Assembly (NCBI GenBank): GCA_037134895.1
Contig: JBAXLI010000006.1
Location: 38,812-102,811 of the forward strand
DNA length: 64,000 bases
Reading direction: 5' to 3'
DNA from: Bacteroidota bacterium
GTDB taxonomy: Bacteria; Bacteroidota; Bacteroidia; Bacteroidales; FEN-979
How positions within the stretch are numbered: position 1 is the first letter of the stretch; every line of letters begins with the position of its first letter. Positions 1 to 64,000 of the stretch are shown here, piece after piece. A program made the position numbers and the translations under genes. The notes under the pieces were generated by a model. It was given only the letters and a program-made list of their open reading frames with translations. It was not told where the DNA came from and made no database searches.

Positions 1-337
1 AAGGAGAAGATTGTCCGTCGAAATTTACCAGAGGGGCTGAAGGGTTATGAACATTCCCCATGAATTTCTGCCAGGCTGCATCTTCACCTCTTGGCAGAGC
101 TGTTGCCGCATAAGGATAACTGCGAAATTCCAGCCCTTCATTAAGCTCCTTTTTGGCTTTCTTCGCCATCTCTTTCCAGTCGGCAGCACTCATTACAGGA
201 AGGTCACGCAAGGGTTTGCTTAATCCCCAGTATTTTCCAACTGATATTTCACTTGGGCCTGCGGGTCGGCTCTGGGCCCCGGCCATAACAACCGGCATTA
301 CAAATGCCAGTAATAATAGTAAGTTCTTAATTTTCAT
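1..337 (-). CDS. secreted protein, N-terminal fragment (gene continues past the left edge)
   Basis: Reverse-strand ATG at 337-335 opens a stop-free frame to the window edge: MKIKNLLLLLAFVMPVVMAGAQSRPAGPSEISVGKYWGLSKPLRDLPVMSAADWKEMAKKAKKELNEGLEFRSYPYAATALPRGEDAAWQKFMGNVHNPSAPLVNFDGQSSP. It has a typical signal peptide. It is absent from the ORF track only because it is open-ended. I did not recognise a family. Confidence 0.5.
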   Translation of the reverse strand, partial: MKIKNLLLLLAFVMPVVMAGAQSRPAGPSEISVGKYWGLSKPLRDLPVMSAADWKEMAKKAKKELNEGLEFRSYPYAATALPRGEDAAWQKFMGNVHNPSAPLVNFDGQSSP

Positions 338-454
338 CGGGCTTGATTTGATAAGGCAAAATTACAAAAATAAAGGCTCAGACGAAGATTTTCTTGCAGT
401 TCTTGACAATTTGATTTCTTTGGTTATTTTTGCTGCTTATAATAATTCTAACTT

Positions 455-1399
455 ATGAAAAAACTGATTTTTACCCTAATTTTAGCCCTGGTTGCAGGGT
501 TCTCATATACTCAGGATATTAAAACGGTTGCTTCAGGCCTTGACAAATCCAAAACTGAGACAGTGGCCGATACAACCCCCAAACACTGGAAATTAGGTGG
601 ATTCGGATCCCTTACTATAAACCAGGCAGCCTATTCCAACTGGGCTTCCGGCGGAACAAATTCTCTCGGGGCTACCGGGATGCTAAACCTCAAACTCAGA
701 TACTCCAAAAACAAGCATGCATGGTCCAACCTTCTCGACGCAGCCTATGGGTTCCAGTTCCTCGGAAAAACCGAAGCTGCCAAATTCAACAAAACCGACG
801 ATAAACTGGAGTTCACGACAGCTTACAGCTACGAAATCGCCCCGAATAAAAAATGGTACCTTACCGTACTAGTGAACTTCCGCACTCAGTTTACCGCGGG
901 ATACAACTCACCCAACGACAGTGTGCCGATCTCCGATTTCATGTCCCCGGGCTACCTTGTCGCCGGTCTCGGCATCACTTACCGTCCTGCGAATTTTTTC
1001 ACACTCTATGTTTCCCCCGGTTCCGGCCGTTTTACATTTGTGATGAACGATACTCTCTCAAAACAGGGAGCTTTTGGTGTTGACAAGGGCAAGCATCTGA
1101 GGTCAGAACTGGGCCCGTATGTGAGAGCAGACCTTAACAAGGATCTTGCAAAAAACATCAACATCACCTCTTCCCTTGAACTGTTTTCCGATTATTTTCA
1201 TGATTTCGGTTGCATTGATGTAAACTGGAATGTACTCCTGACACTTAAAGTTAACAAATGGCTGGCTGCTATCGTAAACTGCCAGCTGATCTACGATAAC
1301 GATATCCTGATACAGACAAACCCTCCTGAACCTGCATACGGTCCACGAACCCAGTTCAAAGAAATCATAGGCGTTGGTTTGTCATATAAATTCCATTGA
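455..1399 (+). CDS. DUF3078-type outer-membrane beta-barrel protein
   Basis: Signal peptide MKKLIFTLILALVAGFSYTQ. The WKLGGFGSLTINQAAYSNWASGGTNS motif, an alternating beta-strand pattern and an aromatic C-terminus (LSYKFH) are typical of DUF3078 proteins of Bacteroidota. Confidence 0.75.
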   Translation: MKKLIFTLILALVAGFSYTQDIKTVASGLDKSKTETVADTTPKHWKLGGFGSLTINQAAYSNWASGGTNSLGATGMLNLKLRYSKNKHAWSNLLDAAYGFQFLGKTEAAKFNKTDDKLEFTTAYSYEIAPNKKWYLTVLVNFRTQFTAGYNSPNDSVPISDFMSPGYLVAGLGITYRPANFFTLYVSPGSGRFTFVMNDTLSKQGAFGVDKGKHLRSELGPYVRADLNKDLAKNINITSSLELFSDYFHDFGCIDVNWNVLLTLKVNKWLAAIVNCQLIYDNDILIQTNPPEPAYGPRTQFKEIIGVGLSYKFH

Positions 1400-1442
1400 T
1401 GATTACAGCCGGGCTGAAAAATCATTTACCTTTGAGCATTCA

Positions 1443-1496
1443 AACCAACAACCAACAACCAACAACCAACAACCAACAACCAACAACCAACAACCA
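1443..1496 (+). repeat. tandem heptanucleotide array (AACCAAC) x7 plus a partial unit
   Basis: Direct reading gives aaccaac repeated perfectly from 1443 to 1491, then aacca. The array ends 4 nt before ATG 1501. Confidence 0.95.
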
Positions 1497-1500
1497 TACT

Positions 1501-1776
1501 ATGGCCCATCACGATCTGTATGACGATCACAGCCTGACCCATGAAGAACTGAAATTCAGGGAACATACCGAAAGAGCAGCTCACTTTATCAAGATCGACC
1601 TTTTCAGGTCGGCCAGGGAAGAGTTTAAAGCAGCCCTGGCTTATAAACCCGGAGATGAAAAATGCCTGCAGGGGATTAGCGAGATGAACAACAACATCCG
1701 CAGGGATGCCAAAGTCGTTTACATTGTCGCACCTCTTGTAATTTTGTTGATTGCAGCAATTGCTGCCTTCGGTTGA
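1501..1776 (+). CDS. small TPR-like protein with C-terminal membrane anchor
   Basis: ATG 1501 gives MAHHDLYDDHSLTHEELKFREHTERAAHFIKIDLFRSAREEFKAALAYKPGDEKCLQGISEMNNNIRRDAKVVYIVAPLVILLIAAIAAFG, one TPR-like helical hairpin plus a terminal TM helix. The track ORF starts at TTG 1396/ATG 1399 and reads the repeat array as QQPTTNN units. The true start is unresolved. Confidence 0.5.
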   Translation: MAHHDLYDDHSLTHEELKFREHTERAAHFIKIDLFRSAREEFKAALAYKPGDEKCLQGISEMNNNIRRDAKVVYIVAPLVILLIAAIAAFG

Positions 1777-1779
1777 TGA

Positions 1780-4700
1780 TCATGCCCTGATCATCTCGTC
1801 GATGAGGTTGAGAAGTACGTCCTTCGTTACAGGTTTCGGCAGATAACCTGAAAAGCCAAGAGAGATCAGCCGGTCCCTGTCGCCAATGGATGCATATCCC
1901 GTAAGAGCTACGATGGGAACCGTTTTATAATCACCAAGCTTGCGAATCTCAAGCATAGCCTGTATCCCGTCAAGCCCTGGCCCAAGATTGATATCCATCA
2001 GGATCAGGTCAAAATGTTTCTGCCTTGCATTCTCGATTGCTGCTTTTGCGTCCAGTGCCGAAAAAGCTGTGCAACTGTCCTGAATATACAGAGTAAGAAG
2101 CTGAAGATTCACCAGATTATCCTCCACAACCAGCACTGAGGGAATCGATGTCAGCTCTCTTGAAAGCCCCTTTTTCTCTTGCACTTTGTTAACAGCCGGT
2201 TCGGTAATTTCTGAAAAAACCTGACCTGCGGATGGCAATACAACAATAAACTCAGAACCCTCACCTGTCTTACTTTTGAGTTTTATCTCACCGTTAAGCA
2301 AGGTTACTATCTTTTTGCTGATCGTAAGCCCAAGTCCGGATCCCTCAAACTTTCTTCCGTACCCTTCACTCACCTGCCTGAATGTTTCGAAGACCAGGTC
2401 GAAATTTTCCTTGGAAATACCAATACCCGTATCTTTCACCGATATCTCTATCATCCCCGGCCTGTTGGCCTCTGACTCCCCTGCCTCGATGGTGATACTA
2501 CCCTTCTCTGTATACTTAACGGCATTGTCGATAAGACATCTTAAAAGGTGCTGCAGCAGGTAGTCGTCGCCCAGGATTTGCAGGTAAGCCGGTACATTCA
2601 GGTTCAGGCTCAGGTTCTTTCTTTTGATCAGCGGTTCATAATTCGACAGCACCTTCAGAAGGGACTTTTTTATTGAGATCGGCACGAATTTCCTTGTAAG
2701 CTTATCGGATTCCAGATGCGACAGGTCCATGATTGCGTCAAGTGTGTCCATAAGCCTCCGTCCCGAAATAAGGATATTCTCAGCTTTTGTTCTTGCCTCC
2801 GGATCGAGGAGATCATTAGTGAGAATCTCAGCAAACCCAAGTATCCCGTTCATTGGTGTCCTCAGCTCGTGGTTCATGTTCGCCAGAAGAGAGGAAGTAA
2901 GCTTTGAAGAAACCTCTGCCTTCTGCTTCTGAACCACAAGTTCCTGCTGCATCTTCATTCTCTGTATCGAAAGAGCGATCTGCTCTGACACAAAGATGAG
3001 CACATCCGTTTCATGATCACCGAACCTTATTTTGGGGTTATAACTCTGTGTAACCATTACACCAATTACATCTTTATCGATCTTCAGGGGCACACCAAGC
3101 CAGTCAATAGCCGGAGTGCCTTTCATCTCGATGATACCACGGTCAATGAAATACTGAATATCTTCAGGCCTGGCAAGAAGATGCCTGCCGGTGCGAAGTA
3201 CAATGTCGGTAAGGCTGTTTCCCCTTTTTCTGCTGGCGGGCGGCGGATCTTTCTCATCGATGAAATAGGGAAAAGTGATAGTTTCCCCATCCTGTTCAAG
3301 CAGTGCAATGAAAAGATTTCGGGCATCCATGAGATCGCCGATCACGATATGGATGTTTGCAAAGAGATCACTAAGGTCTTTTGCAGAATGAGCAAGCTCT
3401 GAAATCCTGTATACGGCTCCCTTGACCTTCTCCGACTGTATGACATCCGAAATATCCTTATTGATCGTTATAAGCCCGAGCGCATTCCCTGCATCATCCT
3501 TCAGCTGGGAGGTCGAAGAAAGCACATAGGCGGTGCTTCCATCCTTCCGCTTGTGAACAAGTTCACCTTTCCAGCTTCCATTCCGATTAAGTTCTTCGAA
3601 AATACCAGCCCTTCCGGCTCCGGGGAAATCCACCCTTAAAGAGCCACCTCCGAACTTGCCAATCACTTCTTCGGCCTTCCAGCCATAAATCCTTTCTGCT
3701 CCCTTATTCCAGCTCTGGATGATCATTTCCTTATCAAAGGTGATAATGGCGTCGCTGATCTCCTGGAGCAATGCATTCATATAGCGTATCTGCTCTTCAT
3801 CTACCTGGGATTTCTGCTTGAACCTGAAATGAGACCTGTAGTACTGCAGCTGCTGGCTCTTCCAGATCAGTGCAGCAGAGGTCGCAAGAAGAATGACCAG
3901 GACAAGAATATAAATGACAAGGTTTAAGGCTCCTTTGTGAAGAGGCGCAATGAGCTCACTTTTATCGATCTTGCATAACAGCCACCAGTTGGTTCCGGAG
4001 ATATGACGAATCTCCGCCATTACCGGGAATCCCCTGTAATCTTTGGCATCATAGAGGATCAGCGAACCCTTGAGCGGGACAGTCTGACTGACCTCATCCA
4101 TTGAAGAAGGCCTTGTAAAAGCGATTACAGTATCAGGCTTCAGTATGCTTCCCGAGAGATAATAGGTCGCTGACGCGTCATGATGCAGAAGAATGTTCTC
4201 AGCGGTAGTCCGTTTAACCGGCCAGGCAGCAAGAGCGGGAAAAAGGTTCTTCAGGGGATCTATAAAGAACCTGGCATAACCAAGCAGCACCCCTTTGTCC
4301 TTAAGTGCAATAGAAGTAGTGAGATATGGTTTTTCATTTCCCTGTTTAATCATCTCCGAGAGATGTATCTCTCCTGTATTCAGGACAATGGTTTCTGCCT
4401 GGCTCAGGTCAGAAACCCATGGCCCCGGGGTCTTTTCGAGCAGGATATATATTATTTTACCCCTGTCATTATACAACACAATGTTGTTATACTCATGATT
4501 CTTCCTGATCGGGTCAAGCCAACCCGCCATTGTCGCCTTGCTGGCCGGATCTGAAGGCTTCTTCAGCAGCGTCCCGAAATTCGAACTAAATCTCTCGCTT
4601 CCCGCAAGGTACGAACACTCGGCCTTCCGCTCATCAATCCACTTTTCGATCTCATTAACCTTAAAACTGGCAACCGCCGAAAGCAACTCCTTGTGTATAT

Positions 4701-4851
4701 TTAAAATATCATCCTTCTGATGCATGTAATAAAAATGACCTCCTGCAAAAAGGCCTGTTGCAAGCAGGGAGATAAACAGGATCTGTTTCCACTGGAATCT
4801 GAACCTGGTTTCCGGAACTTCCGGCTGAGTCATAAAGCTGCGATTGATCAT
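1780..4851 (-). CDS. hybrid sensor histidine kinase/response regulator (periplasmic sensor - TM - PAS - GAF - HisKA - HATPase - REC)
   Basis: Two TM segments flank a ~270-aa extracytoplasmic domain. PAS: ISDAIITFDKEMIIQSWNKGAERIYGWKAEEVIGK. H-box: NHELRTPMNGILGFAEIL. N/G boxes: DNAVKYTEKG, DTGIGIS, GSGLGLTISKKIV. C-terminal receiver: VLVVEDNLVNL...LILMDINLGPGLDG...LPKP. No DNA-binding domain. Confidence 0.9.
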   Translation of the reverse strand: MINRSFMTQPEVPETRFRFQWKQILFISLLATGLFAGGHFYYMHQKDDILNIHKELLSAVASFKVNEIEKWIDERKAECSYLAGSERFSSNFGTLLKKPSDPASKATMAGWLDPIRKNHEYNNIVLYNDRGKIIYILLEKTPGPWVSDLSQAETIVLNTGEIHLSEMIKQGNEKPYLTTSIALKDKGVLLGYARFFIDPLKNLFPALAAWPVKRTTAENILLHHDASATYYLSGSILKPDTVIAFTRPSSMDEVSQTVPLKGSLILYDAKDYRGFPVMAEIRHISGTNWWLLCKIDKSELIAPLHKGALNLVIYILVLVILLATSAALIWKSQQLQYYRSHFRFKQKSQVDEEQIRYMNALLQEISDAIITFDKEMIIQSWNKGAERIYGWKAEEVIGKFGGGSLRVDFPGAGRAGIFEELNRNGSWKGELVHKRKDGSTAYVLSSTSQLKDDAGNALGLITINKDISDVIQSEKVKGAVYRISELAHSAKDLSDLFANIHIVIGDLMDARNLFIALLEQDGETITFPYFIDEKDPPPASRKRGNSLTDIVLRTGRHLLARPEDIQYFIDRGIIEMKGTPAIDWLGVPLKIDKDVIGVMVTQSYNPKIRFGDHETDVLIFVSEQIALSIQRMKMQQELVVQKQKAEVSSKLTSSLLANMNHELRTPMNGILGFAEILTNDLLDPEARTKAENILISGRRLMDTLDAIMDLSHLESDKLTRKFVPISIKKSLLKVLSNYEPLIKRKNLSLNLNVPAYLQILGDDYLLQHLLRCLIDNAVKYTEKGSITIEAGESEANRPGMIEISVKDTGIGISKENFDLVFETFRQVSEGYGRKFEGSGLGLTISKKIVTLLNGEIKLKSKTGEGSEFIVVLPSAGQVFSEITEPAVNKVQEKKGLSRELTSIPSVLVVEDNLVNLQLLTLYIQDSCTAFSALDAKAAIENARQKHFDLILMDINLGPGLDGIQAMLEIRKLGDYKTVPIVALTGYASIGDRDRLISLGFSGYLPKPVTKDVLLNLIDEMIRA

Positions 4852-4907
4852 TCAAAGATATGAAACTTTATTCTGTAATTTTTTTCAGCTTTGCTTTATT
4901 CTTTTTT

Positions 4908-4915
4908 TACATTTG
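4908..4915 (+). promoter_or_regulatory. candidate Bacteroidota sigma-A -7 box (TACATTTG = TAnnTTTG) upstream of the branching-enzyme operon
   Basis: Exact match to the TAnnTTTG consensus, 32-53 nt upstream of the candidate start codons at 4947/4968, in an AT-rich 95-bp divergent intergenic region. Confidence 0.4.
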
Positions 4916-4946
4916 TATACGATGAACACTAATATTCCCATGACCC

Positions 4947-6995
4947 ATGGAAGCTGGCAAACCACTGATGATGAAACTGATCAAAAACGACGCCTGGCTT
5001 GAGCCCGTCACGGCCGAAATAAACGACCGGTATTTCAGGTACAAAAACACTCTTGACGGCATTAAAGAGGAATGGAAATCCCTGTCTAAATTCGCAGATG
5101 CCTATACTTTCCTGGGGATACATCATGACCGCAAACTCAAAAGATGGTCTTACAGGGAATGGGCGCCGCACGCCCAGGACCTTTACATTTTCGGGGATTT
5201 CAACAACTGGCAGCGGTATTCTCACCGTCTGAACCGCGACAAAAACGGTATCTGGGAAATTTTCCTCCCCGATGATGAATACGGCGATCGCTTCATCCAC
5301 CTTGGCAAGATCAAGGTCATGGTCCATTCCGACCAGGGCTGGCATGAACGGCTGCCGGCTTATATCACCAGGGTCGTACAGAATCCCGAAACCAAAGATT
5401 TTACGGGTCAGATATGGAACCCTCCTGTACCTTTCGACTGGGAAAATGACAAATTCGACCTCCGCCGCCTGCAAGAACTGTTCATATACGAATGTCATCC
5501 CGGGATGTCACAGGAACGTGAAGGGATTGGCAGTTTTTCTGAGTTTGCGGATGACCTTATCCCGTATATCAAGAATGCCGGGTATAATGTAATCCAGCTA
5601 ATGGCCGTCGCTGAACACCCGTATTATGGATCTTTCGGCTACCATGTCACCAATTATTTTGCTGTCTCAAGCCGTTTCGGCACACCGGAAGAGCTGAAGT
5701 ACCTCATTAAAAAAGCCCATGAGCAGGACATCGCTGTTATCATGGACCTGGTTCATTCGCATGCCGCCAAAAACACCAACGAAGGACTGAACATGTTCGA
5801 CGGAAGCGATCACCAGTATTTTCATGCAGGCCCAAGGGGAAACCACCCCCACTGGGACTCCAAGTGCTTCGATTACGGAAAACCGGAAGTTCAGCAATTC
5901 CTTCTTTCAAATGTCAAATACTGGCTGAAAGAATTTCATTTCGACGGATTCCGTTTCGACGGTGTCACCTCGATGATGTATTTCGATCATGGGTACCGCG
6001 AGATCTGGGACCGTGACGGGTATTTTAAAGATGGTGTCGAATGGGATGCAATTACTTACCTCCAGCTTGCAAACACCCTCGCTCACCAGGTCAAAGCCTC
6101 GGCCCTCACTATAGCCGAAGATGTTACCGGAATGCCGGGGCTCTGCCGTCCGATCAAAGATGGCGGTATTGGCTTCGATTTCCGCCTTGGAATGGCACTG
6201 CCCGATTACTGGATCAAGCTTCTGAAGGAAAAGCAGGACGAGGACTGGGATGTTGACGAACTCTGGAGGGTCATGAACGACCGCCTCCCTGATGTGAAAA
6301 CAATAGCATATTGCGAATCACATGACCAGGCACTCGTAGGAGACCAGACTATTGCTTTCAGGCTGATGCAAAGCGAAATCTATTTCAAGATGAGCATGGA
6401 AGAGGAAAGCCATATCATCGACCGCGGGATATCCCTTCATAAAATGATCCGCCTGTTTACACTTGCTTTAGGCGGACAGGCATACCTGAATTTTATGGGC
6501 AATGAATTCGGGCATCCCGACTGGATTGACTTCCCCCGGGAGGGCAATAACTGGAGTCACCAATATGCCCGCCGGCAATGGTCTCTCGTACAAAACCCGA
6601 AATTGAAGTACCGCTTCCTGGGCGAATTCGATAAGGAAATGATCAGGCTTTCAAAAGCATACCACCTCCTCGAAACAAATTTCGGGAACCAGGTATGGAT
6701 GGACCAGTCAAATAAAACTGTCATTTTCGAAAAATCCGGGCTTCTTTTCGTATTCAATTTCCATACCGGCAACTCCATCCCGGATTATGCTTTCAGGATA
6801 CCAGTGCCCGGAGACTACAAGCTGATCCTGAACTCCGATTCCCTTGCTTTCGGAGGCCACGGACGTATTGATGAATCGGCTGTCCACACAAGCATCTTCA
6901 ATCCTGGGGACAACTCGCATACATTAAAAATTTATAACGTTAACCGCACAGTCCAGGTCTTTGAACGCATTCCTTCAACAAACCCTAACCCCTAA
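4947..6995 (+). CDS. glgB: 1,4-alpha-glucan branching enzyme, eukaryote-like GH13_8 type
   Basis: GH13 regions are present: DLVHSHAA, FDGFRFDGVTSMMY (the GH13_8-type region II, unlike DALRVDAV of E. coli GlgB), IAEDVTG and YCESHDQ. An N-terminal CBM48-like segment is present (YREWAPHAQDLYIFGDFNNW). The start may be M8/M9 (4968/4971, MMKLIKNDAWLEP). Confidence 0.9.
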   Translation: MEAGKPLMMKLIKNDAWLEPVTAEINDRYFRYKNTLDGIKEEWKSLSKFADAYTFLGIHHDRKLKRWSYREWAPHAQDLYIFGDFNNWQRYSHRLNRDKNGIWEIFLPDDEYGDRFIHLGKIKVMVHSDQGWHERLPAYITRVVQNPETKDFTGQIWNPPVPFDWENDKFDLRRLQELFIYECHPGMSQEREGIGSFSEFADDLIPYIKNAGYNVIQLMAVAEHPYYGSFGYHVTNYFAVSSRFGTPEELKYLIKKAHEQDIAVIMDLVHSHAAKNTNEGLNMFDGSDHQYFHAGPRGNHPHWDSKCFDYGKPEVQQFLLSNVKYWLKEFHFDGFRFDGVTSMMYFDHGYREIWDRDGYFKDGVEWDAITYLQLANTLAHQVKASALTIAEDVTGMPGLCRPIKDGGIGFDFRLGMALPDYWIKLLKEKQDEDWDVDELWRVMNDRLPDVKTIAYCESHDQALVGDQTIAFRLMQSEIYFKMSMEEESHIIDRGISLHKMIRLFTLALGGQAYLNFMGNEFGHPDWIDFPREGNNWSHQYARRQWSLVQNPKLKYRFLGEFDKEMIRLSKAYHLLETNFGNQVWMDQSNKTVIFEKSGLLFVFNFHTGNSIPDYAFRIPVPGDYKLILNSDSLAFGGHGRIDESAVHTSIFNPGDNSHTLKIYNVNRTVQVFERIPSTNPNP

Positions 6996-7024
6996 TCCCC
7001 AATCCCTAATCCCTAATCCCTAAT
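6983..7024 (+). repeat. tandem heptanucleotide array (CCCTAAT-type) x6
   Basis: The units are ccctaac ccctaat ccccaat ccctaat ccctaat ccctaat. The array overlaps the glgB stop codon (6993-6995) and ends 5 nt before ATG 7030. Confidence 0.95.
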
Positions 7025-7029
7025 AAAAA

Positions 7030-8379
7030 ATGATAAAAAAACCTGCTTTGAGTTTCTGGCAGATCTGGAACATGAGTTTCGGCTTCCTGGGTATTCAATT
7101 CGGATGGGGCCTGCAAATGGCAAATATGAGCTCAATCTATTCATACCTGGGTGCACAACCCGGCCAGATTGCCTTGCTTTGGCTTGCAGCACCAGTAACG
7201 GGTGTGATCATTCAGCCCCTGATCGGTCAGGCAAGTGACCGCACCTGGACAAGACTTGGCCGCCGGCGGCCGTACATCCTGGTCGGGGCCATCCTGGCCT
7301 CCCTTGCCCTGATCTTTATGCCGAACTCGCCTACCTTCTGGGTTGCAGCTGGCCTGCTCTGGGTTCTCGACGGCACTATCAACGCCAGTATGCAGCCTTT
7401 CAGGGCGATGGTAGCTGATAACCTGCCCGAAGAACAGAACTCCCAGGGTTTTGCAATTCAATCACTCTTCATCGGGCTTGGAGGAACAATAGCATCGGCT
7501 CTTCCCTGGATGATGACAAACTGGTTCGGGATAACCCGGGACACTGCCGGACAGGGACATATCCCCACTTCAGTAACCCTCTCGTTTTATATTGGCGCCA
7601 TTGCTTTTATTGGCGCCGTGTTGTGGACAGTATTCTCAACAAAAGAGATCCCGCCCGACGAAAAGGAACTTGCCTCCATACGCTCACAAAAGTTCGACTG
7701 GACACTGGGACTGGGAGAGATCGTAAGGCTTATCGGACATCTTCCAAGACGCATGTGGGAACTCGGATTGGTTCAGTTTTTCACCTGGATTGGAATGTTC
7801 TGCCTATGGGTGTACTTCTCACCGGCCATTGCCGCGAATGTATTCCATGCCACCGAAGGCACTGTTGACATGGAAGCTTCAGGGGCCTGGGCGGGATTCT
7901 GCTTTGCCGCCTATAATGCTGTTTGCTTCGCTTTCTCGTTTGTCCTGATCAGAGCCACAAAATATACAGGACCCAAAATGATGCATGCTGTATGCCTTGC
8001 AATTGGCGCGGTCGGACTTCTCATCATCCCTGTTTTGAACAGTAAATACGGACTTCTTATTTCGATGACATGCATCGGGATCGCATGGTCAAGCATCCTC
8101 TCAATGCCTTATGCCATGCTGACACCAGCACTGCCCCCCGACAAACTCGGAGTGATGATGGGGATCTTCAACCTGTTTATCGTAATACCACAGGTTATTG
8201 CCTCCAGCCTGCTTGGAAAGGTGATTGAGATCTTCTTCTCAGGCAAACCGATGAGCGCTATGTTCATAGGAGGTATCTGCTTCGCTATCGCTTCAGTTAC
8301 AACAATTGCATTCGTTTCCTATAAAAAAAATATTCCTCTTTTAACTGCCGATAAGAGCTCAAAAAACCGTCTGCATTGA
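7030..8379 (+). CDS. MFS sugar:cation symporter, SLC45/sucrose-transporter-like (probable maltose/maltodextrin importer)
   Basis: About 12 TM helices. GQASDRTWTRLGRRRPYILVG is the R-x-G-R-R motif between TM2 and TM3 typical of the GPH/SLC45-like family. The gene sits in an alpha-glucan operon. Confidence 0.85.
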   Translation: MIKKPALSFWQIWNMSFGFLGIQFGWGLQMANMSSIYSYLGAQPGQIALLWLAAPVTGVIIQPLIGQASDRTWTRLGRRRPYILVGAILASLALIFMPNSPTFWVAAGLLWVLDGTINASMQPFRAMVADNLPEEQNSQGFAIQSLFIGLGGTIASALPWMMTNWFGITRDTAGQGHIPTSVTLSFYIGAIAFIGAVLWTVFSTKEIPPDEKELASIRSQKFDWTLGLGEIVRLIGHLPRRMWELGLVQFFTWIGMFCLWVYFSPAIAANVFHATEGTVDMEASGAWAGFCFAAYNAVCFAFSFVLIRATKYTGPKMMHAVCLAIGAVGLLIIPVLNSKYGLLISMTCIGIAWSSILSMPYAMLTPALPPDKLGVMMGIFNLFIVIPQVIASSLLGKVIEIFFSGKPMSAMFIGGICFAIASVTTIAFVSYKKNIPLLTADKSSKNRLH

Positions 8380-9686
8380 AAAAACAACAGCTTATCCCGG
8401 TCCTGGCCATTGTTCTGCTTGCTATGCTCACTGACTGCAAATTCCAGCCACGACATCCTGAAGCTATCAACCCTCCGTTGAATGAACAGTCAGTGAGGGA
8501 ATACATCCGGTCTGAGTATGACTATACCGAAAATTGGCTCAGCCAGTACAATACGTTGCGGGCTATCATCAAGGAGGAACTTTCATCCAGATTCTTGAAA
8601 CTACCTGAACCCATAAAACAAAAATCGGATACGGCAATCATGGAGGGCGGCCGCTGGAGAGTATATATCCACGAAAGGAAAGAGATCCGTGCCCAGTCAG
8701 GAGGATCATTAAAAACTGTTTACAGGCTTGTCGCCAGCGGCAGTGACAGCGTCTTCATCGAAGATTTCCTCGTTGTAAACCTGCAATGCCTGGTACTTCT
8801 GCTCAGTAACAACTTAAGTACTTCTATTGAAATCACCGACATCTTCACTGACAAAAAATCCGGAGCAGAAAATAAAATCAACTTCCCTGAGCCGGAAGGC
8901 AATATCAGCGGCCTTTCATATGACAAGGAAAATGACAGGCTGGAATTTGTCTATTCAAGCTGTGTAACCCCACCAACTTGTTATGCCTACGGAATTCATT
9001 CCATGCATCTTGGCATTTTATGGAAATCAAAGATCCAGAGCTTTGCCCGTGAAGACTATAAGGCTCAAATCTTATTTATGACAGGGTTAAAGGGGAGAAA
9101 GATCCCGGTGTCGGTGGTAAAAAAGATTGATGAGGCAAAGCCTGACAAACCCGCTCCGGTGGCTGTCTTTGCCGATTGCCTGAAACCTGGCAGCCCGGTA
9201 AGCAACTTCAACCCGGCACTGCTCTGCCTTCTTAACAGGGGGTTCACCATTGTACGTTTACATATTCCCGATGGGGATACATCGGTTCAAAGAGAGAATG
9301 ATCTCATTTCAGATGTTGTTTCTTCACTTGTCCATAATGGAATCGCTTCGCCCGGAATGATCACTCTTGTTGCTGCAGGTCCTGCTGCCACCATGGCATA
9401 TATTTGTGCGCAAAGGCATTCTTCCTGGTTTAAAACCCTGGTACTCGAAAATCCGCCATCATTACCCCTTCAGGCAATTTCAGGTGCACCTTTCTGCTTA
9501 ATTAATTCAGAATACAACAATGCCGTGAGCGAGAATATCATCACCGGGTTTGTTCAGGAATACAGAAAAAAAGAAAAAAGTGAAAATATCCTTCTGATAA
9601 ACAAAGGGAAGAACATAAACAAAGACAGGGCATATATGGGAGATGTCATCACCTTTATCCTAGTCTCCAATGAAATTGATAATTAA
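8376..9686 (+). CDS. lipoprotein related to S9A oligopeptidase B/prolyl oligopeptidase, catalytic residues not conserved
   Basis: The TTG start overlaps the MFS stop (TTGA). Lipoprotein signal LAIVLLAMLTDC. The N-terminus (VREYIRSEYDYTENWLSQYNTLRAIIKEELSSR) resembles the oligopeptidase B N-terminus. The C-terminus aligns to the S9 hydrolase core (LLNRGFTIVRLHIPDGD...NDLISDVVSSLV...MITLVAAGPAATMAY), but the GGSxGG nucleophile elbow reads AAGPAA. Confidence 0.55.
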   Translation: MKKQQLIPVLAIVLLAMLTDCKFQPRHPEAINPPLNEQSVREYIRSEYDYTENWLSQYNTLRAIIKEELSSRFLKLPEPIKQKSDTAIMEGGRWRVYIHERKEIRAQSGGSLKTVYRLVASGSDSVFIEDFLVVNLQCLVLLLSNNLSTSIEITDIFTDKKSGAENKINFPEPEGNISGLSYDKENDRLEFVYSSCVTPPTCYAYGIHSMHLGILWKSKIQSFAREDYKAQILFMTGLKGRKIPVSVVKKIDEAKPDKPAPVAVFADCLKPGSPVSNFNPALLCLLNRGFTIVRLHIPDGDTSVQRENDLISDVVSSLVHNGIASPGMITLVAAGPAATMAYICAQRHSSWFKTLVLENPPSLPLQAISGAPFCLINSEYNNAVSENIITGFVQEYRKKEKSENILLINKGKNINKDRAYMGDVITFILVSNEIDN

Positions 9687-9715
9687 CCCAAGTGTACAAT
9701 TAAACAATACAGACC

Positions 9716-11230
9716 ATGATGAATGAACGTGCCTCCGGCATTCTGCTGCATCCTACTTCCCTGCCCGGCAAATACGGGATCGGAACACTCGGCAAAGCTG
9801 CATTTAATTTTATTGACTTTCTCACTAAGGCAAAACAACAATACTGGCAGATTCTTCCCCTGGGCCCCACCGGGTATGGCGATTCCCCATACCAGTGTTA
9901 TTCGGCTCATGCCGGAAACCCCGATCTGATCAACCTTGAACTCCTGGTAAAATACGGTCTGTTAACAAACGACGATCTGAACTCAATGCCCCATTTCCCA
10001 CAGGGAGAAGTGCAATACGAACTGGTGCAGAAATCAAGGCTGCCTTTACTTCTCAAAGCTTTTCATGCCTTTGGGGAACATGCCCCGGATCTGGATAAAC
10101 TTGCATACCGCAACTTCCTGAAGAGTCATGCTGCATGGATTAACGATTACGCATTGTTCAGGGCCATCAAGGAAGAATCGGGAAACCTTCCATGGTATAA
10201 CTGGGCAAAAGAGCTTAGAACCCGCAACCACGATGCTTTAAAAGCCGCAGAAAACAGGCTCTCAGGGAAGACCGACTTCCATAAATTTCTTCAGTTCCTC
10301 TTTGCAAAGCAGTGGCAAAGCGTTAAAGAATATGCTAAAAAACATAAGATTCTTATCATTGGCGATATCCCCCTGTATATTTCACCCGATTCGACTGATG
10401 CATGGGCCAATCCCGATGTGTTTGAATACGATGAAAACCTTCAGCCACTTAGAGTCGGGGGCGTGCCTCCCGATTATTTCAGCGAAACCGGTCAGCTCTG
10501 GGGAAACCCGCTGTTCAGGTGGGATGCGATGAAAAATAATGATTATAAATGGTGGATGGACCGGATTCGCACCAACCTGACCCTGTATGATGTTATCAGA
10601 ATTGACCATTTCAGGGGATTTGCCGCCTACTGGGCTGTACCTTACGGGGAGGAAACAGCTGTCAGGGGAGAATGGATCCCCGGCCCGGGCAAGGACTTCT
10701 TCCACGCACTCCGGAAAGAATTCGGTAAGCTCCCGATCATAGCCGAAGACCTCGGTGTCATGACCCCCGATGTGGAGGACCTTCGTGACAGCTTCGGCCT
10801 TCCCGGGATGAAGATCCTCGAATTCGCCTTTGATTCATCGGAGGAAAATGACTACATCCCTTACAATTATACAAAAAACTGCATTGTTTATTCAGGCACT
10901 CATGATAATGATACCGTGGTCGGATGGTTCGCAAAAGCATCTGAAGCCGACAGGAAACAGGTACTTGCATATATCAATAATGACGGGAAAGATATCCACT
11001 GGTCATTCGTAAGGCTTGCGTGGTCATCGGTTGCGAATACTGCAATTGTGCCGATGCAGGATCTTCTCGGACTCGATTCCTCAACGAGGATGAACCTGCC
11101 GGGAACAGTCGGAGGCAATTGGAAGTGGAGAGCTAAGGAAGGTGATTTCCCCGATGAACTGGCCGGGGCCCTTGCCGATCTGACCGTTTTGTTCGGACGC
11201 ACAAAAAAAACAACAAGTAAACCAAAGTAA
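9716..11230 (+). CDS. malQ: 4-alpha-glucanotransferase (amylomaltase), GH77
   Basis: GILLHPTSLPGKYGIGTLG N-terminus, PLGPTGYGDSPYQ, IRIDHFRGF (nucleophile Asp), IAEDLG, YSGTHDNDT. These are the canonical GH77 blocks. Confidence 0.92.
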   Translation: MMNERASGILLHPTSLPGKYGIGTLGKAAFNFIDFLTKAKQQYWQILPLGPTGYGDSPYQCYSAHAGNPDLINLELLVKYGLLTNDDLNSMPHFPQGEVQYELVQKSRLPLLLKAFHAFGEHAPDLDKLAYRNFLKSHAAWINDYALFRAIKEESGNLPWYNWAKELRTRNHDALKAAENRLSGKTDFHKFLQFLFAKQWQSVKEYAKKHKILIIGDIPLYISPDSTDAWANPDVFEYDENLQPLRVGGVPPDYFSETGQLWGNPLFRWDAMKNNDYKWWMDRIRTNLTLYDVIRIDHFRGFAAYWAVPYGEETAVRGEWIPGPGKDFFHALRKEFGKLPIIAEDLGVMTPDVEDLRDSFGLPGMKILEFAFDSSEENDYIPYNYTKNCIVYSGTHDNDTVVGWFAKASEADRKQVLAYINNDGKDIHWSFVRLAWSSVANTAIVPMQDLLGLDSSTRMNLPGTVGGNWKWRAKEGDFPDELAGALADLTVLFGRTKKTTSKPK

Positions 11231-11231
11231 A

Positions 11232-13088
11232 ATGAACCGCCTCATTGTTATACTGTTCTTACTGCTGCCTGCCTGCCTTCTTTCCCAGCAGTCAAGGATA
11301 GAGCGGGTCGAGCCTCCGTTCTGGTGGACCGGCTTTAAAAATCCGAACCTTCAGCTATTGGTCCATGGCAAAGATATTGCCGGATGCAGCGTTTCCCTTG
11401 CAGCGGCAAATAAGACAGGAATAGCGATTTCAGCCATCCACAAGGTTAAAAATCCTGATTACCTGTTCCTCGACCTTACGTTGAGTCCGGCTGTCCAACC
11501 TGGTTTTTACACCCTTGAATTTAAGGAGAAAGATGTACTTGCGGCCACAGTGAATTACGAGCTGAAAGCCAGAAAACCCGGTTCATCCCAGCGAAAAGGC
11601 TTCAACAGTTCCGACGTGATCTACCTGATCATGCCCGACCGTTTCGCCAATGGTGATTTATCCAATGATAGTGTAAGGCGGATGCATCAGGGCACGGAGC
11701 GTTCAAAACCCGACAGCAGGCATGGTGGTGATATCAAAGGTATTGCCGATCACCTTGATTATCTTCAGGAACTTGGTGCAACTGCGCTCTGGATGACGCC
11801 TTTGGTCGAAAACAACCAGCCTGTATATTCTTATCACGGGTATTCAGCCACAGACTTTTACAAGACAGACCCCCGTTTCGGCACAAACGAAGATTATGTT
11901 AAGCTTGGAGAGGCCTTGCACAGCAAAGGAATGAAACTCATCATGGACCAGGTCTTTAATCATTGCGGCAGCGAACACTGGTGGATGAAAGACCTGCCCT
12001 CAGATGACTGGATCAACCAGTGGCCTGAATTCACAAGGAGCAACTACAGGGCCGGCAGCATAAGCGACCCATATGTTGCAGCAGCCGACAGTATAAAGTT
12101 TTCGAGGGGGTGGTTTGATAAAACCATGCCAGACCTTAACCAGAGAAATCCATACCTGAAAAACTACCTGATCCAGAACAGCATATGGTGGGTGGAATTC
12201 GCCGGGCTGGATGGTATTCGCCAGGACACATATTCTTATCCTTTCAAAGATATGATGAGTGAATGGGGAAAAAGAATGAACGAAGAGTATCCTGGCTTCA
12301 ACATTGTCGGGGAATGCTGGATGGATTATCCGGCAACAGTCGCTTACTGGCAGAAAGGATCGAAGAACCTCGACGGGTTTAATTCAAACCTGCCGTCAGT
12401 GTTCGACTTCCCACTTCGTAATGCCCTTACCCAGGCCTTCAATGAAAAAGAAGGATGGAATACCGGCATTTTGAGACTTTACGAGATAATTGCCCAGGAC
12501 TTCTCTTATCCTGATCCCATGAACATCGTGACCTTTGCCGACAACCATGATGTCAACCGCTTCCTGGATACACAGGGGGATGACATCCGCAAACTTAAAA
12601 TGGCCATGGCCTTTATCATGACGACCCGGGGCACCCCCGAGATCTTTTACGGAACAGAACTGTTGCTGACAACGGGGGCCGACCAGGGGCATGGGATGAT
12701 ACGGCGTGATGTGCCTGGCGGATGGCCTGGCGACAACCGTGATGCCTTTACTGCTTCAGGCCGCACAGTTGCTGAGAATGACATGTACAACTTTATGCAC
12801 AGCCTGCTGAATTACAGGAAAACAAGCCATGTGCTGCAATCGGGGAAACTTCTGCATTTCATTCCCTCCGATGGCATCTATACCTATTTCAGGTATGACG
12901 ACAAGAACACTGTGATGGTGGTAATGAACAATGCCGACAGCCTTCAGACTATAAAAACCAATCGCTACGATGAAGTTCTGAAAAAATTCAGGACAGGCAG
13001 GGAGATCATCAGCGGGAACATGTTCACCGACCTCGGAAAGCTTACTGTTCCTGCGAAATCAGCCCTGATTATCGAACTTAAACCATGA
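11232..13088 (+). CDS. periplasmic GH13 neopullulanase/cyclomaltodextrinase-like enzyme (SusA-like)
   Basis: Signal peptide. N-terminal cyclomaltodextrinase-type domain (VEPPFWWTGFKNPNLQLLVHGKDI). GH13 regions DQVFNHCG, DGIRQDTYSY, VGECW, FADNHDVNRF. The size (618 aa) matches B. thetaiotaomicron SusA. Confidence 0.85.
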   Translation: MNRLIVILFLLLPACLLSQQSRIERVEPPFWWTGFKNPNLQLLVHGKDIAGCSVSLAAANKTGIAISAIHKVKNPDYLFLDLTLSPAVQPGFYTLEFKEKDVLAATVNYELKARKPGSSQRKGFNSSDVIYLIMPDRFANGDLSNDSVRRMHQGTERSKPDSRHGGDIKGIADHLDYLQELGATALWMTPLVENNQPVYSYHGYSATDFYKTDPRFGTNEDYVKLGEALHSKGMKLIMDQVFNHCGSEHWWMKDLPSDDWINQWPEFTRSNYRAGSISDPYVAAADSIKFSRGWFDKTMPDLNQRNPYLKNYLIQNSIWWVEFAGLDGIRQDTYSYPFKDMMSEWGKRMNEEYPGFNIVGECWMDYPATVAYWQKGSKNLDGFNSNLPSVFDFPLRNALTQAFNEKEGWNTGILRLYEIIAQDFSYPDPMNIVTFADNHDVNRFLDTQGDDIRKLKMAMAFIMTTRGTPEIFYGTELLLTTGADQGHGMIRRDVPGGWPGDNRDAFTASGRTVAENDMYNFMHSLLNYRKTSHVLQSGKLLHFIPSDGIYTYFRYDDKNTVMVVMNNADSLQTIKTNRYDEVLKKFRTGREIISGNMFTDLGKLTVPAKSALIIELKP

Positions 13089-13110
13089 TCCATCTAATAA
13101 ACCCGAAAGC

Positions 13111-14373
13111 ATGCTCCTGATTCAAAAGAAACTCTCGAACCTGTTTTACCTGCTCATCGGCTTTCCAAGTACCGCGATGGGCTTTGCCCTATCGATCCAG
13201 ATCGCTGTTCTGAGTTGGATACTGCGGACGAAATACAACCTCGAAATCGACCAGATAGGTATCGTGTGGGCCGCCGGTCCGATTGCCGGTATCCTCGGCC
13301 AGCCGCTTGTCGGACTGATCAGCGACAAGATCTGGTTTTGGGGCGGAAGGCGTAAGCCTTTTATAATTATCGGAGGGATGCTGGCAGCCCTGATGATCTT
13401 CGCCCTTCCCAACATTGATAAAATTAATGATTTCTTCGGGATCGGCAGTATACTTGCTGTAGCTGTAACTGTAGCCCTGACCCTCGACCTTTCGATCAAC
13501 ATCAGCTTCAACCCTACACGGGCCATCATTGCCGATGTGACTCCTGACGGACAACCCCGTACCAAAGGATACACCTGGATGCAGAGTGTTTCAAACCTCT
13601 TCGGCAGCGGGGCCTATCTTATGGGAGCCCTTATCAGCAACTACTTCCTTATCTATGCCGGTGTGATCATCGTGTTCCTTTTCTCTATAGGGCCGCTGAT
13701 CTTCATCGAGGAGCCCCGGGAACTTAAAGCATCGGAAGACGATAAAGGCAATGCCGTGAAGACTAAAACCCAGTGGGGAGAGCTTTTCAAACTGTATGTT
13801 GCTCACAGCTTTTCATGGCTGGGCATACAAACCATGTTTGTGTATATTTTCGCTTACCTGGAACAGAAAATGCCTTCAATGCAGAACGTCCCGGCCGCCG
13901 ACCGCAACGCCCATCTGGGACAGATGATAGGCTGGTCGTTTTTTATCCTGAACGCAGTAGGCGCTATTTGGCCTGCATTTCTGCTTGCCCCGATGAGCAA
14001 AAAGGCAGGCCGGGTAAAAACCCAGGCCCTGATGGTGGCCAGTATGAGCGCAGGATATTTCGGGATAGTTTTCCTGGCAAGTACTCCATTCATGCTGTAT
14101 GCAATGATGTGCGTGCTGACTCTCGGATGGGCTGCCGTCGTGAGCCTGCCGTTTGCCATCATGTCTGAAAAAGTCGACAAAACCAGGATGGGATTCTTTA
14201 TGGGCATCTTCAACCTCAGCGTCGTACTTCCCCAGCTTGTTGCAAGCCTTGCAATCGGGCGTGTGATCAACCAGGCAGCAGACAAAAGCATGGTATTTGT
14301 CATAAGTGGTGTATCACTTGCCATTTCAGCTTTCCTCTGGCTGTTCGTGAGCGAGAAAAAGAAATCTGTTTAA
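13111..14373 (+). CDS. second MFS sugar:cation symporter, SLC45-like paralogue
   Basis: GLISDKIWFWGGRRKPFIIIGG motif, about 12 TM helices, and a C-terminal half alignable to the 7030..8379 product (GFFMGIFNLSVVLPQ versus GVMMGIFNLFIVIPQ). Confidence 0.85.
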   Translation: MLLIQKKLSNLFYLLIGFPSTAMGFALSIQIAVLSWILRTKYNLEIDQIGIVWAAGPIAGILGQPLVGLISDKIWFWGGRRKPFIIIGGMLAALMIFALPNIDKINDFFGIGSILAVAVTVALTLDLSINISFNPTRAIIADVTPDGQPRTKGYTWMQSVSNLFGSGAYLMGALISNYFLIYAGVIIVFLFSIGPLIFIEEPRELKASEDDKGNAVKTKTQWGELFKLYVAHSFSWLGIQTMFVYIFAYLEQKMPSMQNVPAADRNAHLGQMIGWSFFILNAVGAIWPAFLLAPMSKKAGRVKTQALMVASMSAGYFGIVFLASTPFMLYAMMCVLTLGWAAVVSLPFAIMSEKVDKTRMGFFMGIFNLSVVLPQLVASLAIGRVINQAADKSMVFVISGVSLAISAFLWLFVSEKKKSV

Positions 14374-14383
14374 AACCTCAGAA

Positions 14384-15817
14384 ATGTACAAAGCCATTGG
14401 TATACTTTTCCTCCTGACAGCAAGCCTGGGATCTGAAGCCCAGACTTTTCAGAAATTTCTCGACAGGATCAATGCCCTTCCTCTTACTGAAAGACAGGCC
14501 GTGGCCGACAGTTTCATCACAGCCTGTCCATCCTTTCCTTTTATTGAGTTTGACACCCTTGCGCATCTGATATATACCGGAACAACCACTTCCGTAGCGA
14601 TGGCCGGAGATGCCACACAATGGAACCCCAATGAGAACTTTACACTGATACAGGGAACGACCTTCTGGTACCTTACTAAAAAATACGAAGCTGATGCCCG
14701 CCTCGACTATAAACTGGTGACCGGGGGCAGTAACTGGATTCTCGATCCCAGGAACCCTAAAACCTGCATTGGTGGCTATGGCCCAAACTCTGAACTAAGG
14801 ATGGGAGGCAACGTCCCTCCACCCGAAGTCCTGTATTACCCTGAAATCCCTCACGGGACAATCAAAGACACTACATTTCACAGCATTCTATTCAACAATA
14901 CAAGGCAGGTATTGATCTATCTACCTCCTTCATACCCCCTGCCCGGAATGGAGTACCCTGTGATCCTCTTCCACGACGGGCCTGAGTACATCAGCCTGGC
15001 CACCGCGAGAAACGTTCTGGATTACCTTATCGCAAACAAAATAATGAACCCTGTGGTCGGGATCTTCGTACCCCCCGTCGACCGGCAACCCGAGTACGCC
15101 GGGACAAAGATTGACCTGTTCACATCATTCATTACAACAGAATTGATGCCCTTTTTCGACCAGAGATATAAGATCAGCAAAGACCCTGCTAAACGGGCCA
15201 CCCTGGGCGCCTCCGACGGGGGGAATATTGCCCTCTACCTGGGAGTTAAAAAGCCCGGTTGCTTCGGGAAGATTGCAGCCCAGTCGAGCGACGTCATCCC
15301 TGCAATAAGCGACGCTCTTCAGAACGGGCCAAAACTAAACCTCAGTTTCTATATCGACATCGGCACATACGATATCCCGCAACTGATCCCAATGGTGCAC
15401 AACCTTCGCGACATCCTGCAGGCTAAAGGGTATTCCTACAGCTTCCGTGAGATCCATGAGGGACACTCCTGGGGTAACTGGAGAGAACACCTGAGGATCC
15501 CTTTGATGCAGTTTTTTCCTTATTCCTTGGGGATGAGTGAGATCCCCGACGACAATATCATCCGCCTTGAACCAAACAGGCCAAACCCTTTCAGGGGAAA
15601 TACCGATATTATCTTCACTGCCCCTGCCGGTTCAACAGTTCATCTCGATCTTTGCGATTTCTCAGGAAGACTGCTTGAATCAATCTTCAGCGGGACCGTT
15701 TCCGTGACCTCCGGAAGCATCAGGTTCAGCAAGGGAAACCTTAAGGCAGGAAACTACCTCTGCACACTTGAGGTCGGGGGTTACCACACCAGCAGAATTT
15801 TTACAATCATTGATTAA
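14384..15817 (+). CDS. secreted esterase (PF00756 esterase-D/CE1-like) with N-terminal E-set/CBM48-like module and T9SS C-terminal sorting domain
   Basis: Signal peptide. N-terminal module VAMAGDATQWNPNENFTL...YKLVTGGSNWILDPRNP. Hydrolase core with the nucleophile elbow LGASDGGN and HEGHSW. The C-terminal ~85 aa (NRPNPFRGNTDIIFTAPAGSTVHLDLCDFSGRLL...GNYLCTLEVGGYHTSRIFTIID) match the T9SS type A CTD pattern. Confidence 0.8.
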   Translation: MYKAIGILFLLTASLGSEAQTFQKFLDRINALPLTERQAVADSFITACPSFPFIEFDTLAHLIYTGTTTSVAMAGDATQWNPNENFTLIQGTTFWYLTKKYEADARLDYKLVTGGSNWILDPRNPKTCIGGYGPNSELRMGGNVPPPEVLYYPEIPHGTIKDTTFHSILFNNTRQVLIYLPPSYPLPGMEYPVILFHDGPEYISLATARNVLDYLIANKIMNPVVGIFVPPVDRQPEYAGTKIDLFTSFITTELMPFFDQRYKISKDPAKRATLGASDGGNIALYLGVKKPGCFGKIAAQSSDVIPAISDALQNGPKLNLSFYIDIGTYDIPQLIPMVHNLRDILQAKGYSYSFREIHEGHSWGNWREHLRIPLMQFFPYSLGMSEIPDDNIIRLEPNRPNPFRGNTDIIFTAPAGSTVHLDLCDFSGRLLESIFSGTVSVTSGSIRFSKGNLKAGNYLCTLEVGGYHTSRIFTIID

Positions 15818-15849
15818 AGCCATATTTCTAACAATAAAATGCTGAATTC

Positions 15850-18237
15850 ATGAAACATTTAAACAGTTACTTGTACTTTATGGGCTTTGCCGTATTGCTG
15901 TTTTCCTGCAGCAAAGGAAGCGATATCCCCGTTTCAAAAGACCCCCAGATGCTAAAGCTTTCAGCCCCTGTTGTTGTGAACACCACCGACTCAACAGTGC
16001 TTGAACTCAGCGACTACCTGCTGTATCCCAACAAAATAGACTCGTTTTTCGTCGACAAGTCCTTACAGGCTTTGATTTCACCTGATTCATTGCGGATGGT
16101 CATTCACCCGCAGAACCAGAATTTTCCACGGCTCAGCATCATGACAATATGGTCAGGGGGATTCTCTTATTCCCTGCTGCTCGAACGTTCACAAAAGATA
16201 CATTACCGCTTCGGTTTTGATCCGGGTAACAAGAAGTATAAAAGGGTTCAGATCGCCGGACAGATGAACGACTGGAATGCTTCAGGCGGACCCATGTTCA
16301 TGAAAGAAGGGAAATGGTACATCGACCTGCATCTTTTCCCTGGAAAATATCAGTATAAAATTGTTTGTGACGGAAAGTGGATGAGTGACCGCAACAATAC
16401 CGATTCGGTTTCAAATAACTCGGGCGGTTTTAACTCCCTGCTGACGCTTGGAAACCTCAATCAGCAAGGTCTCCCCTTGTTGTATACAAAGGAAGCCGAT
16501 GGACGTAAACTCAGTCTTGGTATAAAGAATAATGCCGACACGATCTTTGTACTCTGGGATAATCATATGCTCGACAGCAGGTTCTGGAAGGCCGACAGCA
16601 ACGGCATTCATATCAGCGTTCCTAAATCAGCATCTTCTTTCGACCGCAGCTTTGTAAGGGCCTGGGCTGTAAATAAAACAGGTATCTCTAATGAGATACT
16701 GATCCCGCTCGAAGACGGGAAAGTAATTACCGAGGCTGCAAAACTGAAGCGCACCGACCAGGAAACAATGATATTATATTTCATGATGGTTGACCGCTTC
16801 AGCGATGGCAGCAAAGAAAACAACGCCCCCATTGCTGATAAGGATATCGATCCAAAAGTCAATTATATGGGAGGCGATCTCAGCGGGATCACAAAGGAAA
16901 TTGACAAGGGGTACTTCTCAAAGCTTGGTGTAAACACCCTGTGGATCTCCCCTGTGACACAGAATCCCAGGGAAGGGTATGTGGAGTTCCCTGCACCCCA
17001 TAGAAAATTTTCAGGCTATCACGGGTACTGGCCGATAACCCTGACCACCATCGATACCAGGTTCGGAACCCCTGATGAACTGCACAAGCTTGTAAACGAT
17101 GCCCACTCTCAGGGACTGAATGTCATCCTCGACTTTGTTTCACATCATGCCCATGAGAATTATCCTGTGTTCAAAGCACATCCCGACTGGATCACCCAGC
17201 TCGACCTTCCGGGAAAAAGAAAAAACATAAGGATGTTCGACGAAAACAGGCTTACAACATGGTTCGATATCTTCCTCCCAACGTTCGACCTTCAGAAACC
17301 TGAAGTGGCCCAAATGGTTTCCGATTCTGCAGCATTCTGGATCAGGGAATATAATATTGACGGCTTCAGGCATGATGCTGCCAAACATGTACCTGAAAAC
17401 TACTGGAGGATGCTGAATAAAAAACTTACTCAACAGGTCGTGATACCCCAGGGAAGGAAGGTATACCAGATCGGCGAAACCTTTGGAAGTCGTGAACTTG
17501 TAAAGAGTTATATCAATCCCGGTATGCTCGATGCCCAGTTCGAATTTAACCTCTATTGGGATGCCAGGGCTGCCTTTGCTACTGACAATGCGTCCTTTCG
17601 CGACCTGAATTTTTCACTCCAGCAGTCGTTTAGCTATTACGGAGAACACAACCTCATGGGAAATATCACAGGGAACCAGGATATGCCAAGGTTCATCTCT
17701 TATGCCAGCAACTCCCTGAGCTTTTCGGAGGATGCAGGTGAAGCCGGATGGAAGCGTGACATAGAAGTAAAGGACACCATCGGATACAGGAGACTGGCAT
17801 CACTCATGGCATTCAACATGACCATCCCGGGAATCCCCGTGATCTATTATGGGGACGAATATGGAATGCCCGGGGCCGGTGATCCCGACAACCGGAGGAT
17901 GATGAAGTTCGACAGCCTGAATGCCAGCGAAAAACACCTGCTGGGAATTACGTCAAAACTTGCAAATCTTCGCCGTACAAGCATGCCGTTGATCTATGGC
18001 GATTTTACCACACTGAAAGTCAATGATAAGGTGTTTGTATACATGCGTTCTTACTTCGATAAAGCGGTCATCGTTATATTCAATAAAGACCAGAATCAGA
18101 AAAAGATTGAATTTGACATCCCTGAACGCTATATCAAACTAGCCTTCATATCAACATTTGGTAACCAGTTCACACTTGAGAAGGGTAAGGTAACTATTTC
18201 ATTAAACGGTAATTCATTTGAACTTTTAACAAATTAA
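15850..18237 (+). CDS. GH13 alpha-amylase-family lipoprotein with CBM48-like module
   Basis: Lipoprotein signal AVLLFSCSK. CBM48-like block VQIAGQMNDWNASGGPMFMKEGKWYIDLHLFPGKYQYKIVCDGKW. GH13 regions DFVSHHAH, DGFRHDAAKH, IGETFG, GNQDMPRF. Confidence 0.85.
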   Translation: MKHLNSYLYFMGFAVLLFSCSKGSDIPVSKDPQMLKLSAPVVVNTTDSTVLELSDYLLYPNKIDSFFVDKSLQALISPDSLRMVIHPQNQNFPRLSIMTIWSGGFSYSLLLERSQKIHYRFGFDPGNKKYKRVQIAGQMNDWNASGGPMFMKEGKWYIDLHLFPGKYQYKIVCDGKWMSDRNNTDSVSNNSGGFNSLLTLGNLNQQGLPLLYTKEADGRKLSLGIKNNADTIFVLWDNHMLDSRFWKADSNGIHISVPKSASSFDRSFVRAWAVNKTGISNEILIPLEDGKVITEAAKLKRTDQETMILYFMMVDRFSDGSKENNAPIADKDIDPKVNYMGGDLSGITKEIDKGYFSKLGVNTLWISPVTQNPREGYVEFPAPHRKFSGYHGYWPITLTTIDTRFGTPDELHKLVNDAHSQGLNVILDFVSHHAHENYPVFKAHPDWITQLDLPGKRKNIRMFDENRLTTWFDIFLPTFDLQKPEVAQMVSDSAAFWIREYNIDGFRHDAAKHVPENYWRMLNKKLTQQVVIPQGRKVYQIGETFGSRELVKSYINPGMLDAQFEFNLYWDARAAFATDNASFRDLNFSLQQSFSYYGEHNLMGNITGNQDMPRFISYASNSLSFSEDAGEAGWKRDIEVKDTIGYRRLASLMAFNMTIPGIPVIYYGDEYGMPGAGDPDNRRMMKFDSLNASEKHLLGITSKLANLRRTSMPLIYGDFTTLKVNDKVFVYMRSYFDKAVIVIFNKDQNQKKIEFDIPERYIKLAFISTFGNQFTLEKGKVTISLNGNSFELLTN

Positions 18238-18244
18238 CACGGTT

Positions 18245-19603
18245 ATGAAGAGAACATTAATTTTCATTGCTGCAATTCTTGTGATTATGAGTGCATGCAA
18301 ACCTAAAACCGAACCGAAAGCAGTTGGCGGGAAAGTGGTGCATCCCGATTGGAGCCGCAACGCCACTATTTATGAGGTGAATGTGAGGCAATACACCCCC
18401 GAAGGTACCTTCAAAGCTCTCCAGCAACATCTTCCCCGCCTGAAAAAGATGGGCGTTGATATACTCTGGCTGATGCCAATTAATCCTATCGGTGAAAAGA
18501 ACCGCAAAGGAAAACTGGGCAGCTACTATGCAGTAAAGGATTACCTGGCAGTCAACCCTGAATACGGTAACATCAGCGATCTGAAAGAGCTTGTTTCCAA
18601 AGCTCATGAACTGGGAATGTACGTAATTGTCGACTGGGTTGCCAACCATACTTCCTGGGACAATGCACTGGTGACCCAGCATCCCGACTGGTATAAAAAA
18701 GACTCAACCGGAAAGATCATCCCACCTGTCGCCGACTGGTCTGATGTTGCAGGCCTGGATTATTCCAATAAGGACCTGAGGAAGTACATGACCGATGCAC
18801 TTTGCTATTGGGTAAAAGAAGCCAATATCGACGGTTACCGTTGTGATGTGGCCGGCATGGTTCCTGTGAACTTCTGGAACGAAGCCGTCCCCCAGGTCAA
18901 AGCCATAAAACCCATCTTTATGCTCGCCGAATGGGAAACACCGGAAATGCACGATTCCGCTTTTGATGCGACCTATTCATGGGATTTGTACAAACTCGCC
19001 AATGACATCGCGGCAGGGAAAAAAACAGCCGACAAGATTGATTCAAACTATGCAGGCGAAACAAAAAAATATTCTCCCGATGCTTACCGGATGAGGTTCA
19101 CTTCGAATCACGATGAAAATTCCTGGAACGGCACCGAATATGAAAGACTTGGTCCCGCCGCTCAGACCTTTGCAGTATTCTGTTTCACATTCCCGGGTTT
19201 CCCCCTCATCTACACCGGGCAGGAATCAGAAATGAAGCGCAGGCTGCGTTTCTTTGACAAGGATACCGTACCCTGGGGAAATTATCCGCTCGAAGGGTTC
19301 TACACTGCTCTCTGTAATCTTAAGAAAACGAACAAAGCCCTGCAGAATGGAGCTGCCGGCGGCCCGCTCGTCAAGATCAGGAACGATAACGAGAAAGTCG
19401 TTTACTCATTCATGAGGGAAAAAGACGGGAATAAAGTCCTGGTAATCCTCAATCTCTCTTCGGCACCATGCAAGGTGAAATTCCCTGAAGGCCTGCCCGC
19501 CGACACCTGGAAATCTCTTTTTGGCAGTGAAAATCTGAACACCGCCAAAGACCTTGTTATGAAACTGAAACCCTGGGAGTATAAAGTGTATACTAAACAG
19601 TAA
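18245..19603 (+). CDS. GH13 alpha-amylase lipoprotein (catalytic domain only)
   Basis: Lipoprotein signal ILVIMSACKP. GH13 regions DWVANHTS, DGYRCDVAGM, LAEWE, FTSNHDEN. Confidence 0.85.
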   Translation: MKRTLIFIAAILVIMSACKPKTEPKAVGGKVVHPDWSRNATIYEVNVRQYTPEGTFKALQQHLPRLKKMGVDILWLMPINPIGEKNRKGKLGSYYAVKDYLAVNPEYGNISDLKELVSKAHELGMYVIVDWVANHTSWDNALVTQHPDWYKKDSTGKIIPPVADWSDVAGLDYSNKDLRKYMTDALCYWVKEANIDGYRCDVAGMVPVNFWNEAVPQVKAIKPIFMLAEWETPEMHDSAFDATYSWDLYKLANDIAAGKKTADKIDSNYAGETKKYSPDAYRMRFTSNHDENSWNGTEYERLGPAAQTFAVFCFTFPGFPLIYTGQESEMKRRLRFFDKDTVPWGNYPLEGFYTALCNLKKTNKALQNGAAGGPLVKIRNDNEKVVYSFMREKDGNKVLVILNLSSAPCKVKFPEGLPADTWKSLFGSENLNTAKDLVMKLKPWEYKVYTKQ

Positions 19604-19641
19604 TCAGGCCAGGCGAAATCCGTTTTACCGGCCTTAAAATT

Positions 19642-21618
19642 ATGAAAACATATTCTTTACGGGCATCCGTGCTTGCATGGGCCTTGAGTTTGATTATGAT
19701 AACTGCCATTCAATCGAACGCACAGGATAACAATCCTTTTCAAAAGACAAAAAGTATCAGGGAGACTTTTCAGGTCTTGCCTGTTTTCGAAGTCGTACCC
19801 CTTGGCTGGATCAAAGAGCAGATCACCGAAAATCTGCACGGGTTTACCGGCCATCTCGATTCACTGGTACCTGATCTTATACTGGCGGATGACATTTACG
19901 GGAAGAACCGTCGCGGTAAACACGACAAGGCAAAGGACGTGGGAGCGATAACTGAGAACGGCGAACTCCAGGAACAGTTCCTCTGGTGGAACAGTGAGAC
20001 CCAAAGCAACTGGCGCGACGGGTACATACGTTCGGCTATACTTACCGGTGATAAGGAACATCTCAAGCGAGCGGCCGATTATATACAATATATCCTTATG
20101 ACCCAGGATACCGATGGATACCTGGGTATTTATAAAAAAGAACTGCGGTATAAATTTGACAACGAGAACGGCGAATTATGGTCAAAAGCCACCCTGCTCA
20201 GGGGAATGCTGGCCTGGTATGAATTCACGAGGAATTTCACGATCCTGAAATCGGTTGAAACAGCTGTGAAGAATGTGATGAGGGCCTATCCTGCAAATAA
20301 CTCACATCCCTTCTTTTCGGTCAACCCTGATGCCGGTGGCATAACCCACGGGCTCGCCTTTACCGATGTCCTCGAAGAACTATGGAGGATCACCGGCAAG
20401 GAAGAATACAGGGATTACTGTACTTTTCTTTACCAGGATTTCTCTGAGCAGACCCTAAACGAAGACGCCCAATATAAGAAGCTTTGCGATACATCCCTTC
20501 TTCTCAAAGGCCATGGAGCTCATACCTATGAACACCTTCGTTCCGTTGCCTCAGCCTGTTACGCTTCAGGGAACCCAATGCTGACAAAAGCCTTGAAAAA
20601 TTTCCTCTACAAGATCAGCCTGGAATCCAATCCATCGGGCGGCCCTTCAGGCGATGAGTGGGTTGGAGGGAAAAAGGCCGACGCCACCTCGAAAGGATAC
20701 GAATATTGCTCGCTTCATGAACTAATGAACAGCTATGCTTCACTTCTTGCCAAAACAGGCGATGCTGATTTTGGTGAATATTGCGAGAATATCTTCTTCA
20801 ATGCCGCCCAGGGTGCAAGAAATCCCTTTGAGAGTTCCATTGCATACCTGAAGACCGACAACTCCTGGTCAATGTGCGGAGGGCTTAACGGGGACACGAC
20901 CATTAAAACCCAGACCCGTTACAAATATTCACCGGTACACCAGGATGTGGCGGTTTGCTGTGTTCCGAATGCCGGCCGTATTGCCCCTTACTTTGTTCAG
21001 AACATGTGGATGAAGAATGATGAAGGGCTGATCGCAGTGTTGCTGGGGCCTTGTCAGGTTGAAACCACGTTTAAAGGTAAAAGAGTTAATATCGAAGAGC
21101 AAACATCCTATCCTTATGACAATACCCTGGTATTCACGGTGAGCACTTTTGACACTGATTTTGAGTTGAAGATCAGGCGACCTGCCTGGGCCAAACAGAT
21201 CACTGTAAGCGAGGAATATACAGAAGAGAAAGGATATATCGTAATAAAGCGCCATTGGAAAGGTGAACATTCGGTTAGCATTCAGTTTAATCCCCAGCCA
21301 GAACGCAGGCAAGACCTGAACGGGGAATATTACTTCACACACGGAGCTCTTATGCTGGCCCGTCCGGTTGAAAGCATCGGGCTTCAGACAAAGACGTTTC
21401 CTTTAAAAGGCTTCAGGGACATGCATTACAGGCCGGCAAACAGGACTGTATTCGAATACGCAGGGGAAAAGATCAGGCAAACCCGAACCGGCAAGCCCGA
21501 GTTCTCAACTCTTTTATATAATCCAACGTCAGGGAAAAATGAAGCGGTTACCCTTGTCCCTCTGGGGAGGACTATCCTTCGGCAAGCCACGTTCAAACCC
21601 AAATCAGAAGACAACTAA
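19642..21618 (+). CDS. DUF1680/GH127-family glycoside hydrolase-like protein (beta-L-arabinofuranosidase-type fold)
   Basis: Signal peptide. (alpha/alpha)6-barrel-like blocks (WWNSETQSNWRDGYIRSAILTGDKEHLKRAADYIQYILMTQDTDGYLGIY). An E-x-C (GYEYCSLHE) and a Cys-Cys-x-P-N motif (VAVCCVPNAGRIAPYF) match the Zn-binding/nucleophile Cys pattern known from GH127 HypBA1. Confidence 0.55.
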   Translation: MKTYSLRASVLAWALSLIMITAIQSNAQDNNPFQKTKSIRETFQVLPVFEVVPLGWIKEQITENLHGFTGHLDSLVPDLILADDIYGKNRRGKHDKAKDVGAITENGELQEQFLWWNSETQSNWRDGYIRSAILTGDKEHLKRAADYIQYILMTQDTDGYLGIYKKELRYKFDNENGELWSKATLLRGMLAWYEFTRNFTILKSVETAVKNVMRAYPANNSHPFFSVNPDAGGITHGLAFTDVLEELWRITGKEEYRDYCTFLYQDFSEQTLNEDAQYKKLCDTSLLLKGHGAHTYEHLRSVASACYASGNPMLTKALKNFLYKISLESNPSGGPSGDEWVGGKKADATSKGYEYCSLHELMNSYASLLAKTGDADFGEYCENIFFNAAQGARNPFESSIAYLKTDNSWSMCGGLNGDTTIKTQTRYKYSPVHQDVAVCCVPNAGRIAPYFVQNMWMKNDEGLIAVLLGPCQVETTFKGKRVNIEEQTSYPYDNTLVFTVSTFDTDFELKIRRPAWAKQITVSEEYTEEKGYIVIKRHWKGEHSVSIQFNPQPERRQDLNGEYYFTHGALMLARPVESIGLQTKTFPLKGFRDMHYRPANRTVFEYAGEKIRQTRTGKPEFSTLLYNPTSGKNEAVTLVPLGRTILRQATFKPKSEDN

Positions 21619-21619
21619 T

Positions 21620-23476
21620 ATGAGAAAGAAACTATTCATCCTGTTCCTGCTTTGCCAGGCTTCTGTCTTTTCCCAGAATACCAAAACTCCTTTAGACCAG
21701 CCCCCGTCCTGGGCTGCGTCGGCCGTATGGTACCAGATCTTCGTTGAACGTTTCAGCAATGGGGATCAAAAAAATGACCCCGGGATGGAAGACATCAATA
21801 TCCCTCCCCTTCACCAGATCGCGCCCAGAAACTGGTCGGTAACACCCTGGACATTCAACTGGTTTGAGCAGGAGGACTGGGCAAAGGCAACAGGCAAGCC
21901 CTTTATGGACAACCTGCAGTACCGCAGGTTCGGAGGCGACCTCCAGGGCGTGTTGAATAAACTCGATTACCTCAAAGATTTAGGGATCAATGCTCTCTTT
22001 ATAAACCCTTTGAATGACGCCCCCTCGCTTCATAAATACGATGCCCGCAGTTATCATCATATCGATGTTAATTTCGGTCCGGATCCCGTAGGAGATAAAC
22101 GCATGATCGCACTTGAAAACCCCGCTGACCCGGCAACCTGGAAATGGACATCCGCCGACAAATTATTTCTGAAACTTATTGAGGAGGCACATAAAAGGGG
22201 TATCAGGGTAATATTGGATTACTCCTGGAACCACACCGGGGTAATGTTCTGGGCATGGCAGGACATCCTCAAACATCAGTCGGCTTCGGCTTATAAAGAC
22301 TGGTATGACATCATTTCCTTCGACGACCCTTATACCCCTGAGAATGAGTTCAAATACCGCGGATGGGTTGGCATTGAGAGCCTGCCGGAGATAAAAAAGG
22401 TAAATGTAACAGGAAAAAGGGAGAACGGGCATCCTTATGAAGGGGATATCAACCCCGGTGCGAAGCAGCATATTTTTGCAGTCACAAAGCGCTGGCTGGC
22501 TCCTGATGGAGATAACAAGAAAGGAATTGACGGTTTCAGAATGGATGTGGCCGACCAGACAGGGATGATATTCTGGCGCGACTGGAGGAAATTTGTAAGG
22601 TCAATCCAGCCCGACGCCTACCTTATCGGGGAAATATGGTGGGAACAATGGCCCGACGTTCTCATGGATCCGGTGCCGTATACGAGGGGTGATGTGTTTG
22701 ATGCAGTCATGTTCTACCAGGTTTACAGGCCTGCAAGATACTTCTTTGCAAAGACTAAATTCCCCATTGATGCCAGGCAATTCCGCGACAGCATTGAACT
22801 GCAGTGGAACCGTCTGAGGCCCGAGACACGTTTTGCAATGATGAATGTTTCATCATCCCATGATGCCCCGAGGCTTCTCACCGATTTTTACAATACCAAC
22901 AAATATAAATTCAAAGCTCTGCCCCGTGATGATTCGGCATACCGGACCGGGAGACCGGATGCAGATACTTACCGCCGGCTTAAACTATACCTGGTGTGGC
23001 TGTTTACAACTGTCGGGGCTCCCCAGATATGGAACGGGGAAGAGATGGGTATGTGGGGTGAGGATGATCCCGACTGCCGCAAACCTTTATGGTGGAAGGA
23101 ATTCAGTTTTCAGCCTGAAACAAGGAATAACTACCAGCCGGGAAAGAAAGAATATGACTCTGTCGGCTTCAATCAGCAGCAATTCGATCTCTATAAATTG
23201 CTTATCAGGATCAGAAGAGCCAACCCTGTGCTAAACAATGGAAAATTTGAATTCCTTGTGACCGAGGGCCAGAAGCTCGGATTCAGAAGATATAATGAAA
23301 AGGTTGAAATAACTGTATTAATAAATACAGCCTCAGGCGTTCAGAGCTTTTCCCTGCCGGGTTGTAAAAACTGCAAGGACCTGTTAAGCGGTAAAATTTT
23401 CAACGGACCGGTTATTTCCCTGGAACCTTTCACGGCTGTCATATTGCAGGCTCCGGCCACGCAACAGAAGAATTAA
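21620..23476 (+). CDS. periplasmic GH13 alpha-amylase-family enzyme
   Basis: I prefer ATG 21620 (MRKKLFILFLLCQASVFSQ, a clean signal peptide, 1 nt after the upstream stop) over the track start 21539, which overlaps the preceding gene. GH13 regions DYSWNHTG, DGFRMDVADQ, IGEIWWE, SSSHDAPR. Confidence 0.85.
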   Translation: MRKKLFILFLLCQASVFSQNTKTPLDQPPSWAASAVWYQIFVERFSNGDQKNDPGMEDINIPPLHQIAPRNWSVTPWTFNWFEQEDWAKATGKPFMDNLQYRRFGGDLQGVLNKLDYLKDLGINALFINPLNDAPSLHKYDARSYHHIDVNFGPDPVGDKRMIALENPADPATWKWTSADKLFLKLIEEAHKRGIRVILDYSWNHTGVMFWAWQDILKHQSASAYKDWYDIISFDDPYTPENEFKYRGWVGIESLPEIKKVNVTGKRENGHPYEGDINPGAKQHIFAVTKRWLAPDGDNKKGIDGFRMDVADQTGMIFWRDWRKFVRSIQPDAYLIGEIWWEQWPDVLMDPVPYTRGDVFDAVMFYQVYRPARYFFAKTKFPIDARQFRDSIELQWNRLRPETRFAMMNVSSSHDAPRLLTDFYNTNKYKFKALPRDDSAYRTGRPDADTYRRLKLYLVWLFTTVGAPQIWNGEEMGMWGEDDPDCRKPLWWKEFSFQPETRNNYQPGKKEYDSVGFNQQQFDLYKLLIRIRRANPVLNNGKFEFLVTEGQKLGFRRYNEKVEITVLINTASGVQSFSLPGCKNCKDLLSGKIFNGPVISLEPFTAVILQAPATQQKN

Positions 23477-23490
23477 CCAAAAACTGAATC

Positions 23491-24420
23491 ATGAAAAAAA
23501 TCGCGTTACTGGCTTTAATTCTGAGTTTATCGGCTGCGACACAAGCCCAGAAGGTTAACCTGGCCTCAGGCAAACTGGTCAGAATTGAAAACTTCAGATC
23601 TCAGTACGTAGAAGCCAGGGTTGTTGATGTGTGGCTTCCCGACGGTTATACACCCTCAAAAAAGTATGCTGTGCTTTACATGCACGACGGGCAGATGCTT
23701 TTCGACACTGCTTTAACCTGGAATCACCAGGAATGGGGTATAGATGAAACTGTTTCGGCTCTGATAAAGAAAAGGAAGATACGTCCCTGCATCGTTGTAG
23801 GCGTTTGGAATGGAGGGAAACTCAGGCATTGTGAGTATTTTCCTGAAAAAGCCTTTGAGTCGATGAGCAAAGAGCAACAGCAGTCGATTTATTCAGTTGT
23901 CAGGACAGACAACCAGGCAGTGTTTGCGTCAAAAGTTATATCGGATCTTTACCTGAAATTCCTGGTTAAAGAAGTAAAGCCATATATTGACAGTGCTTTC
24001 TCCACCCTGCCCGACAGGAGCAACACCTTTATTGCCGGTTCAAGTATGGGTGGACTGATCAGCATGTACGCAATTTGCGAATATCCTGCTGTTTTCGGAG
24101 GTGCTGCCTGCCTTTCTACTCACTGGACCGGAATCTATACTGTTCAAAACAATCCTTTACCGGATGCCTTATTGGATTATCTTGAGGCTCACCTCCCCGA
24201 TCCGGCCTTCCACAAGATTTATTTTGATTATGGCGACAAGACCCTCGACAGTTTGTACAAGCCTTTCCAGTCAGATGCTGATGCTATTATGAAGACAAAA
24301 GGATATTCTTCTTCAAACTGGATGACCAGGTACTTCCCTGGTGAGGATCATTCCGAAAAAGCCTGGGCAAAGCGCTTAAACATCCCGCTTGAATTTTTAA
24401 TGAAGCCATCATCGAAATAA
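23491..24420 (+). CDS. secreted esterase (PF00756 esterase-D-like alpha/beta hydrolase)
   Basis: Signal peptide MKKIALLALILSLSAATQAQ. VLYMHDGQ block. Nucleophile elbow AGSSMGGL. GEDHSEKAW (His) near the C-terminus. Confidence 0.8.
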   Translation: MKKIALLALILSLSAATQAQKVNLASGKLVRIENFRSQYVEARVVDVWLPDGYTPSKKYAVLYMHDGQMLFDTALTWNHQEWGIDETVSALIKKRKIRPCIVVGVWNGGKLRHCEYFPEKAFESMSKEQQQSIYSVVRTDNQAVFASKVISDLYLKFLVKEVKPYIDSAFSTLPDRSNTFIAGSSMGGLISMYAICEYPAVFGGAACLSTHWTGIYTVQNNPLPDALLDYLEAHLPDPAFHKIYFDYGDKTLDSLYKPFQSDADAIMKTKGYSSSNWMTRYFPGEDHSEKAWAKRLNIPLEFLMKPSSK

Positions 24421-24430
24421 TCAAGGTAAT

Positions 24431-24467
24431 AAAAAAGAGGCTGTTCGGATTGAACAGCCTCTTTTTT
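24431..24467. terminator. bidirectional rho-independent terminator between convergent operons
   Basis: Perfect inverted repeat aaaaaagaggctgttc / gaacagcctctttttt with loop ggatt. An A-tract and T-tract flank a GC-containing stem. It lies between the stops at 24420 (+) and 24484 (-). Confidence 0.85.
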
Positions 24468-24483
24468 ATTGTAAAGAACCGAC

Positions 24484-25527
24484 TTAGTTCTTAGTCAGTT
24501 TGTATTTATAGACCGGTTTGCTGAGGTCCATAATAATGGTGTAGGTTCCGGCCGAGGGTACAGAAATGTCAAGACCGGCCTCTTTCAGAGTACCTGTATT
24601 TGAACCATCATCACCATAGTTCAAATCCCAGCCAGCATTCGCGCGGAATTTGATTTTGGCAGCAGTGAGGCTGAGTGTAACAGACCAGGTTTTGGCAACT
24701 TCATCATAAGTCATCGGTGAATCTGTATCCCAGCCGCCTGGTGTGGCATCTCCAATTACAGCCCAGGTGGTCAGGAGGAACTTATGAGTAAGGTTTGGAA
24801 GGTCGACATTGAGTTTGTAATACCCCTTGAGACCGGCCTGAATGTCAGCTCCGCCCTTGTTCAGTGTACCATCCTGCCCGTCATCGCCCCAGTTATTGGT
24901 CCAACTGTTACCCTGGCAGTATTTATATTTGCTGTTGTCATCCTTGAACCAGATATACCCTTCGTACTTGCCGTCGGATTTCTTCGAAGCAATAGTTGTA
25001 CTCGAATCAGCAGGGTTCCATCCCTGGTAACTGCCCGGAACAAATAATATCGGGTACACTATTTTCACAAAGTAAGGAGTGATTGTTTGCGGTACCGTCG
25101 GTGAATAGACCGGGGTTACATACTGGTTGATAGTAGTCATAACTCTGAATTCCATGTTGATTGGCTCGGGATTTGCAGGGTCGAACTCCATTGGCAGGAT
25201 CTTCATGTTCAGATCATAGGTTAAAACCGATAAAGTCAAAGCATTATTTACGAGACCAACATTAATGGCATCCTTAAAATTATTGCCTGCCCTGTCCATC
25301 TGGACGGTATATGTAGTTACGAGTGTTTGCCCGAAACTGGAAGCTGTCCAGTTATAAGGAATCATAACTGCAGAGTCGGTCTTTTTAAGAACAATCTGAG
25401 CCCCTCCCGTAAGGCTTAGAACCGAGGGTGTCGGGGGAGAGGCAAGCGTGGCTTTGGTCTCATCCTTTTTGCAGGAAAGGAAACTAACCAGACCAATAAC
25501 CAGGATAAATATTGATATTTTTTTCAT
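24484..25527 (-). CDS. SusE/SusF-like outer-membrane starch-binding lipoprotein
   Basis: Lipoprotein signal LVSFLSCKKD. Immediately downstream of susC/susD. All-beta sequence with repeated W/Y-rich binding-module motifs (PGSYQGWNPAD, WAVIGDATPGGWDTD, KFRANAGWDLNYGDD). Confidence 0.75.
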   Translation of the reverse strand: MKKISIFILVIGLVSFLSCKKDETKATLASPPTPSVLSLTGGAQIVLKKTDSAVMIPYNWTASSFGQTLVTTYTVQMDRAGNNFKDAINVGLVNNALTLSVLTYDLNMKILPMEFDPANPEPINMEFRVMTTINQYVTPVYSPTVPQTITPYFVKIVYPILFVPGSYQGWNPADSSTTIASKKSDGKYEGYIWFKDDNSKYKYCQGNSWTNNWGDDGQDGTLNKGGADIQAGLKGYYKLNVDLPNLTHKFLLTTWAVIGDATPGGWDTDSPMTYDEVAKTWSVTLSLTAAKIKFRANAGWDLNYGDDGSNTGTLKEAGLDISVPSAGTYTIIMDLSKPVYKYKLTKN

Positions 25528-25547
25528 AGTATCTGGGTTTTAACTTA

Positions 25548-27749
25548 TTAATATCCGGGATTTTGTTTAAGGTTTGGATTTGCAGAAACATCGGATGATG
25601 GTATCGGGAACAGGTTATATGTTGCGGGTACAGCAACGCCATTTTTATCGGCGCCTTTCCACGGCCATACATAAGTACCTGACGAGAACCTGCCAAAGCG
25701 GATAAGGTCGGTTCTGCGCTGGCATTCCCAGTATAGTTCACGGCCTCTTTCATCAATGATATAATCAAGGTTCAGCTGATCTGCAGTAATGTCTCCAAAC
25801 TGGTCACCGTATGCCCTTTCACGAAGTGCGTTAACGAGTTCAAGAGCCTTTGCGGAACTTCCACCGCCACCGCCCCTGAGGACTGCCTCGGCATACATCA
25901 GATATATATCAGCCAATCTGAAGAGCGGGAAGTCGGTGTCCATATAATTAGGATCCGATCCGCTGGCACCTGTACTGGTGAGGTTCTTGAATTTGGTTAC
26001 AGCGTAACCATCAGTGAACACACCAATGTCCTTGATCTCGAGATTCTGACCATTGGTATAGAACATCGGTCTCCTGTCGTAGCTGTTCCTGACAATTGTA
26101 TATGTGTAATCCGGAGCGCCCAGCTTCATTGTTACAACATAAGAGCCTGCTTCAGGGATATTAATATTTGCTCCGCCTTGTTCCAGAATACCATCGGCCG
26201 GAGCGTCATCGCCATAATTCAGATCCCAGTTACCGTTTGCCCTGAACTTCAGTCCGCCGGCAGTAAGGTCCATTGTAGCTCTCCATGTTTTAGTCGCAGT
26301 ATCATAAGACATTGGCGTATCTGAATCCCATTTTCCAGGGGTTGCATCTCCGATTACTGCCCAGGTAGTCTTGAGGATAGTAAAGGTGAGTGCAGCAGTA
26401 TCGCAATTAATCTTATAATAGCCCGGATCGGTGACTTTAATGTTATCGCCTCCATGTTTAAGGGTTCCGTTTCCTCCGTCTCCCCAGTTAACAGCCCAGC
26501 CTCCGTTGGCTGCGAACTTGAACTGAACTCCGGCATCATTAAAATACAGATAGCCTTCATACTTGCTGTTACTACCAACTGATGCTACAACATTGACCTG
26601 ATCGGCAGGGTTCCAGCCCTGGTAACTTCCCGGACAGGAAAGTATCGGATAAACAGCTGACTTTTTGGGCGGAACTGGTGAATGATATAATCCATAGGCA
26701 AGATTCGGATAGAACAATTTCACCAGGTTCTTGGTTGTGCGGGTTCCTCCCCATTTGGCTGAAGTACCGTAATCAGCAGGTGTCATACTGCCACCAATTG
26801 AAGCGGCAATAATAAAAGTGGTTCCGCCATAGGTACGGGTGCGTACGCCGTCATACTCAATCGGGAAGATGATCTCATTGCTGCTATGGTTGTCGGCGAG
26901 GAAAAGATCCGCATAGATCGGTTCCAGGGTATAACCTGCAGTGAGGATGTTGTTGCAATAGGTAAGACACTCGGTATACTTGGGTGTACCAATGTACACT
27001 TCTGCATTCAGGTATAGTTTTGAAAGCAAAGTCCAGACAGCCCCTTTGTCGGCACGGCCGTATTCATTGCCACGTGCGGATATCATCACTGGTTCAATGG
27101 ACAGAAGCTCACTTTCAATATAATTAAAGAGATCTGCACGCTTTATCTGAGGAGGGAAGAACTTTCCGGGAATATCATTCTCGGTTACAAACGGCACATT
27201 GCCGAAGAGATCAAGAGCATGATAATAGCTCAAAGCCCTCAGGAAACGTGCTTCTGCGCGGAAAGCCTGAACATTGGCTTTATCCTGCCCGGTAATGCCC
27301 CTCTCGTCGAGTTTGCTGTCCTGTGATTCACGGATGAACTCGTTGCAAAGGCTAACCTGGTAAAATATCCTGTAATACATGGCTGCGATGAAAATATCGC
27401 CTGAACCCCAGGTCTGATAATGAAAATTCCAGATGGTCTGGTCGTTCCAGCTGATGATAGCTTCATCGGTTGTGAGTTCCTGGTGGTACCAGAAACCGCG
27501 TAAGTATTCGCCAAACCCTTCGTCAATCCCGCTGATATCGGGATTTCCTGCTGGGCCCTGCTGGCCGGATACAGAAAGGCCTGCATAGCATTTTGCCAGA
27601 ACCTGCTTGTAACCCTGTGCAGTTGTGTAAGCATTTGCAGGGGTAATTGAAGTAGGATTAATAGGCGTGGTATTCAAATCCTTGACGCAGGATCCAAGAA
27701 ACAGCGCTAAGGCTGTTACCATGAATGTTATTTTTAATATTCTTTTCAT
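25548..27749 (-). CDS. SusD-like (RagB/SusD family) lipoprotein carrying an internal SusE/F-type binding-module insertion
   Basis: I prefer the start at 27749 (MKRILKITFMVTALALFLGSC, a lipoprotein signal) over the track start 27788. SusD N-terminal TPR-like region (AYTTAQGYKQVLAKCYAGL...RFLRALSYYHALDLFGNVPF) and C-terminal region (FPLFRLADIYLMYAEAVLRG...IDERGRELYWECQRRTDLIRFGRF) are present. They are separated by ~200 aa homologous to the adjacent SusE/F-like protein. Confidence 0.85.
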   Translation of the reverse strand: MKRILKITFMVTALALFLGSCVKDLNTTPINPTSITPANAYTTAQGYKQVLAKCYAGLSVSGQQGPAGNPDISGIDEGFGEYLRGFWYHQELTTDEAIISWNDQTIWNFHYQTWGSGDIFIAAMYYRIFYQVSLCNEFIRESQDSKLDERGITGQDKANVQAFRAEARFLRALSYYHALDLFGNVPFVTENDIPGKFFPPQIKRADLFNYIESELLSIEPVMISARGNEYGRADKGAVWTLLSKLYLNAEVYIGTPKYTECLTYCNNILTAGYTLEPIYADLFLADNHSSNEIIFPIEYDGVRTRTYGGTTFIIAASIGGSMTPADYGTSAKWGGTRTTKNLVKLFYPNLAYGLYHSPVPPKKSAVYPILSCPGSYQGWNPADQVNVVASVGSNSKYEGYLYFNDAGVQFKFAANGGWAVNWGDGGNGTLKHGGDNIKVTDPGYYKINCDTAALTFTILKTTWAVIGDATPGKWDSDTPMSYDTATKTWRATMDLTAGGLKFRANGNWDLNYGDDAPADGILEQGGANINIPEAGSYVVTMKLGAPDYTYTIVRNSYDRRPMFYTNGQNLEIKDIGVFTDGYAVTKFKNLTSTGASGSDPNYMDTDFPLFRLADIYLMYAEAVLRGGGGGSSAKALELVNALRERAYGDQFGDITADQLNLDYIIDERGRELYWECQRRTDLIRFGRFSSGTYVWPWKGADKNGVAVPATYNLFPIPSSDVSANPNLKQNPGY

Positions 27750-27768
27750 CTTTCTAAAAATTTTAGCG

Positions 27769-30744
27769 TTACAACGACATATTAACACCTAATACAAACA
27801 CCCTCGACCTGGGATACATATTGTTGTCAATTCCCATTGAAGAACCGAGATTGACTTCAGGATCAAGACCCTTGTACTTTGTAATTGTGAACACATTGTT
27901 AACAGTGAATGAAACTCTGACATTCAGCTTATCACCGATAACAGTTCCGAAATCATAAGCGAGGGACAGGAAGTCGAGTTTGAAGAACGAAGCGTTCTGT
28001 ACGTAGTAATCTGACAGATACTGCTGGTTATTGAAATTTGTATTTGAAACGGATGAAGCGACGTTACTCAGGTAAGGTCCTTCAGGACGGAAGATATTTG
28101 CATAAACTCCCCTGTTTGCTTCAACGTTATTATACATATAGTTCCCCACATTGGCATGTCCGCTGGCTGCCAGTGACCATTTTTTATATGAAAGCCTGGT
28201 GTTTATACCGAAGGTATATATAGGATTCGGGCTCTTGTAACAATACCTGTCGGCATCGTTGATTTTACCGTCTCCGTTCCTGTCAACATATAACCCTTCT
28301 ACCGGGCTGCCGTTGGCATCGTACACCTGCTGGTATACATAGAATGAATTGGCCGGATTGCCTACCCTTTGTATCTGTACGGTATTACCAACACCCCCGC
28401 TGATACCTCCAACCATGACTCCAGGATAATTCGGGTCATCTGAAATGTTAAGCTTGGTGATTTCGTTCTTATAATAGGTGGCATTGAAACCGATATCCCA
28501 GATCCAGTTCTTGTTCACGATGGGCTTGGCATCAATCATAAACTCAAAGCCTGAATACTTCATGCTGCCTACATTAGTCCATACATAATTGGAAAGGTTC
28601 GTACCTGCAGGCACAGGGATGAAGTTGATCATATCCGCTGTTGATTTGTAAAAATAGTCAGCTGAAGCAGTGATCCTGTCTTTGAGGAAACCAAGGTCCA
28701 GACCGACATTCCATGTAGTCTGTGTCTCCCACTTGATATTGGGATCGTACGCATCCGGACGAAGAGTGACATACCACATGTTTCCAAACTGGTACATTGA
28801 AAACCTGTCACTTGCTGTATAAATTGGCAGGTAAGGATACCAGTTTGCCCCTATGTCCTGCTGACCTGTTTGTCCCCAGCCAAGTCTTAGTTTCAGAAGT
28901 GAAACTGCCTTGTTATCCCTCAGGAATTTTTCGTCGCTGATCTTCCAGCCTAAAGCAACCGAGGGAAATAAACCCCAGCGTGTACTCTTTGAGAACCTGG
29001 AAGAACCGTCGTCACGAAGAGTAGCTGTTAACAAGTACCTGTTAAAAAGGGTATAGTTGAAACGTCCGTAAAAAGATACAAGATAATTTTCCTGTTTTAC
29101 GATGATGGTATTGGCGTGGGCAGAATCATGAGGTACATTATTGTTGTAACTGTTGTTGTTCACCCAGAAATGCTGCCATGAATAACCTGCCATGACATCA
29201 AATTTGCTGGCAATACTCTTCACGTCCTTTACATAATTCAGGTAAAAATCGAGAAGAGTGTTTTTCTTTTGTTGATCATAAGTGTTATCCTGGCCTTTGT
29301 TCGTGTATTGCCATGTAGCATATGTGGGAACATAATTTGATCCCTTGCTCCATGAATAATCCATACCCAGGTTAAGGTTAACTCTCAGGTCAGGCAAAAA
29401 ATGCAGTTTATAATCAAACGTTGCATTGCCAAGGAACCTGTTTACACGGGATGTGTTATTGGTGAGATTTAATCTTGCAACAGGGTTTGTGGTTGCCTGA
29501 CCTACAGGCTGGCCGTTTGGCTGAAGCCATGCCCAATAATCAAAATAAGAGTTATTGGCAAGAACCGGCTGTGTGGGGTCGAAAGCGATAGCGTCTCCGA
29601 TTGCAGCCTGGTCAGCAAACCTGTTCTTTTCGAACATATACTTTGCATTGATCCCGATTTTGAGATAATTCTTGAAGAATGTCGGGTTCAGGGTTACACC
29701 TACCGAAGTCCTCTGCATATTGTCGGTATGGATCGTTCCATTCTGGTTATAATAGCCTACTGATACACGGTAAGGCATTGTGCTCACTGCTCCGGTCAGC
29801 GCAAGGTTCTGATCTGTCCCTGAAGCTGAATTGAAGATCTGCTTCTGCCAGTTGGTATTTGCATCGCCAAGCAGAGTATCAACATCCGGGCGGTTAGGAT
29901 ATCTCTGTTTTACGAGAGCTCTGAAATCATCGCCTGTAAGAACGCCGATAGTTTTGGGAACCGTGTAAATCGACACATTGCCCGAATATTCAAGACCGAT
30001 CTTCTTTGAACCGGCAACTCCTTTCTTTGTAGTGATGATGATAACCCCGTTGGATGCCCGTGAACCGTAGATGGCGGTTGCTGATGCATCCTTCAGAATA
30101 GTATAGGTTTCAATATCATCAGGGTTTAACATACCCAATGTTCCGCGGGCACCTGAAGTGGAGGCGTTGTCAATGGCAACCCCGTCAACAACAAGTAAAG
30201 GATCATTATTGGCATTGATGGATGAACCACCCCTGATACGGATGATAGCATCACCACCAGGAGCACCACCGGTCGTTGTAACCTGAACACCGGCAATTTT
30301 CCCTATGATCAACTGCTGTGGCGATGAAATAGCTCCCTGGTTAAAATCTTTTTTGTCAAGAGCGGCAACGGCACCGGTAGCATCCTGCTTTTTAACCGAA
30401 CCGTAACCAATTACAACAACTTCATTGAGACTTTTTGTCCCAACTGATAAAGATACATCCAGAGTCTGTTTCTCAGCTACCGTTATTTCCTGTGTCTCAT
30501 AACCGACATAGGAATAAACAAGTACTGCACCTTTCTTTACTTTCAGGGAGTATTTCCCGTCCATGTCGGTAACAGTGCCCGTCGTTGTTGATTTAACTAC
30601 GATCGTTACCCCGGGGAGCAAGGTCCCATCTGTCGCATCTGTTACTTTACCTGATACCGTAAACTCCTGGGCGTAAGCCATCGAGGCTGTTGCCAGGGAG
30701 AAGAAAAGAATCAGATAACGCAACCAAAGTACACGTTTCTTCAT
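27769..30744 (-). CDS. SusC-like TonB-dependent outer-membrane transporter
   Basis: Signal peptide. Carboxypeptidase-regulatory-like domain (VSGKVTDATDGTLLPGVTIVVKSTTTGTVTDMDGKYSL). Plug domain (VVVIGYGSVKKQDATGAV...GAPGGDAIIRIRGGSS). A ~800-aa beta-barrel. Paired with the susD-like gene 20 nt downstream. Confidence 0.92.
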   Translation of the reverse strand: MKKRVLWLRYLILFFSLATASMAYAQEFTVSGKVTDATDGTLLPGVTIVVKSTTTGTVTDMDGKYSLKVKKGAVLVYSYVGYETQEITVAEKQTLDVSLSVGTKSLNEVVVIGYGSVKKQDATGAVAALDKKDFNQGAISSPQQLIIGKIAGVQVTTTGGAPGGDAIIRIRGGSSINANNDPLLVVDGVAIDNASTSGARGTLGMLNPDDIETYTILKDASATAIYGSRASNGVIIITTKKGVAGSKKIGLEYSGNVSIYTVPKTIGVLTGDDFRALVKQRYPNRPDVDTLLGDANTNWQKQIFNSASGTDQNLALTGAVSTMPYRVSVGYYNQNGTIHTDNMQRTSVGVTLNPTFFKNYLKIGINAKYMFEKNRFADQAAIGDAIAFDPTQPVLANNSYFDYWAWLQPNGQPVGQATTNPVARLNLTNNTSRVNRFLGNATFDYKLHFLPDLRVNLNLGMDYSWSKGSNYVPTYATWQYTNKGQDNTYDQQKKNTLLDFYLNYVKDVKSIASKFDVMAGYSWQHFWVNNNSYNNNVPHDSAHANTIIVKQENYLVSFYGRFNYTLFNRYLLTATLRDDGSSRFSKSTRWGLFPSVALGWKISDEKFLRDNKAVSLLKLRLGWGQTGQQDIGANWYPYLPIYTASDRFSMYQFGNMWYVTLRPDAYDPNIKWETQTTWNVGLDLGFLKDRITASADYFYKSTADMINFIPVPAGTNLSNYVWTNVGSMKYSGFEFMIDAKPIVNKNWIWDIGFNATYYKNEITKLNISDDPNYPGVMVGGISGGVGNTVQIQRVGNPANSFYVYQQVYDANGSPVEGLYVDRNGDGKINDADRYCYKSPNPIYTFGINTRLSYKKWSLAASGHANVGNYMYNNVEANRGVYANIFRPEGPYLSNVASSVSNTNFNNQQYLSDYYVQNASFFKLDFLSLAYDFGTVIGDKLNVRVSFTVNNVFTITKYKGLDPEVNLGSSMGIDNNMYPRSRVFVLGVNMSL

Positions 30745-30977
30745 AGAGTTAATTTTAAATTGTTTGTTATTCCGTTAATTGATTTTATACCTAGTTAATA
30801 TGTAATTATGGTATTTGAATGCAGAATTAAGAAAAAAATGGTTACGGTCATCCTTTTTTTCACAAAAAATGATAAAAAATTCAAAATATCAATTTAGACT
30901 AAAACTAAATTACGGATATCAACTGCAATAGTAAGTGTATTAAGCTAAACAAGAGACCGGAATTGATGTGCATATGT

Positions 30978-30985
30978 TAACTTTG
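30978..30985 (+). promoter_or_regulatory. candidate -7 box TAACTTTG (TAnnTTTG)
   Basis: Exact consensus match 21 nt upstream of ATG 31006, in a 260-bp AT-rich divergent region between susC and the 947-aa GH13 gene. Confidence 0.4.
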
Positions 30986-31005
30986 CAATCAGCAATATAG
31001 ATTTT

Positions 31006-33849
31006 ATGAAAACTTTAAAGATATTTCTTTCTGTTATGGTGATGTGCTTTCTGAATCTAACCTCAGTTCATGCCCAGACAGTGGTAACTGTTCCTCTTTA
31101 TCCCACCGACCTGGACTCATGCACCATCTTGTTTGATGCCAGCAAAGGCAGTGCAGGGCTTATGAATACAACACCTCCCATTTACGCTCATACAGGCGTG
31201 ATCACCAACCTGAGTACATCCACAACAGACTGGAAGTATGTGATCGCAGGATGGGGAGAAAATACGCCCAAGGCGATGATGACACCCCTGGGCAATAACA
31301 TGTACCAGCTTAAACTGAAACCCAGCATCAGGGTATTTTACGGAGTACCTGCCGGTGAGACGATCCTTAAACTCGCCTTTGTGTTCAGGAACTCCGACGG
31401 TTCAAAAACAGGAAAGGAAGCAGACGGGAGCGATATTTTCGCCAATGTGTACCCTGCTAAAACCAGCGTCACAATAAATCTTCCCGCCAACAAAAACCTC
31501 TACCTGAACCAGTTGAGCAGCATCCCCGTGAATGCAACAGGCCCGCTTGCCGACAGCATGAAGTTATTTGTTAACGGGACCCTTATGAAAGCAGTAGCCG
31601 GCAAAATTCTTGAAGATACGGTTTACGCAAACAATTTCGGACAAAACTGGGTGAAACGCTGGGTAAAAATCATTGCCAAGAACGATACAGCGTCTGCAGC
31701 CGATTCCTTCTGTTATACTGTGATCACAGCTCCTGTTACTGCAGATCTCCCTGCTGGAATAAAGCCCGGTATCAATTATGCCGATTCAACCACCACCGTT
31801 TTATGCCTGTATGCCCCGGGCAAACAAAATTGCTTTGCAATCGGCGACTTCAGCAACTGGGACCAGGATTCATTGCACTACATGTACAAGACTCCCGATA
31901 ACAACTACTTCTGGATACAGCTGAACAACCTCGTTCCCCGCAGAGAATACATCTTCCAGTATCTTGTCGACGGCAACCTGAAGATCGGGGATCCTTTCTG
32001 TGACAAAGTAAGCGACCCCAACGACCAGTATATACCGGCAGCCTCCTACCCTGATCTTATCCCTTACCCTGCAGGAAAAACAACCGGCATCGCCAGCGTC
32101 CTTCAGACCGCACAGGTCCCCTATTCCTGGGCATCGTCACCTTTCACCCCTCCTGCAACAGCCGACCTTGTTGTATATGAACTCCTGGTCAGGGATTTTA
32201 CGGATGCACGCACTTTCACTGCCGTGATCGACACACTGAATTACCTGAGGAACCTTGGCATCAATGCCATTGAACTGATGCCTGTAATGGAATTCGAGGG
32301 CAACATCAGCTGGGGATACAATCCCGATTTTTCCTTCGCCGTCGACAAATACTACGGCCCCAAGAATACACTCAAACAGCTCATCGATGCTGCACATTCA
32401 AAAGGGATTGCAATTATCCTCGATATCGTCTGCAATCACCATTTTGGCTCCTCCCCTCTTGTAAGGCTTTACTGGGATGACCAGTACCAGAGGCCTGCTG
32501 CGGATAATCCTTGGTTCAACCCCATCCCAAAGCATCCTTATAATGTGGGATATGATTTCAACCACAACTCACCTGCCACACGTTCCTATATGCTCCGGCT
32601 TCTGAAATACTGGCTGCAGGAATACCATATTGACGGATACAGGTTTGACCTCTCCAAAGGATTTACCCAGGTCAATTCCTACCCTGACAATGTCAGCCTC
32701 TGGGGGCAGTATGACCAGAACCGTATTAACATCCTTAACATCTATGCCGACACCGTCAAGGCTGTAAATCCATCAGCATATTTTATCCTTGAGCACTTTG
32801 CCGATAACAGCGAGGAAAAAGTCCTTGCCAATGACGGAATGATGCTGTGGGGGAACGGAAACAATAATTATAACAGCGCCTCCGGCGGATGGACAAGCGG
32901 CGGTGCTTCCGACCTGAACTGGGGTTCTTACAAGAACCGGGGCTGGGACCAGCCCAATATCATGTGGTATATGGAAAGCCATGATGAAGAGCGCCAGATG
33001 TTCAAGGATTACAGCGCAGGCAATGCAAGCAAACCTCCCTACAATCCCAAGGACACCGCAACAGCTCTTCAGCGCGGGGCCTTATGCGCAAACTTCTTCT
33101 TTACCATACCCGGGCCCAAACTGATATGGGAATTCGGAGAGCTGGGATACGATTACTCCATCAATTATCCCACCGGCACCTCTGCCTCCCGCCTTGATCC
33201 GAAACCGGTCCGCTGGAACTATTATTCACAGTGGGGAAGAAAATATCTTTTCAATGTGTATCACTCGCTTATTGAACTGAAGAAAACCCTGCCGGCATTT
33301 AAAACAACCTCATTTACTGTCGACCTGTCCTCTGCCATAAAACGCATAGCACTTACCGATCCCTCTATGGATGCAGTAGTCCTCGGGAACTTCGACGTGG
33401 TTGCCAGGAGCATAGTCCCGAACTTTACAAAAACCGGGACCTGGTACGAGTTTTACACAGGAGATTCACTTTCTGTATCAGACGTCGCTTCTGCTCTTGC
33501 CTTTACCCCTGGCGAATACAGGTTGTATACCACGACCCGTCTGCCAAAACCAGTATTTACAGGCATCAGCGAAACTCTGCCCGGAAGACCTGTATGCCAG
33601 CTCAGGGTTTTCCCTAACCCATCTGACGGACCTGTTACTTTTGAAGTGACATGCACTTCGGCGGTCAGCGCGAAACTCTTAATTTTCGACCTCAGCGGAA
33701 GAATGGAGGGTAACGTTTTTGAAGGCAGGCTCGGGCAGGGCATACATGAACTCAAGTGGGGTTCAGCCCCGGGACTTAAACCCGGCCTCTACTTTTTCAG
33801 GCTTATATCATCTGAGGGGAATACCACCGGCAAATTCATAATACTATAG
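31006..33849 (+). CDS. T9SS-secreted multidomain GH13 alpha-amylase-family enzyme
   Basis: Signal peptide. About 380 aa of N-terminal beta-sandwich domains. GH13 regions DIVCNHHF, DGYRFDLSKG, ILEHFA, MESHDEER. C-terminal T9SS sorting domain (RVFPNPSDGPVTFEV...LLIFDLSGRM...GLYFFRLISSEGNTTGKFIIL). Confidence 0.85.
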   Translation: MKTLKIFLSVMVMCFLNLTSVHAQTVVTVPLYPTDLDSCTILFDASKGSAGLMNTTPPIYAHTGVITNLSTSTTDWKYVIAGWGENTPKAMMTPLGNNMYQLKLKPSIRVFYGVPAGETILKLAFVFRNSDGSKTGKEADGSDIFANVYPAKTSVTINLPANKNLYLNQLSSIPVNATGPLADSMKLFVNGTLMKAVAGKILEDTVYANNFGQNWVKRWVKIIAKNDTASAADSFCYTVITAPVTADLPAGIKPGINYADSTTTVLCLYAPGKQNCFAIGDFSNWDQDSLHYMYKTPDNNYFWIQLNNLVPRREYIFQYLVDGNLKIGDPFCDKVSDPNDQYIPAASYPDLIPYPAGKTTGIASVLQTAQVPYSWASSPFTPPATADLVVYELLVRDFTDARTFTAVIDTLNYLRNLGINAIELMPVMEFEGNISWGYNPDFSFAVDKYYGPKNTLKQLIDAAHSKGIAIILDIVCNHHFGSSPLVRLYWDDQYQRPAADNPWFNPIPKHPYNVGYDFNHNSPATRSYMLRLLKYWLQEYHIDGYRFDLSKGFTQVNSYPDNVSLWGQYDQNRINILNIYADTVKAVNPSAYFILEHFADNSEEKVLANDGMMLWGNGNNNYNSASGGWTSGGASDLNWGSYKNRGWDQPNIMWYMESHDEERQMFKDYSAGNASKPPYNPKDTATALQRGALCANFFFTIPGPKLIWEFGELGYDYSINYPTGTSASRLDPKPVRWNYYSQWGRKYLFNVYHSLIELKKTLPAFKTTSFTVDLSSAIKRIALTDPSMDAVVLGNFDVVARSIVPNFTKTGTWYEFYTGDSLSVSDVASALAFTPGEYRLYTTTRLPKPVFTGISETLPGRPVCQLRVFPNPSDGPVTFEVTCTSAVSAKLLIFDLSGRMEGNVFEGRLGQGIHELKWGSAPGLKPGLYFFRLISSEGNTTGKFIIL

Positions 33850-33932
33850 AATTCTTAAACCGGCCTGCGCACTAAAAGGCTGCCGCAAGCGTTAATTTTT
33901 TATCTTTGCAACGCAATCCGGCATTACCTGAA

Positions 33933-35528
33933 ATGAAAAAACCGTTTTTAATTCTCTTCTCTGCACTGGTCCTGGCATTATCCCTGTTGAATTGCCCGAA
34001 AGCAACTGCAGCGACTGACACAGTTTTTGTGTTATCCCTGGAGGTCAATATGACCAAAGCTATACAAACCGGCATTTTCGACCCTTCCCTCGACAGACTG
34101 TATGTCGTGTTCGACAGTCTTCTTGGTGTGGAGCAGCTGGTCAATTCAGGGCATAACAAGTTTACACTTCTTCTTTCTGATGGCATTGATTCCGGAGCCG
34201 TTTACAACTTCCACTTCCAGATCAATGATTTCATTACCGAAACCCTCAGCCGTCAGATTAAGATACAACATGGTATCAATTCTTATAAATACTGGTGGAA
34301 TAACGATTACCTGAATTACTCCTGGTTCCAGGTCGATATGAGCTATATGGTACAGCAGCATGTATTCAGGCCCGATACTGATTATGTGGATATGGTTGGC
34401 AGCATGAACAACTTCCAGGGGTCACCGCAATTCACAAGGATTGGAACAACTTACGTATACCAGACTATGTACAACCTCGACCCGGGGACTACTTCAGCAT
34501 TCAAATTCAGGATCAACGGGGATTCGAACAAGGTTGAGCTGAAAGGCAAACCCAGCAGGTTTTTCCTTGCCCCCGACAGTGTCATCCACATGCTTTACTG
34601 GTTTAACAATTACAATACAGCAAAGATTCCCATGCAGTTTTACTGCGATATGAGTTATATGACCAGAGCCGGCCACTTCAACAGGCAGTACGATCATGTG
34701 GATGTTGCCGGTTCATTTAACGACGCAGGGGCGTATGATATCCTGTACGATTACGACAAAGACAGTATTTATACCGCCACTGTCCTGATCGACACGAGCT
34801 ACATCCGCCAAAACCCGATAACTTTCAAATACCGCATCAACAGTTCATGGTTAACTGCCGAACTCGAGGGGAAGCCTTTCCGAACCTATATCCTGCACGA
34901 CACGGCCCAGGGCCCCGATATTGACACTTCCTGGTACAATAACTGGAACCCTGCGATTCCCACTCCCCCGATCGTTTCAAATGTGGCAATCCAGGGCAGG
35001 TATATTTTCAACCAGGTGATCACAGGGATTTACTCTTATGAGAACATCAACGGCATCCCGGAAGGAAAAAGCACATATCAATGGTACCGAAGCGCCGATT
35101 CACTGGGAACCACGCTGACGCCTATTGATACAGCCATACATATTACTTATACAATCGACACGAACAGCATTCATCAATGGCTTGTTTTCGAAGTCACTCC
35201 GATTGCCGTAAGCGGTGATTCAGCGATTGGCAAACCTGTCAGAGTCGTCACTCAAACATCCATTGGCTACACCGGGATTGACGACAAAGACAATCTGATC
35301 TCGCTGGTTTATCCTAACCCATGCAACGACAGGCTTCTGATCGAAGGGCGAGCTGATATCCGCAGAGTAGAATTATATGACCTGACGGGACGGCTGGTCT
35401 TCATATCCGACGGGATCAACTCGAGGAAAACCCTTATAAACCCAAGCGCACTATTGCCTGGTGTTTACATTCTCAAAGCCAGCGGAAAAAACAACGAGAA
35501 CGGCTGGAACAGGATTGTAAGACAATAA
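33933..35528 (+). CDS. T9SS-secreted protein with repeated beta-sandwich (putative carbohydrate-binding) modules
   Basis: I prefer the start at 33933 (MKKPFLILFSALVLALSLLNC). Three related modules are present (YNFHFQINDF..., FKFRINGDSNKVELKGKPSRFF, ITFKYRINSSWLTAELEGKPFRTY). T9SS CTD: LVYPNPCNDRLLIEG...VELYDLTGRLV...GVYILKASG. No catalytic motif recognised. Confidence 0.6.
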   Translation: MKKPFLILFSALVLALSLLNCPKATAATDTVFVLSLEVNMTKAIQTGIFDPSLDRLYVVFDSLLGVEQLVNSGHNKFTLLLSDGIDSGAVYNFHFQINDFITETLSRQIKIQHGINSYKYWWNNDYLNYSWFQVDMSYMVQQHVFRPDTDYVDMVGSMNNFQGSPQFTRIGTTYVYQTMYNLDPGTTSAFKFRINGDSNKVELKGKPSRFFLAPDSVIHMLYWFNNYNTAKIPMQFYCDMSYMTRAGHFNRQYDHVDVAGSFNDAGAYDILYDYDKDSIYTATVLIDTSYIRQNPITFKYRINSSWLTAELEGKPFRTYILHDTAQGPDIDTSWYNNWNPAIPTPPIVSNVAIQGRYIFNQVITGIYSYENINGIPEGKSTYQWYRSADSLGTTLTPIDTAIHITYTIDTNSIHQWLVFEVTPIAVSGDSAIGKPVRVVTQTSIGYTGIDDKDNLISLVYPNPCNDRLLIEGRADIRRVELYDLTGRLVFISDGINSRKTLINPSALLPGVYILKASGKNNENGWNRIVRQ

Positions 35529-35542
35529 ATCAATCCGTTTTC

Positions 35543-36283
35543 TCAGGGCTTCAGAAGAAAGTCCATTGGGGCGCCTTCTTCGAGTTCAACAGCTTCCTTC
35601 CCATAACGGAATACCCTTAGCGGCCGGTGCCCTTTAAGCTCAATAGAATTTCCTTCGATCCAGAACAGACATCCCTCGCGCAAGCCTGCAACGGTCACAT
35701 CCCTGTTTACCGCCAGAAATTCAAGTATTCTCTGCTCCCTTGTTTCCCCGGCATGGCCCTGGGGATTGGCGTCAAGGTAATGTGGATTTATCTGGAATGG
35801 CACCAGGTCGAGACAACTGAACGACTGTGGTTCCGAAACTGGCATATCGTTGGTCGTTTTCATGCTTGGGCAGGCCACATTGGCGCCGGCACTCCATCCG
35901 ACATAAGGGATTCCAAGTCTTACCTGCTCCTTTATGATTTGCATTATGCCGGTTTCATGCATCATTTTTACAAGATGGAAAGTGTTTCCTCCTCCAACTA
36001 CAATACATTCGGCTTTTTTCACCGACTGCCTGGGATCATCTGAATGATGAACAGAAACCAGTTCGGTGCCAAACTCAGTGAATATACCCTTCACCTTTTC
36101 CTCATAGGCATCATAAGACTCCTTCAACCCACGGGTATCAATGTTGATACCTGCGTAGGGGATGAAGAGCACAGACCGTACCGAGAATTTTTTCAGGAAG
36201 TTGGAAATGTAGGGCCGGGGCCAGCCGAGGTATGTTTCGCCGGCGTTGGTTGAGTTGCTCAGGAGAAGCAGTTTTCTTGTCAT
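35543..36283 (-). CDS. pepE: dipeptidase E (peptidase S51, alpha-aspartyl dipeptidase)
   Basis: MTRKLLLLSNSTNAGETYLGW N-terminus, VVGGGNTFHL, and the nucleophile block YVGWSAGAN. The size is typical (246 aa). Confidence 0.85.
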   Translation of the reverse strand: MTRKLLLLSNSTNAGETYLGWPRPYISNFLKKFSVRSVLFIPYAGINIDTRGLKESYDAYEEKVKGIFTEFGTELVSVHHSDDPRQSVKKAECIVVGGGNTFHLVKMMHETGIMQIIKEQVRLGIPYVGWSAGANVACPSMKTTNDMPVSEPQSFSCLDLVPFQINPHYLDANPQGHAGETREQRILEFLAVNRDVTVAGLREGCLFWIEGNSIELKGHRPLRVFRYGKEAVELEEGAPMDFLLKP

Positions 36284-36340
36284 GTTGAAAAATTTGTGAC
36301 GTAAAAATAATCCAATTTATTCAGCAGATGCCTTTCAGAT

Positions 36341-39013
36341 TTACTTTTTCCATTCCCTTATATATACATCGGTGAATTTACCCATCCAGGAATTTGAGCC
36401 GGAATACCGCTTTACAATGTTCTGCGGATCTGCATTGATGTATACAAGTTTATCTTTAGAAGCCAGTATTCGCGCCAGTTTCTCCTGGCAGACATCCAAC
36501 CTGTCGGAGGGCAATTCCTGCATATGGAGCAGGCTGAGGTATCTCAGGGCTTCCTTCGGGTCTCCATTGTTCATGTAATATTCCAGAGCCTGCATAGATA
36601 TAAAGGGGTTTGCTTTCGCCATGATGAACTCATACACCGACACCAGCGGGATGCCAAAGTGATCGATACGTTTCTGTGTATAAATGTCCTGGCTTTGAGC
36701 CAGCAACTGAAGGCCTTTCTCATATTCCCCGGTGGTCATACATACATTCGCTTTCTCAAGATTTTCCTGGTAGACTGCTGCATTAGTATACTTTTCTATC
36801 GAATCAGTCAAAGGCCTAAGGTCAAATTTGCAGCTTTCAGTCAGCCCGGCCCTGAATATTGCATACTTCAGTATTTTCACCCCCCTGTAATAATTGTTCA
36901 TTGCAAAACTCCGTCCGGCCCTGATATTTAAAAGCGAAAGGCTGTCCTGCATGATGCTGCAGGCATAGTTTGTAATTTCATTATGGTAACCTGAGATGGC
37001 CCTGCTTATTACAGGATCCGCTTCAAGGCCTTTGTTCCTGGCCGACTCCTTCGCAAGCCTTAAAAAATTCAGGGCCGAATCTGGCATGTTGCCCCAGATC
37101 AGCCTTTTCTCCTGTGAGATCCGGTCGAGGAGCCATTGCTTATATGCCTGGCGGTAAACCGAAACAGCTGAGGCATCGGGAGGGATTGAGTAGGCGGCAG
37201 AAAGCCTTTCGGCCTGCTCAAACTGCAAGATCGCCCTGGTAAACTGAAGGTGGTTATAATATGCATTTGCCAGAGCATTGATTTTCTTCACCCTGATTCG
37301 CGCAATAGTGGGAGCCAGTGAATCAAGCATGCCTGCTTTTACAGAACCCGGAGAAAGTTCGGAAGAGTATTTCACTGCATTGTCATAACAGACCAGGGCG
37401 CTGTCGTTCATCTCTGCTTTAAGCGCTTTTTTGCATTTCCCGGCCTGGCTGCTTATCAGTCCAAGCAAAGCTGTGGTTTTCTTTCCAATGATATCGGGTC
37501 TCAGGATCTCAAGGATCCTTCCTTTGTATGTCGTCTCACATCCCCTGAGGCAATCCAGTGCATCAGCATAATCTCCATGCTCAAGAAGACTGTCGCAATG
37601 CTCAAGCTGTCCCACGAAGATCGAACGATAGACCCTTCTGTAGACCGAATCTGAAGTGATAAATTCAGGGTACTTTGCCCTGTAGTCCTCCGCTTTTTGG
37701 AGGTACTCCATGGCGAAATTTGTGTTTCTGCCTGAAAGGCTGCTGGAAGCAATACCTGCGTAGGAATTATATATCCCGTTCACTGCAGCCGACATCAGTT
37801 GTTCCCATCCATTGGGATTCCTAAGGTATGGATTCACCTTTGCCATACTTTTTGAATTCCCAATCAGTAAAACTGCATCATAGAATCGTTTTTCGCCGAT
37901 CAGCTCAAGCGCTTTCCGCCTGTATGATTGCATGAGATTTTGAGAGGCCCATGAAAGCAGGGTGTCAGACCCGATACCGGGGAAGGTCTTCAGGAGAACC
38001 TGCTTCATGACTTCTCCATCGTTTTCAAAGACTTTACGTGAGAAAAAGGTATTAAGGTAATCCTGGTATATGAGGCCCTGGATATTCTCCATAAGTGAGC
38101 TCAGGCGGATAAACCTCATCAGCCGTCCAATAAAATAATTGCTGATACTGTCGGCCGGGATATAAACACTTGTAATTCCTGGTTTTTCAATGGTTTCGGC
38201 AAGGTTGAACTGGCAGGTCCTCGAAACCTTGTACAAAGCCAGGTATTTTTCAAGAAGGCGGGATTTATCTCCGCCCTTATTGATCAGCCTGGCAGCAAAA
38301 TCCCTGTCATTTACAAGCTCAAGAACCTTCACCAGTTCAGAAAGACGGATGTAATTAAAGGCAATCTGTGCTGTATCCCTCATGTCCCAGCTCCGGGATT
38401 CTTCGAGCAGGCTGTCGATGAGCGCGACGGAGGCATAATAATCGTCAATAAGACTCTTGCGCTGATTAAATCTCTGCCAGTCCCCGGCCGAATAAGTGAA
38501 CGAGAAACCGCTGCACCGGATGGTGTCGGCAACGCTGTCAAAATCGCTTATGTCAGCTTTACCCGCCAGAATTGCAGGTTCCCCGTCAATCTGCCCTTCG
38601 AAATCCTGAAGTTTAAAATCTGAAGTATCAAGCCTGGCGGATGTTCTGAGTGAAAACCTCACAGCTGAAGGCATCAAAACATCTTTCACAGGGAAGGAGC
38701 GATACTGCAGGTTGCCCGACAAATTAAAATCCTTAAACGTGACAAGCACAGCAAACGCATTTGTCTTCAAAGGATGAAGACCAATTTCCTGTCTGAATCC
38801 TATGCTCACATTCACAAAACGCGGAGGCCTTAACAGATCTTTCGCAAGTTCTTCAAGGATATAGTTCCCAAAATTCTGTTTCTGACTGTACGAACGGGTG
38901 TATGGGAGCCTCCATGAAGTCAGGGTTGCCGAATAAGGTTGTTCCTGTTGTGAGAGCGCAGGATACCCCAGCAGTAAGATTATCAGAATAAGAGCAAAAA
39001 CCGGCCTGCACAT
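36341..39013 (-). CDS. large secreted, mostly alpha-helical (TPR-like) hypothetical protein
   Basis: Long uninterrupted ORF with the signal peptide MCRPVFALILIILLLGYPALSQQ. A beta-rich ~180-aa N-terminal part is followed by ~700 aa of helical-repeat-like sequence. No catalytic motif or family recognised. Confidence 0.6.
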   Translation of the reverse strand: MCRPVFALILIILLLGYPALSQQEQPYSATLTSWRLPYTRSYSQKQNFGNYILEELAKDLLRPPRFVNVSIGFRQEIGLHPLKTNAFAVLVTFKDFNLSGNLQYRSFPVKDVLMPSAVRFSLRTSARLDTSDFKLQDFEGQIDGEPAILAGKADISDFDSVADTIRCSGFSFTYSAGDWQRFNQRKSLIDDYYASVALIDSLLEESRSWDMRDTAQIAFNYIRLSELVKVLELVNDRDFAARLINKGGDKSRLLEKYLALYKVSRTCQFNLAETIEKPGITSVYIPADSISNYFIGRLMRFIRLSSLMENIQGLIYQDYLNTFFSRKVFENDGEVMKQVLLKTFPGIGSDTLLSWASQNLMQSYRRKALELIGEKRFYDAVLLIGNSKSMAKVNPYLRNPNGWEQLMSAAVNGIYNSYAGIASSSLSGRNTNFAMEYLQKAEDYRAKYPEFITSDSVYRRVYRSIFVGQLEHCDSLLEHGDYADALDCLRGCETTYKGRILEILRPDIIGKKTTALLGLISSQAGKCKKALKAEMNDSALVCYDNAVKYSSELSPGSVKAGMLDSLAPTIARIRVKKINALANAYYNHLQFTRAILQFEQAERLSAAYSIPPDASAVSVYRQAYKQWLLDRISQEKRLIWGNMPDSALNFLRLAKESARNKGLEADPVISRAISGYHNEITNYACSIMQDSLSLLNIRAGRSFAMNNYYRGVKILKYAIFRAGLTESCKFDLRPLTDSIEKYTNAAVYQENLEKANVCMTTGEYEKGLQLLAQSQDIYTQKRIDHFGIPLVSVYEFIMAKANPFISMQALEYYMNNGDPKEALRYLSLLHMQELPSDRLDVCQEKLARILASKDKLVYINADPQNIVKRYSGSNSWMGKFTDVYIREWKK

Positions 39014-39098
39014 AAATATTCCTGGAGTTGTATCAGCGGCAAAATTAAAAAATAGGGAACACCCATCATTTTATTTGGCAGAGTTAAAAGTTTATTTA

Positions 39099-39106
39099 TA
39101 ATTTTG
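39099..39106 (+). promoter_or_regulatory. candidate -7 box TAATTTTG (TAnnTTTG) for the RND efflux operon
   Basis: Consensus match in the AT-rich region upstream of the adaptor gene. It overlaps the ORF-track TTG start (39104), which argues for a downstream ATG start. Confidence 0.35.
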
Positions 39107-39133
39107 AGAATGAACAAAACAAATCATTCAGTT

Positions 39134-40297
39134 ATGAGAGAGACATACCTAAACCGTCTTCTATGCTTTGCTGCCGCTATTCTCATCGTCATCAGCCCTG
39201 CATGCAAATCGAAGGAAAAAGGGCCAGTCCAGGCTCCCGAATTTAAAGTAATGCAGCTCAAGGGAAGCACCGTTCCCGTATTTCTTGACATGGTTGGGCA
39301 GGCCGAAGGCATTCCAACAGTAGACATCCGGGCCAGGGTTGAAGGTTATCTGATGAACTGGTCTTTCCAGGAAGGTTCGATGGTGAATAAAGGTCAGCAT
39401 CTGTTTCAAATTGAAAAGGATCAGTACAAAAACACGCTTGATTATTCCAAAGCCGACCTTGATTCTAAAACAGCAGCCTGGGAAAAAGCCAAGCTGGATG
39501 TCGCCAGGTTAAAGCCCCTGCTTGCAACCAACGCCATCAGCCAGAACGATTATGATGTTGCTGTGACAACCGAAAAACAAACCAGGGCTGCGGTTGCAAG
39601 TTCCAAAGCCGATCTGGAACAGGCTACACTTAATCTCTCATATACTGATATGGATTCTCCCATCACCGGTTATATCGGGGCTGTACAGGTAAGACCGGGA
39701 AACCTTGTCGGCAGGGGAGAAAGCACGCTTCTTGCCACGGTATCTGCCGTAGACCCAATGTATGTCAATTTCCAGATGAACGAAACCGACTATCTTTCGA
39801 TTGTGAGGTATGTGGCCAACCATAAAGGGGAACTTGTCAAAAACGGACCGATAAAGGTTTACCTGACCTTGGCCGATAAAAAGAAATATCCCATACCGGG
39901 TGAGATCGATTTTATGGACAGAAATGTTAACGCAAATACAGGGACTTTAGCCCTCAGGGCAAAAGTTGCCAATCCTGAGCATATCATTAAACCGGGGAAC
40001 TACTGCCAGGTGCAGCTTGTCCTCGGTGAAAGGGATTCAACCGTGATCGTACCCCAGAGTTCCCTTACCATTGTCCAGGGCAAATATTTCGCTTTTGAAG
40101 TGAATGACTCCAATAAAGTCAACAGGGTTCCTGTTGCCACAGGACGCAGTTTTGAAAACAAGATAGTTATTGCAAGAGGATTGAAGCCGGGATCAAGGAT
40201 CATGCTTGAAGGTTTTCAAAAGTTCCAGGAAGGCATGACAATAAAGCCTGTAATTGTTCAGGACACTTTAACCCTGCCCGGACCGGGAGTACTGTAG
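39134..40297 (+). CDS. RND efflux periplasmic adaptor (membrane fusion protein, AcrA/HlyD family) lipoprotein
   Basis: Lipoprotein signal LLCFAAAILIVISPAC. Lipoyl/hairpin/beta-barrel order (VDIRARVEGYL, coiled-coil 39420-39620, SPITGYIGAVQVRPGNLV). The start could also be ATG 39110. Confidence 0.85.
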   Translation: MRETYLNRLLCFAAAILIVISPACKSKEKGPVQAPEFKVMQLKGSTVPVFLDMVGQAEGIPTVDIRARVEGYLMNWSFQEGSMVNKGQHLFQIEKDQYKNTLDYSKADLDSKTAAWEKAKLDVARLKPLLATNAISQNDYDVAVTTEKQTRAAVASSKADLEQATLNLSYTDMDSPITGYIGAVQVRPGNLVGRGESTLLATVSAVDPMYVNFQMNETDYLSIVRYVANHKGELVKNGPIKVYLTLADKKKYPIPGEIDFMDRNVNANTGTLALRAKVANPEHIIKPGNYCQVQLVLGERDSTVIVPQSSLTIVQGKYFAFEVNDSNKVNRVPVATGRSFENKIVIARGLKPGSRIMLEGFQKFQEGMTIKPVIVQDTLTLPGPGVL

Positions 40298-40412
40298 GAT
40301 TTACGATTTGCGAATTACGTTCGGCGAAGCCGTAATGAGCACCATTAAAATTAACAATATTGCGAATAATTACGAATTACGATTTACGATTTACGAATTA
40401 CGAATTACGAAT
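40298..40412 (+). repeat. degenerate heptanucleotide array (TTACGAA/TTACGAT type) in two blocks
   Basis: Block 1 at 40298-40320 is gatttacgatttgcgaattacgt. Block 2 at 40361-40412 is tgcgaataattacgaattacgatttacgatttacgaattacgaattacgaat. A 40-nt unique segment separates them. Confidence 0.85.
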
Positions 40413-40416
40413 GCTT

Positions 40417-40494
40417 AACCCCTAACTCCAAATCCCTAATCCCTAACCCCTAACCCCTAATCCCCAACCCCCAACCCCCAAACCCTAATCCCCA
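40417..40494 (+). repeat. degenerate heptanucleotide array (CCCTAAT/CCCTAAC/CCCCAAC type), about 11 units
   Basis: aacccctaactccaaatccctaatccctaacccctaacccctaatccccaacccccaacccccaaaccctaatcccc. It ends 4 nt before ATG 40499 of the RND pump and uses the same unit as the array at 6983-7024. Confidence 0.95.
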
Positions 40495-40498
40495 CAAT

Positions 40499-43400
40499 AT
40501 GCTCCAGACCTTTATCACCCGTCCGATCCTTGCTTCCGTGATCGCTATAATCATCACACTGGTCGGCATCCTGTCAATGTTCACACTTCCGATCTCACAG
40601 TACCCGGATGTTGTTCCCCCTACTGTGACGGTTACAGCATTTTATCCAGGTGCAAGTGCTGAAGTGGTTCAGAAAACCACAGCTGTTCCACTGGAGGAAC
40701 AGATCAACGGGGTTGACAACATGATCTATATGCAGTCCCAATGCGCTAACGACGGATCCTGCCTCATTACGGTGTATTTTGAAGTAGGTACCGACCCCGA
40801 TATGGCGACTGTAAACGTACAGAACAGGGCCCAGCGGGCATATAATGTTCTTCCCCAGGAAGTAAATCAGAGCGGGGTTATCATCATGAAAAAGAACCCG
40901 GCCATCCTTGCACTGTATACTTTGAGCTCGGCTGACACGGCTTATGACACCAAGTTCCTTGCGAACTATTGCAATATTAATATTGTGAATGTACTTAAGC
41001 GTATCAAAGGAGTAGGAGACGTTTCACTTTTCGGGGGTGACGACTATGCAATGCGGGTCTGGCTGATTCCCGAGCGCATGGCAGGCTTTGGTCTCACTCC
41101 ACAGGATGTCGAGAAGGCCATCAGGGACCAGAACCTGGAATCGGCACCGGGCCAGATCGGAAAAAATCCGGCAGCTTCAGGACAACAGGTAAGTTATGTG
41201 GTTCGCGTAAAAGGAAGGTTCACCGAAGAAAAAGAATTCGATAACATCATCATTCGTTCAAATCCAGATGGGTCTTTTATCAGGATAAAAGATGTGGGCC
41301 GATCAGAACTTGGATTGAAGACCTATGACAATTACTCCAGGCTCAACGGAAAAACAGCGCCAGCCGTGGCTGTTTACCAGTCGCCCGGATCAAACTCCCT
41401 GGCTGTTAAAAAAGCCTGCGACAATGCATTAAACGAACTTGCAAGGGAATTCCCGAAAGGCATCTCCTACCAGGTGGCTCTTGACACAACTGCTTTTGTA
41501 ACTGCCTCCATAGATGAAGTTCTCAAAACCCTGATGGAGGCATTTGTTCTTGTGTTCATAGTTGTATTTATTTTCCTCCAGGACTGGAGGGCGACCCTGA
41601 TTCCTGCTATTACGGTCCCTATTTCGCTTATTGGAGCCCTTGCGGTATTTTCATTTTTCAATTTTTCAATTAACCTTCTTACACTGTTTGCACTTGTGCT
41701 TGCGATCGGGATAGTCGTTGACGATGCCATTGTGGTCCTCGAGGCAATCCAGGAAAAGATCGACACCCATCACCTCTCACCCCTGGATGCAGCCAGGGAG
41801 ACCATGAAGGAAATAACCGGGGCAATCATTACGATCACCCTGGTGCTTTGTGCAGTCTTTATACCGGTAACATTCCTGGGCGGAACTACAGGGGTGATGT
41901 ACAGGCAATTTGCAGTCACCCTGATCGCATCCATCTTCATATCTGCAGTGCTGGCCCTTATACTCAGTCCTGCTCTCTGTGCTATACTTCTCAGGCCATC
42001 GACCAAGAAAAAAGGGCTGATAGGGAAATTCTTCAATGGCTTCAACAAAGGGTTTGAAAAAACAGTTCACGGATATGGCAATCTTGTAACTAATTTCATG
42101 CACCACACATCGAGGCCTTTAATATTCCTTGGCATTGTTGCGGTACTCATGATCCTTATCATGAAAACCCTTCCCACCGGGTTCATCCCGTCTGAAGACC
42201 AGGGTTATTTCTTTATTAATGCCACCACACCAAAGGCCGCTTCGCTTGAAAGGACCGACAAAGTCATGCAGAAGGTGGAAGCCATCCTTGCAAAAACCGA
42301 AGGTATTAAATATTACCTGATCGTACCCGGATACAGTATCCTCGACAATTCGGTGAACACCACAAACGCCATGGCATTTATTAATCTTGTTCCCTGGGAC
42401 AAAAGGGATAAGACCGCCGATGAGATCATCGCCGAAGTCCAGGCCAAGATGAAACGGATTCCCGGTGGAATTTGCATGGCATTCAATCCGCCTGCAATCC
42501 CCGGCCTTGGAAAAACCGGAGGTCTCGAATTCCAGATTGAAGACAAAACAGGCTCCGGCTCCGCAAAGCTTGCTGAAGTCACAGGTGCATTTGTTGCTGA
42601 AGCAAACAAAAGAAAGGAATTTGCCAGCATCTTTACCTCATTCAGGAACGATGTACCACAGTTTTTCATTGACCTCGACAATGACAAAGCGAAAAAAATG
42701 GGGGTTTCGGTGAGTGAGATTTACGGAGCCCTCCAGGCCATGTTCGGAAGCTATTACGTTAACGATTTCAACAAATTCGGCAAATCCTACCGCGTCATTA
42801 TTCAGGCCGATGCCCAGTACCGGGCCAATCCCGAGGATCTGCAGAAAATTTATGTCAGGAATAACATCGGAGGCATGGTACCACTCGGAACCCTGCTTTC
42901 GATCAGGGCTGTTCAGGGTCCCGACATTGTAAAGCGATTTAACCTTTTCAGTTCTTCCGATATGACTGCCAACGTTGCAGATGGCTATAGTACCGGCCAG
43001 GCTATTGAAGCAGTTAAGGAGGTTGCTGCCAAAACTCTTCCATACGGGTTTGGGTATGAGTATTCAGGTAACACGCGTGAGGAGCTTATCTCGGGCGGAC
43101 AAGCGCCATTTATTTTTGCAATGTGCTTCGTTTTCGTTTACCTGTTGCTCTGTGCACAGTACGAGAGTTGGCTCCTCCCTATGCCGATCCTGCTGGCCCT
43201 GCCATTTGGCATCTTCGGAGCATTTGGTTTTCAGTGGATAAGAGGTCTCCAGAACAATATCTTTGCCCAGATCGGCCTGATCATGCTTATCGGCCTTGTT
43301 GCCAAAAACGCCATCCTTATAGTAGAATTTGCGCGGCAAAAATATCAGACAGGCATGGATATATATGAGGCGACCCTGGCAGGAGCAAAACTTCGTTTCA

Positions 43401-43660
43401 GGCCTATCCTTATGACCTCATTCGCATTCATTCTTGGTGTAGTGCCTCTGGTAATTGCAGTAGGCGCCGGTGCAAACAGCCGTAATGCCCTTGGAACTTC
43501 CGTATTCGGAGGGATGCTGATGGCTACTATGTGCGGTGTACTTGTAGTTCCAACACTCTATATCGTATTCGAAAAATTTGAAGAGAAACTCAGGAATAAG
43601 AAAGAAGCTCCTGTAGCTGAAAACACCAGTAAAACTAATTCCAAACCGACAATCTCCTGA
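40499..43660 (+). CDS. RND multidrug efflux permease (AcrB/HAE1 family)
   Basis: 1053 aa with a 12-TM/2-large-loop architecture. N-terminus FITRPILASVIAIIITLVG. Conserved VDDAIVVLE and AKNAILIVEFA blocks. Confidence 0.95.
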   Translation: MLQTFITRPILASVIAIIITLVGILSMFTLPISQYPDVVPPTVTVTAFYPGASAEVVQKTTAVPLEEQINGVDNMIYMQSQCANDGSCLITVYFEVGTDPDMATVNVQNRAQRAYNVLPQEVNQSGVIIMKKNPAILALYTLSSADTAYDTKFLANYCNINIVNVLKRIKGVGDVSLFGGDDYAMRVWLIPERMAGFGLTPQDVEKAIRDQNLESAPGQIGKNPAASGQQVSYVVRVKGRFTEEKEFDNIIIRSNPDGSFIRIKDVGRSELGLKTYDNYSRLNGKTAPAVAVYQSPGSNSLAVKKACDNALNELAREFPKGISYQVALDTTAFVTASIDEVLKTLMEAFVLVFIVVFIFLQDWRATLIPAITVPISLIGALAVFSFFNFSINLLTLFALVLAIGIVVDDAIVVLEAIQEKIDTHHLSPLDAARETMKEITGAIITITLVLCAVFIPVTFLGGTTGVMYRQFAVTLIASIFISAVLALILSPALCAILLRPSTKKKGLIGKFFNGFNKGFEKTVHGYGNLVTNFMHHTSRPLIFLGIVAVLMILIMKTLPTGFIPSEDQGYFFINATTPKAASLERTDKVMQKVEAILAKTEGIKYYLIVPGYSILDNSVNTTNAMAFINLVPWDKRDKTADEIIAEVQAKMKRIPGGICMAFNPPAIPGLGKTGGLEFQIEDKTGSGSAKLAEVTGAFVAEANKRKEFASIFTSFRNDVPQFFIDLDNDKAKKMGVSVSEIYGALQAMFGSYYVNDFNKFGKSYRVIIQADAQYRANPEDLQKIYVRNNIGGMVPLGTLLSIRAVQGPDIVKRFNLFSSSDMTANVADGYSTGQAIEAVKEVAAKTLPYGFGYEYSGNTREELISGGQAPFIFAMCFVFVYLLLCAQYESWLLPMPILLALPFGIFGAFGFQWIRGLQNNIFAQIGLIMLIGLVAKNAILIVEFARQKYQTGMDIYEATLAGAKLRFRPILMTSFAFILGVVPLVIAVGAGANSRNALGTSVFGGMLMATMCGVLVVPTLYIVFEKFEEKLRNKKEAPVAENTSKTNSKPTIS

Positions 43661-43661
43661 T

Positions 43662-45032
43662 ATGAGTTCAAAAAAATATATTCTCCTGGCCCTGGTCCTG
43701 TTGTTCCTTGCAGGCAACAACGGCTGTAAAATAGGCCCGAACTATAAAAGGCCCCAGGAAGACCTTGGGAAACAATACAGGTTCTCAAGCCAGACCGATT
43801 CAGTCACTTTTGCCGATACCTCCTGGACAAAGCTGTTCAGGGATACCGTTCTGCATAATATGATCAGGAAAGGCCTTAAAGCCAATTTCGATATCCGGAT
43901 CGCCTATGCAAGGGTAAACCAGGCTCTGGCCCAATTCAAGTCGGCAAGGGCAGACCTTTTCCCCTCAGTTCAAATCAATGGGAATGTACTTTATCAGAAC
44001 AATGAGGTTCCCCCCTCGGGAACATCTGAATTCAATGATGCCTACCTTAATGCAGGCCTCACCTGGGAGCTCGATGTATGGGGAAAACTCAGACGTGCCA
44101 AGGAGTCGGCAAGAGCCCAGCTTTTGTCACAGGAAGCATACCGTCAGGCAACCTACATTAACCTGATATCCAGCATTGCCCAGGGTTATTATTCCCTTCT
44201 TGAGTACAGGGATGAATACAGGATCACCAAAGAAACCGTAAAGATCCGTGAAGAAGCCCTGGCCCTTGTAAAAGCCAAACTCATTGCCGGAACTGCCTCG
44301 GGTCTCGTTGTTGCACAGGCCGAAGCTGAACTCGCAACTGTGAAAACTCAAATCCCTAATCTTGAAAAAGCAATCGGGAAACAGGAAAATGCAGTCAAAC
44401 TGTTACTGGGGGACTTGCCGGGTGAAGTTAAATCAGGGAGTTCCCTTATGGCCCAGGTTGATACAAACATAATCCCGAAAGCAGGTATCCCTTCATCCCT
44501 GATCGTTCGTCGTCCTGACCTTATTGCTGCGGAACAGCAGCTTGTATCGGCAAATGCCCAGATCGGAGTTGCCCGTGGAATGATGCTGCCGAAGCTCACC
44601 ATCAGTGCTGATATCGGAGCATCGACATTAGCCGGTGGCATGATAGGTTCGGCTGTTGGCGGACTTGTGGCTCCTATCTTCAACTGGGGAAAACTCAGGG
44701 CAAACCTGCGAAAATCTCAGGCTTATCATGAAGAAATACTGGCCACTTACCAGAAATCGATATATACTGCCATCTCCGAAGTGTCGGATGGAATGCTGTC
44801 TGTCACTAAGATGAGGCAGATGGTTATGGAGCAAAGGAATCTCAAAAACGCAGCCCAGACTGCTTTTGACCTCTCAAACCAGCTCTGGAATGCAGGGTAT
44901 GCGAGTTACCTGGATGTGATCAACGCCCAGAGATTGCTTTACCAGGCAGAAGTGCAATTGTCCCAGGCTGAACTTAACTCACTTCAGAGCGTGGTGAGCC
45001 TTTACCTCGCATTAGGAGGGGGCTGGAAATAA
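43662..45032 (+). CDS. RND efflux outer-membrane factor lipoprotein (NodT/TolC family)
   Basis: Lipoprotein signal LFLAGNNGCKIGPNYKRP (the typical NodT start). Duplicated TolC-like helical/beta repeats. C-terminal LYLALGGGW. Confidence 0.9.
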   Translation: MSSKKYILLALVLLFLAGNNGCKIGPNYKRPQEDLGKQYRFSSQTDSVTFADTSWTKLFRDTVLHNMIRKGLKANFDIRIAYARVNQALAQFKSARADLFPSVQINGNVLYQNNEVPPSGTSEFNDAYLNAGLTWELDVWGKLRRAKESARAQLLSQEAYRQATYINLISSIAQGYYSLLEYRDEYRITKETVKIREEALALVKAKLIAGTASGLVVAQAEAELATVKTQIPNLEKAIGKQENAVKLLLGDLPGEVKSGSSLMAQVDTNIIPKAGIPSSLIVRRPDLIAAEQQLVSANAQIGVARGMMLPKLTISADIGASTLAGGMIGSAVGGLVAPIFNWGKLRANLRKSQAYHEEILATYQKSIYTAISEVSDGMLSVTKMRQMVMEQRNLKNAAQTAFDLSNQLWNAGYASYLDVINAQRLLYQAEVQLSQAELNSLQSVVSLYLALGGGWK

Positions 45033-45057
45033 ATTTCTGTCGTAAATTGAACCATCT

Positions 45058-46215
45058 ATGGTAAATATACCTCGACAAGATAAAGGTCTTTTAGTTATCC
45101 TGATGACATTCCTGCTCTTTTCAGGACAGGTTCTAGCCCAGAGTAAAGTCGACAGCCTGACCGACAAGGTGAAAAATGAAGTTTTCCAGCGGCTGAAACA
45201 TTTTACTTTTGGTTTTTATATGGACGCCTATTATAATGGCACCTTTAACAGTAAAAGCGACACATCAAACCTCGTCCCGTTTTCGAGCAACTGCCCGGTT
45301 CAAAACCAGATCCGCCTTAATGTTGCAGCTATTGAGATCGGTTACACCTCCGACTGGGTAAGAGGCAAGCTTGCGATCCAGTTCGGGGACGCGCCGAATC
45401 TTCTGGCCGCGCCTGAAGCCCAATTTATAAAAAACCTAAGGCAGGCCAATTTTGGATTCAGGGTAGGGAAAAAACTTTGGCTCGATTTCGGGTATTTTCT
45501 CAATCCGGTTGGGCTTGAGTCTTCCTGGCCTGTATTGAACTACCTGAGTACCGTCACAGTTGGCGGGTACTATGAGCCTGGCAGCGTGTTAGGTGTGAAA
45601 CTGACCTGGAATGCTTCTAACCAGTTCTGGGGAGGAGTAATGATCGGGAATCCATACTCCCTGGCATATTCAAAAAACACAAGGCTTGCAGCCTTGATGT
45701 TCATTTATTATCAGCCCTTACCCAACCTTACCATTAATTACAATAATTACATTGACAACCAGGCCCTGGCCGATAATGAAATTAATCATTATATCGTGTA
45801 TAACAACCTTATCGTCCAGTATAACCCGACCCCGAATTTTTTTCTCACTGGTCAACTTGATTTCGCGGTTCAGACAAACAGCACCCTGCCCCCCGATACA
45901 AATGAGGTGGCGACCATGTTCTCAGGCCTGATCCAGGCAAAATATGTTTTTCTGGAAAAATATTCTGTATGTGGCCGGTTTGAATTCTTTAATGATTATG
46001 ATGGATTTCTTTCAGGCCCTTACTATTATGACAACCAGGTACGTGGACTGAAAACGGAAGGTTTCTCGCTTGGCTTTGAATACAAACCCGTTAAAATAGG
46101 TTATATCCGGCTTGAATACCGTCATCTGTTTGCGGCAAGCGGGAATGACGTATTTATAAGCGGAAAAAGTGATAACCTGCAATCGTTGGTCTTTACCACC
46201 GGTATCAGGTTTTAA
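45058..46215 (+). CDS. putative porin-like outer-membrane beta-barrel protein
   Basis: Signal peptide LLFSGQVLAQ. Alternating amphipathic strands. C-terminal TGIRF (terminal Phe), typical of OMPs. Co-directional with the OMF gene, 25 nt downstream. Confidence 0.55.
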   Translation: MVNIPRQDKGLLVILMTFLLFSGQVLAQSKVDSLTDKVKNEVFQRLKHFTFGFYMDAYYNGTFNSKSDTSNLVPFSSNCPVQNQIRLNVAAIEIGYTSDWVRGKLAIQFGDAPNLLAAPEAQFIKNLRQANFGFRVGKKLWLDFGYFLNPVGLESSWPVLNYLSTVTVGGYYEPGSVLGVKLTWNASNQFWGGVMIGNPYSLAYSKNTRLAALMFIYYQPLPNLTINYNNYIDNQALADNEINHYIVYNNLIVQYNPTPNFFLTGQLDFAVQTNSTLPPDTNEVATMFSGLIQAKYVFLEKYSVCGRFEFFNDYDGFLSGPYYYDNQVRGLKTEGFSLGFEYKPVKIGYIRLEYRHLFAASGNDVFISGKSDNLQSLVFTTGIRF

Positions 46216-46232
46216 GCTATAGTCTCGTTTGG

Positions 46233-47297
46233 TCAGAAAGAATACCCGATCGTGAATACAATGCTCCAGTCATTCAGTGCCGGGCCCCCTCCTGCAGGCT
46301 TGCTGTCATAGTCATCATAGAAAGTAAGCCCTGCGAAAAAATCCCTGAAAATCTCGTATTTCGCTGAGAGATTATATTCAAACCTGTGGCGACCCTGTAC
46401 TGAAAAGCTGGGAAAATAGTTCAATCCTGTTGAAATATTAACCTTCGGGTGCCTGTATCTCACCCAGGTGAATTTAGTCCCGATTATTCCTTCAAAATTT
46501 GTAGAAACATCTACTGAATCCGTAGGTTTTTCACGTGCAGCAAGCACTCCTCCCATGAAGTAAAACCTGATTGGATTGGTATGTATGATGTCGTAACCCG
46601 CACCCAGGCTGAGCTGGTAACGGTAGTCCAGGTCAAGCTCAGTATTCTTCTGCATTTTGGTTCCAAACCCCATCCAGAATTTTCCCTGAAAAAAATGGCT
46701 GTACTCAATTCCGATGTCATATTTTTGTGAAATCACAGTGGAGTCGGTTAACTTCTGCTGGCTATGAAACAGATCCACCTCCAGAGATATCAAATCTTTT
46801 CTGGCACGATAATTAAGCACACCGTCAAAATATAACTGTACCGTCTTGGTTGACTGATAATAGTTCGCTCCCAGGTCGACAGATCCGTAGAATTTCTTCC
46901 AGAACCTCCTGTTAATCTTGGTGATTTCCACGATATCAAGAAACGACTCTGTCACAGTATCATTTGCAATGACAACACCAATGCAGGCAACCGAATCTGA
47001 TTTCACAATAGAACCGAAATAGCTGAAGCCCGACTTTTTGACTATTTCATAATACTTTGCCGAATGTATTGATTTTATCTTGTCATATTCTATATAGATT
47101 ATGTTCATTCCTTCGGTACTAAGCTTAAGCTGACCATTTTCATATTTCTTGATTTCCCCGGTTATCCTGTCCCCGTTAAGAAGATAAATTGTATCATTTT
47201 TCTGGGCGGATGATGTTTGGACCAATCCAACCCAGGTGAAGAGGACAAGAAGAATTACTGATGCAAAGCCACCCGATACTGAATTTTGTTTATTCAT
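46233..47297 (-). CDS. DUF481-like outer-membrane beta-barrel protein
   Basis: Signal peptide. N-terminal YLLNGDRITGEIKKYENGQLKLSTEGMNIIYIEYDKIKSI resembles the N-terminal motif of the DUF481 family. A beta-barrel-like remainder ends in TIGYSF. Confidence 0.5.
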   Translation of the reverse strand: MNKQNSVSGGFASVILLVLFTWVGLVQTSSAQKNDTIYLLNGDRITGEIKKYENGQLKLSTEGMNIIYIEYDKIKSIHSAKYYEIVKKSGFSYFGSIVKSDSVACIGVVIANDTVTESFLDIVEITKINRRFWKKFYGSVDLGANYYQSTKTVQLYFDGVLNYRARKDLISLEVDLFHSQQKLTDSTVISQKYDIGIEYSHFFQGKFWMGFGTKMQKNTELDLDYRYQLSLGAGYDIIHTNPIRFYFMGGVLAAREKPTDSVDVSTNFEGIIGTKFTWVRYRHPKVNISTGLNYFPSFSVQGRHRFEYNLSAKYEIFRDFFAGLTFYDDYDSKPAGGGPALNDWSIVFTIGYSF

Positions 47298-47474
47298 AAT
47301 TCGTTTGCCAGTATTCCCCCCGGTAAGAGTTTAAGATTTGACTGCTCACACGCCCTGGTTTGCTCAGCAAGGCATTGAAACAATCATCTATCAAAAATAT
47401 GAAAAATACGATTAGTTGGTGGAAATTATAACAAAGCTCCGTTGAACTGCCAAAACAACTTGTTACAAATATGC

Positions 47475-47482
47475 TAACTTTG
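47475..47482 (+). promoter_or_regulatory. candidate -7 box TAACTTTG (TAnnTTTG)
   Basis: Exact consensus match 40 nt upstream of the GTG start at 47522. Confidence 0.4.
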
Positions 47483-47521
47483 GCCTGGTATTTGTCATGA
47501 TTACCTTTCAAATATGATAAA

Positions 47522-49759
47522 GTGATCACACTATCAAGAAATGACATTGAGCAGAGATACCGCAGGGTGTCCGATTCAATACAGGAAAAGCGGTTTAAAT
47601 CGGCTTTAGACGAATTTGCCCAGTGGATCAGGTTTTCAAGCAGGCAGGAATTCTTTTACCAGCTTGAAACGCTTGGCGACAATTACAGGACCCTTCTAAG
47701 ATATGCATTTGAAGGGTACAAAGACCCCCAGCAGGAAACCATTCTGAGGAGTCTTGCAGCTTCATTATTATCACTTGCCGATGAGTTGCAGCACAGCATG
47801 CGTGAGCCTTTCCTGCCGTTTCATTATAATGAAAAGAAAGTAGTTTTCAAGGATACCGGTGATTCGGCAGAACTGATCGTTGCCAGTATAGAGGAAACCT
47901 TCCAGCTGCGTGAAGTCAGTAAACTCATCGACTCTTCAGTGGCTTCCAACCCTGAATCACATTCTGACGTTCCTCCCGAAATGCTTGATAAAATTTTCAA
48001 GCAGGTCTGGCTCATCGAAAAGATGACAGACCCATATATGGCGCTGATGAGGAGGATCAACAGGTCCGTCTCTCTTCAGTGGCACGAAAAATCACTTGTT
48101 GTGAGCGCCCTCACTCTCAGCCTCCTTCATTACTTTGACCCGGGGAAACTGGTTCTCCTGATCGAATTTTCCGAAGCCGGAGAGAAACAAGTCAGCCAGC
48201 GTGCCCTTGTGGGACTGGTGCTGGGCCTCATAAAATATGACAGAAGGATCCGCAATCATCCCGATCTGGTTGAAAAACTTCATTCGCTGAGCGGGGAACC
48301 TGAGATAATGAAGCATATCGAAGTAATACTGCTTCAGTTCCTGATGGCAAGAGAAACTGAGAAAATAACCAAGGAATTTGAGGAAGAGGTTCTGCCAGAC
48401 ATGAAAAAAATGATGCCCAAGATAGAGGACAAACTCCAGCTTGGAGATCAGACCGAAGAATCGGACCTGGAAGGTAAAAATCCCGGCTGGAAAGGAATGG
48501 TTGATGAAGTTCCCGGGCTATTTGAGAAGATCGAAAAATTCTCTAAAATGCAAATGGAAGGCGGTGATGTGTTTATGAGCACGTTCCAGATGCTGAAGCG
48601 ATTTGACTTTTTCAACCGAATGTGTAACTGGTTTATACCTTTTTACAAAAACAACCAGGAAACCGGAGCTCTTTTCCCGTCTAACGAGGAACTGAACCAG
48701 AGGCTGTTCGACAGCCTTGAGAGTGCATTTTATATCTGCAACTCCGACAAATACTCTTTTGTCCTGAACTTCCAGGCTATCCCTGCACCTCAGCGAAATC
48801 TTATTGTAACCAATTTCGAAGCTGAACTCGCCCAGATGAAGGAAATGGCATCTGAAGAACAGATGCTCGACCAGTCACTAAGCGAGAATTCAATTATTAT
48901 TCAATACATACAGGACCTTTACCGTTTCTTCAAGATCTTCCCGGGCAGGGGTGAATTTGAGGATATTTTCAGGAAAAAGATCTCATTCGAAGACCTGTAC
49001 TTTTATAAAACTTTTTTCGAACAGGAGCGCTTCACCCTTAAGCTTGCTGAGTTTTATTTCGAAAAAGGCCATTATTACGAGGTCATAGACCTTTATGAAT
49101 ATCTCTCGGGTAAAGGCAAGCCAACAGGGGAATTTTATGAAAAGATCGGCTACAGTTACCAGAAACTCGGCAGGTATAAAAAAGCAGTTGAGTTTTACAA
49201 AAAAGCCGAATTGTTCGACACCGACCGCCTCTGGATATACAAAAAGCTCGGCTGGTGCTGCATCCGCCTGAAAGATTACCAGTCGGCCCTTGAATATTTC
49301 AAAGAAGCACTGGAACTTCAGCCTGCCGAGAAGACTATCCTGACCCAACTTGCGCAGTGTTACCTGAATCTTAAAGATTACGACAATGCATCGCATCTGT
49401 ATGCGCAGCTTCTGTTTTATTCACCTGGGAACCTTAAATACCTCAGGCCTGCCTCCTACTGCGATTTCGTGGCAGGCAAACTCAAACAAGCCGAAGCCGG
49501 CTACAACGAACTTTTTGACAACACGCCGAATCCATCAGCATATGACTACATGAATGCAGGGCATATATACCTATGCCTCGGAGAACGAAAAAAAGCCCTT
49601 GATTTTTATACAAAGAGCCTTATATCAAAAGAGTTCAACGAAACTGAATTCATGGATGCCTTTGATGAGGATATACCCCACCTGCTGAAGTACGGGATAT
49701 TACCCGGCGAGATACCCCTGATCAAAGATTATTTGTCGTTCCAGGCCGACAGGACATAA
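47522..49759 (+). CDS. cytoplasmic TPR-repeat protein
   Basis: GTG start and no signal peptide. The C-terminal ~250 aa hold at least 5 recognisable TPR units (EFYEKIGYSYQKLGRYKKAVEFYKKAELFD, WIYKKLGWCCIRLKDYQSALEYFKEALELQP, ILTQLAQCYLNLKDYDNASHLYAQLL, and others). I did not recognise the N-terminal ~480 aa. Confidence 0.7.
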   Translation: MITLSRNDIEQRYRRVSDSIQEKRFKSALDEFAQWIRFSSRQEFFYQLETLGDNYRTLLRYAFEGYKDPQQETILRSLAASLLSLADELQHSMREPFLPFHYNEKKVVFKDTGDSAELIVASIEETFQLREVSKLIDSSVASNPESHSDVPPEMLDKIFKQVWLIEKMTDPYMALMRRINRSVSLQWHEKSLVVSALTLSLLHYFDPGKLVLLIEFSEAGEKQVSQRALVGLVLGLIKYDRRIRNHPDLVEKLHSLSGEPEIMKHIEVILLQFLMARETEKITKEFEEEVLPDMKKMMPKIEDKLQLGDQTEESDLEGKNPGWKGMVDEVPGLFEKIEKFSKMQMEGGDVFMSTFQMLKRFDFFNRMCNWFIPFYKNNQETGALFPSNEELNQRLFDSLESAFYICNSDKYSFVLNFQAIPAPQRNLIVTNFEAELAQMKEMASEEQMLDQSLSENSIIIQYIQDLYRFFKIFPGRGEFEDIFRKKISFEDLYFYKTFFEQERFTLKLAEFYFEKGHYYEVIDLYEYLSGKGKPTGEFYEKIGYSYQKLGRYKKAVEFYKKAELFDTDRLWIYKKLGWCCIRLKDYQSALEYFKEALELQPAEKTILTQLAQCYLNLKDYDNASHLYAQLLFYSPGNLKYLRPASYCDFVAGKLKQAEAGYNELFDNTPNPSAYDYMNAGHIYLCLGERKKALDFYTKSLISKEFNETEFMDAFDEDIPHLLKYGILPGEIPLIKDYLSFQADRT

Positions 49760-49766
49760 AAAAGAG

Positions 49767-49858
49767 CGTAAGTAAGGACGTGATGAAGGTCGTAATGAAG
49801 GTCGTGATGAAGGACGTAATGAAGGACGTAATGAAGTACGTGATGGTCGTGATGAGTA
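49767..49858 (+). repeat. tandem 12-nt array (CGTRATGAAGGW), about 8 units
   Basis: The units are cgtaagtaagga cgtgatgaaggt cgtaatgaaggt cgtgatgaagga cgtaatgaagga cgtaatgaagta cgtgatggt cgtgatgagta. The array begins 8 nt after the TPR gene stop and runs into the 5' end of the next ORF. Confidence 0.9.
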
Positions 49859-51105
49859 CATTCTCTTTTGAACCTTCATTTTCACAGACTACTTTTTATA
49901 TTGCATCCTCGGAATACCACTGGACGAACCGGTCTGTAGTTCCGGTTATCAAACAGGGAATGATCAAGGATCTCTCTGAGAACCACTTCCGCCTTTCAGC
50001 CGACAGCAACAATGCCGACTTTATAATCAGGATCAAATGTAATTCATATTATAACGGACAGACACCCTATTTTTACTTTGCTCTCCTCGATGCGAACCTC
50101 TCTGTTACAGATAAAAAGAACGGGAAACTAATATATGCCAATGACCTCAGGCGGATCAAAGGTGGAGGTACGACTGTAGAGCTGGCCGACGATAAGGTGT
50201 ATGCCAATGCCACCAGGATCATCGCCGACACCCTTATCAGCAGAATTTATTATTACATGAACGGAAAGGCGTTGACGCTTTCTTCAAAGCCAGGCGAATT
50301 TGAAGTGTTATGCGATGCAGACAAGGACATCCCATCAAATTCGCATGAAAGAAAGAACACTTACGTCCTGATCATTGTTAATGATTCTTACTCGCCGATG
50401 CAAATGGCACGTTGTTTTTCCGATTCTGCGGATTATCATTCACGGGACGCCAGGGTTTTCAGGGAATATGCCATTCAGACGCTGGGCATACCTGCTGAAA
50501 ATGTGCGGATGATTTTTAACACCAAGTCATTCGAAATGAGGAGAGAGATCATCCGCCTTGCTTCATATTCGAGAGGAATAGACGGAAATGCTGACCTCAT
50601 ACTGTACTATGCAGGATACGGGCTTATTGACGAAAAAACCCTGGATCCTTACATTCTGCCCACCGATGTTGAGAATGACGACCCTAAATTCATAGTCAGG
50701 GTAAGTGATCTGTATAAAATGCTCCAGGAAGATGCATCAAGAAGGATTACCATTATTCTCGAAGCAAGCTTCCGTTTCGACGTCCTGAAACCTGCACAAG
50801 GAAAAAGCAAAATCTCAAAGATCACACTTAGGTATCCTAATGTTCCTGCTAATGTATTCCTGATGGCCGCAGCCACACCGGGCACTCAGGCATGGTCGGA
50901 TCCCGGTGCAGGTCACGGATTATTTACCCTGTCACTTCTGAAAAAACTTAAAGAAAGCCAGGGAAAAGCAAGCCTGAAGGAACTTTCAGACTTCATCATC
51001 AAAGATGTTCGGGCCACGTCTGTAAGAATGAGTTTTAAAGAACAGGTACCACATGCGCTTTCGGGTTCCTTTATAAGTAAGGACCTGAATCTTCTGAAGC
51101 TTTAA
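49780..51105 (+). CDS. caspase-fold (peptidase C14-like) protein with substituted catalytic dyad and an N-terminal LpoB/CsgG-like domain
   Basis: Caspase p20-like layout: YVLIIVNDSY (beta1), DARVFREYAIQTLGIPAENVRMIFNTK, ADLILYYAGYGL (Tyr where the catalytic His of the xSGHG motif is expected), RITIILEASF (Ser where the Cys of the DxC motif is expected), VFLMAAATPGTQAWSDPGAGHGLFTLSLLKKL. The start is ambiguous among about 7 in-frame ATGs supplied by the 12-nt repeat. Confidence 0.6.
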   Translation: MMKVVMKVVMKDVMKDVMKYVMVVMSTFSFEPSFSQTTFYIASSEYHWTNRSVVPVIKQGMIKDLSENHFRLSADSNNADFIIRIKCNSYYNGQTPYFYFALLDANLSVTDKKNGKLIYANDLRRIKGGGTTVELADDKVYANATRIIADTLISRIYYYMNGKALTLSSKPGEFEVLCDADKDIPSNSHERKNTYVLIIVNDSYSPMQMARCFSDSADYHSRDARVFREYAIQTLGIPAENVRMIFNTKSFEMRREIIRLASYSRGIDGNADLILYYAGYGLIDEKTLDPYILPTDVENDDPKFIVRVSDLYKMLQEDASRRITIILEASFRFDVLKPAQGKSKISKITLRYPNVPANVFLMAAATPGTQAWSDPGAGHGLFTLSLLKKLKESQGKASLKELSDFIIKDVRATSVRMSFKEQVPHALSGSFISKDLNLLKL

Positions 51106-51127
51106 TTGGGTAAGCAGAATAAAAAGG

Positions 51128-51391
51128 ATGATTCCCGGCAGGGAAATCAAAGCTAAGGGAGATGAGTCCGGGACTGAATCGGGCCAGGGTCAGAAAATTT
51201 TGCTAAAAAATTTGGAAAGTGGTGAAATTATTGGTAATATTGTCTTTGGATCCGACAAAAACTCCGATGAGTTTGATTGTTATATCCGCCTTTCAGACGG
51301 CTCGCAAATAAAATTAAGTGAATGCATTATAGGTTTGAATAAAATTCTAAATTTGAAATTTCAGCTGACACCTTATCCATCACACAAATAA
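51128..51391 (+). CDS. small ORF equal to the stand-alone C-terminal module of the local lipoprotein family (possibly a gene remnant)
   Basis: Residues ~25-75 (LLKNLESGEIIGNIVFGSDKNSDEFDCYIRLSDGSQIKLSECIIGLNKILN) align with the C-terminus of the 52161..53156 product (LLNSEDHGIIGKIVLSPVGEDGRYDYFIRFSDGSESRLTEQFIVLNKLFN). No signal peptide. Confidence 0.35.
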   Translation: MIPGREIKAKGDESGTESGQGQKILLKNLESGEIIGNIVFGSDKNSDEFDCYIRLSDGSQIKLSECIIGLNKILNLKFQLTPYPSHK

Positions 51392-51402
51392 AATCTGAAG
51401 AT

Positions 51403-52005
51403 ATGAAAAGAACATTTATCCTTGTCATGATCCTTACAGCCATAGTTGTAAGCAGCTGTTCAAAGAAGTCGGATGACACGACCACCGGCCCAACGTCAAG
51501 CACGTTAGCCAAAGTAGGAACGACATGGGGATCAAACGGCGATGGAACCATTACCGTAACTCAGGTCTCAGGCAGCGATGTTATTATTAATGCAACCTCT
51601 GGCGGCACCACTCTTGCAATCGGCGGGAGTATGACCACGACCGGCTTTGCTGATTACTTCTATTCAAACGGAGACAAATCAAAACCTTTTACACTGGTGA
51701 ATTTCTCAGATGCTGTAGGCACACAGTATAAATTCAATATCGGCAGTTCACAGGTTGTTCGCACCATAGTTTCTGTTAGCACGACCAATGACCTCTATGT
51801 TCCTGCTCTGCAGATGTCGGTTAAAGCCAGTGTTGTCCAGGAAGATGTTCCTGCAGGGCTTACAGTGAACGGAAAAATCACTAAGACCAGGACCATTTAC
51901 TGGGCACTGAATCACAAATTTGGCGTTGTTTTTGCAAGGGTTTATTTTACAGATGGCACAAGTAAGGATTTCCCGCTGACTACGACCAATGCCGGGACAA
52001 AGTAA
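51403..52005 (+). CDS. hypothetical lipoprotein (Thr/Ser/Gly-rich, beta-rich)
   Basis: Lipoprotein signal LTAIVVSSCSKK. A 200-aa ORF followed by a hairpin terminator. No family recognised. Confidence 0.65.
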   Translation: MKRTFILVMILTAIVVSSCSKKSDDTTTGPTSSTLAKVGTTWGSNGDGTITVTQVSGSDVIINATSGGTTLAIGGSMTTTGFADYFYSNGDKSKPFTLVNFSDAVGTQYKFNIGSSQVVRTIVSVSTTNDLYVPALQMSVKASVVQEDVPAGLTVNGKITKTRTIYWALNHKFGVVFARVYFTDGTSKDFPLTTTNAGTK

Positions 52006-52032
52006 ACGGATCAATTCTTGAAAATTTCATAC

Positions 52033-52066
52033 AAAACCGGGCAGGATTAAAATCTTACCCGGTTTT
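52033..52066 (+). terminator. candidate rho-independent terminator
   Basis: aaaaccggg / cccggtttt 9-bp stem with a 16-nt loop, followed by gtttgtt, 28 nt after the stop at 52005. The ORF-track TTG start at 52065 lies inside it. Confidence 0.5.
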
Positions 52067-52160
52067 GTTTGTTAATGCTGTCGCTCTTAAAGAAAGGATT
52101 GTTGCTAAGCCCATTGTAATTTTAATAGAAAATCGGTTAGAAAACAAAAACAGGCAAAGA

Positions 52161-53156
52161 ATGAGGCCCCTAAGTCAGCTCTGTTTGATAATAATTCTCC
52201 TGGTTCTGCTGTTCCAATCATGCAAACAAGGGCATCCTGTTGATAAAAAGGAAGCTGTAAACAGTATTAAAATCCTTAACAGCGATATCATCAGCTTTAT
52301 TTACAGAACTTCCGGAAGGCCGGAGATGAAGGCCCTTGGTTTTCTTTTAAAGCAACCATCGGCTCCTATCCCATTCCATTACGATTCATCGGGGGGACTG
52401 GCGAATATAAAAACCTTTTCATTTGAGGCTAACAGAGGAGTATATCGCTGGGATACCCTGGCCAAATCGTTTATAAAAACAAAAGACACCTCCCTGATCC
52501 TGATATTTTTTCCCATACCCGGGGATCCTGCTTCTGAATGCAGGTTCATCCTGTACAACTATGTTATTGGAAAAACCAGGACAAAGCCGGTATTCCCCGT
52601 TAAACTCAACGCAAGCCTCTTCATTGGAGATAAGGAGGAAATCACTATCCGCCATGAGGCAGTCATTAATGAATCAATGATTGCATCCATGGAAACTGAG
52701 TTAAAAAATGATTCTGCAGGCTTGTCATTCTATATGAGCAGGACAGGAAGTTTTGCTGCTAAAACCGGCGAAATAAAAGCCAGTCTTCGTTTGCATGAGG
52801 GCAAATCCGATATTATGAATTCAACTCTCAAATGTGAAATTGAATACCACGCCCCGATCTCGTATTCTTTCAGTCACATGAGCATTGAACAAACCCTGTT
52901 TTCGACAGAGCTAAGCGGAACAATAGATTATGCTTCCATCAACCCCAGCAGTGATCAGTACAACCAGGAGTTTAACAAATACACTCACCTGGAACTATTA
53001 AATTCTGAGGATCATGGTATTATCGGAAAAATCGTGTTATCACCTGTTGGGGAGGATGGCCGGTACGATTATTTTATCAGGTTTTCCGATGGAAGTGAAA
53101 GCAGGTTGACAGAACAGTTCATCGTCTTAAACAAACTGTTTAACAAAATAAATTAA
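52161..53156 (+). CDS. hypothetical lipoprotein, paralogue family A
   Basis: I prefer ATG 52161 (MRPLSQLCLIIILLVLLFQSCKQG, a lipoprotein signal). Its N- and C-terminal regions are alignable with the 53718..54530 product. The C-terminal module is shared with 51128..51391. Confidence 0.65.
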   Translation: MRPLSQLCLIIILLVLLFQSCKQGHPVDKKEAVNSIKILNSDIISFIYRTSGRPEMKALGFLLKQPSAPIPFHYDSSGGLANIKTFSFEANRGVYRWDTLAKSFIKTKDTSLILIFFPIPGDPASECRFILYNYVIGKTRTKPVFPVKLNASLFIGDKEEITIRHEAVINESMIASMETELKNDSAGLSFYMSRTGSFAAKTGEIKASLRLHEGKSDIMNSTLKCEIEYHAPISYSFSHMSIEQTLFSTELSGTIDYASINPSSDQYNQEFNKYTHLELLNSEDHGIIGKIVLSPVGEDGRYDYFIRFSDGSESRLTEQFIVLNKLFNKIN

Positions 53157-53608
53157 GGCTTTAAGTATTCGAACTCCCTGTACCTGCAGAATTTGACTTT
53201 GCCGTCTTTCATCCTTGCGGGTTTTGTATGTTCATCCTTAATACAGCGGAAGCCAAGAAGGTAGGAATAGTCAAGGAAGAAAACCGTTGTTTTTCCGGGC
53301 CTCCCTTTCGCAGGTTCGTTTACTTCCATATAAACACTGAGCTTGTAATTCATCCTGGATATCTGACCCCGCCAGGTAATAAGAGACCAGATCCTCCATC
53401 CTTTCGCACCACATCTTGAATCAGTATTATAAGTACTTTTCTCGACTTTCACAGAGAGGTTCCCGGGTGAATTGCTGCATGAGTTTGCAAGCATCTGGCA
53501 GTAGAGCCTGGCGTATTTTTCAGCTTCATTCTTCCTGTCCTGTGAAAAACAAACCTGGTTTATAAATAAAAGCAAAATCAACAGGAAAAAGCAGTGTTTT
53601 TTCAGCAT
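53153..53608 (-). CDS. small secreted Cys-containing hypothetical protein
   Basis: I prefer the start at 53608 (MLKKHCFFLLILLLFINQVCFSQ signal peptide). The mature part is about 128 aa with 6 Cys. Its 3' end overlaps the convergent upstream gene by 4 nt. No family recognised. Confidence 0.5.
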   Translation of the reverse strand: MLKKHCFFLLILLLFINQVCFSQDRKNEAEKYARLYCQMLANSCSNSPGNLSVKVEKSTYNTDSRCGAKGWRIWSLITWRGQISRMNYKLSVYMEVNEPAKGRPGKTTVFFLDYSYLLGFRCIKDEHTKPARMKDGKVKFCRYREFEYLKP

Positions 53609-53717
53609 GAAGGGCGGGCAATTCATCCGGCCAAAGATATTTACTTTTATTAAGAACCTGCATTGCCTGTGCAAAAAGAATTGACGATCTTTGAAGCAGG
53701 CTGCAAGTCACCTAGTA

Positions 53718-54530
53718 ATGGCAATGTCAAAGATCTGCATACTGCTCCTTCCCCTGGTCCTGGCAATCGTTTCCTGCCGGCACAAGCCGGAAATGGACAA
53801 AGAGGCTGCAGAAAAAGCACTGAAAGTATTTGACAGTGAAGTGGTTGGCACAATTGCCGGAATTACACAGACCGACGGGTGGGAAGCATTTTCGGGCTTA
53901 CTTAAATCTGACAGTAAAGCGGTTGATTCATCATCCGCAGACAATTTTATTTCATCAGTTTTCCTGCAAATGCCGTTCAACTTCAACAAGGAGTTAACCA
54001 AAGACGGTCAAAAGGTCTGCGTGGTACAATATTATTATAAGCTGAACCCCGATTCTTCTTTTTATCTGCGGAAGGCAATCTACATAAAACCTCTCAGTCT
54101 CGAGATACAGTGTTTATATACTCCCGGCAAAGCGGAGGATACCGGGCATTTAATCCTTTTCATCTCAGGGAGAGACACTGCCTGGCAAATCTTGCAAGCC
54201 AGGATCAGGGCCAGGATCAGGACAGCGGACAAAGGAAAATTTGAGATTGAGGCAATCGGGGCTGAAGTAAGGTTCTTTGATCTGAGTTTTTCTGTCAATG
54301 ATGGCTTCATCCAGATGAAAGCAGGAAGCAGAAAAACCTGGAGTGATTATTTCCTGAACCAGAGTATAGAGGTTTCTGATTATCGATCAGGCCATTACAT
54401 CGGGCGGTTTGAATCTGAAAAAAACGAGCGCATGAAAAGCAATGAAATAGTTTTCATTTTCGCAGATGGATCGAAAAAACCCGTTTCTGCCTGCTTTTCA
54501 TTCACCGGCATGCTGAAAAGCCCGGATTAG
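53718..54530 (+). CDS. hypothetical lipoprotein, paralogue family A
   Basis: Start at 53718/53724 (MAMSKICILLLPLVLAIVSCRHK). The post-Cys region DKEAAEKALKVFDSEVVGTI...AFSGLLK aligns with DKKEAVNSIKILNSDIISFI...ALGFLLK of 52161..53156. The C-terminal IGRF...IVFIFADGSKKPVS module is related. Confidence 0.6.
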   Translation: MAMSKICILLLPLVLAIVSCRHKPEMDKEAAEKALKVFDSEVVGTIAGITQTDGWEAFSGLLKSDSKAVDSSSADNFISSVFLQMPFNFNKELTKDGQKVCVVQYYYKLNPDSSFYLRKAIYIKPLSLEIQCLYTPGKAEDTGHLILFISGRDTAWQILQARIRARIRTADKGKFEIEAIGAEVRFFDLSFSVNDGFIQMKAGSRKTWSDYFLNQSIEVSDYRSGHYIGRFESEKNERMKSNEIVFIFADGSKKPVSACFSFTGMLKSPD

Positions 54531-54538
54531 CAAAGAGA

Positions 54539-55711
54539 CTATTTCCTGCTTAATTTTATCATGAGTACCTCATGAGCGCCCAGGTTCCCTTTTATATTTT
54601 CAGCAGATGAGCCAAGGTCTTTGTGCTTCCATAAATCCCTGACCAGGAAATTCGCATCGATGACGTACTTTTTAATGGTAGTCTTCAGGTCCTCGTTGAG
54701 TGTGACAGGCAGACTTCCCCGGTTAATGAAACAAAAGGCATAAGCTCCTCCATCGAGAGGCTTGAACCAGATCTCAAGGTCGGCATATTTCATCCATCGT
54801 ATCGCCGATATCCCCAGTTTATCCTGGTCAACAGCCAAAACCTCCCTGTTGGTCAGGATGGATACCGTTTCAGCCGACATTTTCCTCAAGTCATTACCTG
54901 CCATAAGAGGAGACGAAAACATTGCCCACATGCTAAGGTGCAGTCTTTCCTCTTCAGGAGTGAGTACGCCGTTGCCAACCTCGAGCATATCCGCATCGTT
55001 CCAGTGGCCCACACCGGTATAGCTGCCTATGTCGGTGAACTGATCGATAATCTGTAGCACACCACTTCCGCCCCAATAGTTTTTACAATCAAAACAGTTT
55101 ATGATATCTTCGGTCGACCTCCACAGGTGCCCGATATTTTTCGCCCATTCCCAGGGTTTTGTAGTCCCCCATTCGCAGATGCTGAAAACCACAGGTCTTC
55201 CTGCTTTGTAAAGGGCATCCCGCATTAGCGTGTAAGCAGCTTCCGAATTCTGTTTGCCGTGATTGCACCAATCATATTTCAGGTAGTCAACACCCCAGGC
55301 AGCATACGTCCTGGCATCCTGAAACTCATACCCCCTGCTGCCCGGCCTTCCCTGGCAGGTCGCAGTTCCTGCATCCGAATAAATCCCGAACTTCAGTCCC
55401 CTGGAATGAATGTAATCCCCCAGGCTTTTCATGCCCGAAGGGAATCTCTGGGGATCGGCAACAATGTTTCCCAGGGAATCCCTGCTGATCTGCCAGCAAT
55501 CATCGATCACGAGGTACAGGTATCCCGCATCCCGCATCCCCTTGCTGACCATTGAATCAGCCATCTCCCTGATAATTGTCTCGTTGATATCGCAGCCGAA
55601 TTTGTTCCAGCTGTTCCAGCCCATCGGAGGAGTCTTTGCCAGGTCCTCGAATTTTTGTGCAAACAGTCCTGTTGCAAAACATATAAGCACGATAAGAAGT
55701 TTCGTTTTCAT
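54539..55711 (-). CDS. alpha-galactosidase, GH27
   Basis: Signal peptide. PPMGWNSWNKFGCDINE, YLVIDDCW, VDYLKYDWC (nucleophile Asp block) and HWNDADMLEVGN (acid/base block). These are the canonical GH27 motifs. Confidence 0.9.
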   Translation of the reverse strand: MKTKLLIVLICFATGLFAQKFEDLAKTPPMGWNSWNKFGCDINETIIREMADSMVSKGMRDAGYLYLVIDDCWQISRDSLGNIVADPQRFPSGMKSLGDYIHSRGLKFGIYSDAGTATCQGRPGSRGYEFQDARTYAAWGVDYLKYDWCNHGKQNSEAAYTLMRDALYKAGRPVVFSICEWGTTKPWEWAKNIGHLWRSTEDIINCFDCKNYWGGSGVLQIIDQFTDIGSYTGVGHWNDADMLEVGNGVLTPEEERLHLSMWAMFSSPLMAGNDLRKMSAETVSILTNREVLAVDQDKLGISAIRWMKYADLEIWFKPLDGGAYAFCFINRGSLPVTLNEDLKTTIKKYVIDANFLVRDLWKHKDLGSSAENIKGNLGAHEVLMIKLSRK

Positions 55712-56149
55712 GGTATAAAGATAAAAAAAGGAAACCTGGGGGCAAAAAAAATCCAGGATTTACATTGTTGTTTTGATAGTATTATATCCAAAAAAAATGT
55801 TGACCATAACCAAAAATTCCGCCGATATCCCAGCCACCATCCAGGGCAAATCCATTAAAATCGAAATCAAATGGGGCAACGACCGCCAAAGTCCTGCCCA
55901 GCTAAACTATTGTTGACTGTGCAAACTATTCTGACCAATTATCTAACTTCAGAATCATTCCGGATTACCTGAAATTGGTTGATTTTATTGAAGAAATGTA
56001 ACTATCTCAAAATGTTACCCGCTCCCTGTCATATGCTGGTATAAAAGTTTTCTCCGGATCATCAAATCGACTTCCAAGCCGGAATTCTCTTTTAAAACCG
56101 CAGTTGACAGACTTTTGTACAATGTTTGATCTTGGGTTGTAGTGGAAAG

Positions 56150-56157
56150 TAACTTTG
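56150..56157 (+). promoter_or_regulatory. candidate -7 box TAACTTTG (TAnnTTTG)
   Basis: Exact consensus match. It overlaps the ORF-track TTG start (56155), so the coding start is more likely ATG 56167 or 56185. Confidence 0.4.
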
Positions 56158-56166
56158 TGTAATTTT

Positions 56167-57408
56167 ATGGGAGAATTTCCAGAAATGCTTTTATTTCTTT
56201 CGCTTGCCGGTATCATTCTATCTGTTATTCTGCTGGTTTTCAATGCCGGAAGTAACAAATCATCATGGTATCTGGGTGGATTTTTTTTCCTGATTAGTAT
56301 TTATGCTTTGACCTTTCATTTGTTTATTAATTCATATCCCGTTCTGATCCTTACCATTTTCTTTGTCCACGCCGACATCCTGTTTTACCTGATCGGGCCC
56401 TTGCTTTTTTGGTATATCAGAAGTGTGCTGACCGACAAGTCCCGTCTCCGGAGATCGGATCTTTGGCATCTTTTGCCGGCAATCATCTTTCTGTTCTCGG
56501 TAATTCCTTACTTGTTTCTCTCCTGGAATGAAAAAACGGCAAATGCTGCAATGCTGGCTTCCGACATTGGAAATTTAAAATATATCCGGACTTCCCTTCT
56601 GTATTCAGTGTTTCCCCCGAGACTGGTTTTTTTCAGCCGTCCCATGCTCATAACAGGATACGCAATTGGGTCTTCAGTCATCTTCATCCAGTGGCTGATA
56701 AACCGTAAAAACAGGACTGTTTTATCCCATCAACAGTACATGATCCCCTGGCTGACAGCGCTGCTGGGATTTGTACTAATCCTGACCATCAGCCACATTA
56801 TCGCGATGACGGTGGCTTACATTGCCCATGATCTGAAATTGTTCCTTACCCTGAGATTGCTGCATCTCTTTTCCGGTATCGGACTGACAGGGTTGCTGAT
56901 CTCTCTAATGTTTTTTCCCTCCATCCTTTATGGGATGCCCAGGATCCCCGGAGCCAGCCCTGCCGGTGCACCGCCGGTTCCCAACCCGGTTCCGGGTCCC
57001 AAACTGTTGTCCCGGATTCAGGAAGAGCCAGCAAAACCAGATTTTGAGGCTGATTACCTGCAGGAAATCGGGCGCACTCTGGATGAATGTATGGAAAAGT
57101 TACAACCCTACCTGCAAAACGATTGCAATCTGGCATACATGGCGAAACTCACCGGGATTCCAGCCCATCACCTTGCATATTATTTTCGGGAAGAACGTCG
57201 GCAGCCTTTCAACGAATATCGAAACTTTTGGCGTATTCAACATGCCAAAAAGCTGATCAGGGAAGGCAAGACCAGGGAACTGACCCTGGAAGCCATCGGT
57301 CTGCTTTCGGGATTTTCCACTCGTAACACGTTTTACAAAGCGTTCCTGAAGTCAGAGGGGTATCCTCCCAGCACTTTTGCTGATAAGGAGAGTGGGAAAA
57401 AGGAATAG
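56167..57408 (+). CDS. membrane-anchored AraC/XylS-family transcriptional regulator
   Basis: About 7 predicted TM helices over the first ~260 aa. A Pro-rich linker (PRIPGASPAGAPPVPNPVPGP). A C-terminal AraC HTH pair (LAYMAKLTGIPAHHLAYYFRE...LTLEAIGLLSGFSTRNTFYKAFLKSEGYPPSTF). Confidence 0.8.
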   Translation: MGEFPEMLLFLSLAGIILSVILLVFNAGSNKSSWYLGGFFFLISIYALTFHLFINSYPVLILTIFFVHADILFYLIGPLLFWYIRSVLTDKSRLRRSDLWHLLPAIIFLFSVIPYLFLSWNEKTANAAMLASDIGNLKYIRTSLLYSVFPPRLVFFSRPMLITGYAIGSSVIFIQWLINRKNRTVLSHQQYMIPWLTALLGFVLILTISHIIAMTVAYIAHDLKLFLTLRLLHLFSGIGLTGLLISLMFFPSILYGMPRIPGASPAGAPPVPNPVPGPKLLSRIQEEPAKPDFEADYLQEIGRTLDECMEKLQPYLQNDCNLAYMAKLTGIPAHHLAYYFREERRQPFNEYRNFWRIQHAKKLIREGKTRELTLEAIGLLSGFSTRNTFYKAFLKSEGYPPSTFADKESGKKE

Positions 57409-57564
57409 GGATCCGGGCTTGGCTTTACATCTCCTTTTCTGTATGTTTTTTCAAAAACGATACAACTTGATCTTGGCGGGTTTTTACTGGTATCCGGTAC
57501 TCTGCTTTCTTTGTTCCCCTAATTAGAATTTTTGTTACTAATCAGTGGGTAAAAAAATCGCAAA

Positions 57565-60500
57565 ATGACAACAGTTTTCCAGAATAAAAGATCTGCAGGA
57601 ATGAAGTATGCTGTACTATTAACATTAAGCATCTTTCTTTCGTTGAGCTTGAAAGCTTCCACAATAATTTATGTTAATTCTTCCGCAACCGGAAGTAATA
57701 ACGGCACGAGTTGGGCAAATGCTTACACTTCGTTTCAATCTGCATTGAATGGAGCAGTAAGCGGAGATCAAATCTGGGTATCTAAAGGAACGTATAAACC
57801 CTCCTATGACTATGGTATGGGAGGAGGTTCGCGGTATTACCACTTTGAAATGATTGAAGGAGTGGCCATCTACGGAGGTTTTGCCGGCACGGAATCATCG
57901 GTCAGTCAACGGGCAAATTATCAGCTTGGAGAAGTGAATGAAACTGTCCTGAGCGGCGACCTTGCAGGCAATGATATCTGGGATTGTTCATTTTATGACC
58001 CCTGGGTGGGAGCTATTAAAGGCACTACCGGCACTGATAATTGTTATCATGTGATATACAATCCTGTTTCAAGGGGATTGACTTCCAATGCTGTAATTGA
58101 TGGTTTTACAATTACCGGCGGGAATGCAAATTATTACCAAAATACCTCTCCGCATATAAAAGGGGGTGGAATGTATAATAGCCAAGCATCACCAACAATC
58201 AGAAACTGTACGTTTACGAAAAACCAGGCTTATATTGCAATAGAAGGTTCCGGTGAAGCTATGGCTTTGGGTAGTTGCATATTTAATGACATTTCTAATC
58301 CAAGCATTTCAAATTGTTTGTTTACTAATAATTTTGATCATACATCAACAATATGGTGTCAAAATGGCGGGATAACCATGTCAAATTGTACAATAACTCA
58401 TAATTATAGCTGGATAGATGACTCCGGAGTATATATATTACAAAATATGATCACCTCATCTATAACAAATTGTACTTTCTCTTATAATAATGGGCCTGGA
58501 TATGGCACTGCATTAACAACCGATTATGCCAATAACCTTACAATAAGCGGTTGCTCTTTTATTGGTAATACAGCCAGATATTATTATAACGACAGCTATG
58601 GTGTAGGAGTTGTTTGTAATTTAAATTCTACTAATATTAATATAACAAATTGTAATTTTAGTTCTAATGATATTAATAATTTGAGTGGTACTGTAGGAGA
58701 GGGAGGAGCCATATATAATGGAGGAGTTGATTGCGAAAATATAAATATAAGCAATTGTGTTTTCAGCAACAATAAAGCATCTCATGGAGGAGCAATAGCT
58801 ATCTCTTCAGCCACTTGTACCGTTACCAATTCATCTTTTTCAAACAATATAGCCACAGTGGCCGGTGGTGCAGCAATATGTTACAAGCGTGAATCTCTGG
58901 ATGATTATTCAGGTTATATTGTATTTGATAATTGCGCTTTTTGGAACAACACATCACCAATAGGCAATGAATTTTACAGTGACGGACACGATGCATCTCA
59001 TAATTGTAAAATAGAAATTAATTATTCATGCTTTCCGAATGGTACAGGGGACCTTGTAACGGCAAATGGCGGGGAAATAGTTGCCACAAACCACAATATA
59101 CATTCGAATCCCTTGTTTTTCAACCGCAGCAATAACGACCTGCGTTTAACTACCAACTCGCCCTGCATAAATGCCGGAAATAACGCTTACAATACTGCTT
59201 CTACAGATATTCGTGGGCAAGCACGCATTCAGAACGTTACTATAGATATGGGCGCTTATGAATGGACTGAAGGCGTTGACCCGAGATTAGCCATCTATGT
59301 GAAATATAATGCAACAGGAAATAACGATGGCACATCATGGGCGGATGCTTATACTTCGTTTCAATCGGCATTGAATACCGCAATAGCTAACGATGACATT
59401 TATATTGCCAGAGGAACGTACAAACCAAGCTCAGCGTATACTCTGACCAATACTCCACGCTATTACCATTTTGAATTAAAAAATAATGTGGGCATCTATG
59501 GCGGTTTTGCCGGAACAGAAACATCGGTGAGTCAGCGAACCGGTTTCGGTTACGGTGGCGCGAATGAAACCATTTTGAGCGGCGACATTGGAACACCTGG
59601 CGTAAATACGGATAATTGTCTGCATGTTTTTTATAATCCAAGTACCGGCATTACGAATACGGCATTGTTAGATGGTGTTACAATTACGGGTGGAAATGCA
59701 AATAATGCTTCTATTAATGAAGAAAAACGTGGCGGAGCTATATACATGTCAGGCAATTCACCGACTTTTTCAAATGTGGTTGTTACCGGCAATTATGCTA
59801 TTTTTGGCGGTGGCGCTTGTAATAACAACTCATCCGCTAAATATAACAACTGCTTGTTTTTCAATAACAATGCAGATTATGGCGGAGCCGTCATGAACTT
59901 CGGTTCCAATTTAGTGGCATTTAATAATTGTACATTTTATGGCAATACCGCTACTACCCACGGAGGAGGTGTTGACCACTCTAGTTCATCACCGTCGTAC
60001 AATAACTGTATTTTTTGGGGTAATACCTCTGCTACCGGAAATCAAATATATGGGTACCTTTCCAGTACCATTACCTTGAATTATTCTTGCTTTTCAAATA
60101 GTTCAAACGATATTGCAACTGAAACGAGTGCATCATCTGTACAAACAACAAATAATGACATTACTTCCAATCCGTTGTTCGTAAATCCCGCAGGCAATGA
60201 TTTTCGTCTTTATGGCAATTCCCCCAGTGTAAACACCGGAAACAACGGCTACAATGCGCTTTCTACTGACATTCGCGGTCAGGCTCGTATCCAAAATACA
60301 ACCATTGATATGGGAGCGTATGAATGGACAAGCGGCCTTGACCCTGCATCATTAATTACCTGGACTGGTGCGCTCACAACCAATTGGAACACAGCCGGGA
60401 ACTGGAGTCCGGCTTCAGTACCACTCGCAACTGATGATGTTTTAATTCCTGATGTTACCAATGATCCGACAGTAAACGAAGCACCAACAAGTCCGGCGGT

Positions 60501-61920
60501 TTGTAGAAATCTTACTGTCCAATCGGGTTCAACATTGACTATAGCGGCAGGAAAAGCGCTTACTGTAAACGGAGACCTTACCAACAATAACAGCAATGAC
60601 GGGCTGATACTTGAAAGTGATGATCACGGCACAGGTTCCCTTATCCATAACAGCAGTAACGTTGCTGCTACCGTTGAAAGTTATATTACCGGTAGTGCCA
60701 TATATACAAGTATGAAATATCATTTTGTTTCTATCCCGACGCATTATGCAAGTCCCACTTCAAATCTTTTTTTTGGTTCTTATCTCTATAAACTTGACGC
60801 AACACAGCTTGAAGGAGCTGATTATGGGAAATGGGTTGATCTTGGTAGTTCAACAACGACAGGACTGAGCAACGCAAGCGGCTATATGATCTACTACCCT
60901 GAGTCATCTCATACATATACCTTCGATGGTAGCCTGAACAACGGGGATTTTCCAACGACGGTAATTGGTCATACCGGAGCATATACTTACAACCTGATCC
61001 CTAATCCGTATCCTTCAGCCATCAATTGGGGAGAAGCCAGCGGATGGACGAAATCTGCCGGCATCGGGGGTTCCATTTACATCTTCAGCGCTTCAACAGG
61101 GAACTATACCACACTTACCGGAACAGCAAATATCCCCATGGGTCAGGCATTCATTGTTCTGGACTATAATGAGGCATCCCCTTCAGTAACCATTAAAAAT
61201 GCTGCCAGGGTACATAGCAGCCAGGCATTCTACAAATCAGCAGAATTAAAGAAAAATCGGTTGGTTATATCTGCCTCCTCCAACAATTATTACGATGAGA
61301 CAGTGGTTGCGTTTGACCCTGAGGCTACTGAGGGATTCGACCTGCCTACCGATGGGATGAAACTTGCAGGAATTGCTGAAGCACCGCAGCTTTCCACACT
61401 GGCAGGTGGTCATAACCTCAGCATAAATACGCTTCCTCCATTTCAGAATGAAGTCATTGTCCCTATGGAATTTGAAACTGAATACAGCGGTCCGGTTACC
61501 TTTAACGCCTCGGACATGAACTCCTTCGATAACCTCGTCTCCATTTACCTTGAGGACCGTGAACTCGGCAACATTATCAACCTGAGGCAAGATCCCTTGT
61601 ACACCTTCAATTACCAGGCAGGTAGCGCCAAAGATCGTTTCAAATTGCGGTTTAACGGGACGATCGGGATAAATGAGACATCTGCAACGGTTGAAGGCAG
61701 GGCCTTCATAAGCAATGGCAGATTATACCTGGACATACCATCCATGCAGGGACAGCTTACCCAAATCAATGTGTATAATACACTGGGACAGGTCATCCGC
61801 AGTGAAGATCAAATGATCACCAGCATAATTAACCTGGAAGCCTCATTTTCAAAAGGCGTGTACATCGTTCACGCTTCATCGGCAGACAAACATTTTGTAA
61901 TAAAAGTCATTAACAAATAA
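57565..61920 (+). CDS. giant T9SS-secreted parallel beta-helix (Pmp-like / choice-of-anchor-type) surface protein with internal duplication
   Basis: Signal peptide (probably from M13 at 57601: MKYAVLLTLSIFLSLSLKA). Two homologous modules each start IYV..ATG.N.GTSWA.AYTSFQSAL and end DIRGQARIQN.TIDMGAYEWT. GGAIY / FxxN-type coils occur throughout. C-terminal T9SS CTD: LTQINVYNTLGQVIRSE...GVYIVHASSADKHFVIKVINK. Confidence 0.85.
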   Translation: MTTVFQNKRSAGMKYAVLLTLSIFLSLSLKASTIIYVNSSATGSNNGTSWANAYTSFQSALNGAVSGDQIWVSKGTYKPSYDYGMGGGSRYYHFEMIEGVAIYGGFAGTESSVSQRANYQLGEVNETVLSGDLAGNDIWDCSFYDPWVGAIKGTTGTDNCYHVIYNPVSRGLTSNAVIDGFTITGGNANYYQNTSPHIKGGGMYNSQASPTIRNCTFTKNQAYIAIEGSGEAMALGSCIFNDISNPSISNCLFTNNFDHTSTIWCQNGGITMSNCTITHNYSWIDDSGVYILQNMITSSITNCTFSYNNGPGYGTALTTDYANNLTISGCSFIGNTARYYYNDSYGVGVVCNLNSTNINITNCNFSSNDINNLSGTVGEGGAIYNGGVDCENINISNCVFSNNKASHGGAIAISSATCTVTNSSFSNNIATVAGGAAICYKRESLDDYSGYIVFDNCAFWNNTSPIGNEFYSDGHDASHNCKIEINYSCFPNGTGDLVTANGGEIVATNHNIHSNPLFFNRSNNDLRLTTNSPCINAGNNAYNTASTDIRGQARIQNVTIDMGAYEWTEGVDPRLAIYVKYNATGNNDGTSWADAYTSFQSALNTAIANDDIYIARGTYKPSSAYTLTNTPRYYHFELKNNVGIYGGFAGTETSVSQRTGFGYGGANETILSGDIGTPGVNTDNCLHVFYNPSTGITNTALLDGVTITGGNANNASINEEKRGGAIYMSGNSPTFSNVVVTGNYAIFGGGACNNNSSAKYNNCLFFNNNADYGGAVMNFGSNLVAFNNCTFYGNTATTHGGGVDHSSSSPSYNNCIFWGNTSATGNQIYGYLSSTITLNYSCFSNSSNDIATETSASSVQTTNNDITSNPLFVNPAGNDFRLYGNSPSVNTGNNGYNALSTDIRGQARIQNTTIDMGAYEWTSGLDPASLITWTGALTTNWNTAGNWSPASVPLATDDVLIPDVTNDPTVNEAPTSPAVCRNLTVQSGSTLTIAAGKALTVNGDLTNNNSNDGLILESDDHGTGSLIHNSSNVAATVESYITGSAIYTSMKYHFVSIPTHYASPTSNLFFGSYLYKLDATQLEGADYGKWVDLGSSTTTGLSNASGYMIYYPESSHTYTFDGSLNNGDFPTTVIGHTGAYTYNLIPNPYPSAINWGEASGWTKSAGIGGSIYIFSASTGNYTTLTGTANIPMGQAFIVLDYNEASPSVTIKNAARVHSSQAFYKSAELKKNRLVISASSNNYYDETVVAFDPEATEGFDLPTDGMKLAGIAEAPQLSTLAGGHNLSINTLPPFQNEVIVPMEFETEYSGPVTFNASDMNSFDNLVSIYLEDRELGNIINLRQDPLYTFNYQAGSAKDRFKLRFNGTIGINETSATVEGRAFISNGRLYLDIPSMQGQLTQINVYNTLGQVIRSEDQMITSIINLEASFSKGVYIVHASSADKHFVIKVINK

Positions 61921-61934
61921 CAATCCCCCCGGAT

Positions 61935-62174
61935 ATGAAAAAGTCCATTTATCTCTCGTTGATTGCAGTTCTGTTATGTCTGAGCGTTCCCGTTCTGGCC
62001 GATGGTCCACCTCCTCCCCCATCAGATCCTGGTAGTGGCGGCGGCGGCCCGGTTGGCGCCCCCATCGACGGCGGACTCGGCATCCTTTTGGTTATGGGCG
62101 TGGTCTATGGAGGCAAGAAACTGTATAAGGCAAGGAAAAAAGACAAAATGGACGAACCGGCGACGGAGGATTGA
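61935..62174 (+). CDS. 79-aa exported mini-protein: signal peptide, Pro/Gly linker, TM helix, Lys/Arg-rich tail
   Basis: MKKSIYLSLIAVLLCLSVPVLA / DGPPPPPSDPGSGGGGPVGAPIDGG / LGILLVMGVVYGG / KKLYKARKKDKMDEPATED. It starts 15 nt after the giant gene's stop. The alternative overlapping frames have no such organisation. Confidence 0.55.
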   Translation: MKKSIYLSLIAVLLCLSVPVLADGPPPPPSDPGSGGGGPVGAPIDGGLGILLVMGVVYGGKKLYKARKKDKMDEPATED

Positions 62175-62392
62175 CATTTCTAAAGACAATAACGTGGACA
62201 GGCCGCTGTCAGTGACCACCCTCTGCCGACTTTAATTGACCACATTACCATATTAGCAATCAATAAAATGAGATTGTCAAGTCGTTCCGGCAAAGGCTGG
62301 TCAAAATCGGCATTTCTTCCAACTTAAGTCATTTTGGTTTTAATATCAGAGTCCCTTCAGCATTAATATTGTTAATGATAAAAGTACAGGAT

Positions 62393-62419
62393 AAACCAAA
62401 TCTCCTTGGTTTTTATTTT
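62393..62419 (+). terminator. weak candidate terminator hairpin
   Basis: aaaccaa / ttggttt 7-bp AT-rich stem with loop atctcc, followed by ttatttt. It lies 220 nt downstream of the 79-aa gene. Confidence 0.3.
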
Positions 62420-62487
62420 CTAAATATTTATTTTTACCTGAATGATTTTTCCAATTTATTGAACCTTCATGTTTTTATTCTCATCAT

Positions 62488-64000
62488 ATGAATCCCGAGA
62501 AGAAGAAAAAAGAAGAACCAGTCAATGAAGTCGGTGTGTCGAAATTAGAACTGGTTCAGGTGCAAGCCAGCCTGGAAGAGTGCAAGGCTGCATTAGCAGC
62601 AACAATGTTTAATCTGGGGGAACGACGAAAGGAACTGCACTGCCAGAATATGATGTCTGAGATCTTCTCTGACCTCTCTCTTGAACTCGATGAAATTTGT
62701 GTCAAAGTCCTGGAACAGATACCCCCGGCATGGCAGTTCCCCGAAAAGACGGGAGCCATGATTACCTTGGAAGGCAAGGTCTTCAAGACTCCCGGCTATC
62801 AGGCAAAAAGTCCGCAACTTGAGCACGATATTGTTGCAGACAGTATTGCAGTGGGCAAGGTTTTGATCAGTTTAATATATGAAAAATCAAAAGATGCGGC
62901 AGATCCGTTCCTTCCGGAGGAAAGTGAACTTATTAAGTCAATTGCACTAAGGCTGGGTAACGTCATTGCGTTAAAAAAACGGGAGATGGCGCGGCGTAAA
63001 GGTGAAGCCCTGTATCATTCCATCCTCTCAGCCTCCCCCGATGTCATTACCATTACTGATCTGGAAGGGAAGATCCTGTTTTCTTCAGAACGGGCAGTGA
63101 AAATGTTTGGTGCCTCCAGTTCCGAGGACTTTCCCGGGCATAAAATGTTTGAATATATTGATCCACTGGATCATGAACGGGCTTCTGGTGAAATTGCAAA
63201 GATGCTGGCAGGCCAGCTTGCAGGCGCTGCAGAATATACTGCTTTGAGGGCGGATGGGAATAAATTCGATATCGAAGTTAACGGCGAATTTATCAGGAAT
63301 GAGAATGGTCTACCGGTTCAGATGATCTTTGTCACGCGTGATATTACCGACAGGAAAAATGCGGAACGCAAACTAGCCCGCACAGAAGAGCGATTCAAAG
63401 GCATGATCGAGAATCTTAATGACGTGGTCTATGAGATTTCTATCGATGGAACGGTAACCTATGTAAGCCCGTCGATAGAGCGATTTGTGGGTTATAAACC
63501 CGAAGAGCTTGTTGGCAGAAACTTTTTTAGTTATATGCATGAGGACGATAGGGCGCTCATCAGGCAAAAACTGGAGGACATCGTCAATAAGGATCACGAT
63601 TTTCTTGAATACCGCTATTACGCTAAAAATGGCGGGATAAAGTGGGTCAGGTCCTCAACTACTCCAATTTATGAAGACGGCAAGTTGACAGGTGGCAGGG
63701 GTGTTCTCATTGATGTGACCGAGAGGAAACACACTGAAAATGCCCTAAGGGAGAGTGAAATGCTTTACAAGAGCCTCGTTAACACCCAGACCAATTATGT
63801 GTTAAGGACTGATCTCCATGGGAAGCATACGTATTGGAACCGGAAATTTGAGGAGGAATTCGGATGGATTTATTATAAACAAGGTATTGCAAATGCCGAT
63901 TCTATGCAGTCAATTTGCGATTACCATCACCAACGAACAGTGGAAGTTGTGAATGAATGCCTTTGCAGTCCCGGCAAGATAGTAAAAGTAGAACTTGATA
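62488..64000 (+). CDS. multi-PAS sensor protein, N-terminal part (gene continues past the right edge)
   Basis: ATG 62488 opens a stop-free frame to the window end and is absent from the ORF track because it is open-ended: MNPEKKKKEEPVNEVGVSKLELVQ... At least three PAS-like units are present (ILSASPDVITITDLEGKILFSSERAVKMFG...; FKGMIENLNDVVYEISIDGTVTYVSPSIERFVGYKPEELVGRNF...; YKSLVNTQTNYVLRTDLHGKHTYWNRKFEEEFG...), each separated by the RDITDRK/DVTERK linker typical of PAS arrays. Confidence 0.8.
   Translation, partial: MNPEKKKKEEPVNEVGVSKLELVQVQASLEECKAALAATMFNLGERRKELHCQNMMSEIFSDLSLELDEICVKVLEQIPPAWQFPEKTGAMITLEGKVFKTPGYQAKSPQLEHDIVADSIAVGKVLISLIYEKSKDAADPFLPEESELIKSIALRLGNVIALKKREMARRKGEALYHSILSASPDVITITDLEGKILFSSERAVKMFGASSSEDFPGHKMFEYIDPLDHERASGEIAKMLAGQLAGAAEYTALRADGNKFDIEVNGEFIRNENGLPVQMIFVTRDITDRKNAERKLARTEERFKGMIENLNDVVYEISIDGTVTYVSPSIERFVGYKPEELVGRNFFSYMHEDDRALIRQKLEDIVNKDHDFLEYRYYAKNGGIKWVRSSTTPIYEDGKLTGGRGVLIDVTERKHTENALRESEMLYKSLVNTQTNYVLRTDLHGKHTYWNRKFEEEFGWIYYKQGIANADSMQSICDYHHQRTVEVVNECLCSPGKIVKVELD

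What the first reader, a model, noticed from the sequence alone, without database searches (positions are those of the whole stretch)
6968..7032. (CCCTAAT)6 array bridges the glgB stop and the MFS transporter start: a 64-nt G-free junction
Six heptamers (ccctaac ccctaat ccccaat ccctaat x3) span 6983-7024. The first units encode the last residues of the branching enzyme (..STNPNP*) and contain its stop codon. The last unit ends 5 nt before ATG 7030. The sense strand has no G from 6968 to 7031. The complement is (ATTAGGG)n, with six GGG runs separated by 4-nt loops. The unit resembles telomeric repeats (vertebrate TTAGGG plus one A), yet it lies inside a bacterial operon. This is the second copy of the family seen at 40417-40494, again directly in front of a membrane-transporter gene.
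Basis: seen in the sequence. Interest (0 to 1): 0.6.

Follow-up and report, generated by a model that had tools for sequence, protein, structure and literature searches.

The report
Heptamer repeat filling a glgB–transporter gap
The six 7-base repeats between a glycogen-branching-type enzyme gene and a sugar transporter gene are real, but they are one ordinary copy of about 950 such repeat runs in this uncultured freshwater Bacteroidales genome, a repeat class already described in Xanthomonas and Nostoc.

Summary
Six CCCTAAT-type units (6983-7024) contain the TAA stop of the GH13 branching-enzyme-like gene. They end 5 nt before the MFS start, and the sense strand has no G from 6968 to 7031.

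The array is not special. The genome holds 946 period-7 arrays (1% of its DNA, 153 unit types), and 126 of them belong to this C3-5/A,T family. This scan has already reported the same repeat class several times on other DNA of this genome.

Eleven congeneric lineages keep the same gene pair with a -8 to +13 nt non-repeat spacer and no array. The array is therefore a species-specific gain of about 27 nt, roughly four units. A second assembly that differs by 4 SNPs has the same six units.

Genome-wide, arrays of this family next to a start codon carry the C-rich strand as sense (39:4). Arrays next to a stop codon carry the G-rich strand as sense (51:28). Rehm et al. 2015 described the same polarity.

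The array is best read as a slippage-made microsatellite, kept in the only orientation that Shine-Dalgarno-less Bacteroidota leaders tolerate. The link to transporter genes and the telomere idea are not supported. A regulatory role is untested.

The parts
6983..7024 (+). Tandem heptamer array of six units: ccctaac ccctaat ccccaat ccctaat ccctaat ccctaat. The C-rich strand is the sense strand of both flanking genes.
   Evidence: TRF (period 7, 6.0 copies, score 70). Sequence read. 0 of 100 shuffles give any match.
6968..7031 (+). 64-nt G-free tract on the sense strand. It covers the glgB-like tail codons, the array, the A5 spacer and the AT of the ATG.
   Evidence: Sequence read. The RNA fold leaves the array and the start region fully unpaired.
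4947..6995 (+). GH13 branching-enzyme-like gene (CBM48 + alpha-amylase + alpha-amylase_C, 682 aa). The last three codons and the TAA stop (6993-6995) are array sequence.
   Evidence: The tail after VFER is non-conserved in congeners, 8-14 aa.
7025..7029 (+). AAAAA spacer between the last unit and the start codon. It keeps A at -1 to -5, including the A-3 determinant known for Bacteroidota.
   Evidence: Sequence read. Determinants from Baez et al. 2019, PMC6847099.
7030..8379 (+). MFS (GPH / sucrose-maltose type) transporter gene, 449 aa. Its start position is conserved in congeners.
   Evidence: IMG names cluster members maltose/maltooligosaccharide transporter.
4908..4915 (+). TACATTTG, a Bacteroidetes-type -7 box (TAnnTTTG) 31 nt before the glgB-like ATG. 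It is the only such box on the + strand between 4700 and 9398, so the array is most likely transcribed inside a glgB-like / MFS / propeller / malQ operon mRNA.
   Evidence: No sigma-70-like promoter or terminator at the junction.
40416..40494 (+). Second array of the same family (11 units), C-rich strand sense, 6 nt before the ATG of an RND pump gene.

Best explanation
The array is one member of a genome-wide population of heptanucleotide microsatellites (long simple sequence repeats, STRR-like). These arise and change length by replication slippage. They fill intergenic DNA until they meet a constraint.

At this site the array expanded, in this species only, inside a very short ancestral glgB-like/MFS spacer (-8 to +13 nt).
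- On the 3' side it stopped 5 nt before the transporter's start codon.
- On the 5' side it overran the unconstrained C-terminal tail of the enzyme. The TAA inside the unit supplies the new stop.

It survives because the C-rich strand is the sense strand. The intercistronic mRNA then has no G, no secondary structure, no RNA quadruplex and no extra AUG. It also keeps A at -1 to -5, and Shine-Dalgarno-independent Bacteroidota ribosomes can accept such a leader. The opposite orientation is removed by selection next to start codons.

Shown:
- the anatomy of the array;
- its restriction to this species;
- the genome-wide census;
- the strand polarity;
- G-poor natural leaders.

Inferred:
- slippage as the generating process;
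- selection on the leader as the cause of the orientation;
- near-neutrality of the array for operon expression.
For: Census:
- There are 1120 period-7 TRF rows and 946 arrays of at least 21 nt. They cover 1.0% of a 4.7-Mb genome and comprise 153 unit types.
- 620 arrays are fully intergenic, although intergenic DNA is only about 9% of the genome.
- 126 arrays belong to this C3/G3 family, with a median of 6 units.

Species-specific gain:
- Ten congeners place the MFS ATG 57-62 nt after the conserved QVFE anchor. The window places it at 86, which is about 27 nt or four units further. No congener has a repeat there.
- The closest metagenome ortholog (88% identity) has none either.
- (CCCTAAT)3 occurs 65 times in this genome and 0-2 times in each of 10 congeners.

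Polarity:
- Within 50 nt before a start, the sense strand is C-rich in 39 arrays and G-rich in 4 (p = 3e-8).
- At stops it is G-rich in 51 and C-rich in 28.
- The bias holds when only units with symmetric stop-codon content are counted (35:1 and 74:12).
- In 24 of the 39, the array ends 0-8 nt before a plausible ATG, as it does here.

Leader filter:
- Array-free leaders have 12.6% G and 38% A in the last 20 nt, against 22.8% G genome-wide.
- The leader RNA is predicted to be unpaired.
- In F. johnsoniae, initiation depends on low structure and upstream adenines, not on a Shine-Dalgarno sequence (PMC6847099).

Tolerance on the enzyme side:
- The tail after VFER differs in sequence and length in every congener.
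- The Pfam C-terminal domain ends at residue 672.

Same class as published: Rehm et al. 2015 report the same intergenic bias, divergent-gap depletion and strand/position rule. Convergent enrichment and divergent depletion are reproduced here.
Against: - No direct evidence of slippage at this locus.
- The strong polarity shows that selection, or a strand-specific process, acts on these arrays. A positive function for start-abutting arrays is therefore not excluded.
- The array puts U and C at -13/-12 and U at -6, where adenines stimulate initiation in F. johnsoniae. It may not be neutral for transporter expression.
- The G-rich bias on the stop side exists in all unit families but not in array-free 3' flanks. 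The leader-filter idea does not explain this.
- The gene map used for the statistics is a crude longest-ORF map.
Confidence: 0.65

Rival explanations
1. Tunable intercistronic leader. The array is a selected, mutable, structure-free spacer. Its length sets the distance between the enzyme's stop and the transporter's start, and so the degree of translational coupling or re-initiation. Unit gain and loss would then tune transporter output relative to the enzyme.
For: - C-strand arrays abut start codons far more often than the opposite orientation (39:4).
- Ancestral coupling is tight. The genes overlap by 8 nt (ATGCATAA) in three congeners and are 8-13 nt apart in the others. The array therefore changes the coupling distance to 34 nt.
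- An earlier follow-up reached a similar reading for the RND array in this window (e1-3616540).
Against: - With two or more units, the 20 nt before the ATG are the same whatever the copy number, so the initiation region itself does not change with length.
- The array is absent from all 11 related lineages, which therefore manage without it.
- It has the same six units in two assemblies.
- The positions that stimulate initiation in F. johnsoniae (-6, -12, -13) are pyrimidines here.
- Downstream genes of such arrays are functionally unselected (Rehm et al. found the same).
Confidence: 0.17
2. DNA-structure element. The template strand (ATTAGGG-type, six G-runs) folds into a G-quadruplex, and/or the C-rich non-template strand folds into an i-motif, when the duplex opens. 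This would pause RNA polymerase or the replisome at the gene boundary and set the enzyme:transporter transcript ratio.
For: - There are six G3-4 runs with 3-4 nt loops. G4-aware folding gives -10.5 against -0.6 kcal/mol.
- 214 of the genome's 310 canonical G4 motifs lie in heptamer arrays.
- Rehm et al. showed by CD that GGGAATC and GGGGA(C/T)T oligonucleotides form G4s, and that the C-strands form i-motifs at pH 6.5. One unit here, GGGGATT, is identical to the Nostoc unit.
Against: - The same stop-side strand polarity is shown by heptamer families that cannot form G4s (AGGATGC 52:10, GGTTGTT 10:3; other units 125:26). G4 capacity is therefore not what sets the arrangement.
- There is no preference for four units here. 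The mode is 5-6, unlike in Rehm et al.
- Rehm et al. themselves could not identify a regulatory role.
- The main unit, GGGATTA, has not been tested biophysically.
Confidence: 0.1
3. Phase-variation (contingency) switch. Gain or loss of a 7-nt unit shifts a reading frame or a promoter spacing and turns the transporter or the enzyme on or off.
For: The unit length is not a multiple of three, and the array touches a coding region.
Against: - The enzyme's stop lies in unit 2, and every frame meets a TAA within three units. Copy-number changes therefore alter at most the last few residues of an unconserved tail.
- The transporter ORF starts after the array.
- No promoter elements flank the array.
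Confidence: 0.02
4. Telomere-like or templated addition. The repeats would be added by a reverse-transcriptase/telomerase-like activity, or would mark a former replicon end.
For: Only the resemblance of ATTAGGG to TTAGGG and TTTAGGG.
Against: - The array is internal to a 110-kb contig, between two genes that are adjacent in all congeners.
- The genome has 153 different unit types, linked by point mutations within arrays, which does not fit one template.
- Arrays occur on both strands.
Confidence: 0.01

Closest known systems
G-quadruplex-capable heptamer SSRs GGGAATC (Xanthomonas) and GGGGA(C/T)T (Nostoc sp. PCC 7120), Rehm et al. 2015, PMC4692102
   Same: - 7-nt unit with a G3-4 run and an A/T-rich loop.
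- Hundreds of dispersed arrays with a non-coding bias.
- Depletion between divergent genes.
- The G-strand is antisense just upstream of ORFs and sense just after, or over, stop codons.
- Neighbouring genes have no common function.
- Extensive between-species variation.
- One unit here (GGGGATT) is identical to the Nostoc unit.
   Different: - The host is an uncultured freshwater Bacteroidales.
- The main unit is GGGATTA, which does not fit GGGNATC.
- There is no preference for four units (mode 5-6).
- This family is only about 13% of the heptamer arrays in a genome with 153 unit types. The stop-side polarity extends to units that cannot form G4s.
Cyanobacterial STRR sequences (short tandemly repeated repetitive heptamers such as CCCCAAT; Mazel et al. 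1990, cited from my own knowledge) and the long SSRs of Mrazek et al. 2007 (as summarised in PMC4679880)
   Same: - Tandem heptamers in several unit families, intergenic and lineage-specific.
- Polymerase slippage is the proposed origin.
- The unit ccccaat at 6997-7003 equals STRR1.
   Different: A different phylum. The density (1% of the genome) and the unit diversity are high, and ten congeners appear nearly free of such arrays in the sampled 92 kb.
TAACTGA direct repeats of marine Beggiatoaceae, some Cyanobacteria and five Bacteroidetes (MacGregor 2015, PMC4679880)
   Same: Heptamer arrays lie within a few nucleotides upstream of start codons, in 'forward' orientation. They also occur in Bacteroidetes and are proposed to act at the translational level.
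   Different: A single dominant unit with mostly 2-6 copies. A dedicated regulator was hypothesised there. Here there are many units and no candidate binding protein.
Simple-sequence contingency loci (for example tetranucleotide tracts in Haemophilus and Neisseria)
   Same: Slippage-prone tandem repeats at gene boundaries.
   Different: Here no reading frame or promoter spacing depends on unit number, so it is not an on/off switch.

Membership tests
Heptanucleotide long SSR / STRR-type repeats | Head-to-tail tandem copies of a 7-nt unit, longer than chance allows | tested here: met
   TRF gives period 7, 6.0 copies, 91% matches. 0 of 100 shuffles give a match.
Heptanucleotide long SSR / STRR-type repeats | Many dispersed arrays in the same genome, with an intergenic bias | tested here: met
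   946 arrays, of which 620 are fully intergenic although intergenic DNA is about 9% of the genome.
Heptanucleotide long SSR / STRR-type repeats | Copy number or presence varies between close relatives | tested here: inconclusive
   Absent at this junction in 11 congeneric lineages. The only same-species assembly has the identical six units.
G4-forming GGGNATC-type repeats (Rehm et al. 2015) | Unit fits GGGNATC / GGGGA(C/T)T | tested here: inconclusive
   One unit is GGGGATT, which fits. Four units are GGGATTA and one is GGGGTTA, and these do not fit the consensus although they have the same G-run plus A/T-loop design.
G4-forming GGGNATC-type repeats (Rehm et al. 2015) | At least four consecutive G-tracts with short loops (G4 capacity) | tested here: met
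   Six G3-4 tracts with loops of 3-4 nt. The G4-aware MFE is -10.5 kcal/mol. Physical folding was not tested.
G4-forming GGGNATC-type repeats (Rehm et al. 2015) | G-strand antisense within 50 nt upstream of ORFs, and sense at or after stop codons | tested here: met
   39:4 before starts and 51:28 at stops. This array follows the start-side rule. It is one of only 4 of 28 C-sense arrays that also reach the upstream stop.
G4-forming GGGNATC-type repeats (Rehm et al. 2015) | Preference for four units | tested here: not met
   Copy-number counts are 29 arrays with 5 units, 21 with 6, 18 with 8 and 13 with 4.
Phase-variable contingency locus | Unit gain or loss shifts a reading frame or the promoter spacing of the adjacent gene | tested here: not met
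   The stop is in unit 2, the transporter ORF begins after the array, and no promoter boxes flank it.
Telomeric repeat | Located at the end of a linear replicon and maintained by telomerase | tested here: not met
   The array is internal to a 110,823-bp contig, between genes that are adjacent in all congeners. Telomerase was not searched for.
Known structured RNA family | Match to an Rfam covariance model | tested here: not met
   No match at E <= 1 in 6400-7600 on either strand.

The most novel reading that the evidence does not exclude
The position-dependent strand rule is not a quadruplex effect. It would be a general property of heptamer arrays in this Bacteroidales genome. The G-richer strand always has its 5' end at the gene boundary, both for arrays after stops (74:12 for G3 units, 125:26 for units that cannot form G4s) and for arrays before starts (35:1 for C3 units). 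This would point to one of two things. Either a gene-end-directed, strand-specific process generates the repeats (for example transcription-coupled slippage). Or the repeats are used systematically as structure-free, G-less translation leaders and G-rich 3' ends in a phylum that lacks Shine-Dalgarno initiation. In that case the glgB-like/MFS array would be a working leader and not a passenger. The burst in this one species, with intact mutS and mutL, would then need a specific cause.
Probability: 0.15. Interest if true: 0.55.

Novelty: new member of a known kind. Interest (0 to 1): 0.25.

Why it matters
By itself this array matters little. It is a recent, species-specific repeat expansion that rewrote three codons of a dispensable enzyme tail and lengthened an intercistronic spacer.

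The genome-level picture is more useful. A freshwater Bacteroidales species devotes 1% of its DNA to about 950 heptamer arrays. These obey the same strand/position rule as the repeats of Xanthomonas and Nostoc, and the rule also holds for units that cannot form quadruplexes.

That extends a poorly understood repeat class to a third phylum. It also offers a natural test of which sequences Shine-Dalgarno-independent ribosomes tolerate next to a start codon.

In practice, such arrays break assemblies: 19% of contig ends here lie in or within 30 nt of one. They also distort gene calls at starts and stops.

Tried and rejected
- **Transporter association.** A hydropathy count shows 8 of 39 downstream genes with at least 4 TM segments, against a 10.6% background (p = 0.06). 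Rejected as a rule.
- **Overall strand bias in co-directional gaps.** None was found (170 against 165). The bias appears only when arrays are split by proximity to a start or a stop.
- **Artefact check on polarity.** Because longest-ORF calls depend on stop content, I repeated the count using only units with the same stop-codon status on both strands. The bias persists.
- **Growth polarity.** I tested whether newer, perfect units sit at the gene-proximal end, as in this array. There is no general trend (0.835 against 0.852, p = 0.17; stops 0.854 against 0.857, p = 0.50).
- **Loss of mismatch repair as the cause of the burst.** Rejected. MutS (1002 bits, cut-off 480) and MutL (513 bits, cut-off 180) are present and full-length.
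- **Strain variants.**
  - An exact left-flank search of the metagenome contigs found nothing.
  - A protein-guided scan found no same-species contig; the best hit is 88% identical.
  - The exact-protein look-up gave one other assembly, with identical units. The exact MFS look-up gave nothing.
- **Structured RNA or mobile element.** There is no Rfam match and no plasmid match (with the low-complexity filter on).
- **Promoter or terminator at the junction.** None was found.


Full report
**1. The observation**

The sequence at 6968-7032 is as described.
- TRF reports a period-7 array at 6983-7024 with 6.0 copies, 91% matches and consensus CCCTAAT.
- ORF 4947-6995 ends ..VFERIPSTNPNP*. Its TAA (6993-6995) lies in the second unit.
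- The array ends at 7024, AAAAA follows, and the next ORF starts at ATG 7030.
- The last G before the tract is at 6967 and the next is the G of that ATG. The 64-nt G-free run is therefore real.
- (CCCTAAT)3 with up to three mismatches matches nine times in the window, all in this array and in the one at 40416-40494. None of 100 shuffles gave a match.

Two small corrections apply.
- The C/G runs are 3, 4, 4, 3, 3, 3 long, with loops of 3-4 nt.
- 'glgB' has the CBM48 / alpha-amylase / alpha-amylase_C architecture, but it scores below NCBIfam's GlgB equivalog cut-offs.

The downstream gene is a GPH/sucrose-maltose-type MFS transporter, and IMG names cluster members maltose/maltooligosaccharide transporter. 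A propeller protein overlapping it by 4 nt and a malQ gene follow. The only Bacteroidetes-type -7 box (TAnnTTTG) on this strand between 4700 and 9398 lies 31 nt before the first gene. No promoter- or terminator-like site lies at the junction. The array is therefore most likely transcribed inside an alpha-glucan operon mRNA, but this is an inference.

**2. The organism and the census**

The window lies in a 4.7-Mb, 191-contig assembly (97% complete) with 45.6% G+C. Its nearest public relatives are freshwater Bacteroidales/Bacteroidota MAGs, with Prolixibacteraceae and Draconibacterium further out.

TRF on the whole genome gives 3228 rows, of which 1120 have period 7. They fall into 153 unit types after rotation and complementation. 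The commonest are AGGATGC (226 rows), AATTACG (67), AAATCGT (65), AATCCCT (55), ATCCCGC (53) and AATCCCC (50).

There are 946 arrays of at least 21 nt, and they cover 1.0% of the genome. I built a crude longest-ORF gene map (3526 ORFs, 91% coverage). Against it, 620 arrays are fully intergenic, 84 straddle a gene end and 242 lie inside ORFs, mostly near 5' ends.
- Arrays are enriched between convergent genes: 138 of 551, against 16% of gaps.
- They are depleted between divergent genes: 64, although 28% of intergenic bases lie there.
- 74 of 382 contig ends lie in or within 30 nt of an array.
- In co-directional gaps, 125 of 349 arrays touch the upstream stop, and 22 bridge stop to start as this one does.
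- 126 arrays belong to the one-strand-G-free C3-5/A,T family of this finding, with a median of six units.

The array under review is thus an average member of a large population. This scan had already reported the same repeat class on other pieces of this genome and for the second array of this window.

**3. History of this junction**

The enzyme-transporter gene pair is conserved in ten other species of the genus (84-86% enzyme identity).
- In all of them the conserved transporter start (M-x-x-K-P-x-L-x-F-W-Q-I-W) lies 57-62 nt after the QVFE anchor of the enzyme.
- The spacer is non-repetitive and runs from -8 nt (an ATGCATAA overlap in three species) to +13 nt.
- In the window the start lies at 86, a net gain of about 27 nt or roughly four units.
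- The closest metagenome ortholog (88% transporter identity) also has no array.

After VFER the enzyme tail differs in every species (8-14 residues), and the Pfam C-terminal domain ends at residue 672. Overwriting the tail with NPNP* should therefore cost little.

(CCCTAAT)3 occurs 65 times in this genome and 0-2 times in each of ten congeners. In 92 kb of congener DNA around this locus there is one period-7 array, against 20 per 100 kb genome-wide here and 7.5 per 100 kb in other genera of the family. The expansion therefore looks species-specific, although the congener sample is small.

An independent assembly (GCA_005795785.1 contig SESG01008308) differs from the window by four SNPs in 4231 nt. 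It has exactly the same six units. The array is real, and it is not wildly unstable on that time scale.

**4. Strand and position rule**

A pooled count over co-directional gaps shows no bias (170 against 165). Splitting the arrays by which gene end they adjoin reveals a strong rule.
- For the C3/G3 family, arrays within 50 nt before a start have the C-rich strand as sense in 39 cases and the G-rich strand in 4 (p = 3e-8).
- Arrays at or within 50 nt after a stop have the G-rich strand as sense in 51 cases and the C-rich strand in 28.
- 49 of the 51 G-sense arrays lie within 5 nt of the stop or over it. Only 4 of the 28 C-sense arrays do so, and this array is one of them.
- 24 of the 39 start-side arrays end 0-8 nt before a plausible ATG. 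Most of the others end directly at a TAnnTTTG box.

Longest-ORF calls depend on stop content, so I recounted using only units whose two strands have the same stop-codon status. The bias holds at 35:1 before starts and 74:12 at stops. For units without G3 runs it is 46:32 and 125:26. Individual families that cannot form G4s show it too, for example AGGATGC at 52:10 after stops.

Rehm et al. (2015) reported the same arrangement for GGGAATC in Xanthomonas and GGGGA(C/T)T in Nostoc. They also reported the intergenic bias, the depletion in divergent gaps and the lack of a common gene function. Their preference for four units is not seen here, where the mode is 5-6.

**5. How it most likely works**

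Array-free leaders in this genome are G-poor and A-rich: 12.6% G and 38% A in the last 20 nt, against 22.8% G overall. Array-free 3' flanks show G equal to C.

Bacteroidia ribosomes do not use Shine-Dalgarno pairing. In F. johnsoniae, initiation is tuned by low mRNA structure and by adenines at -3, -6, -12 and -13, and extra AUGs are avoided (PMC6847099).

The C-sense array gives a leader with no G, no predicted pairing, no AUG and A at -1 to -5. The opposite orientation would place six G-runs, able to form an RNA quadruplex, in front of the start.

I therefore read the start-side rule as a filter, not as proof of function. Slippage-generated arrays persist next to starts only in the G-less orientation. 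Three points argue that the array is not an optimised or tunable leader.
- Positions -6, -12 and -13 are U, C and U here, which are not the favoured adenines.
- With two or more units, the 20 nt before the ATG do not change with copy number.
- Eleven relatives do without the array.

The template strand meets the G4 motif, and 214 of the genome's 310 G4 motifs lie in heptamer arrays. However, the polarity of units that cannot form G4s argues that quadruplex capacity is not the organising principle.

Other points:
- Mismatch-repair loss does not explain the abundance, because MutS and MutL are intact. It is established for E. coli MutS (my own knowledge) that loops larger than about 4 nt are poorly recognised, so heptamer slippage intermediates would escape repair anyway.
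- The stop-side G-rich rule remains unexplained (note).
- There is no general tendency for gene-proximal units to be more perfect.

**6. Rejected readings**

- A frameshift switch is excluded by the anatomy. The stop is in unit 2 and the transporter ORF begins after the array.
- The telomere resemblance has no support. The array is internal to a 110-kb contig, 153 unit types exist, and arrays occur on both strands.
- The link to transporter genes is not significant (8 of 39 against 10.6%, p = 0.06).
- No Rfam family or plasmid sequence matches.

**7. Limits**

Read-level length variation, RNA coverage and whole-genome censuses of relatives are therefore missing.
- The gene map is crude, and start positions in particular are longest-ORF starts.
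- Kin genomes are not independent samples.

**8. Verdict**

The array is a new member of a known kind of repeat, in a phylum where that kind has been little described. Interest is low for this locus and moderate for the genome-wide strand rule.

Noticed in passing
G000 contig C166 (2,830 bp), minus strand, ORF of 870 aa: The full-length mutS gene (NCBIfam PRK05399, 1002 bits) sits on a tiny contig. Its ORF runs at the 3' end into an (AGGATGC)n array, read as ..GSGMQDAGSGMRDAGS, up to the contig end. The true stop of the mismatch-repair gene is therefore unassembled or inside a heptamer array.
   Followed up: partly
G000-wide, for example C94:13186-13234, C123:7406-7438, C119:6951-7026, C49:3307-3370: About 11 of 39 start-side C-rich arrays end directly at a Bacteroidetes -7 promoter box (TAnnTTTG, for example ..ccctaatTTCGTACCTTTGCACC ATG). 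The ATG follows only 4-42 nt later. The arrays occupy the upstream (-33) part of the promoter, and the mRNAs would have very short leaders.
   Followed up: no
window 1443-1496: (AACCAAC)7.7 ends 4 nt before ATG 1501. This is the same start-abutting, G-free arrangement. Genome-wide this unit is sense before starts 12:4 and its complement is sense after stops 10:3.
   Followed up: partly
L002, L003, L007 (junction): In three congeners the enzyme's stop overlaps the transporter's start by 8 nt (ATGCATAA or ATGCGTGA context). This indicates ancestral translational coupling, which the array has broken in this species by giving a 34-nt spacer.
   Followed up: partly
G000-wide: Arrays touching stop codons have G>C on the sense strand in all unit families (74:12 and 125:26), yet array-free 3' flanks have G equal to C. 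No explanation was found.
   Followed up: partly
window 7569-7638 compared with L101: All four differences between the window and the second assembly (SESG01008308) cluster within 70 nt of the MFS gene. The other 4.1 kb are identical. This suggests a small recombination patch or co-assembled strain variants.
   Followed up: no
L094:1300-1540 (G016, another genus of the family): Next to the orthologous MFS gene there is a different composite of tandem repeats: CGTCTCA/CGTCCCA heptamers plus a CATCATTGC-type array. Other genera carry their own unit families at comparable positions.
   Followed up: no
G000 contig ends: 74 of 382 contig ends lie in or within 30 nt of a period-7 array. These repeats are a main cause of assembly breaks in this MAG.
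   Followed up: yes

Follow-up and report, generated by a model that had tools for sequence, protein, structure and literature searches.

A SusD-family lipoprotein with two SusE/F-type modules inserted into a loop of its predicted transporter-lid scaffold

The protein described here, SusD-X25x2, is probably a natural fusion of a SusD lid with helper-type starch-binding modules, which would add predicted binding sites tethered to the transporter. Its gene (25548..27749, minus strand) lies in the 64,000-nucleotide window that we analyzed, meaning the whole stretch of DNA to which all coordinates refer. The deposited product, from a Bacteroidota MAG, is MEI6883516.1, labeled "RagB/SusD family". 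We propose that SusD-X25x2 is the lid lipoprotein of a SusC/SusD importer in an alpha-glucan (starch/glycogen/pullulan) utilization locus. Two X25-type modules, as found in the C-terminal halves of SusE/SusF-like helpers, would have been taken up together into a variable surface loop. This capture appears to be ancient, and the modules were probably inherited mostly alongside the scaffold.

The mechanical ORF covers 25548..27788 (746 aa, GTG start). Starting at the ATG at 27749, about 20 nt past the susC stop codon, yields exactly 733 aa plus stop, in agreement with an earlier note on this DNA, which had described a SusD-like ORF of about this length. The N-terminus reads MKRILKITFMVTALALFLGSC, and residues 1-21 (27687..27749, minus strand) form a lipoprotein signal peptide with a lipobox (...LGSC, C21). 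In 50 homologues, C21, K23, D24, and L25 are all invariant, a pattern consistent with what we take to be the surface-lipoprotein export motif. As is typical of the SusD/RagB family, the protein is predicted to carry an N-terminal lipoprotein signal with a lipidated Cys.

A single ORF carries matches to the Pfam models SusD_RagB, SusD-like_3, and SusF_SusE. SusD_RagB (PF07980) scored 124.6 bits (cutoff 23.1; residues 578-733), and SusD-like_3 was slightly below its cutoff of 27 with 24.3 bits. The N-terminal part of the scaffold (residues 22-346; 26712..27686, minus strand) contains TPR helices and the canonical starch-site residues, and the C-terminal part (residues 556-733 plus stop; 25548..26084, minus strand) contains the SusD_RagB match and the TPR4 helices (612-647). 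The earlier note had placed ordinary SusD sequence on either side of a foreign segment. This was confirmed by alignments to solved starch-type SusDs (E=1e-84 to 1e-112), which fell into two blocks: query residues 39-346 and 557-733 matched residues 3-304 and 318-499 of the 3jys chain, and query residues 30-350 and 553-733 matched residues 2-313 and 351-526 of B. thetaiotaomicron SusD (BtSusD, 3ck7).

An AF2 model of the full-length protein (pLDDT 85.3, pTM 0.81) contained two all-beta modules, at residues 366-461 and 463-554. When the whole model was searched with Foldseek, only SusD chains were retrieved, among them 3jys (E=2.9e-37, target-normalized TM 0.89) and BtSusD (TM 0.82); this search was uninformative on the insert. 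The predicted model thus supports a starch-type SusD scaffold with a TPR-based alpha-helical fold. With the NCBIfam model NF033071 (starch-specific SusD), an "exception" model for BtSusD itself, the protein scored 440.7 bits, the match being interrupted by the insert and falling into two stretches. Since this is below the cutoff of 725, SusD-X25x2 is a relative of BtSusD rather than its equivalog. By family membership, we infer that it acts as the lid of the SusC barrel.

The canonical starch site appears to be retained. Residues D76, R84, W101, D103, Y307, and W333 align to D73, R81, W98, N101, Y296, and W320 of BtSusD, and R84, W101, D103, and W333 are invariant in the 50 homologues. Position 307 is a Trp in most homologues and a Tyr in SusD-X25x2, and N101 of BtSusD is replaced by Asp (D103). 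In BtSusD, W98, N101, and W320 are essential for starch binding, and in the SusCD complex they are in contact with maltoheptaose. Judged by alignment, the starch-contacting residues of the BtSusD type are conserved in SusD-X25x2.

The two SusD-matching segments are split by a clean insertion of ~209 aa (residues 347-555). In the closest insert-less homologues (58-60% identical), F346 and Y556 are bridged by just 8-10 residues, such as PDETGDADG in one insert-less relative. The host loop is located ~14 residues downstream of the binding-site residue W333. In the BT_3984 paper and in a 2026 SusCD cryo-EM preprint, this loop is placed only generally, in the loop-rich C-terminal region, and BtSusD residues 337-375 are not mentioned. 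The insert begins with a Pro/Lys-rich linker of lower pLDDT (residues 347-365, YPNLAYGLYHSPVPPKKSA; 26655..26711, minus strand). It is followed by X25/SusE/F-type module 1, a beta-sandwich (residues 366-461; 26367..26654, minus strand) with a W379/K411/W418 platform and a G-D-N436-I motif, and by X25/SusE/F-type module 2, which carries the Pfam SusF_SusE match (residues 462-555; 26085..26366, minus strand), a W474/K501/W508 platform, and N505, N511, and N528. Conservation, expressed as majority frequency, was lowest in the linker (0.51) and reached 0.73 in the modules and 0.78-0.80 in the scaffold. The modules are nearly as conserved as the scaffold and the linker seems free to vary, which we count as an indication of selection for the modules.

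The insert alone scored 55.3 bits with PF16411 (SusF_SusE; cutoff 27.5) in two stretches, so that profile searches with SusD and SusE/F models, which the earlier note had named for mapping the domains, placed both families above their cutoffs in one protein. The PF22058 profile (X25_BaPul_like) was borderline on module 1 (26.9 bits, cutoff 27). A model of the insert alone was of high confidence (pLDDT 91.8, pTM 0.84), and the expectation that this segment folds as independent beta-sandwiches held. In a Foldseek search of the PDB with this model, the top match was Sca5 X25-2 (7rpy; E=8.7e-6), and SusF (4fe9) was matched across both modules (E=2.4e-4, TMq 0.53). These two were the only significant matches; AmyP-SBD and a pullulanase were matched more weakly, and no SusD chains were among the PDB matches. 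The profile score and the fold matches bear out the proposal that the middle segment is not SusD-like and is of SusE/F type, and they support its assignment as a tandem of SusE/F-type (X25) modules. Using phmmer with the insert against PDB sequences, SusE and SusF were not found, and the matches were marginal only (FmlD, Sca5, and an amylase). The fold search was thus needed to connect the insert to SusF and X25. A profile of the insert family had a single match among PDB sequences, the dextran-binding BT3088 SGBPdex (E=3.7e-5), and consequently the ligand specificity within alpha-glucans is not fixed by these data.

Residues W379/K411/W418 and W474/K501/W508 are invariant in the 50 homologues and are also present in the SusE-like paralogue encoded next to susD-X25x2. 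In module 1, K411 and W418 align to Sca5 K654 and W661, which contact ligand; the alignment is marginal (E=0.03), and a "FKFAAN..W" motif is common to both. Besides this marginal alignment, similarity of fold and the spacing of the motifs suggest the equivalence of module residues to solved X25 sites. Each module is predicted to present a ligand platform of two Trp residues plus Lys/Asn.

Could the insert be primarily structural, for example, a spacer off the lid, or a docking element that recruits a surface amylase or SusE-like protein? We regard this as unlikely. Docking of SusE-like SGBPs and enzymes onto SusCD is seen in solved utilisomes, and some X25-like modules are nonbinding alone (isolated Sca5X25-2a and 2b). 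Moreover, SusE/F of B. thetaiotaomicron do not copurify with SusCD and there are few docking points on SusC, so that an adaptor built into the lid could be of benefit. However, the family-invariant residues are exactly those at the ligand-platform positions (W, K, W, and N in each module). A spacer would not need invariant platform residues, which disfavors a pure spacer, and conservation of the modules extends to the neighboring SusE-like protein, which belongs to a family defined by starch binding.

It is doubtful, although somewhat less so, that both modules close into one extended four-tryptophan "clamshell" for long helical alpha-glucan, as in Sas20d2/Sca5X25-2. In the Sca5X25-2 tandem, which gave the best Foldseek E-value, one ligand is bound between the lobes, and the isolated 2a and 2b modules do not bind. 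The pTM of 0.84 suggests a fixed arrangement of the modules in the insert, and the chain of the tandem has to rejoin one and the same SusD loop at both of its ends. Nevertheless, the global superposition on Sca5X25-2 was poor (TMq 0.31, rmsd 14 A), whereas two consecutive SusF modules superposed far better (TMq 0.53, rmsd 5.6 A, 216 columns), and binding by the individual SusF modules is independent. The existence of natural variants that carry one module or three at this loop also argues that a module can work on its own.

Two separately acting binding modules on a SusD lid are the arrangement we favor, and the gene lies in an alpha-glucan context. Immediately upstream of susD-X25x2, on the same strand and separated from it by 19 nt, susC (27769..30744, minus strand) encodes a SusC/RagA TonB-dependent transporter with CarboxypepD_reg, Plug, and barrel regions, which scored 771 bits with TIGR04056 (cutoff 368). 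A plus-strand block at 15850..23476 forms part of the alpha-glucan PUL and comprises a GH13 gene with a CBM48-like module (15850-18237), a GH13 gene with a SusG-like C-terminus (18245-19603), a GH127-like gene (19642-21618), and a further GH13 gene (21617-23476). On the other side, a large GH13 enzyme of 947 aa with a DUF4961 N-terminal domain is divergently transcribed (31006..33849, plus strand). The locus thus contains four GH13 genes, susC, and a susE-like gene around susD-X25x2. The GC content across the region is unremarkable, and the composition is uniform.

The susE-like gene (24484..25527, minus strand) encodes a surface lipoprotein of 347 aa with a SusE N-terminal domain (PF14292, residues 21-129) and a tandem X25 (residues 157-347; 24487..25059, minus strand), which is a colinear homologue of the SusD insert. 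BLASTP aligned SusD-X25x2 residues 366-555 with SusE-like residues 157-347 at 53% identity (191 aa, one gap, E=1e-67), in line with the colinear match at about half of the positions that had been noticed by eye. DNA similarity had been reported as still visible: both quoted strings are present, at 26344 and 24746, and the codon-aligned DNA is 58.8% identical overall, with a longest exact run of 11 nt. An equivalent of PF14292 and a lipobox of its own are absent from the insert, which starts at the first X25 module. The captured piece, as read from these domain boundaries, seems to be the CBM cassette only, not a whole SusE/F protein.

The insert-bearing gene and its neighbor lie side by side on one strand and share colinear homology, an arrangement that a recent local duplication or ongoing conversion from the susE-like gene could produce. 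In addition, the mean identity between insert and neighbor is higher within a genome (50.5%) than between genomes (43.4%). However, in 26/26 genomes the nearest relative of each insert was another SusD insert, and often the own neighbor was not even the best SusE-like match. The 7-point excess within genomes is expected from common species history. In a tree based on 190 columns, the inserts formed essentially one clade apart from the SusE-like tandems, with parallel subgroupings that indicate codivergence. Bootstrap support for a single insert clade was weak, with a perfect split between inserts and SusE-like tandems in 0/100 replicates, in part owing to a truncated SusD fragment that was labeled "E" by its length (L051) and to a 3-module outlier (L046), and the separation was judged by the nearest-neighbor test rather than by bootstrap. 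Further, third-codon-position identity at conserved residues was 0.48, and the codon-aligned DNA comparison revealed no gene-conversion tract and no long identical tract. Given the nearest relatives, the low DNA identity, and the lack of a conversion tract, we rejected a recent copy or conversion from the neighbor as highly improbable. The paralogy proposed in the earlier note stands as homology, and its origin is refined to an ancient one instead of a recent local duplication. Identity of the inserts and identity of the scaffolds covary (Spearman 0.66).

A database search for long SusDs with the same insert, as the earlier note had suggested, uncovered a family rather than a singleton. At least 120 clusters (90% identity) have the same length and cover 100% of the SusD-X25x2 query, and the tandem of modules 1 and 2 was found at the same SusD loop in 168 proteins and in about 47 GTDB species-level genomes. 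The carriers include Prolixibacteraceae, Draconibacterium, Lentimicrobium, Saprospiraceae/Lewinellaceae, and the cultured Neolewinella aurantiaca SSH13. Close relatives carry 0, 1, or 3 modules at this loop, among them a single-module protein (P0121) that passes both PF16411 and PF22058, and other relatives have different inserts of 86-201 aa at the same position. The environmental lineages concerned are sediment and wastewater Bacteroidales and Saprospiraceae.

This distribution also bears on a technical explanation, in which the 26.1-26.7 kb region would be a frameshifted fusion or a chimera built from susD and susE/F reads. Homology between the insert and the adjacent gene makes them the type of repeat by which assemblers can be misled. 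With only 59% DNA identity and exact runs of at most 11 nt, a collapse of insert and neighbor during assembly is, however, unlikely; the composition is uniform as well. At least 160 distinct proteins, drawn from NCBI, JGI, ENA, and Logan assemblies that are independent of one another, have this architecture in frame and with identical boundaries, and carriers include complete or near-complete genomes (3.27-Mb Ca. Sulfidibacterium; a 5.38-Mb contig) and a cultured isolate. An assembly or gene-calling artifact has a practically negligible probability, since hundreds of assemblies show the architecture independently; the earlier note had named an assembly chimera as a case against its own finding. 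SusD proteins bearing the tandem are real, old, and common to many environmental Bacteroidota.

We compared SusD-X25x2 with known systems. BtSusD (BT3701; PDB 3CK7-3CKC) and the B. vulgatus protein 3JYS share its fold (TM 0.82-0.89) and the canonical starch-site residues, and are likewise lipoproteins whose genes directly follow susC in a locus rich in GH13 genes. However, they are single-domain lids of about 500-550 aa with a loop of 14-38 residues, whereas the loop of SusD-X25x2 has 209 residues and holds two extra domains. SusE and SusF (PDB 4FEM, 4FE9) and SusE/F-like SGBPs belong to the same module family (PF16411), and the insert tandem resembles the C-terminal part of SusE. In contrast to the SusD insert, they are separate lipoproteins acting in trans, each of which has a lipobox and an N-terminal SusE/Ig-like domain. 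The tandem X25 of R. bromii Sca5/Sas20d2 (PDB 7RPY), the best structural match by E-value, consists of Gram-positive amylosome scaffoldin domains with one clamshell site and differs from the insert in global arrangement. In the levan and dextran utilisomes (SusC2D2 with SGBP and enzyme; BT3088 SGBPdex, PDB 9SJI/9SJE), SGBP modules are also located at the transporter, but on a separate lipoprotein docked noncovalently on SusC; the covalent fusion in SusD-X25x2 would move with the lid. A precedent from the same system is the SusG alpha-amylase, in which CBM58 is inserted in domain B, as cited in PMC11267923. It shows that a starch-binding module can reside inside a loop of another domain without disrupting the host, although the host is a GH13 enzyme with a single module of a different CBM family and not a transporter lid.

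According to our proposal, the fold of SusD and the starch site that belongs to it would remain intact, and each added module would keep its platform of two Trp plus Lys/Asn. An intact SusD site and one platform per module give three predicted alpha-glucan sites per polypeptide, one canonical and two added. Three such sites are the most likely arrangement, where we infer both glucan binding by the added sites and their independence. The added sites would confer higher avidity for polymeric glucan and may hold captured chains at the transporter mouth. Location of the modules on the lid over the SusC barrel is plausible, with an orientation relative to SusC that is presumed, and the steric fit of the insert with lid closure is assumed from conservation. 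In the classical Bacteroides system, SusE/F act in trans and are loosely associated with SusCD.

Tentatively, and with rather less confidence than we place in the fusion itself, the loop after the W333 helix may be a general "expansion slot" of starch-type SusD lids, with the lid-borne tandem altering the pedal-bin cycle. If so, the slot would see repeated gain, loss, duplication, and swap of glycan-binding cassettes (0, 1, 2, or 3 X25 modules). The arm could grip long alpha-glucan during lid opening and closing, with the result that polymer is fed hand over hand to the transporter or an enzyme, and stable docking of separate SusE/F, apparently missing in starch systems, would be unnecessary.

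SusC/SusD pairs are the defining glycan-foraging machinery of Bacteroidota. All solved or characterized SusDs that we found are single-domain lids, with extra binding provided by separate lipoproteins, and a search of literature mainly outside the subscription journals found no description of a SusD with built-in starch-binding modules. The wide occurrence of such natural lids shows that the division of labor between SusD (SGBP-A) and SusE/F (SGBP-B) is not fixed, and offers a natural experiment on how tethering sites to a moving lid affects capture and uptake. The permissive loop could be of use in engineering SusD specificity. For annotation, such proteins currently have just the plain label "RagB/SusD family" and could be misinterpreted by length filters or by PUL predictors that rely on domains. 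Finally, close relatives differ in whether they carry the cassette, and this patchiness suggests that environmental lineages tune their acquisition of alpha-glucan rapidly and in a modular way.

The longest reading of the SusD-like gene (25548-27788, minus strand) encodes 746 amino acids (aa) from a GTG codon. Within it lies the 733-aa SusD-like ORF described in the earlier note, which starts from the ATG at 27749 (25548-27749, minus strand), 20 nt past the susC stop codon. The N-terminus of this form is a lipoprotein signal ending in LGSC (Cys21), and only this form places a signal peptide of standard length ahead of the lipobox Cys. Gene callers differ in the start (27749-27788, minus strand; database relatives P0001 and P0270-P0274), giving 746 aa (GTG, overlapping the susC stop), 733 aa (ATG) or 724 aa (database representative). 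GenBank holds the protein in its 733-aa form as MEI6883516.1, labelled "RagB/SusD family," from a Bacteroidota MAG. Directly upstream is susC (27769-30744, minus strand, 991 aa), and the next gene after susD encodes a SusE-like lipoprotein (24484-25527, minus strand, 347 aa). Base composition is even across the region.

Domain boundaries were mapped with HMMs, as the earlier note had proposed. Pfam placed SusD-like_3 at residues 101-247 and SusD_RagB at residues 578-733 (124.6 bits), with SusF_SusE (PF16411) between them. Scanned alone, the middle segment matched PF16411 in two stretches with 55.3 bits (cutoff, 27.5), and its first half scored 26.9 bits against X25_BaPul_like (cutoff, 27). In PDB sequence searches, SusD aligned with the Bacteroides vulgatus SusD-superfamily protein 3JYS (E=3e-112) and with B. 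thetaiotaomicron SusD (BtSusD; 3CK7, E=6e-84), each alignment being split into two blocks, the first ending at query position 346-350 and the second beginning at 553-557. Thus, the insert replaces a loop of each protein, of 14 residues in 3JYS and 38 residues in BtSusD. In the closest insert-less database relatives (P0122 and P0124, 58-60% identical), 8-10 residues join F346 to S555/Y556. At the sequence level, the insert boundaries are clean. The scaffold shows the defining features of the SusD/RagB family and belongs to the starch-SusD lineage; it scored 441 bits with the NCBIfam BtSusD-specific model, under the cutoff of 725. The insert has the features of the SusE/F X25 module family. Since it contains neither a lipobox nor the N-terminal SusE domain, it represents only part of a SusE/F protein.

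An AlphaFold2 model of the full SusD, built from 50 homologues (pLDDT 85.3, pTM 0.81), consists of a helical SusD scaffold and two all-beta modules (approximately residues 366-461 and 463-554). The modelled scaffold superposes on 3JYS (TM 0.89) and BtSusD (TM 0.82), indicating that the insert leaves the SusD fold undisturbed. In general SusD descriptions, the host region of the chain is loop-rich and poorly conserved, between the N-terminal TPRs and TPR4 (PMC2954216). When modelled alone, the insert gave a pLDDT of 91.8 and a pTM of 0.84, consistent with the independent beta-sandwich expected in the earlier note. Its significant PDB fold matches were alpha-glucan-binding modules only: the tandem X25 of Ruminococcus bromii Sca5 (7RPY, E=8.7e-6), BtSusF (4FE9, E=2.4e-4, TMq 0.53, rmsd 5.6 Å over 216 columns, covering both modules) and, more weakly, AmyP-SBD and a Bacillus pullulanase. 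No SusD chain was among these matches. Independent action of the two modules is favoured over a single clamshell site, because the global superposition is better on SusF than on Sca5 (TMq 0.31) and because SusD variants with a single module exist.

Predicted ligand-binding residues are present in both parts of the protein. W98, N101 and W320 of BtSusD are needed for starch binding (PMC4173775) and, together with R81 and D73, touch maltoheptaose at the SusC-SusD interface (2026 cryo-EM structure). In the sequence alignment to 3CK7, these five correspond to W101, D103, W333, R84 and D76, all invariant in the 50 SusD homologues, and Y307 aligns to BtSusD Y296. The Sca5 X25 contacts its ligand through W620, K654, W661, N684 and N687, a site common to SusF (PMC9112005). 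The insert motif FKFAANGGW aligns to Sca5 FKFAANDDW, placing K411 on K654 and W418 on W661, and module 2 repeats the motif as KFRANGNW (K501, W508). Both modules also have an upstream Trp at like spacing (W379, W474) and a downstream Asn in G-(D/A)-N-I (N436, N528). None of the four module Trp and two Lys residues varies across the SusD family, and the SusE-like paralogue has them too. The majority-residue frequency was 0.73 in the modules, 0.78-0.80 in the scaffold and 0.51 in the Pro/Lys-rich entry linker. This conservation pattern fits selection on folded modules with predicted ligand binding.

The architecture is not an assembly artefact, since it recurs across NCBI, JGI, ENA and Logan assemblies. 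In a search of 5.8 billion proteins, at least 120 clusters at the 90% identity level (723-748 aa, 60-76% identity, 100% query coverage), drawn from these assemblies, answered the earlier note's question about insert-bearing SusDs of more than 700 aa. Approximately 47 of the best 80 loci from GTDB contigs (one genome per species) have the tandem at the same position. Carriers include Bacteroidales MAGs, Prolixibacteraceae, Draconibacterium, Lentimicrobium, Saprospiraceae/Lewinellaceae and the cultured Neolewinella aurantiaca SSH13. Clustering at 50% places the tandem form in a single cluster, P0073.

The earlier note considered the insert paralogous to the neighbouring SusE-like gene. By BLASTP, SusD residues 366-555 align colinearly with residues 157-347 of the neighbour (53% identity over 191 aa, one gap, E=1e-67), matching its by-eye estimate of about half, and both DNA strings it quoted were found (at 26344 and 24746). 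A recent local copy was rejected: when codon-aligned, the two DNA sequences are 58.8% identical, share no exact run above 11 nt and have a third-position identity of 0.48 at conserved residues, showing that no recent conversion took place. In the 26 genomes with both genes, the nearest relative of each insert was always another genome's insert, and its own neighbour was frequently not even the top SusE-like match. In a neighbour-joining (NJ) tree, the inserts form essentially one group, apart from one three-module protein and one fragment mislabelled by the length rule. Sub-groupings run in parallel in the insert and SusE-like subtrees, with weak bootstrap on 190 columns. Together, the nearest-relative, tree and DNA-identity results indicate a single, old capture of the cassette, which came from a SusE/F-like protein as a unit of two modules. 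The paralogy thus stands as an ancient event.

To describe variation, module HMMs were run on 321 related SusDs and modules at the insert loop were counted. The tandem 1-2 was found in 168 and no X25-type module in 146. Three proteins had only module-1 type (including one from an Aliifodinibius MAG), three only module-2 type (including Polaribacter and Lutibacter MAGs), and one, of 853 aa from a Prolixibacteraceae MAG, had 1-2-2. Pfam confirmed the single- and triple-module forms. In the latter (L046:5962-8523, JAFGGF010000101.1), SusF_SusE matched in 3 stretches with 84 bits, and on the NJ tree its insert does not join the main insert clade. The single-X25 SusDs, of 621-635 aa, include L060:5953-7842 (Polaribacter MAG), L074:5995-7860 (Lutibacter MAG), L065:5965-7866 (Aliifodinibius MAG) and proteins P0121, P0123 and P0231. 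Some of their inserts resemble module 1 and others module 2, and their scaffolds do not group with tandem carriers; they could reflect either tandem reduction or independent capture.

In a scaffold-only tree, tandem-bearing and insert-less SusDs are intermixed, with at least 10 misplaced in 50/50 bootstrap replicates. In close relatives of 589-710 aa, the alignment to the query is interrupted at the insert position. Insert-less SusDs up to 68% identical over query 1-346 have a loop of just 5-12 residues that holds no cassette remnant. Insert and scaffold identities co-vary (Spearman 0.66). The intermixing implies repeated clean loss or cassette transfer. The simplest history is one gain followed by several clean losses; modules were also duplicated or reduced on occasion. 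The cassette may instead have moved by recombinational transfer. The overall interpretation of the earlier note is therefore supported with three corrections, namely that capture was ancient, that the architecture is widespread and that module number varies.

PULs with insert-less SusDs among loci L049-L080 still encode a SusE-like protein with tandem X25. The SusE/F-like neighbours have two X25 modules (~345 aa, as in the window), three (~430 aa, SusF-like) or four or more (590 aa, L035:8323-10095), as also seen in ORFs of L060, L074, L077, L078 and L079. Since module counts vary in both, module number is plastic in the helpers and the lid. Four starch-type SusD relatives of 615-710 aa (P0125, P0127, P0151 and P0153) carry 86-201-aa inserts at the same junction, with no match to the X25 module HMMs or Pfam; other kinds of cassette may use this slot. 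A Neolewinella locus with a tandem-bearing SusD also encodes, downstream of the SusE-like gene, an insert-less second SusD-like ORF (L031:8877-10454, 525 aa), which has no SusC directly before it and is distant from its neighbour on the scaffold tree.

The window locus is an alpha-glucan PUL. Four GH13 genes flank its susC-susD-susE-like core; one of them carries a CBM48-like module and another a SusG-like C-terminal domain. The locus further contains a GH127-like gene along with an esterase and a T9SS-sorted protein. The GH127-like gene (19642-21618, plus strand; catalytic and middle domains, signal peptide), of the beta-L-arabinofuranosidase family, lies among the GH13 genes and is an odd partner for a starch PUL. 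A mechanically called ORF (21539-23476, plus strand) overlaps its end by 80 nt; the true start is probably the internal ATG at 21617, from which the protein would begin with a plausible signal peptide (MRKKLFILFLL...). Downstream of the gene for a 947-aa GH13 enzyme (31006-33849, plus strand), which has a DUF4961 N-terminal domain, lies one for a 540-aa protein (33906-35528, plus strand) whose T9SS sorting domain is a Por_Secre_tail. By eye, the C-terminus of the GH13 enzyme resembles a T9SS tail. This suggests T9SS export of the enzymes, as opposed to the lipid anchoring of SusG. The 260-bp AT-rich region (GC ~0.36) between the divergent susC and 947-aa GH13 genes (30745-31005) is likely their shared promoter/regulatory region.

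Most likely, the SusD lid carries in cis the additional starch-binding sites for which B. thetaiotaomicron relies on SusE and SusF in trans. With three predicted sites per SusD polypeptide, avidity for the polymer would be greater and captured chains would be kept at the transporter. Some interest is added to the in-cis reading by the 2026 SusCD cryo-EM preprint, which reports no co-purification of SusE, SusF or SusG with SusCD and few docking points on SusC for other lipoproteins, in contrast to the levan and dextran utilisomes. Covalent fusion would be one way of guaranteeing proximity of binding modules to the transporter.

The nearest architectural precedent is SusG, with its CBM58 within a loop of the GH13 catalytic domain. 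None of the 22 SusD-family sequences in the PDB has a SusE/F-type module. Searches of full-text literature that omits most subscription journals, and a 2026 glycoside-transporter review, yielded no account of a SusD with built-in SusE/F-type modules. The SusD plus SusF_SusE architecture is visible in precomputed Pfam annotations and so is present in databases, apparently without having drawn comment. Its components and likely function are familiar, and it is not a new kind of system. For a PUL specialist it is somewhat surprising, and it gives a natural means of studying what tethered binding sites do.

Follow-up and report, generated by a model that had tools for sequence, protein, structure and literature searches.

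We analysed a 64-kb stretch of DNA (hereafter the window) in which the adaptor and pump genes of an RND efflux operon were separated by a 201-bp spacer (40298–40498) built from heptamer repeats. The same adaptor–pump spacer nearly always consisted of 7–8-nt tandem repeats in approximately 50 related Bacteroidales lineages. The junction stayed repeat-filled through these lineages despite turnover of the repeat units, which argues that such a spacer is maintained. This conserved repeat hot spot appears to be new; the repeat class itself is already known (STRR, GGGNATC and TAACTGA repeats). We hypothesized that slippage generates the tract and that selection filters it into a G-poor leader without structure, from which initiation would be Shine-Dalgarno-independent and whose copy number would tune pump expression, a reading that we consider evenly poised between right and wrong. 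Both the effect of the tract on translation and that of copy number on expression are what we infer.

The adaptor, pump and outer-membrane factor genes were co-directional and formed a tripartite RND efflux operon (HlyD_D23, ACR_tran and OEP), the order of which was kept in all relatives. The operon contained the following features:

39074–39106, plus strand: Bacteroidetes-type promoter-like site, TTTG-N-TAnnTTTG (regex scan), approximately 28 nt 5' of the adaptor ATG
39134–40297, plus strand: RND periplasmic adaptor (membrane-fusion protein) gene, 387 aa (Pfam HlyD_D23/HlyD_3)
40298–40367, plus strand: proximal spacer with three degenerate TTACGAT-like heptamers, an imperfect hairpin and an AT-rich stretch
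40368–40412, plus strand: TTACGAA/TTACGAT array, 6.4 copies (Tandem Repeats Finder, TRF; unit AATTACG, 94% matches)
40416–40494, plus strand: C-rich array of CCCTAAT/CCCTAAC/CCCCAAC, 11 copies (TRF, TAACCCC-type, 11.0 copies, 82% matches)
40495–40498, plus strand: CAAT linker, the C-rich array ending 4 nt 5' of the pump ATG
40499–43660, plus strand: RND inner-membrane pump gene, AcrB family, 1053 aa (Pfam ACR_tran, 1125 bits)
43662–45032, plus strand: outer-membrane factor gene (Pfam OEP), 1 nt past the pump stop

The promoter-like site before the adaptor was one of two distinct sites of the Bacteroidetes type in the 64 kb (regex scan, both strands). It coincided with a site at 39075–39102 in the sigma-70-type scan and is likely to be the operon promoter. 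Neither scan found a promoter in the spacer, and a terminator scan found no intrinsic terminator there. With neither motif present, and with the imperfect hairpin at 40301–40335 folding no better than shuffled sequences (z = −0.34), an internal promoter or terminator was rejected. Adaptor and pump are presumably co-transcribed across the spacer. The adaptor stop codon (TAG) was at 40295–40297 and the pump start codon (ATG) at 40499–40501, to which the CAAT linker gives an A at position −3; in Bacteroidetes, an A there favours initiation (PMC6847099).

The preliminary description of a 201-bp repeat-built spacer between a stop at 40297 and an ATG at 40499 matched the sequence, and TRF recognized both the 6.4-copy array (score 76) and the 11-copy array (scores 84–109). 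Of the two TTACGAW blocks described, the one at 40368–40412 stood as an array, and the one at 40298–40320 consisted of only three degenerate heptamers (TTACGAT, TTGCGAA and TTACGTT) below the TRF threshold. The spacer arrays were long simple-sequence repeats, i.e. head-to-tail units of 5–11 nt beyond chance. Coding potential was rejected, as the heptamers place TAA in rotating frames and no ORF spanned the spacer. Since independent ENA, NCBI, JGI and Logan assemblies all contained the repeat spacer, it is not an assembly artefact; many contigs ended within it.

The sense strand was free of G from 40414 to 40500, as had been described, and this 87-nt run was the longest of its kind in the 64 kb, with an expected count of approximately 5e-6 from base composition. 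C made up approximately 53% of it and occurred in each 7-nt unit, and the stop of the adaptor ORF lay 117 nt upstream of it. The (C+1)/(G+1) ratio of the C-rich array was 44 over 78 nt, the most extreme of any 78-nt window of the 64 kb; ranks 2 and 3 were taken by the other two G-free arrays. The template strand carried a pattern of G3–5 tracts (G4Hunter mean −1.86 across 40430–40500). The quadruplex-forming pattern proposed for it was confirmed as a canonical motif with nine G-tracts at 40434–40493. The only other canonical motif in the window, with six G-tracts, was at 6983–7020; both were on the minus strand of a C-rich array and had 2–4-nt loops.

The second and third longest G-free runs in the 64 kb, 6968–7031 and 1437–1502, contained two further arrays:

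6983–7024, plus strand: CCCTAAT array, 6 copies (TRF), overlapping the stop of a GH13 gene and ending 5 nt before the ATG at 7030
1443–1496, plus strand: AACCAAC array, 7.7 copies (TRF), ending 4 nt before the ATG at 1501 of a 91-aa ORF

The gene starting at 7030 encoded a maltose-type MFS transporter, so that the reported recurrence of CCCTAAT before another transporter gene was correct. The AACCAAC array contained neither G nor T. In relatives at 87–89% identity, the GH13 and MFS genes overlapped by 8 nt without an array; neither the MFS-gene array nor the small-ORF array was found in the sister species and relatives compared. Within approximately 74 kb of the window species, there were two C-rich loci and two further heptamer/octamer loci. 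The idea of a repeat family with a preferred location was supported twice. All three G-free arrays of the window abutted an ATG, each G-free run stopping right at this same-strand start codon. In a (CCCTAAT)n census, a sample of at least 120 species with the window's own genome outside it, an ORF start lay within 40 nt for 32/112 arrays on the C-rich strand and 11/114 on the G-rich strand (p = 0.002). Upstream of genes, the C-rich strand was the sense strand at approximately 3:1 among the matches listed.

Thirteen public contigs encoded an adaptor protein identical to that of the window, and contigs of this kind carried spacer alleles of 201, 173 and 166 bp that differed by whole heptamers, in line with the suggested length variability. 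Both arrays varied in 7-bp steps: the TTACGAW array by one unit and the C-rich array by four, with natural alleles of 7 and 11 units, although these copy numbers came from short-read assemblies, which may collapse repeats, and their exact values are uncertain. The G-free RNA was accordingly 59 nt long in the short alleles and 87 nt in the long allele. Whole-unit variation was seen at three loci of the window species: the MFS-gene array had 8.9 units in a 98%-identical strain (L224/L225) vs 6 in the window, and AACCAAC alleles had 7.7 copies in the window and 6.7 and 3.7 copies in L232 and L233. An invertible DNA switch was rejected, since the 11 loci (10 distinct contigs of the species) reaching the TTACGAW part shared one orientation; the flip was therefore an old event.

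The preliminary description took adaptor and pump genes to be normally adjacent, which does not hold for this operon family. Orthologous spacers were 5–251 nt long (median about 89), and only 3/58, from three lineages, were 11 nt or shorter (5–11 nt); a long leader is therefore not required. Across 58 orthologous loci, TRF found 44 arrays in 5.4 kb of spacer and 28 in 335 kb of flanks, the latter mostly 12/15-mers within coding DNA, i.e. an approximately 100-fold higher array density in the spacer. The adjacent pump–outer-membrane factor junction was 1–26 nt long and array-free. The spacers were polar: G-rich arrays followed the adaptor stop, with TAGCGA/TGGTGA-type units, and G-poor arrays preceded the pump ATG. 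In 39 spacers, G made up 26.8% of the first 30 nt and fell to 7.6% over the last 30 nt (35/39, p = 2e-7), and the last 20 nt of orthologous spacers contained 44% A, 30% T, 18% C and 7.5% G.

The unit TCGTAAW (CGTAAW, 69 copies) was present in sense orientation in 29/58 spacers and in reverse in 2/58. Its genome-wide spread was rejected: over 738 kb of related sequence, arrays of at least two units were almost confined to the adaptor–pump spacer. As single copies, the unit was retained in the shortest spacers (L194, L200 and L205). The TTACGAW block of the window is not a separate invention but the reverse complement of this family array. On the minus strand, 40298–40367 likewise resembled orthologous spacers at their pump-proximal end (CGCAAATCGTAAATC, AATGGTG), and its alignment to relative L016 scored 51 as the reverse complement vs 12 forward. 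Array orientation was flipped in several lineages (window, L168/L196, L210 and L217), and units changed between lineages (AATC, ATTCAAT, CCCTAAY, TAATTTT, GACTTTY and others). The C-rich spacer array, its G-freeness and its quadruplex potential were confined to the window species; sister lineages held the seed of the C-rich array as a single copy, and G-tracts were absent from both strands of the orthologous spacers, save for isolated hairpins. G-freeness and quadruplex potential, both advanced earlier as possible functions, are therefore not the conserved function of the spacer. Pairing of 5' and 3' arrays was rejected as a general feature, being seen only in lineage L211/L222 (MFE z −4, then a T-run). 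Mimicry of the 16S rRNA 3' end by the units (TCGTAA, GTAACAAGGTA, GGTAGC) was also rejected, as it depended on short words and many candidate units, and was further weakened by the opposite orientation of the window array.

As RNA, the C-rich array was predicted to be fully unstructured (MFE 0 kcal/mol), and the whole spacer folded with z = −0.32. A structured RNA or riboswitch was rejected on this z and on the best Rfam match, a snoRNA model with E = 0.54. Across 53 lineages, the predicted accessibility of the pump start exceeded that obtained with dinucleotide-shuffled spacers (mean z +0.82, p = 3e-7), a modest signal from lineages that are not independent. The openness of the window's pump start follows from composition alone (shuffles 0.85, observed 0.90). 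Among 34 window genes, the three array-led genes had the three least structured initiation regions (MFE −0.1, −0.4 and −5.0, against a mean of −10.0). No Shine-Dalgarno signal was found in the 34 genes, and their start regions were G-poor (13% vs 22%) and A-rich (40%), which matches the published rules of initiation in Bacteroidetes (PMC6847099, PMC7797042) and agrees with the unstructured leader suggested at the outset.

We propose that the spacer is a hypermutable simple-sequence-repeat tract within the operon transcript, in which replication slippage would make and resize the 7–8-nt arrays. Selection would retain only arrays that fit their position: G-rich ones would be tolerated directly behind the adaptor stop, and the stretch before the pump ATG would keep units that are poor in G and not self-complementary. 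The ancestral TCGTAAW leader would have been inverted in the window species, and the new C-rich array would then have grown from a local 'CAAATCC..TAACCCC' seed beside the ATG. The outcome would be an 87-nt G-free RNA, predicted to be unstructured and ending in CAAT-AUG, with its A at −3. Bacteroidota ribosomes disregard Shine-Dalgarno sequences and depend on open, A-rich leaders. With such a tract, 30S subunits would reach the pump cistron whether or not the adaptor is being translated. Pump output relative to the adaptor would vary in a heritable and reversible manner as units are gained or lost.

A neutral tract would look alike in most of the tests run. The repeats could be a by-product, self-perpetuating slippage-prone DNA at a junction of unconstrained length, with copy number lacking any effect on expression and selection merely purging harmful variants such as G-rich or structured RNA near the ATG. 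The free turnover of units among lineages, the changes in array orientation, the 5–11-nt spacers and the functioning of sister species that lack the MFS and small-ORF arrays are all consistent with this, and similar repeats showed no gene-regulatory role in the study of Rehm et al. (PMC4692102), which also speaks against the leader. However, the roughly 100-fold local enrichment lasted across approximately 50 lineages next to a pump–outer-membrane factor junction that stayed short. Bacterial deletion bias is expected to erase useless DNA, start-region accessibility exceeded that of shuffles and the sense orientation of TCGTAAW was conserved in half of the spacers. We consider neutrality a somewhat unlikely explanation. 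The retention of TCGTAAW is likewise unexplained by a need for any unstructured sequence, as the leader reading would have it. The unit could instead, together with TAGCGA/TGGTGA-type units, be recognized by a sequence-specific protein that binds RNA or DNA and regulates the operon, with occupancy depending on copy number. Its strong sense bias, its near confinement to this spacer and its persistence as single copies in the shortest spacers would fit such binding sites, and there are precedents in regulators that bind the TTTTGAT heptad repeats of ctxAB (bioRxiv 10.1101/2021.05.14.444153) and in the S1, cold-shock and CsrA-type proteins proposed to bind TAACTGA repeats (PMC4679880). Nevertheless, the window species has an inverted array, by which an RNA-level site would be destroyed, and its operon was still intact in many samples. 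In addition, about half of the lineages lacked the unit, no regulator gene was conserved beside the operon in the relatives' loci compared and neither a structure nor an Rfam family was found, making this explanation quite improbable.

The preliminary description left a Rho-loading (rut) site unconsidered. Rho favours unstructured RNA without ribosomes, rich in C and poor in G, of at least 70–80 nt with regularly spaced C (PMC6407284). By these criteria, which may not be those of Bacteroidota Rho, the G-free tract has the sequence of a rut site (87 nt, 0 G, approximately 53% C, MFE 0, (C+1)/(G+1) = 44). Partial termination between adaptor and pump would lower the pump relative to the adaptor, and slippage across the 70–80-nt need would switch polarity up or down. 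The 117 nt between the adaptor ORF and the G-free stretch, the 28-nt difference between alleles and the active Rho of Bacteroides species (PMC13269538, PMC11347177) point in the same direction. Orthologous leaders were not C-rich, however (C equals G in TCGTAAW; AATC and ATTCAAT are AT-rich), so that a rut site would be a species-specific add-on, and efficient ribosome loading at the adjacent AUG would oppose Rho. We thus regard a tunable rut site as unlikely; judged by sequence, it would fit the spacer at least as well as a quadruplex. A G-quadruplex on the template strand, or an i-motif on the C-strand, would impede RNA polymerase or replication and so set the adaptor:pump ratio. The only two canonical motifs of the window and the G4Hunter mean favour it, as do related GGGAATC/GGGGAYT repeats, which share the strand and position bias and as oligonucleotides form G-quadruplexes in vitro, their C-strands forming i-motifs (PMC4692102). 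Those repeats are without a demonstrated in vivo role, though (PMC4692102), the G-tracts were not conserved in orthologous spacers, and the AACCAAC array at the same position is incapable of a canonical quadruplex. In transcription, moreover, it is not the G-rich strand that is displaced, as this strand serves as template and pairs with the RNA. We judge a DNA structure to be very improbable.

Combining standby and termination, the junction might be an evolved 'mutable valve', a persistent microsatellite in which unit number sets the amount of pump per adaptor, here via a length-dependent Rho-loading and ribosome-standby tract, which we find doubtful. The 59- and 87-nt G-free RNAs would straddle the length that Rho needs. 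If true, this would be an intra-operon contingency locus acting on the subunit stoichiometry of an efflux machine, and would supply a function for heptamer repeats at start codons, to which decades of cataloguing in cyanobacteria (STRR), Xanthomonas and Beggiatoaceae have assigned none. The G-rich composition after the stop, the G-poor composition before the start and the 3:1 orientation bias across phyla among the matches listed point to constraints acting on the RNA of organisms whose translation starts without Shine-Dalgarno pairing. If copy number alters pump output, efflux would have a new source of heritable heterogeneity, and so possibly would drug or toxin tolerance; if it has no effect, the junction would be a clean case of position-filtered junk DNA in a bacterial operon.

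Like rut sites, the C-rich tract was at least 78 nt long, far richer in C than in G, predicted to be unstructured and untranslated; unlike natural rut sites, which are not tandem repeats (PMC6407284), it was one. The AGAT repeats of Moraxella catarrhalis uspA2, as cited in PMC4679880, similarly follow a promoter and precede the start codon, in a copy number that depends on the strain, but their unit has 4 nt, the gene encodes a surface antigen and copy-number-dependent expression was demonstrated, whereas here a 7-nt unit lies within an efflux operon. The prokaryotic 5–11-nt long simple-sequence repeats of Mrazek et al. 2007, as cited in the same paper (PMC4679880), resemble ours in the predominance of heptanucleotides, the proposed slippage and their sporadic taxa. 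That work gave genome-wide statistics, whereas the present case is a locus-specific and evolutionarily persistent hot spot.

The analogy to STRR repeats drawn earlier was apt. Quadruplex-capable heptamer repeats with exactly the strand and position bias seen here are on record for Xanthomonas and Nostoc (Rehm et al. 2015, PMC4692102), and GGGGA(C/T)T of Nostoc is the counterpart of STRR1 in cyanobacteria, CCCCA(A/G)T. Like this repeat and GGGAATC of Xanthomonas, those of the window were tandem non-coding 7-mers with one G3–4 tract per unit, and both C-rich arrays held at least four tracts of at least three G with short loops. The published repeats are mostly located between co-directional ORFs, <50 bp upstream of an ORF and with the G-rich strand non-coding; both C-rich arrays ended 4–5 nt before an ATG between co-directional genes. 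Stop-codon overlap, as at 6983–7024, extensive variation in number and sequence among close relatives and the lack of a tie to surface or virulence genes are also shared (PMC4692102). In contrast, the host was an uncultured Bacteroidales, there was no preference for four units (6, 7, 9 and 11 were seen) and the unit was mostly CCCTAAY (ATTAGGG/GTTAGGG), with one or two CCCCAAT units. The class is characterized by hundreds of copies across a genome, and approximately 74 kb of the window species had two C-rich loci. The units ATTAGGG, GTTAGGG(G) and GTTGGGG(G) were related, not identical, to GGGNATC/GGGGA(C/T)T, and GGGGATT matched only at CCCCAAT-type junctions of the window arrays.

The TAACTGA-type repeats of Beggiatoaceae, cyanobacteria and five Bacteroidetes (MacGregor 2015, PMC4679880) are also intergenic, 'forward' and a few nt before a start without a Shine-Dalgarno sequence, as were all three G-free arrays of the window. 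With them, start-codon heptamer repeats were already reported in some Bacteroidetes, contrary to the preliminary description, which took the class to be undescribed for Bacteroidota. Further similarities were the mixed function of the genes, indels in 7-nt steps between strains and contigs that often end inside repeats, and a role in translation was proposed for these repeats as well (PMC4679880). The units differed, TAACTGA being absent from the TRF list of the window. Whereas in the published Bacteroidetes cases close relatives lacked repeats at the same site (PMC4679880), here one operon junction stayed repeat-filled across approximately 50 lineages.

RND adaptor, AcrB-family pump and OEP outer-membrane factor (OMF) genes flanked the spacer according to Pfam, and source names placed the host among uncultured Bacteroidota/Bacteroidales. 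The following features of the operon were detected with ORF calls, Tandem Repeats Finder (TRF) and a motif search.

39074–39106: Bacteroidetes-type promoter motif (TTTG..TAnnTTTG), just 5' of the adaptor gene
40295–40297, + strand: adaptor stop codon TAG (ORF call)
40368–40412: AATTACG × 6.4, 94% matches (TRF)
40416–40494: TAACCCC-type heptamer × 11, 82% matches (TRF)
40499, + strand: pump ATG (ORF call)

The repeat-built spacer of 201 bp and the 87-nt G-free sense run in the preliminary description were confirmed. The sense strand lacked G over 40414–40500, the longest such run in the window, compared with approximately 5e-6 such runs predicted from base composition. Of the two TTACGAA/TTACGAT blocks described, the array at 40368–40412 stood, while the "first block" (40298–40320) consisted of merely three degenerate units. 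The spacer contained neither a Bacteroidetes-type promoter motif nor a sigma-70-type one, and no intrinsic terminator or Rfam match. Since a promoter motif preceded the adaptor gene and the spacer held neither promoter nor terminator, the pump most likely shares a transcript with the adaptor, with the repeats as an intercistronic leader.

The G-free runs ranked second and third in the window coincided with two further arrays.

1443–1496, same strand as the gene: (AACCAAC) × 7.7; G-free run stops at the AT of ATG 1501 (91-aa ORF)
6983–7024, same strand as the gene: (CCCTAAT) × 6; G-free run stops at the AT of ATG 7030 (MFS transporter gene)

A second CCCTAAT array had thus rightly been placed before a transporter gene. 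Both arrays were confined to the window species. In relatives at 87–89% identity, GH13 and the maltose-type MFS gene share 8 nt (about 6001–6008 in contigs L226/L227), and an ordinary leader precedes the small ORF in these sister species, which lack the AACCAAC array. At 6993–7032 of the window, the CCCTAAT array takes the place of the overlap and encodes the final GH13 codons, stop included. Positions 4947–19603 hold a starch/maltodextrin utilisation cluster of co-directional genes that is kept in relatives (GH13 with CBM48, two MFS sugar transporters, GH77, cyclomaltodextrinase and more alpha-amylase-family genes). The AACCAAC array contains A and C only and ends 4 nt 5' of the ATG; the 91-aa ORF has a hydrophobic C-terminal tail. 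Within the approximately 74 kb covered for the window species, a (GGTGACAG) × 8.6 array lies 10 kb left of the window (contig L231, 325–395), directly 3' of a stop codon; the next ATG is ~50 nt downstream, and the unit type is that of stop-proximal RND-spacer arrays elsewhere (L176, L170). Just 5' of a caspase-domain gene, whose orthologue N-termini suggest a true start at the ATG near 49853, is a period-12 array, (AAGGACGTAATG) × 6 (49774–49845). It is unchanged in four contigs of the window species and missing in relatives. Every unit has an in-frame ATG after AAGGA, which is odd in a phylum showing AUG depletion around start codons.

As RNA, the three G-free leaders had predicted MFEs of 0, 0 and −1.7 kcal/mol, and the three array-led genes had the most open predicted initiation regions of 34 window genes. 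The 34 gene starts showed no Shine-Dalgarno signal; A reached 68% at −12 and 59% at −11, and G was nearly absent at −10 and −4. Start regions of the window genome (G 13% vs 22%, A 40%, no Shine-Dalgarno sequences) resembled the G-poor, A-rich, Shine-Dalgarno-less starts already known for Bacteroidetes (PMC6847099, PMC7797042).

Spacer alleles were compared among contigs from other samples whose adaptor protein was 100% identical to that of the window. The spacer was 201 bp in the window and L008, 173 bp in L001/L003 and L004 (minus four C-rich units), and 166 bp in L007, L009 and, in part, L005 (additionally minus one TTACGAT), in agreement with the length-variable element proposed earlier. 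The AACCAAC array had 7.7, 6.7 and 3.7 copies across three contigs, and the MFS array had 6 units in the window vs 8.9 in a strain with a 98% identical MFS protein, every copy number being derived from short-read assemblies. Many contigs of independent assemblies terminated in or beside heptamer arrays (L002, L005, L006, L010–L014, L148, L231), which suggests repeat-induced assembly breaks or mixed population alleles.

Orthologous loci gathered from metagenomes comprised ~50 distinct lineages (adaptor identity to the window 58–91%). Their adaptor–pump spacers ranged from 5 to 251 nt (median about 89) and were built almost wholly of 7–8-nt tandem repeats; the adjacent pump–OMF junction remained 1–26 nt. 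In 58 loci, TRF detected 44 arrays in 5.4 kb of spacer vs 28 in 335 kb of flanks, a ~100-fold excess, and the flank arrays were mostly 12-/15-mers within coding DNA. Stop-adjacent units were purine/G-rich (GGTAGCGA, AATAGCGA, AATGGTGA, AAGTGAAC, CAAGGTGA, GACGTRA and others). Units on the ATG side were G-poor, the commonest being TCGTAAA/TCGTAAT, then an A-run. CGTAAW occurred in sense orientation in 29/58 spacers (69 copies) and in reverse in 2/58, and arrays with at least two TCGTAAW units were nearly confined to this spacer in 738 kb of related sequence. G made up 26.8% of the first 30 nt of spacer and 7.6% of the final 30 nt (a drop in 35/39 spacers, p = 2e-7), and the native spacers left the pump start more open than their dinucleotide shuffles did (mean z +0.82, p = 3e-7; 53 non-independent lineages); both p-values are optimistic because the lineages are mutually related. 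Spacers of 179, 219 and 251 nt arose in one species via the 5' octamer array alone (L154, L162, L155). The L211/L222 spacer (L211, 4165–4296) carries (GCGAAAA)n, then complementary (CATTTCGC)n and a T-run (terminator-like, MFE z −4), and L190 (4165–4250) a long GC-rich hairpin 5' of (TCGTAAA) × 3; in some lineages, a predicted strong intercistronic hairpin thus replaces the 5' array.

The window carries the TCGTAAW array typical of the family in reverse complement, as TTACGAW. Against orthologous spacers, 40298–40415 had a mean local score of 38.9 as reverse complement and 15.4 forward (reverse better in 26/28), including a 28-nt match to L016, which indicates an inversion of the ancestral spacer in the window lineage. 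Units were also reverse-complemented relative to other lineages in L168/L196, L210 and L217/L223 (CACCTTGT vs CAAGGTGA; GACTTTY vs RAAAGTC), pointing to more than one inversion at this junction. The C-rich array was found in no other of the ~50 lineages; a single "CAAATCCAATTAACCCCC" copy just 5' of the pump ATG in sister lineages is its plausible seed.

When one genome per species was scanned for (CCCTAAT) × 3, at least 120 rows matched. The matches listed were dispersed among Bacteroidota, Planctomycetota, Cyanobacteria, Chloroflexota, Acidobacteriota, Clostridia and further groups, and a genome often had several such loci. With a start defined as the first ATG opening an ORF of at least 80 aa, the C-rich strand had an ORF start no more than 40 nt downstream of the array in 32/112 cases and the G-rich strand in 11/114 (p = 0.002); with a limit of 100 nt the counts were 49 vs 18 (p = 0.0002), again among the matches listed. 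The C-rich strand as mRNA sense 5' of a gene is therefore a general preferred orientation, as the proposal of a CCCTAAT family with a preferred location had anticipated.

The model that best fits these sequence comparisons, and to which we give about half of our confidence, is a tract generated by slippage and filtered by selection according to position. It would form, or at least not conflict with, an open leader, poor in G, on which translation of the pump cistron starts independently of a Shine-Dalgarno sequence, and unit gain and loss would cause heritable variation in pump output. A purely neutral tract is unlikely, though the strongest competitor. The pump leader, G-free and the most extreme C>G stretch in 64 kb ((C+1)/(G+1) = 44 over 78 nt), fits what has been published on Rho-loading sites (PMC6407284); a length-gated Rho site, compatible with the open-leader model, would be somewhat less probable than neutrality. 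Repeated binding sites for a TCGTAAW-recognising regulator are improbable, since the array is inverted in the window species. Canonical quadruplex motifs occur in the 64 kb at just two sites, the template strands of the two C-rich arrays. A functional template-strand G4 is the least probable reading, weakened by the lack of conservation of both G-tracts and G-freeness at the adaptor–pump junction and by the presence of AACCAAC in the same position.

In a limited literature search, no description was found of one operon junction as a many-lineage repeat hot spot with stop-to-start polarity and a conserved unit. GGGAATC in Xanthomonas and GGGGAYT in Nostoc, the latter corresponding to STRR1, are heptamers between aligned ORFs, situated at most 50 bp 5' of an ORF whose non-coding strand is the G-rich one, or across a stop codon; they vary among relatives and are transcribed, without known function (PMC4692102). 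The C-rich array of the window behaves alike, but its unit differs (mostly ATTAGGG/GTTAGGG), so it is related to these repeats without belonging to them. The heptamer repeats known from sites next to start codons in Beggiatoaceae, cyanobacteria and five Bacteroidetes (PMC4679880) are a further match; the earlier statement that nothing of the kind was described in Bacteroidota was thus incorrect.
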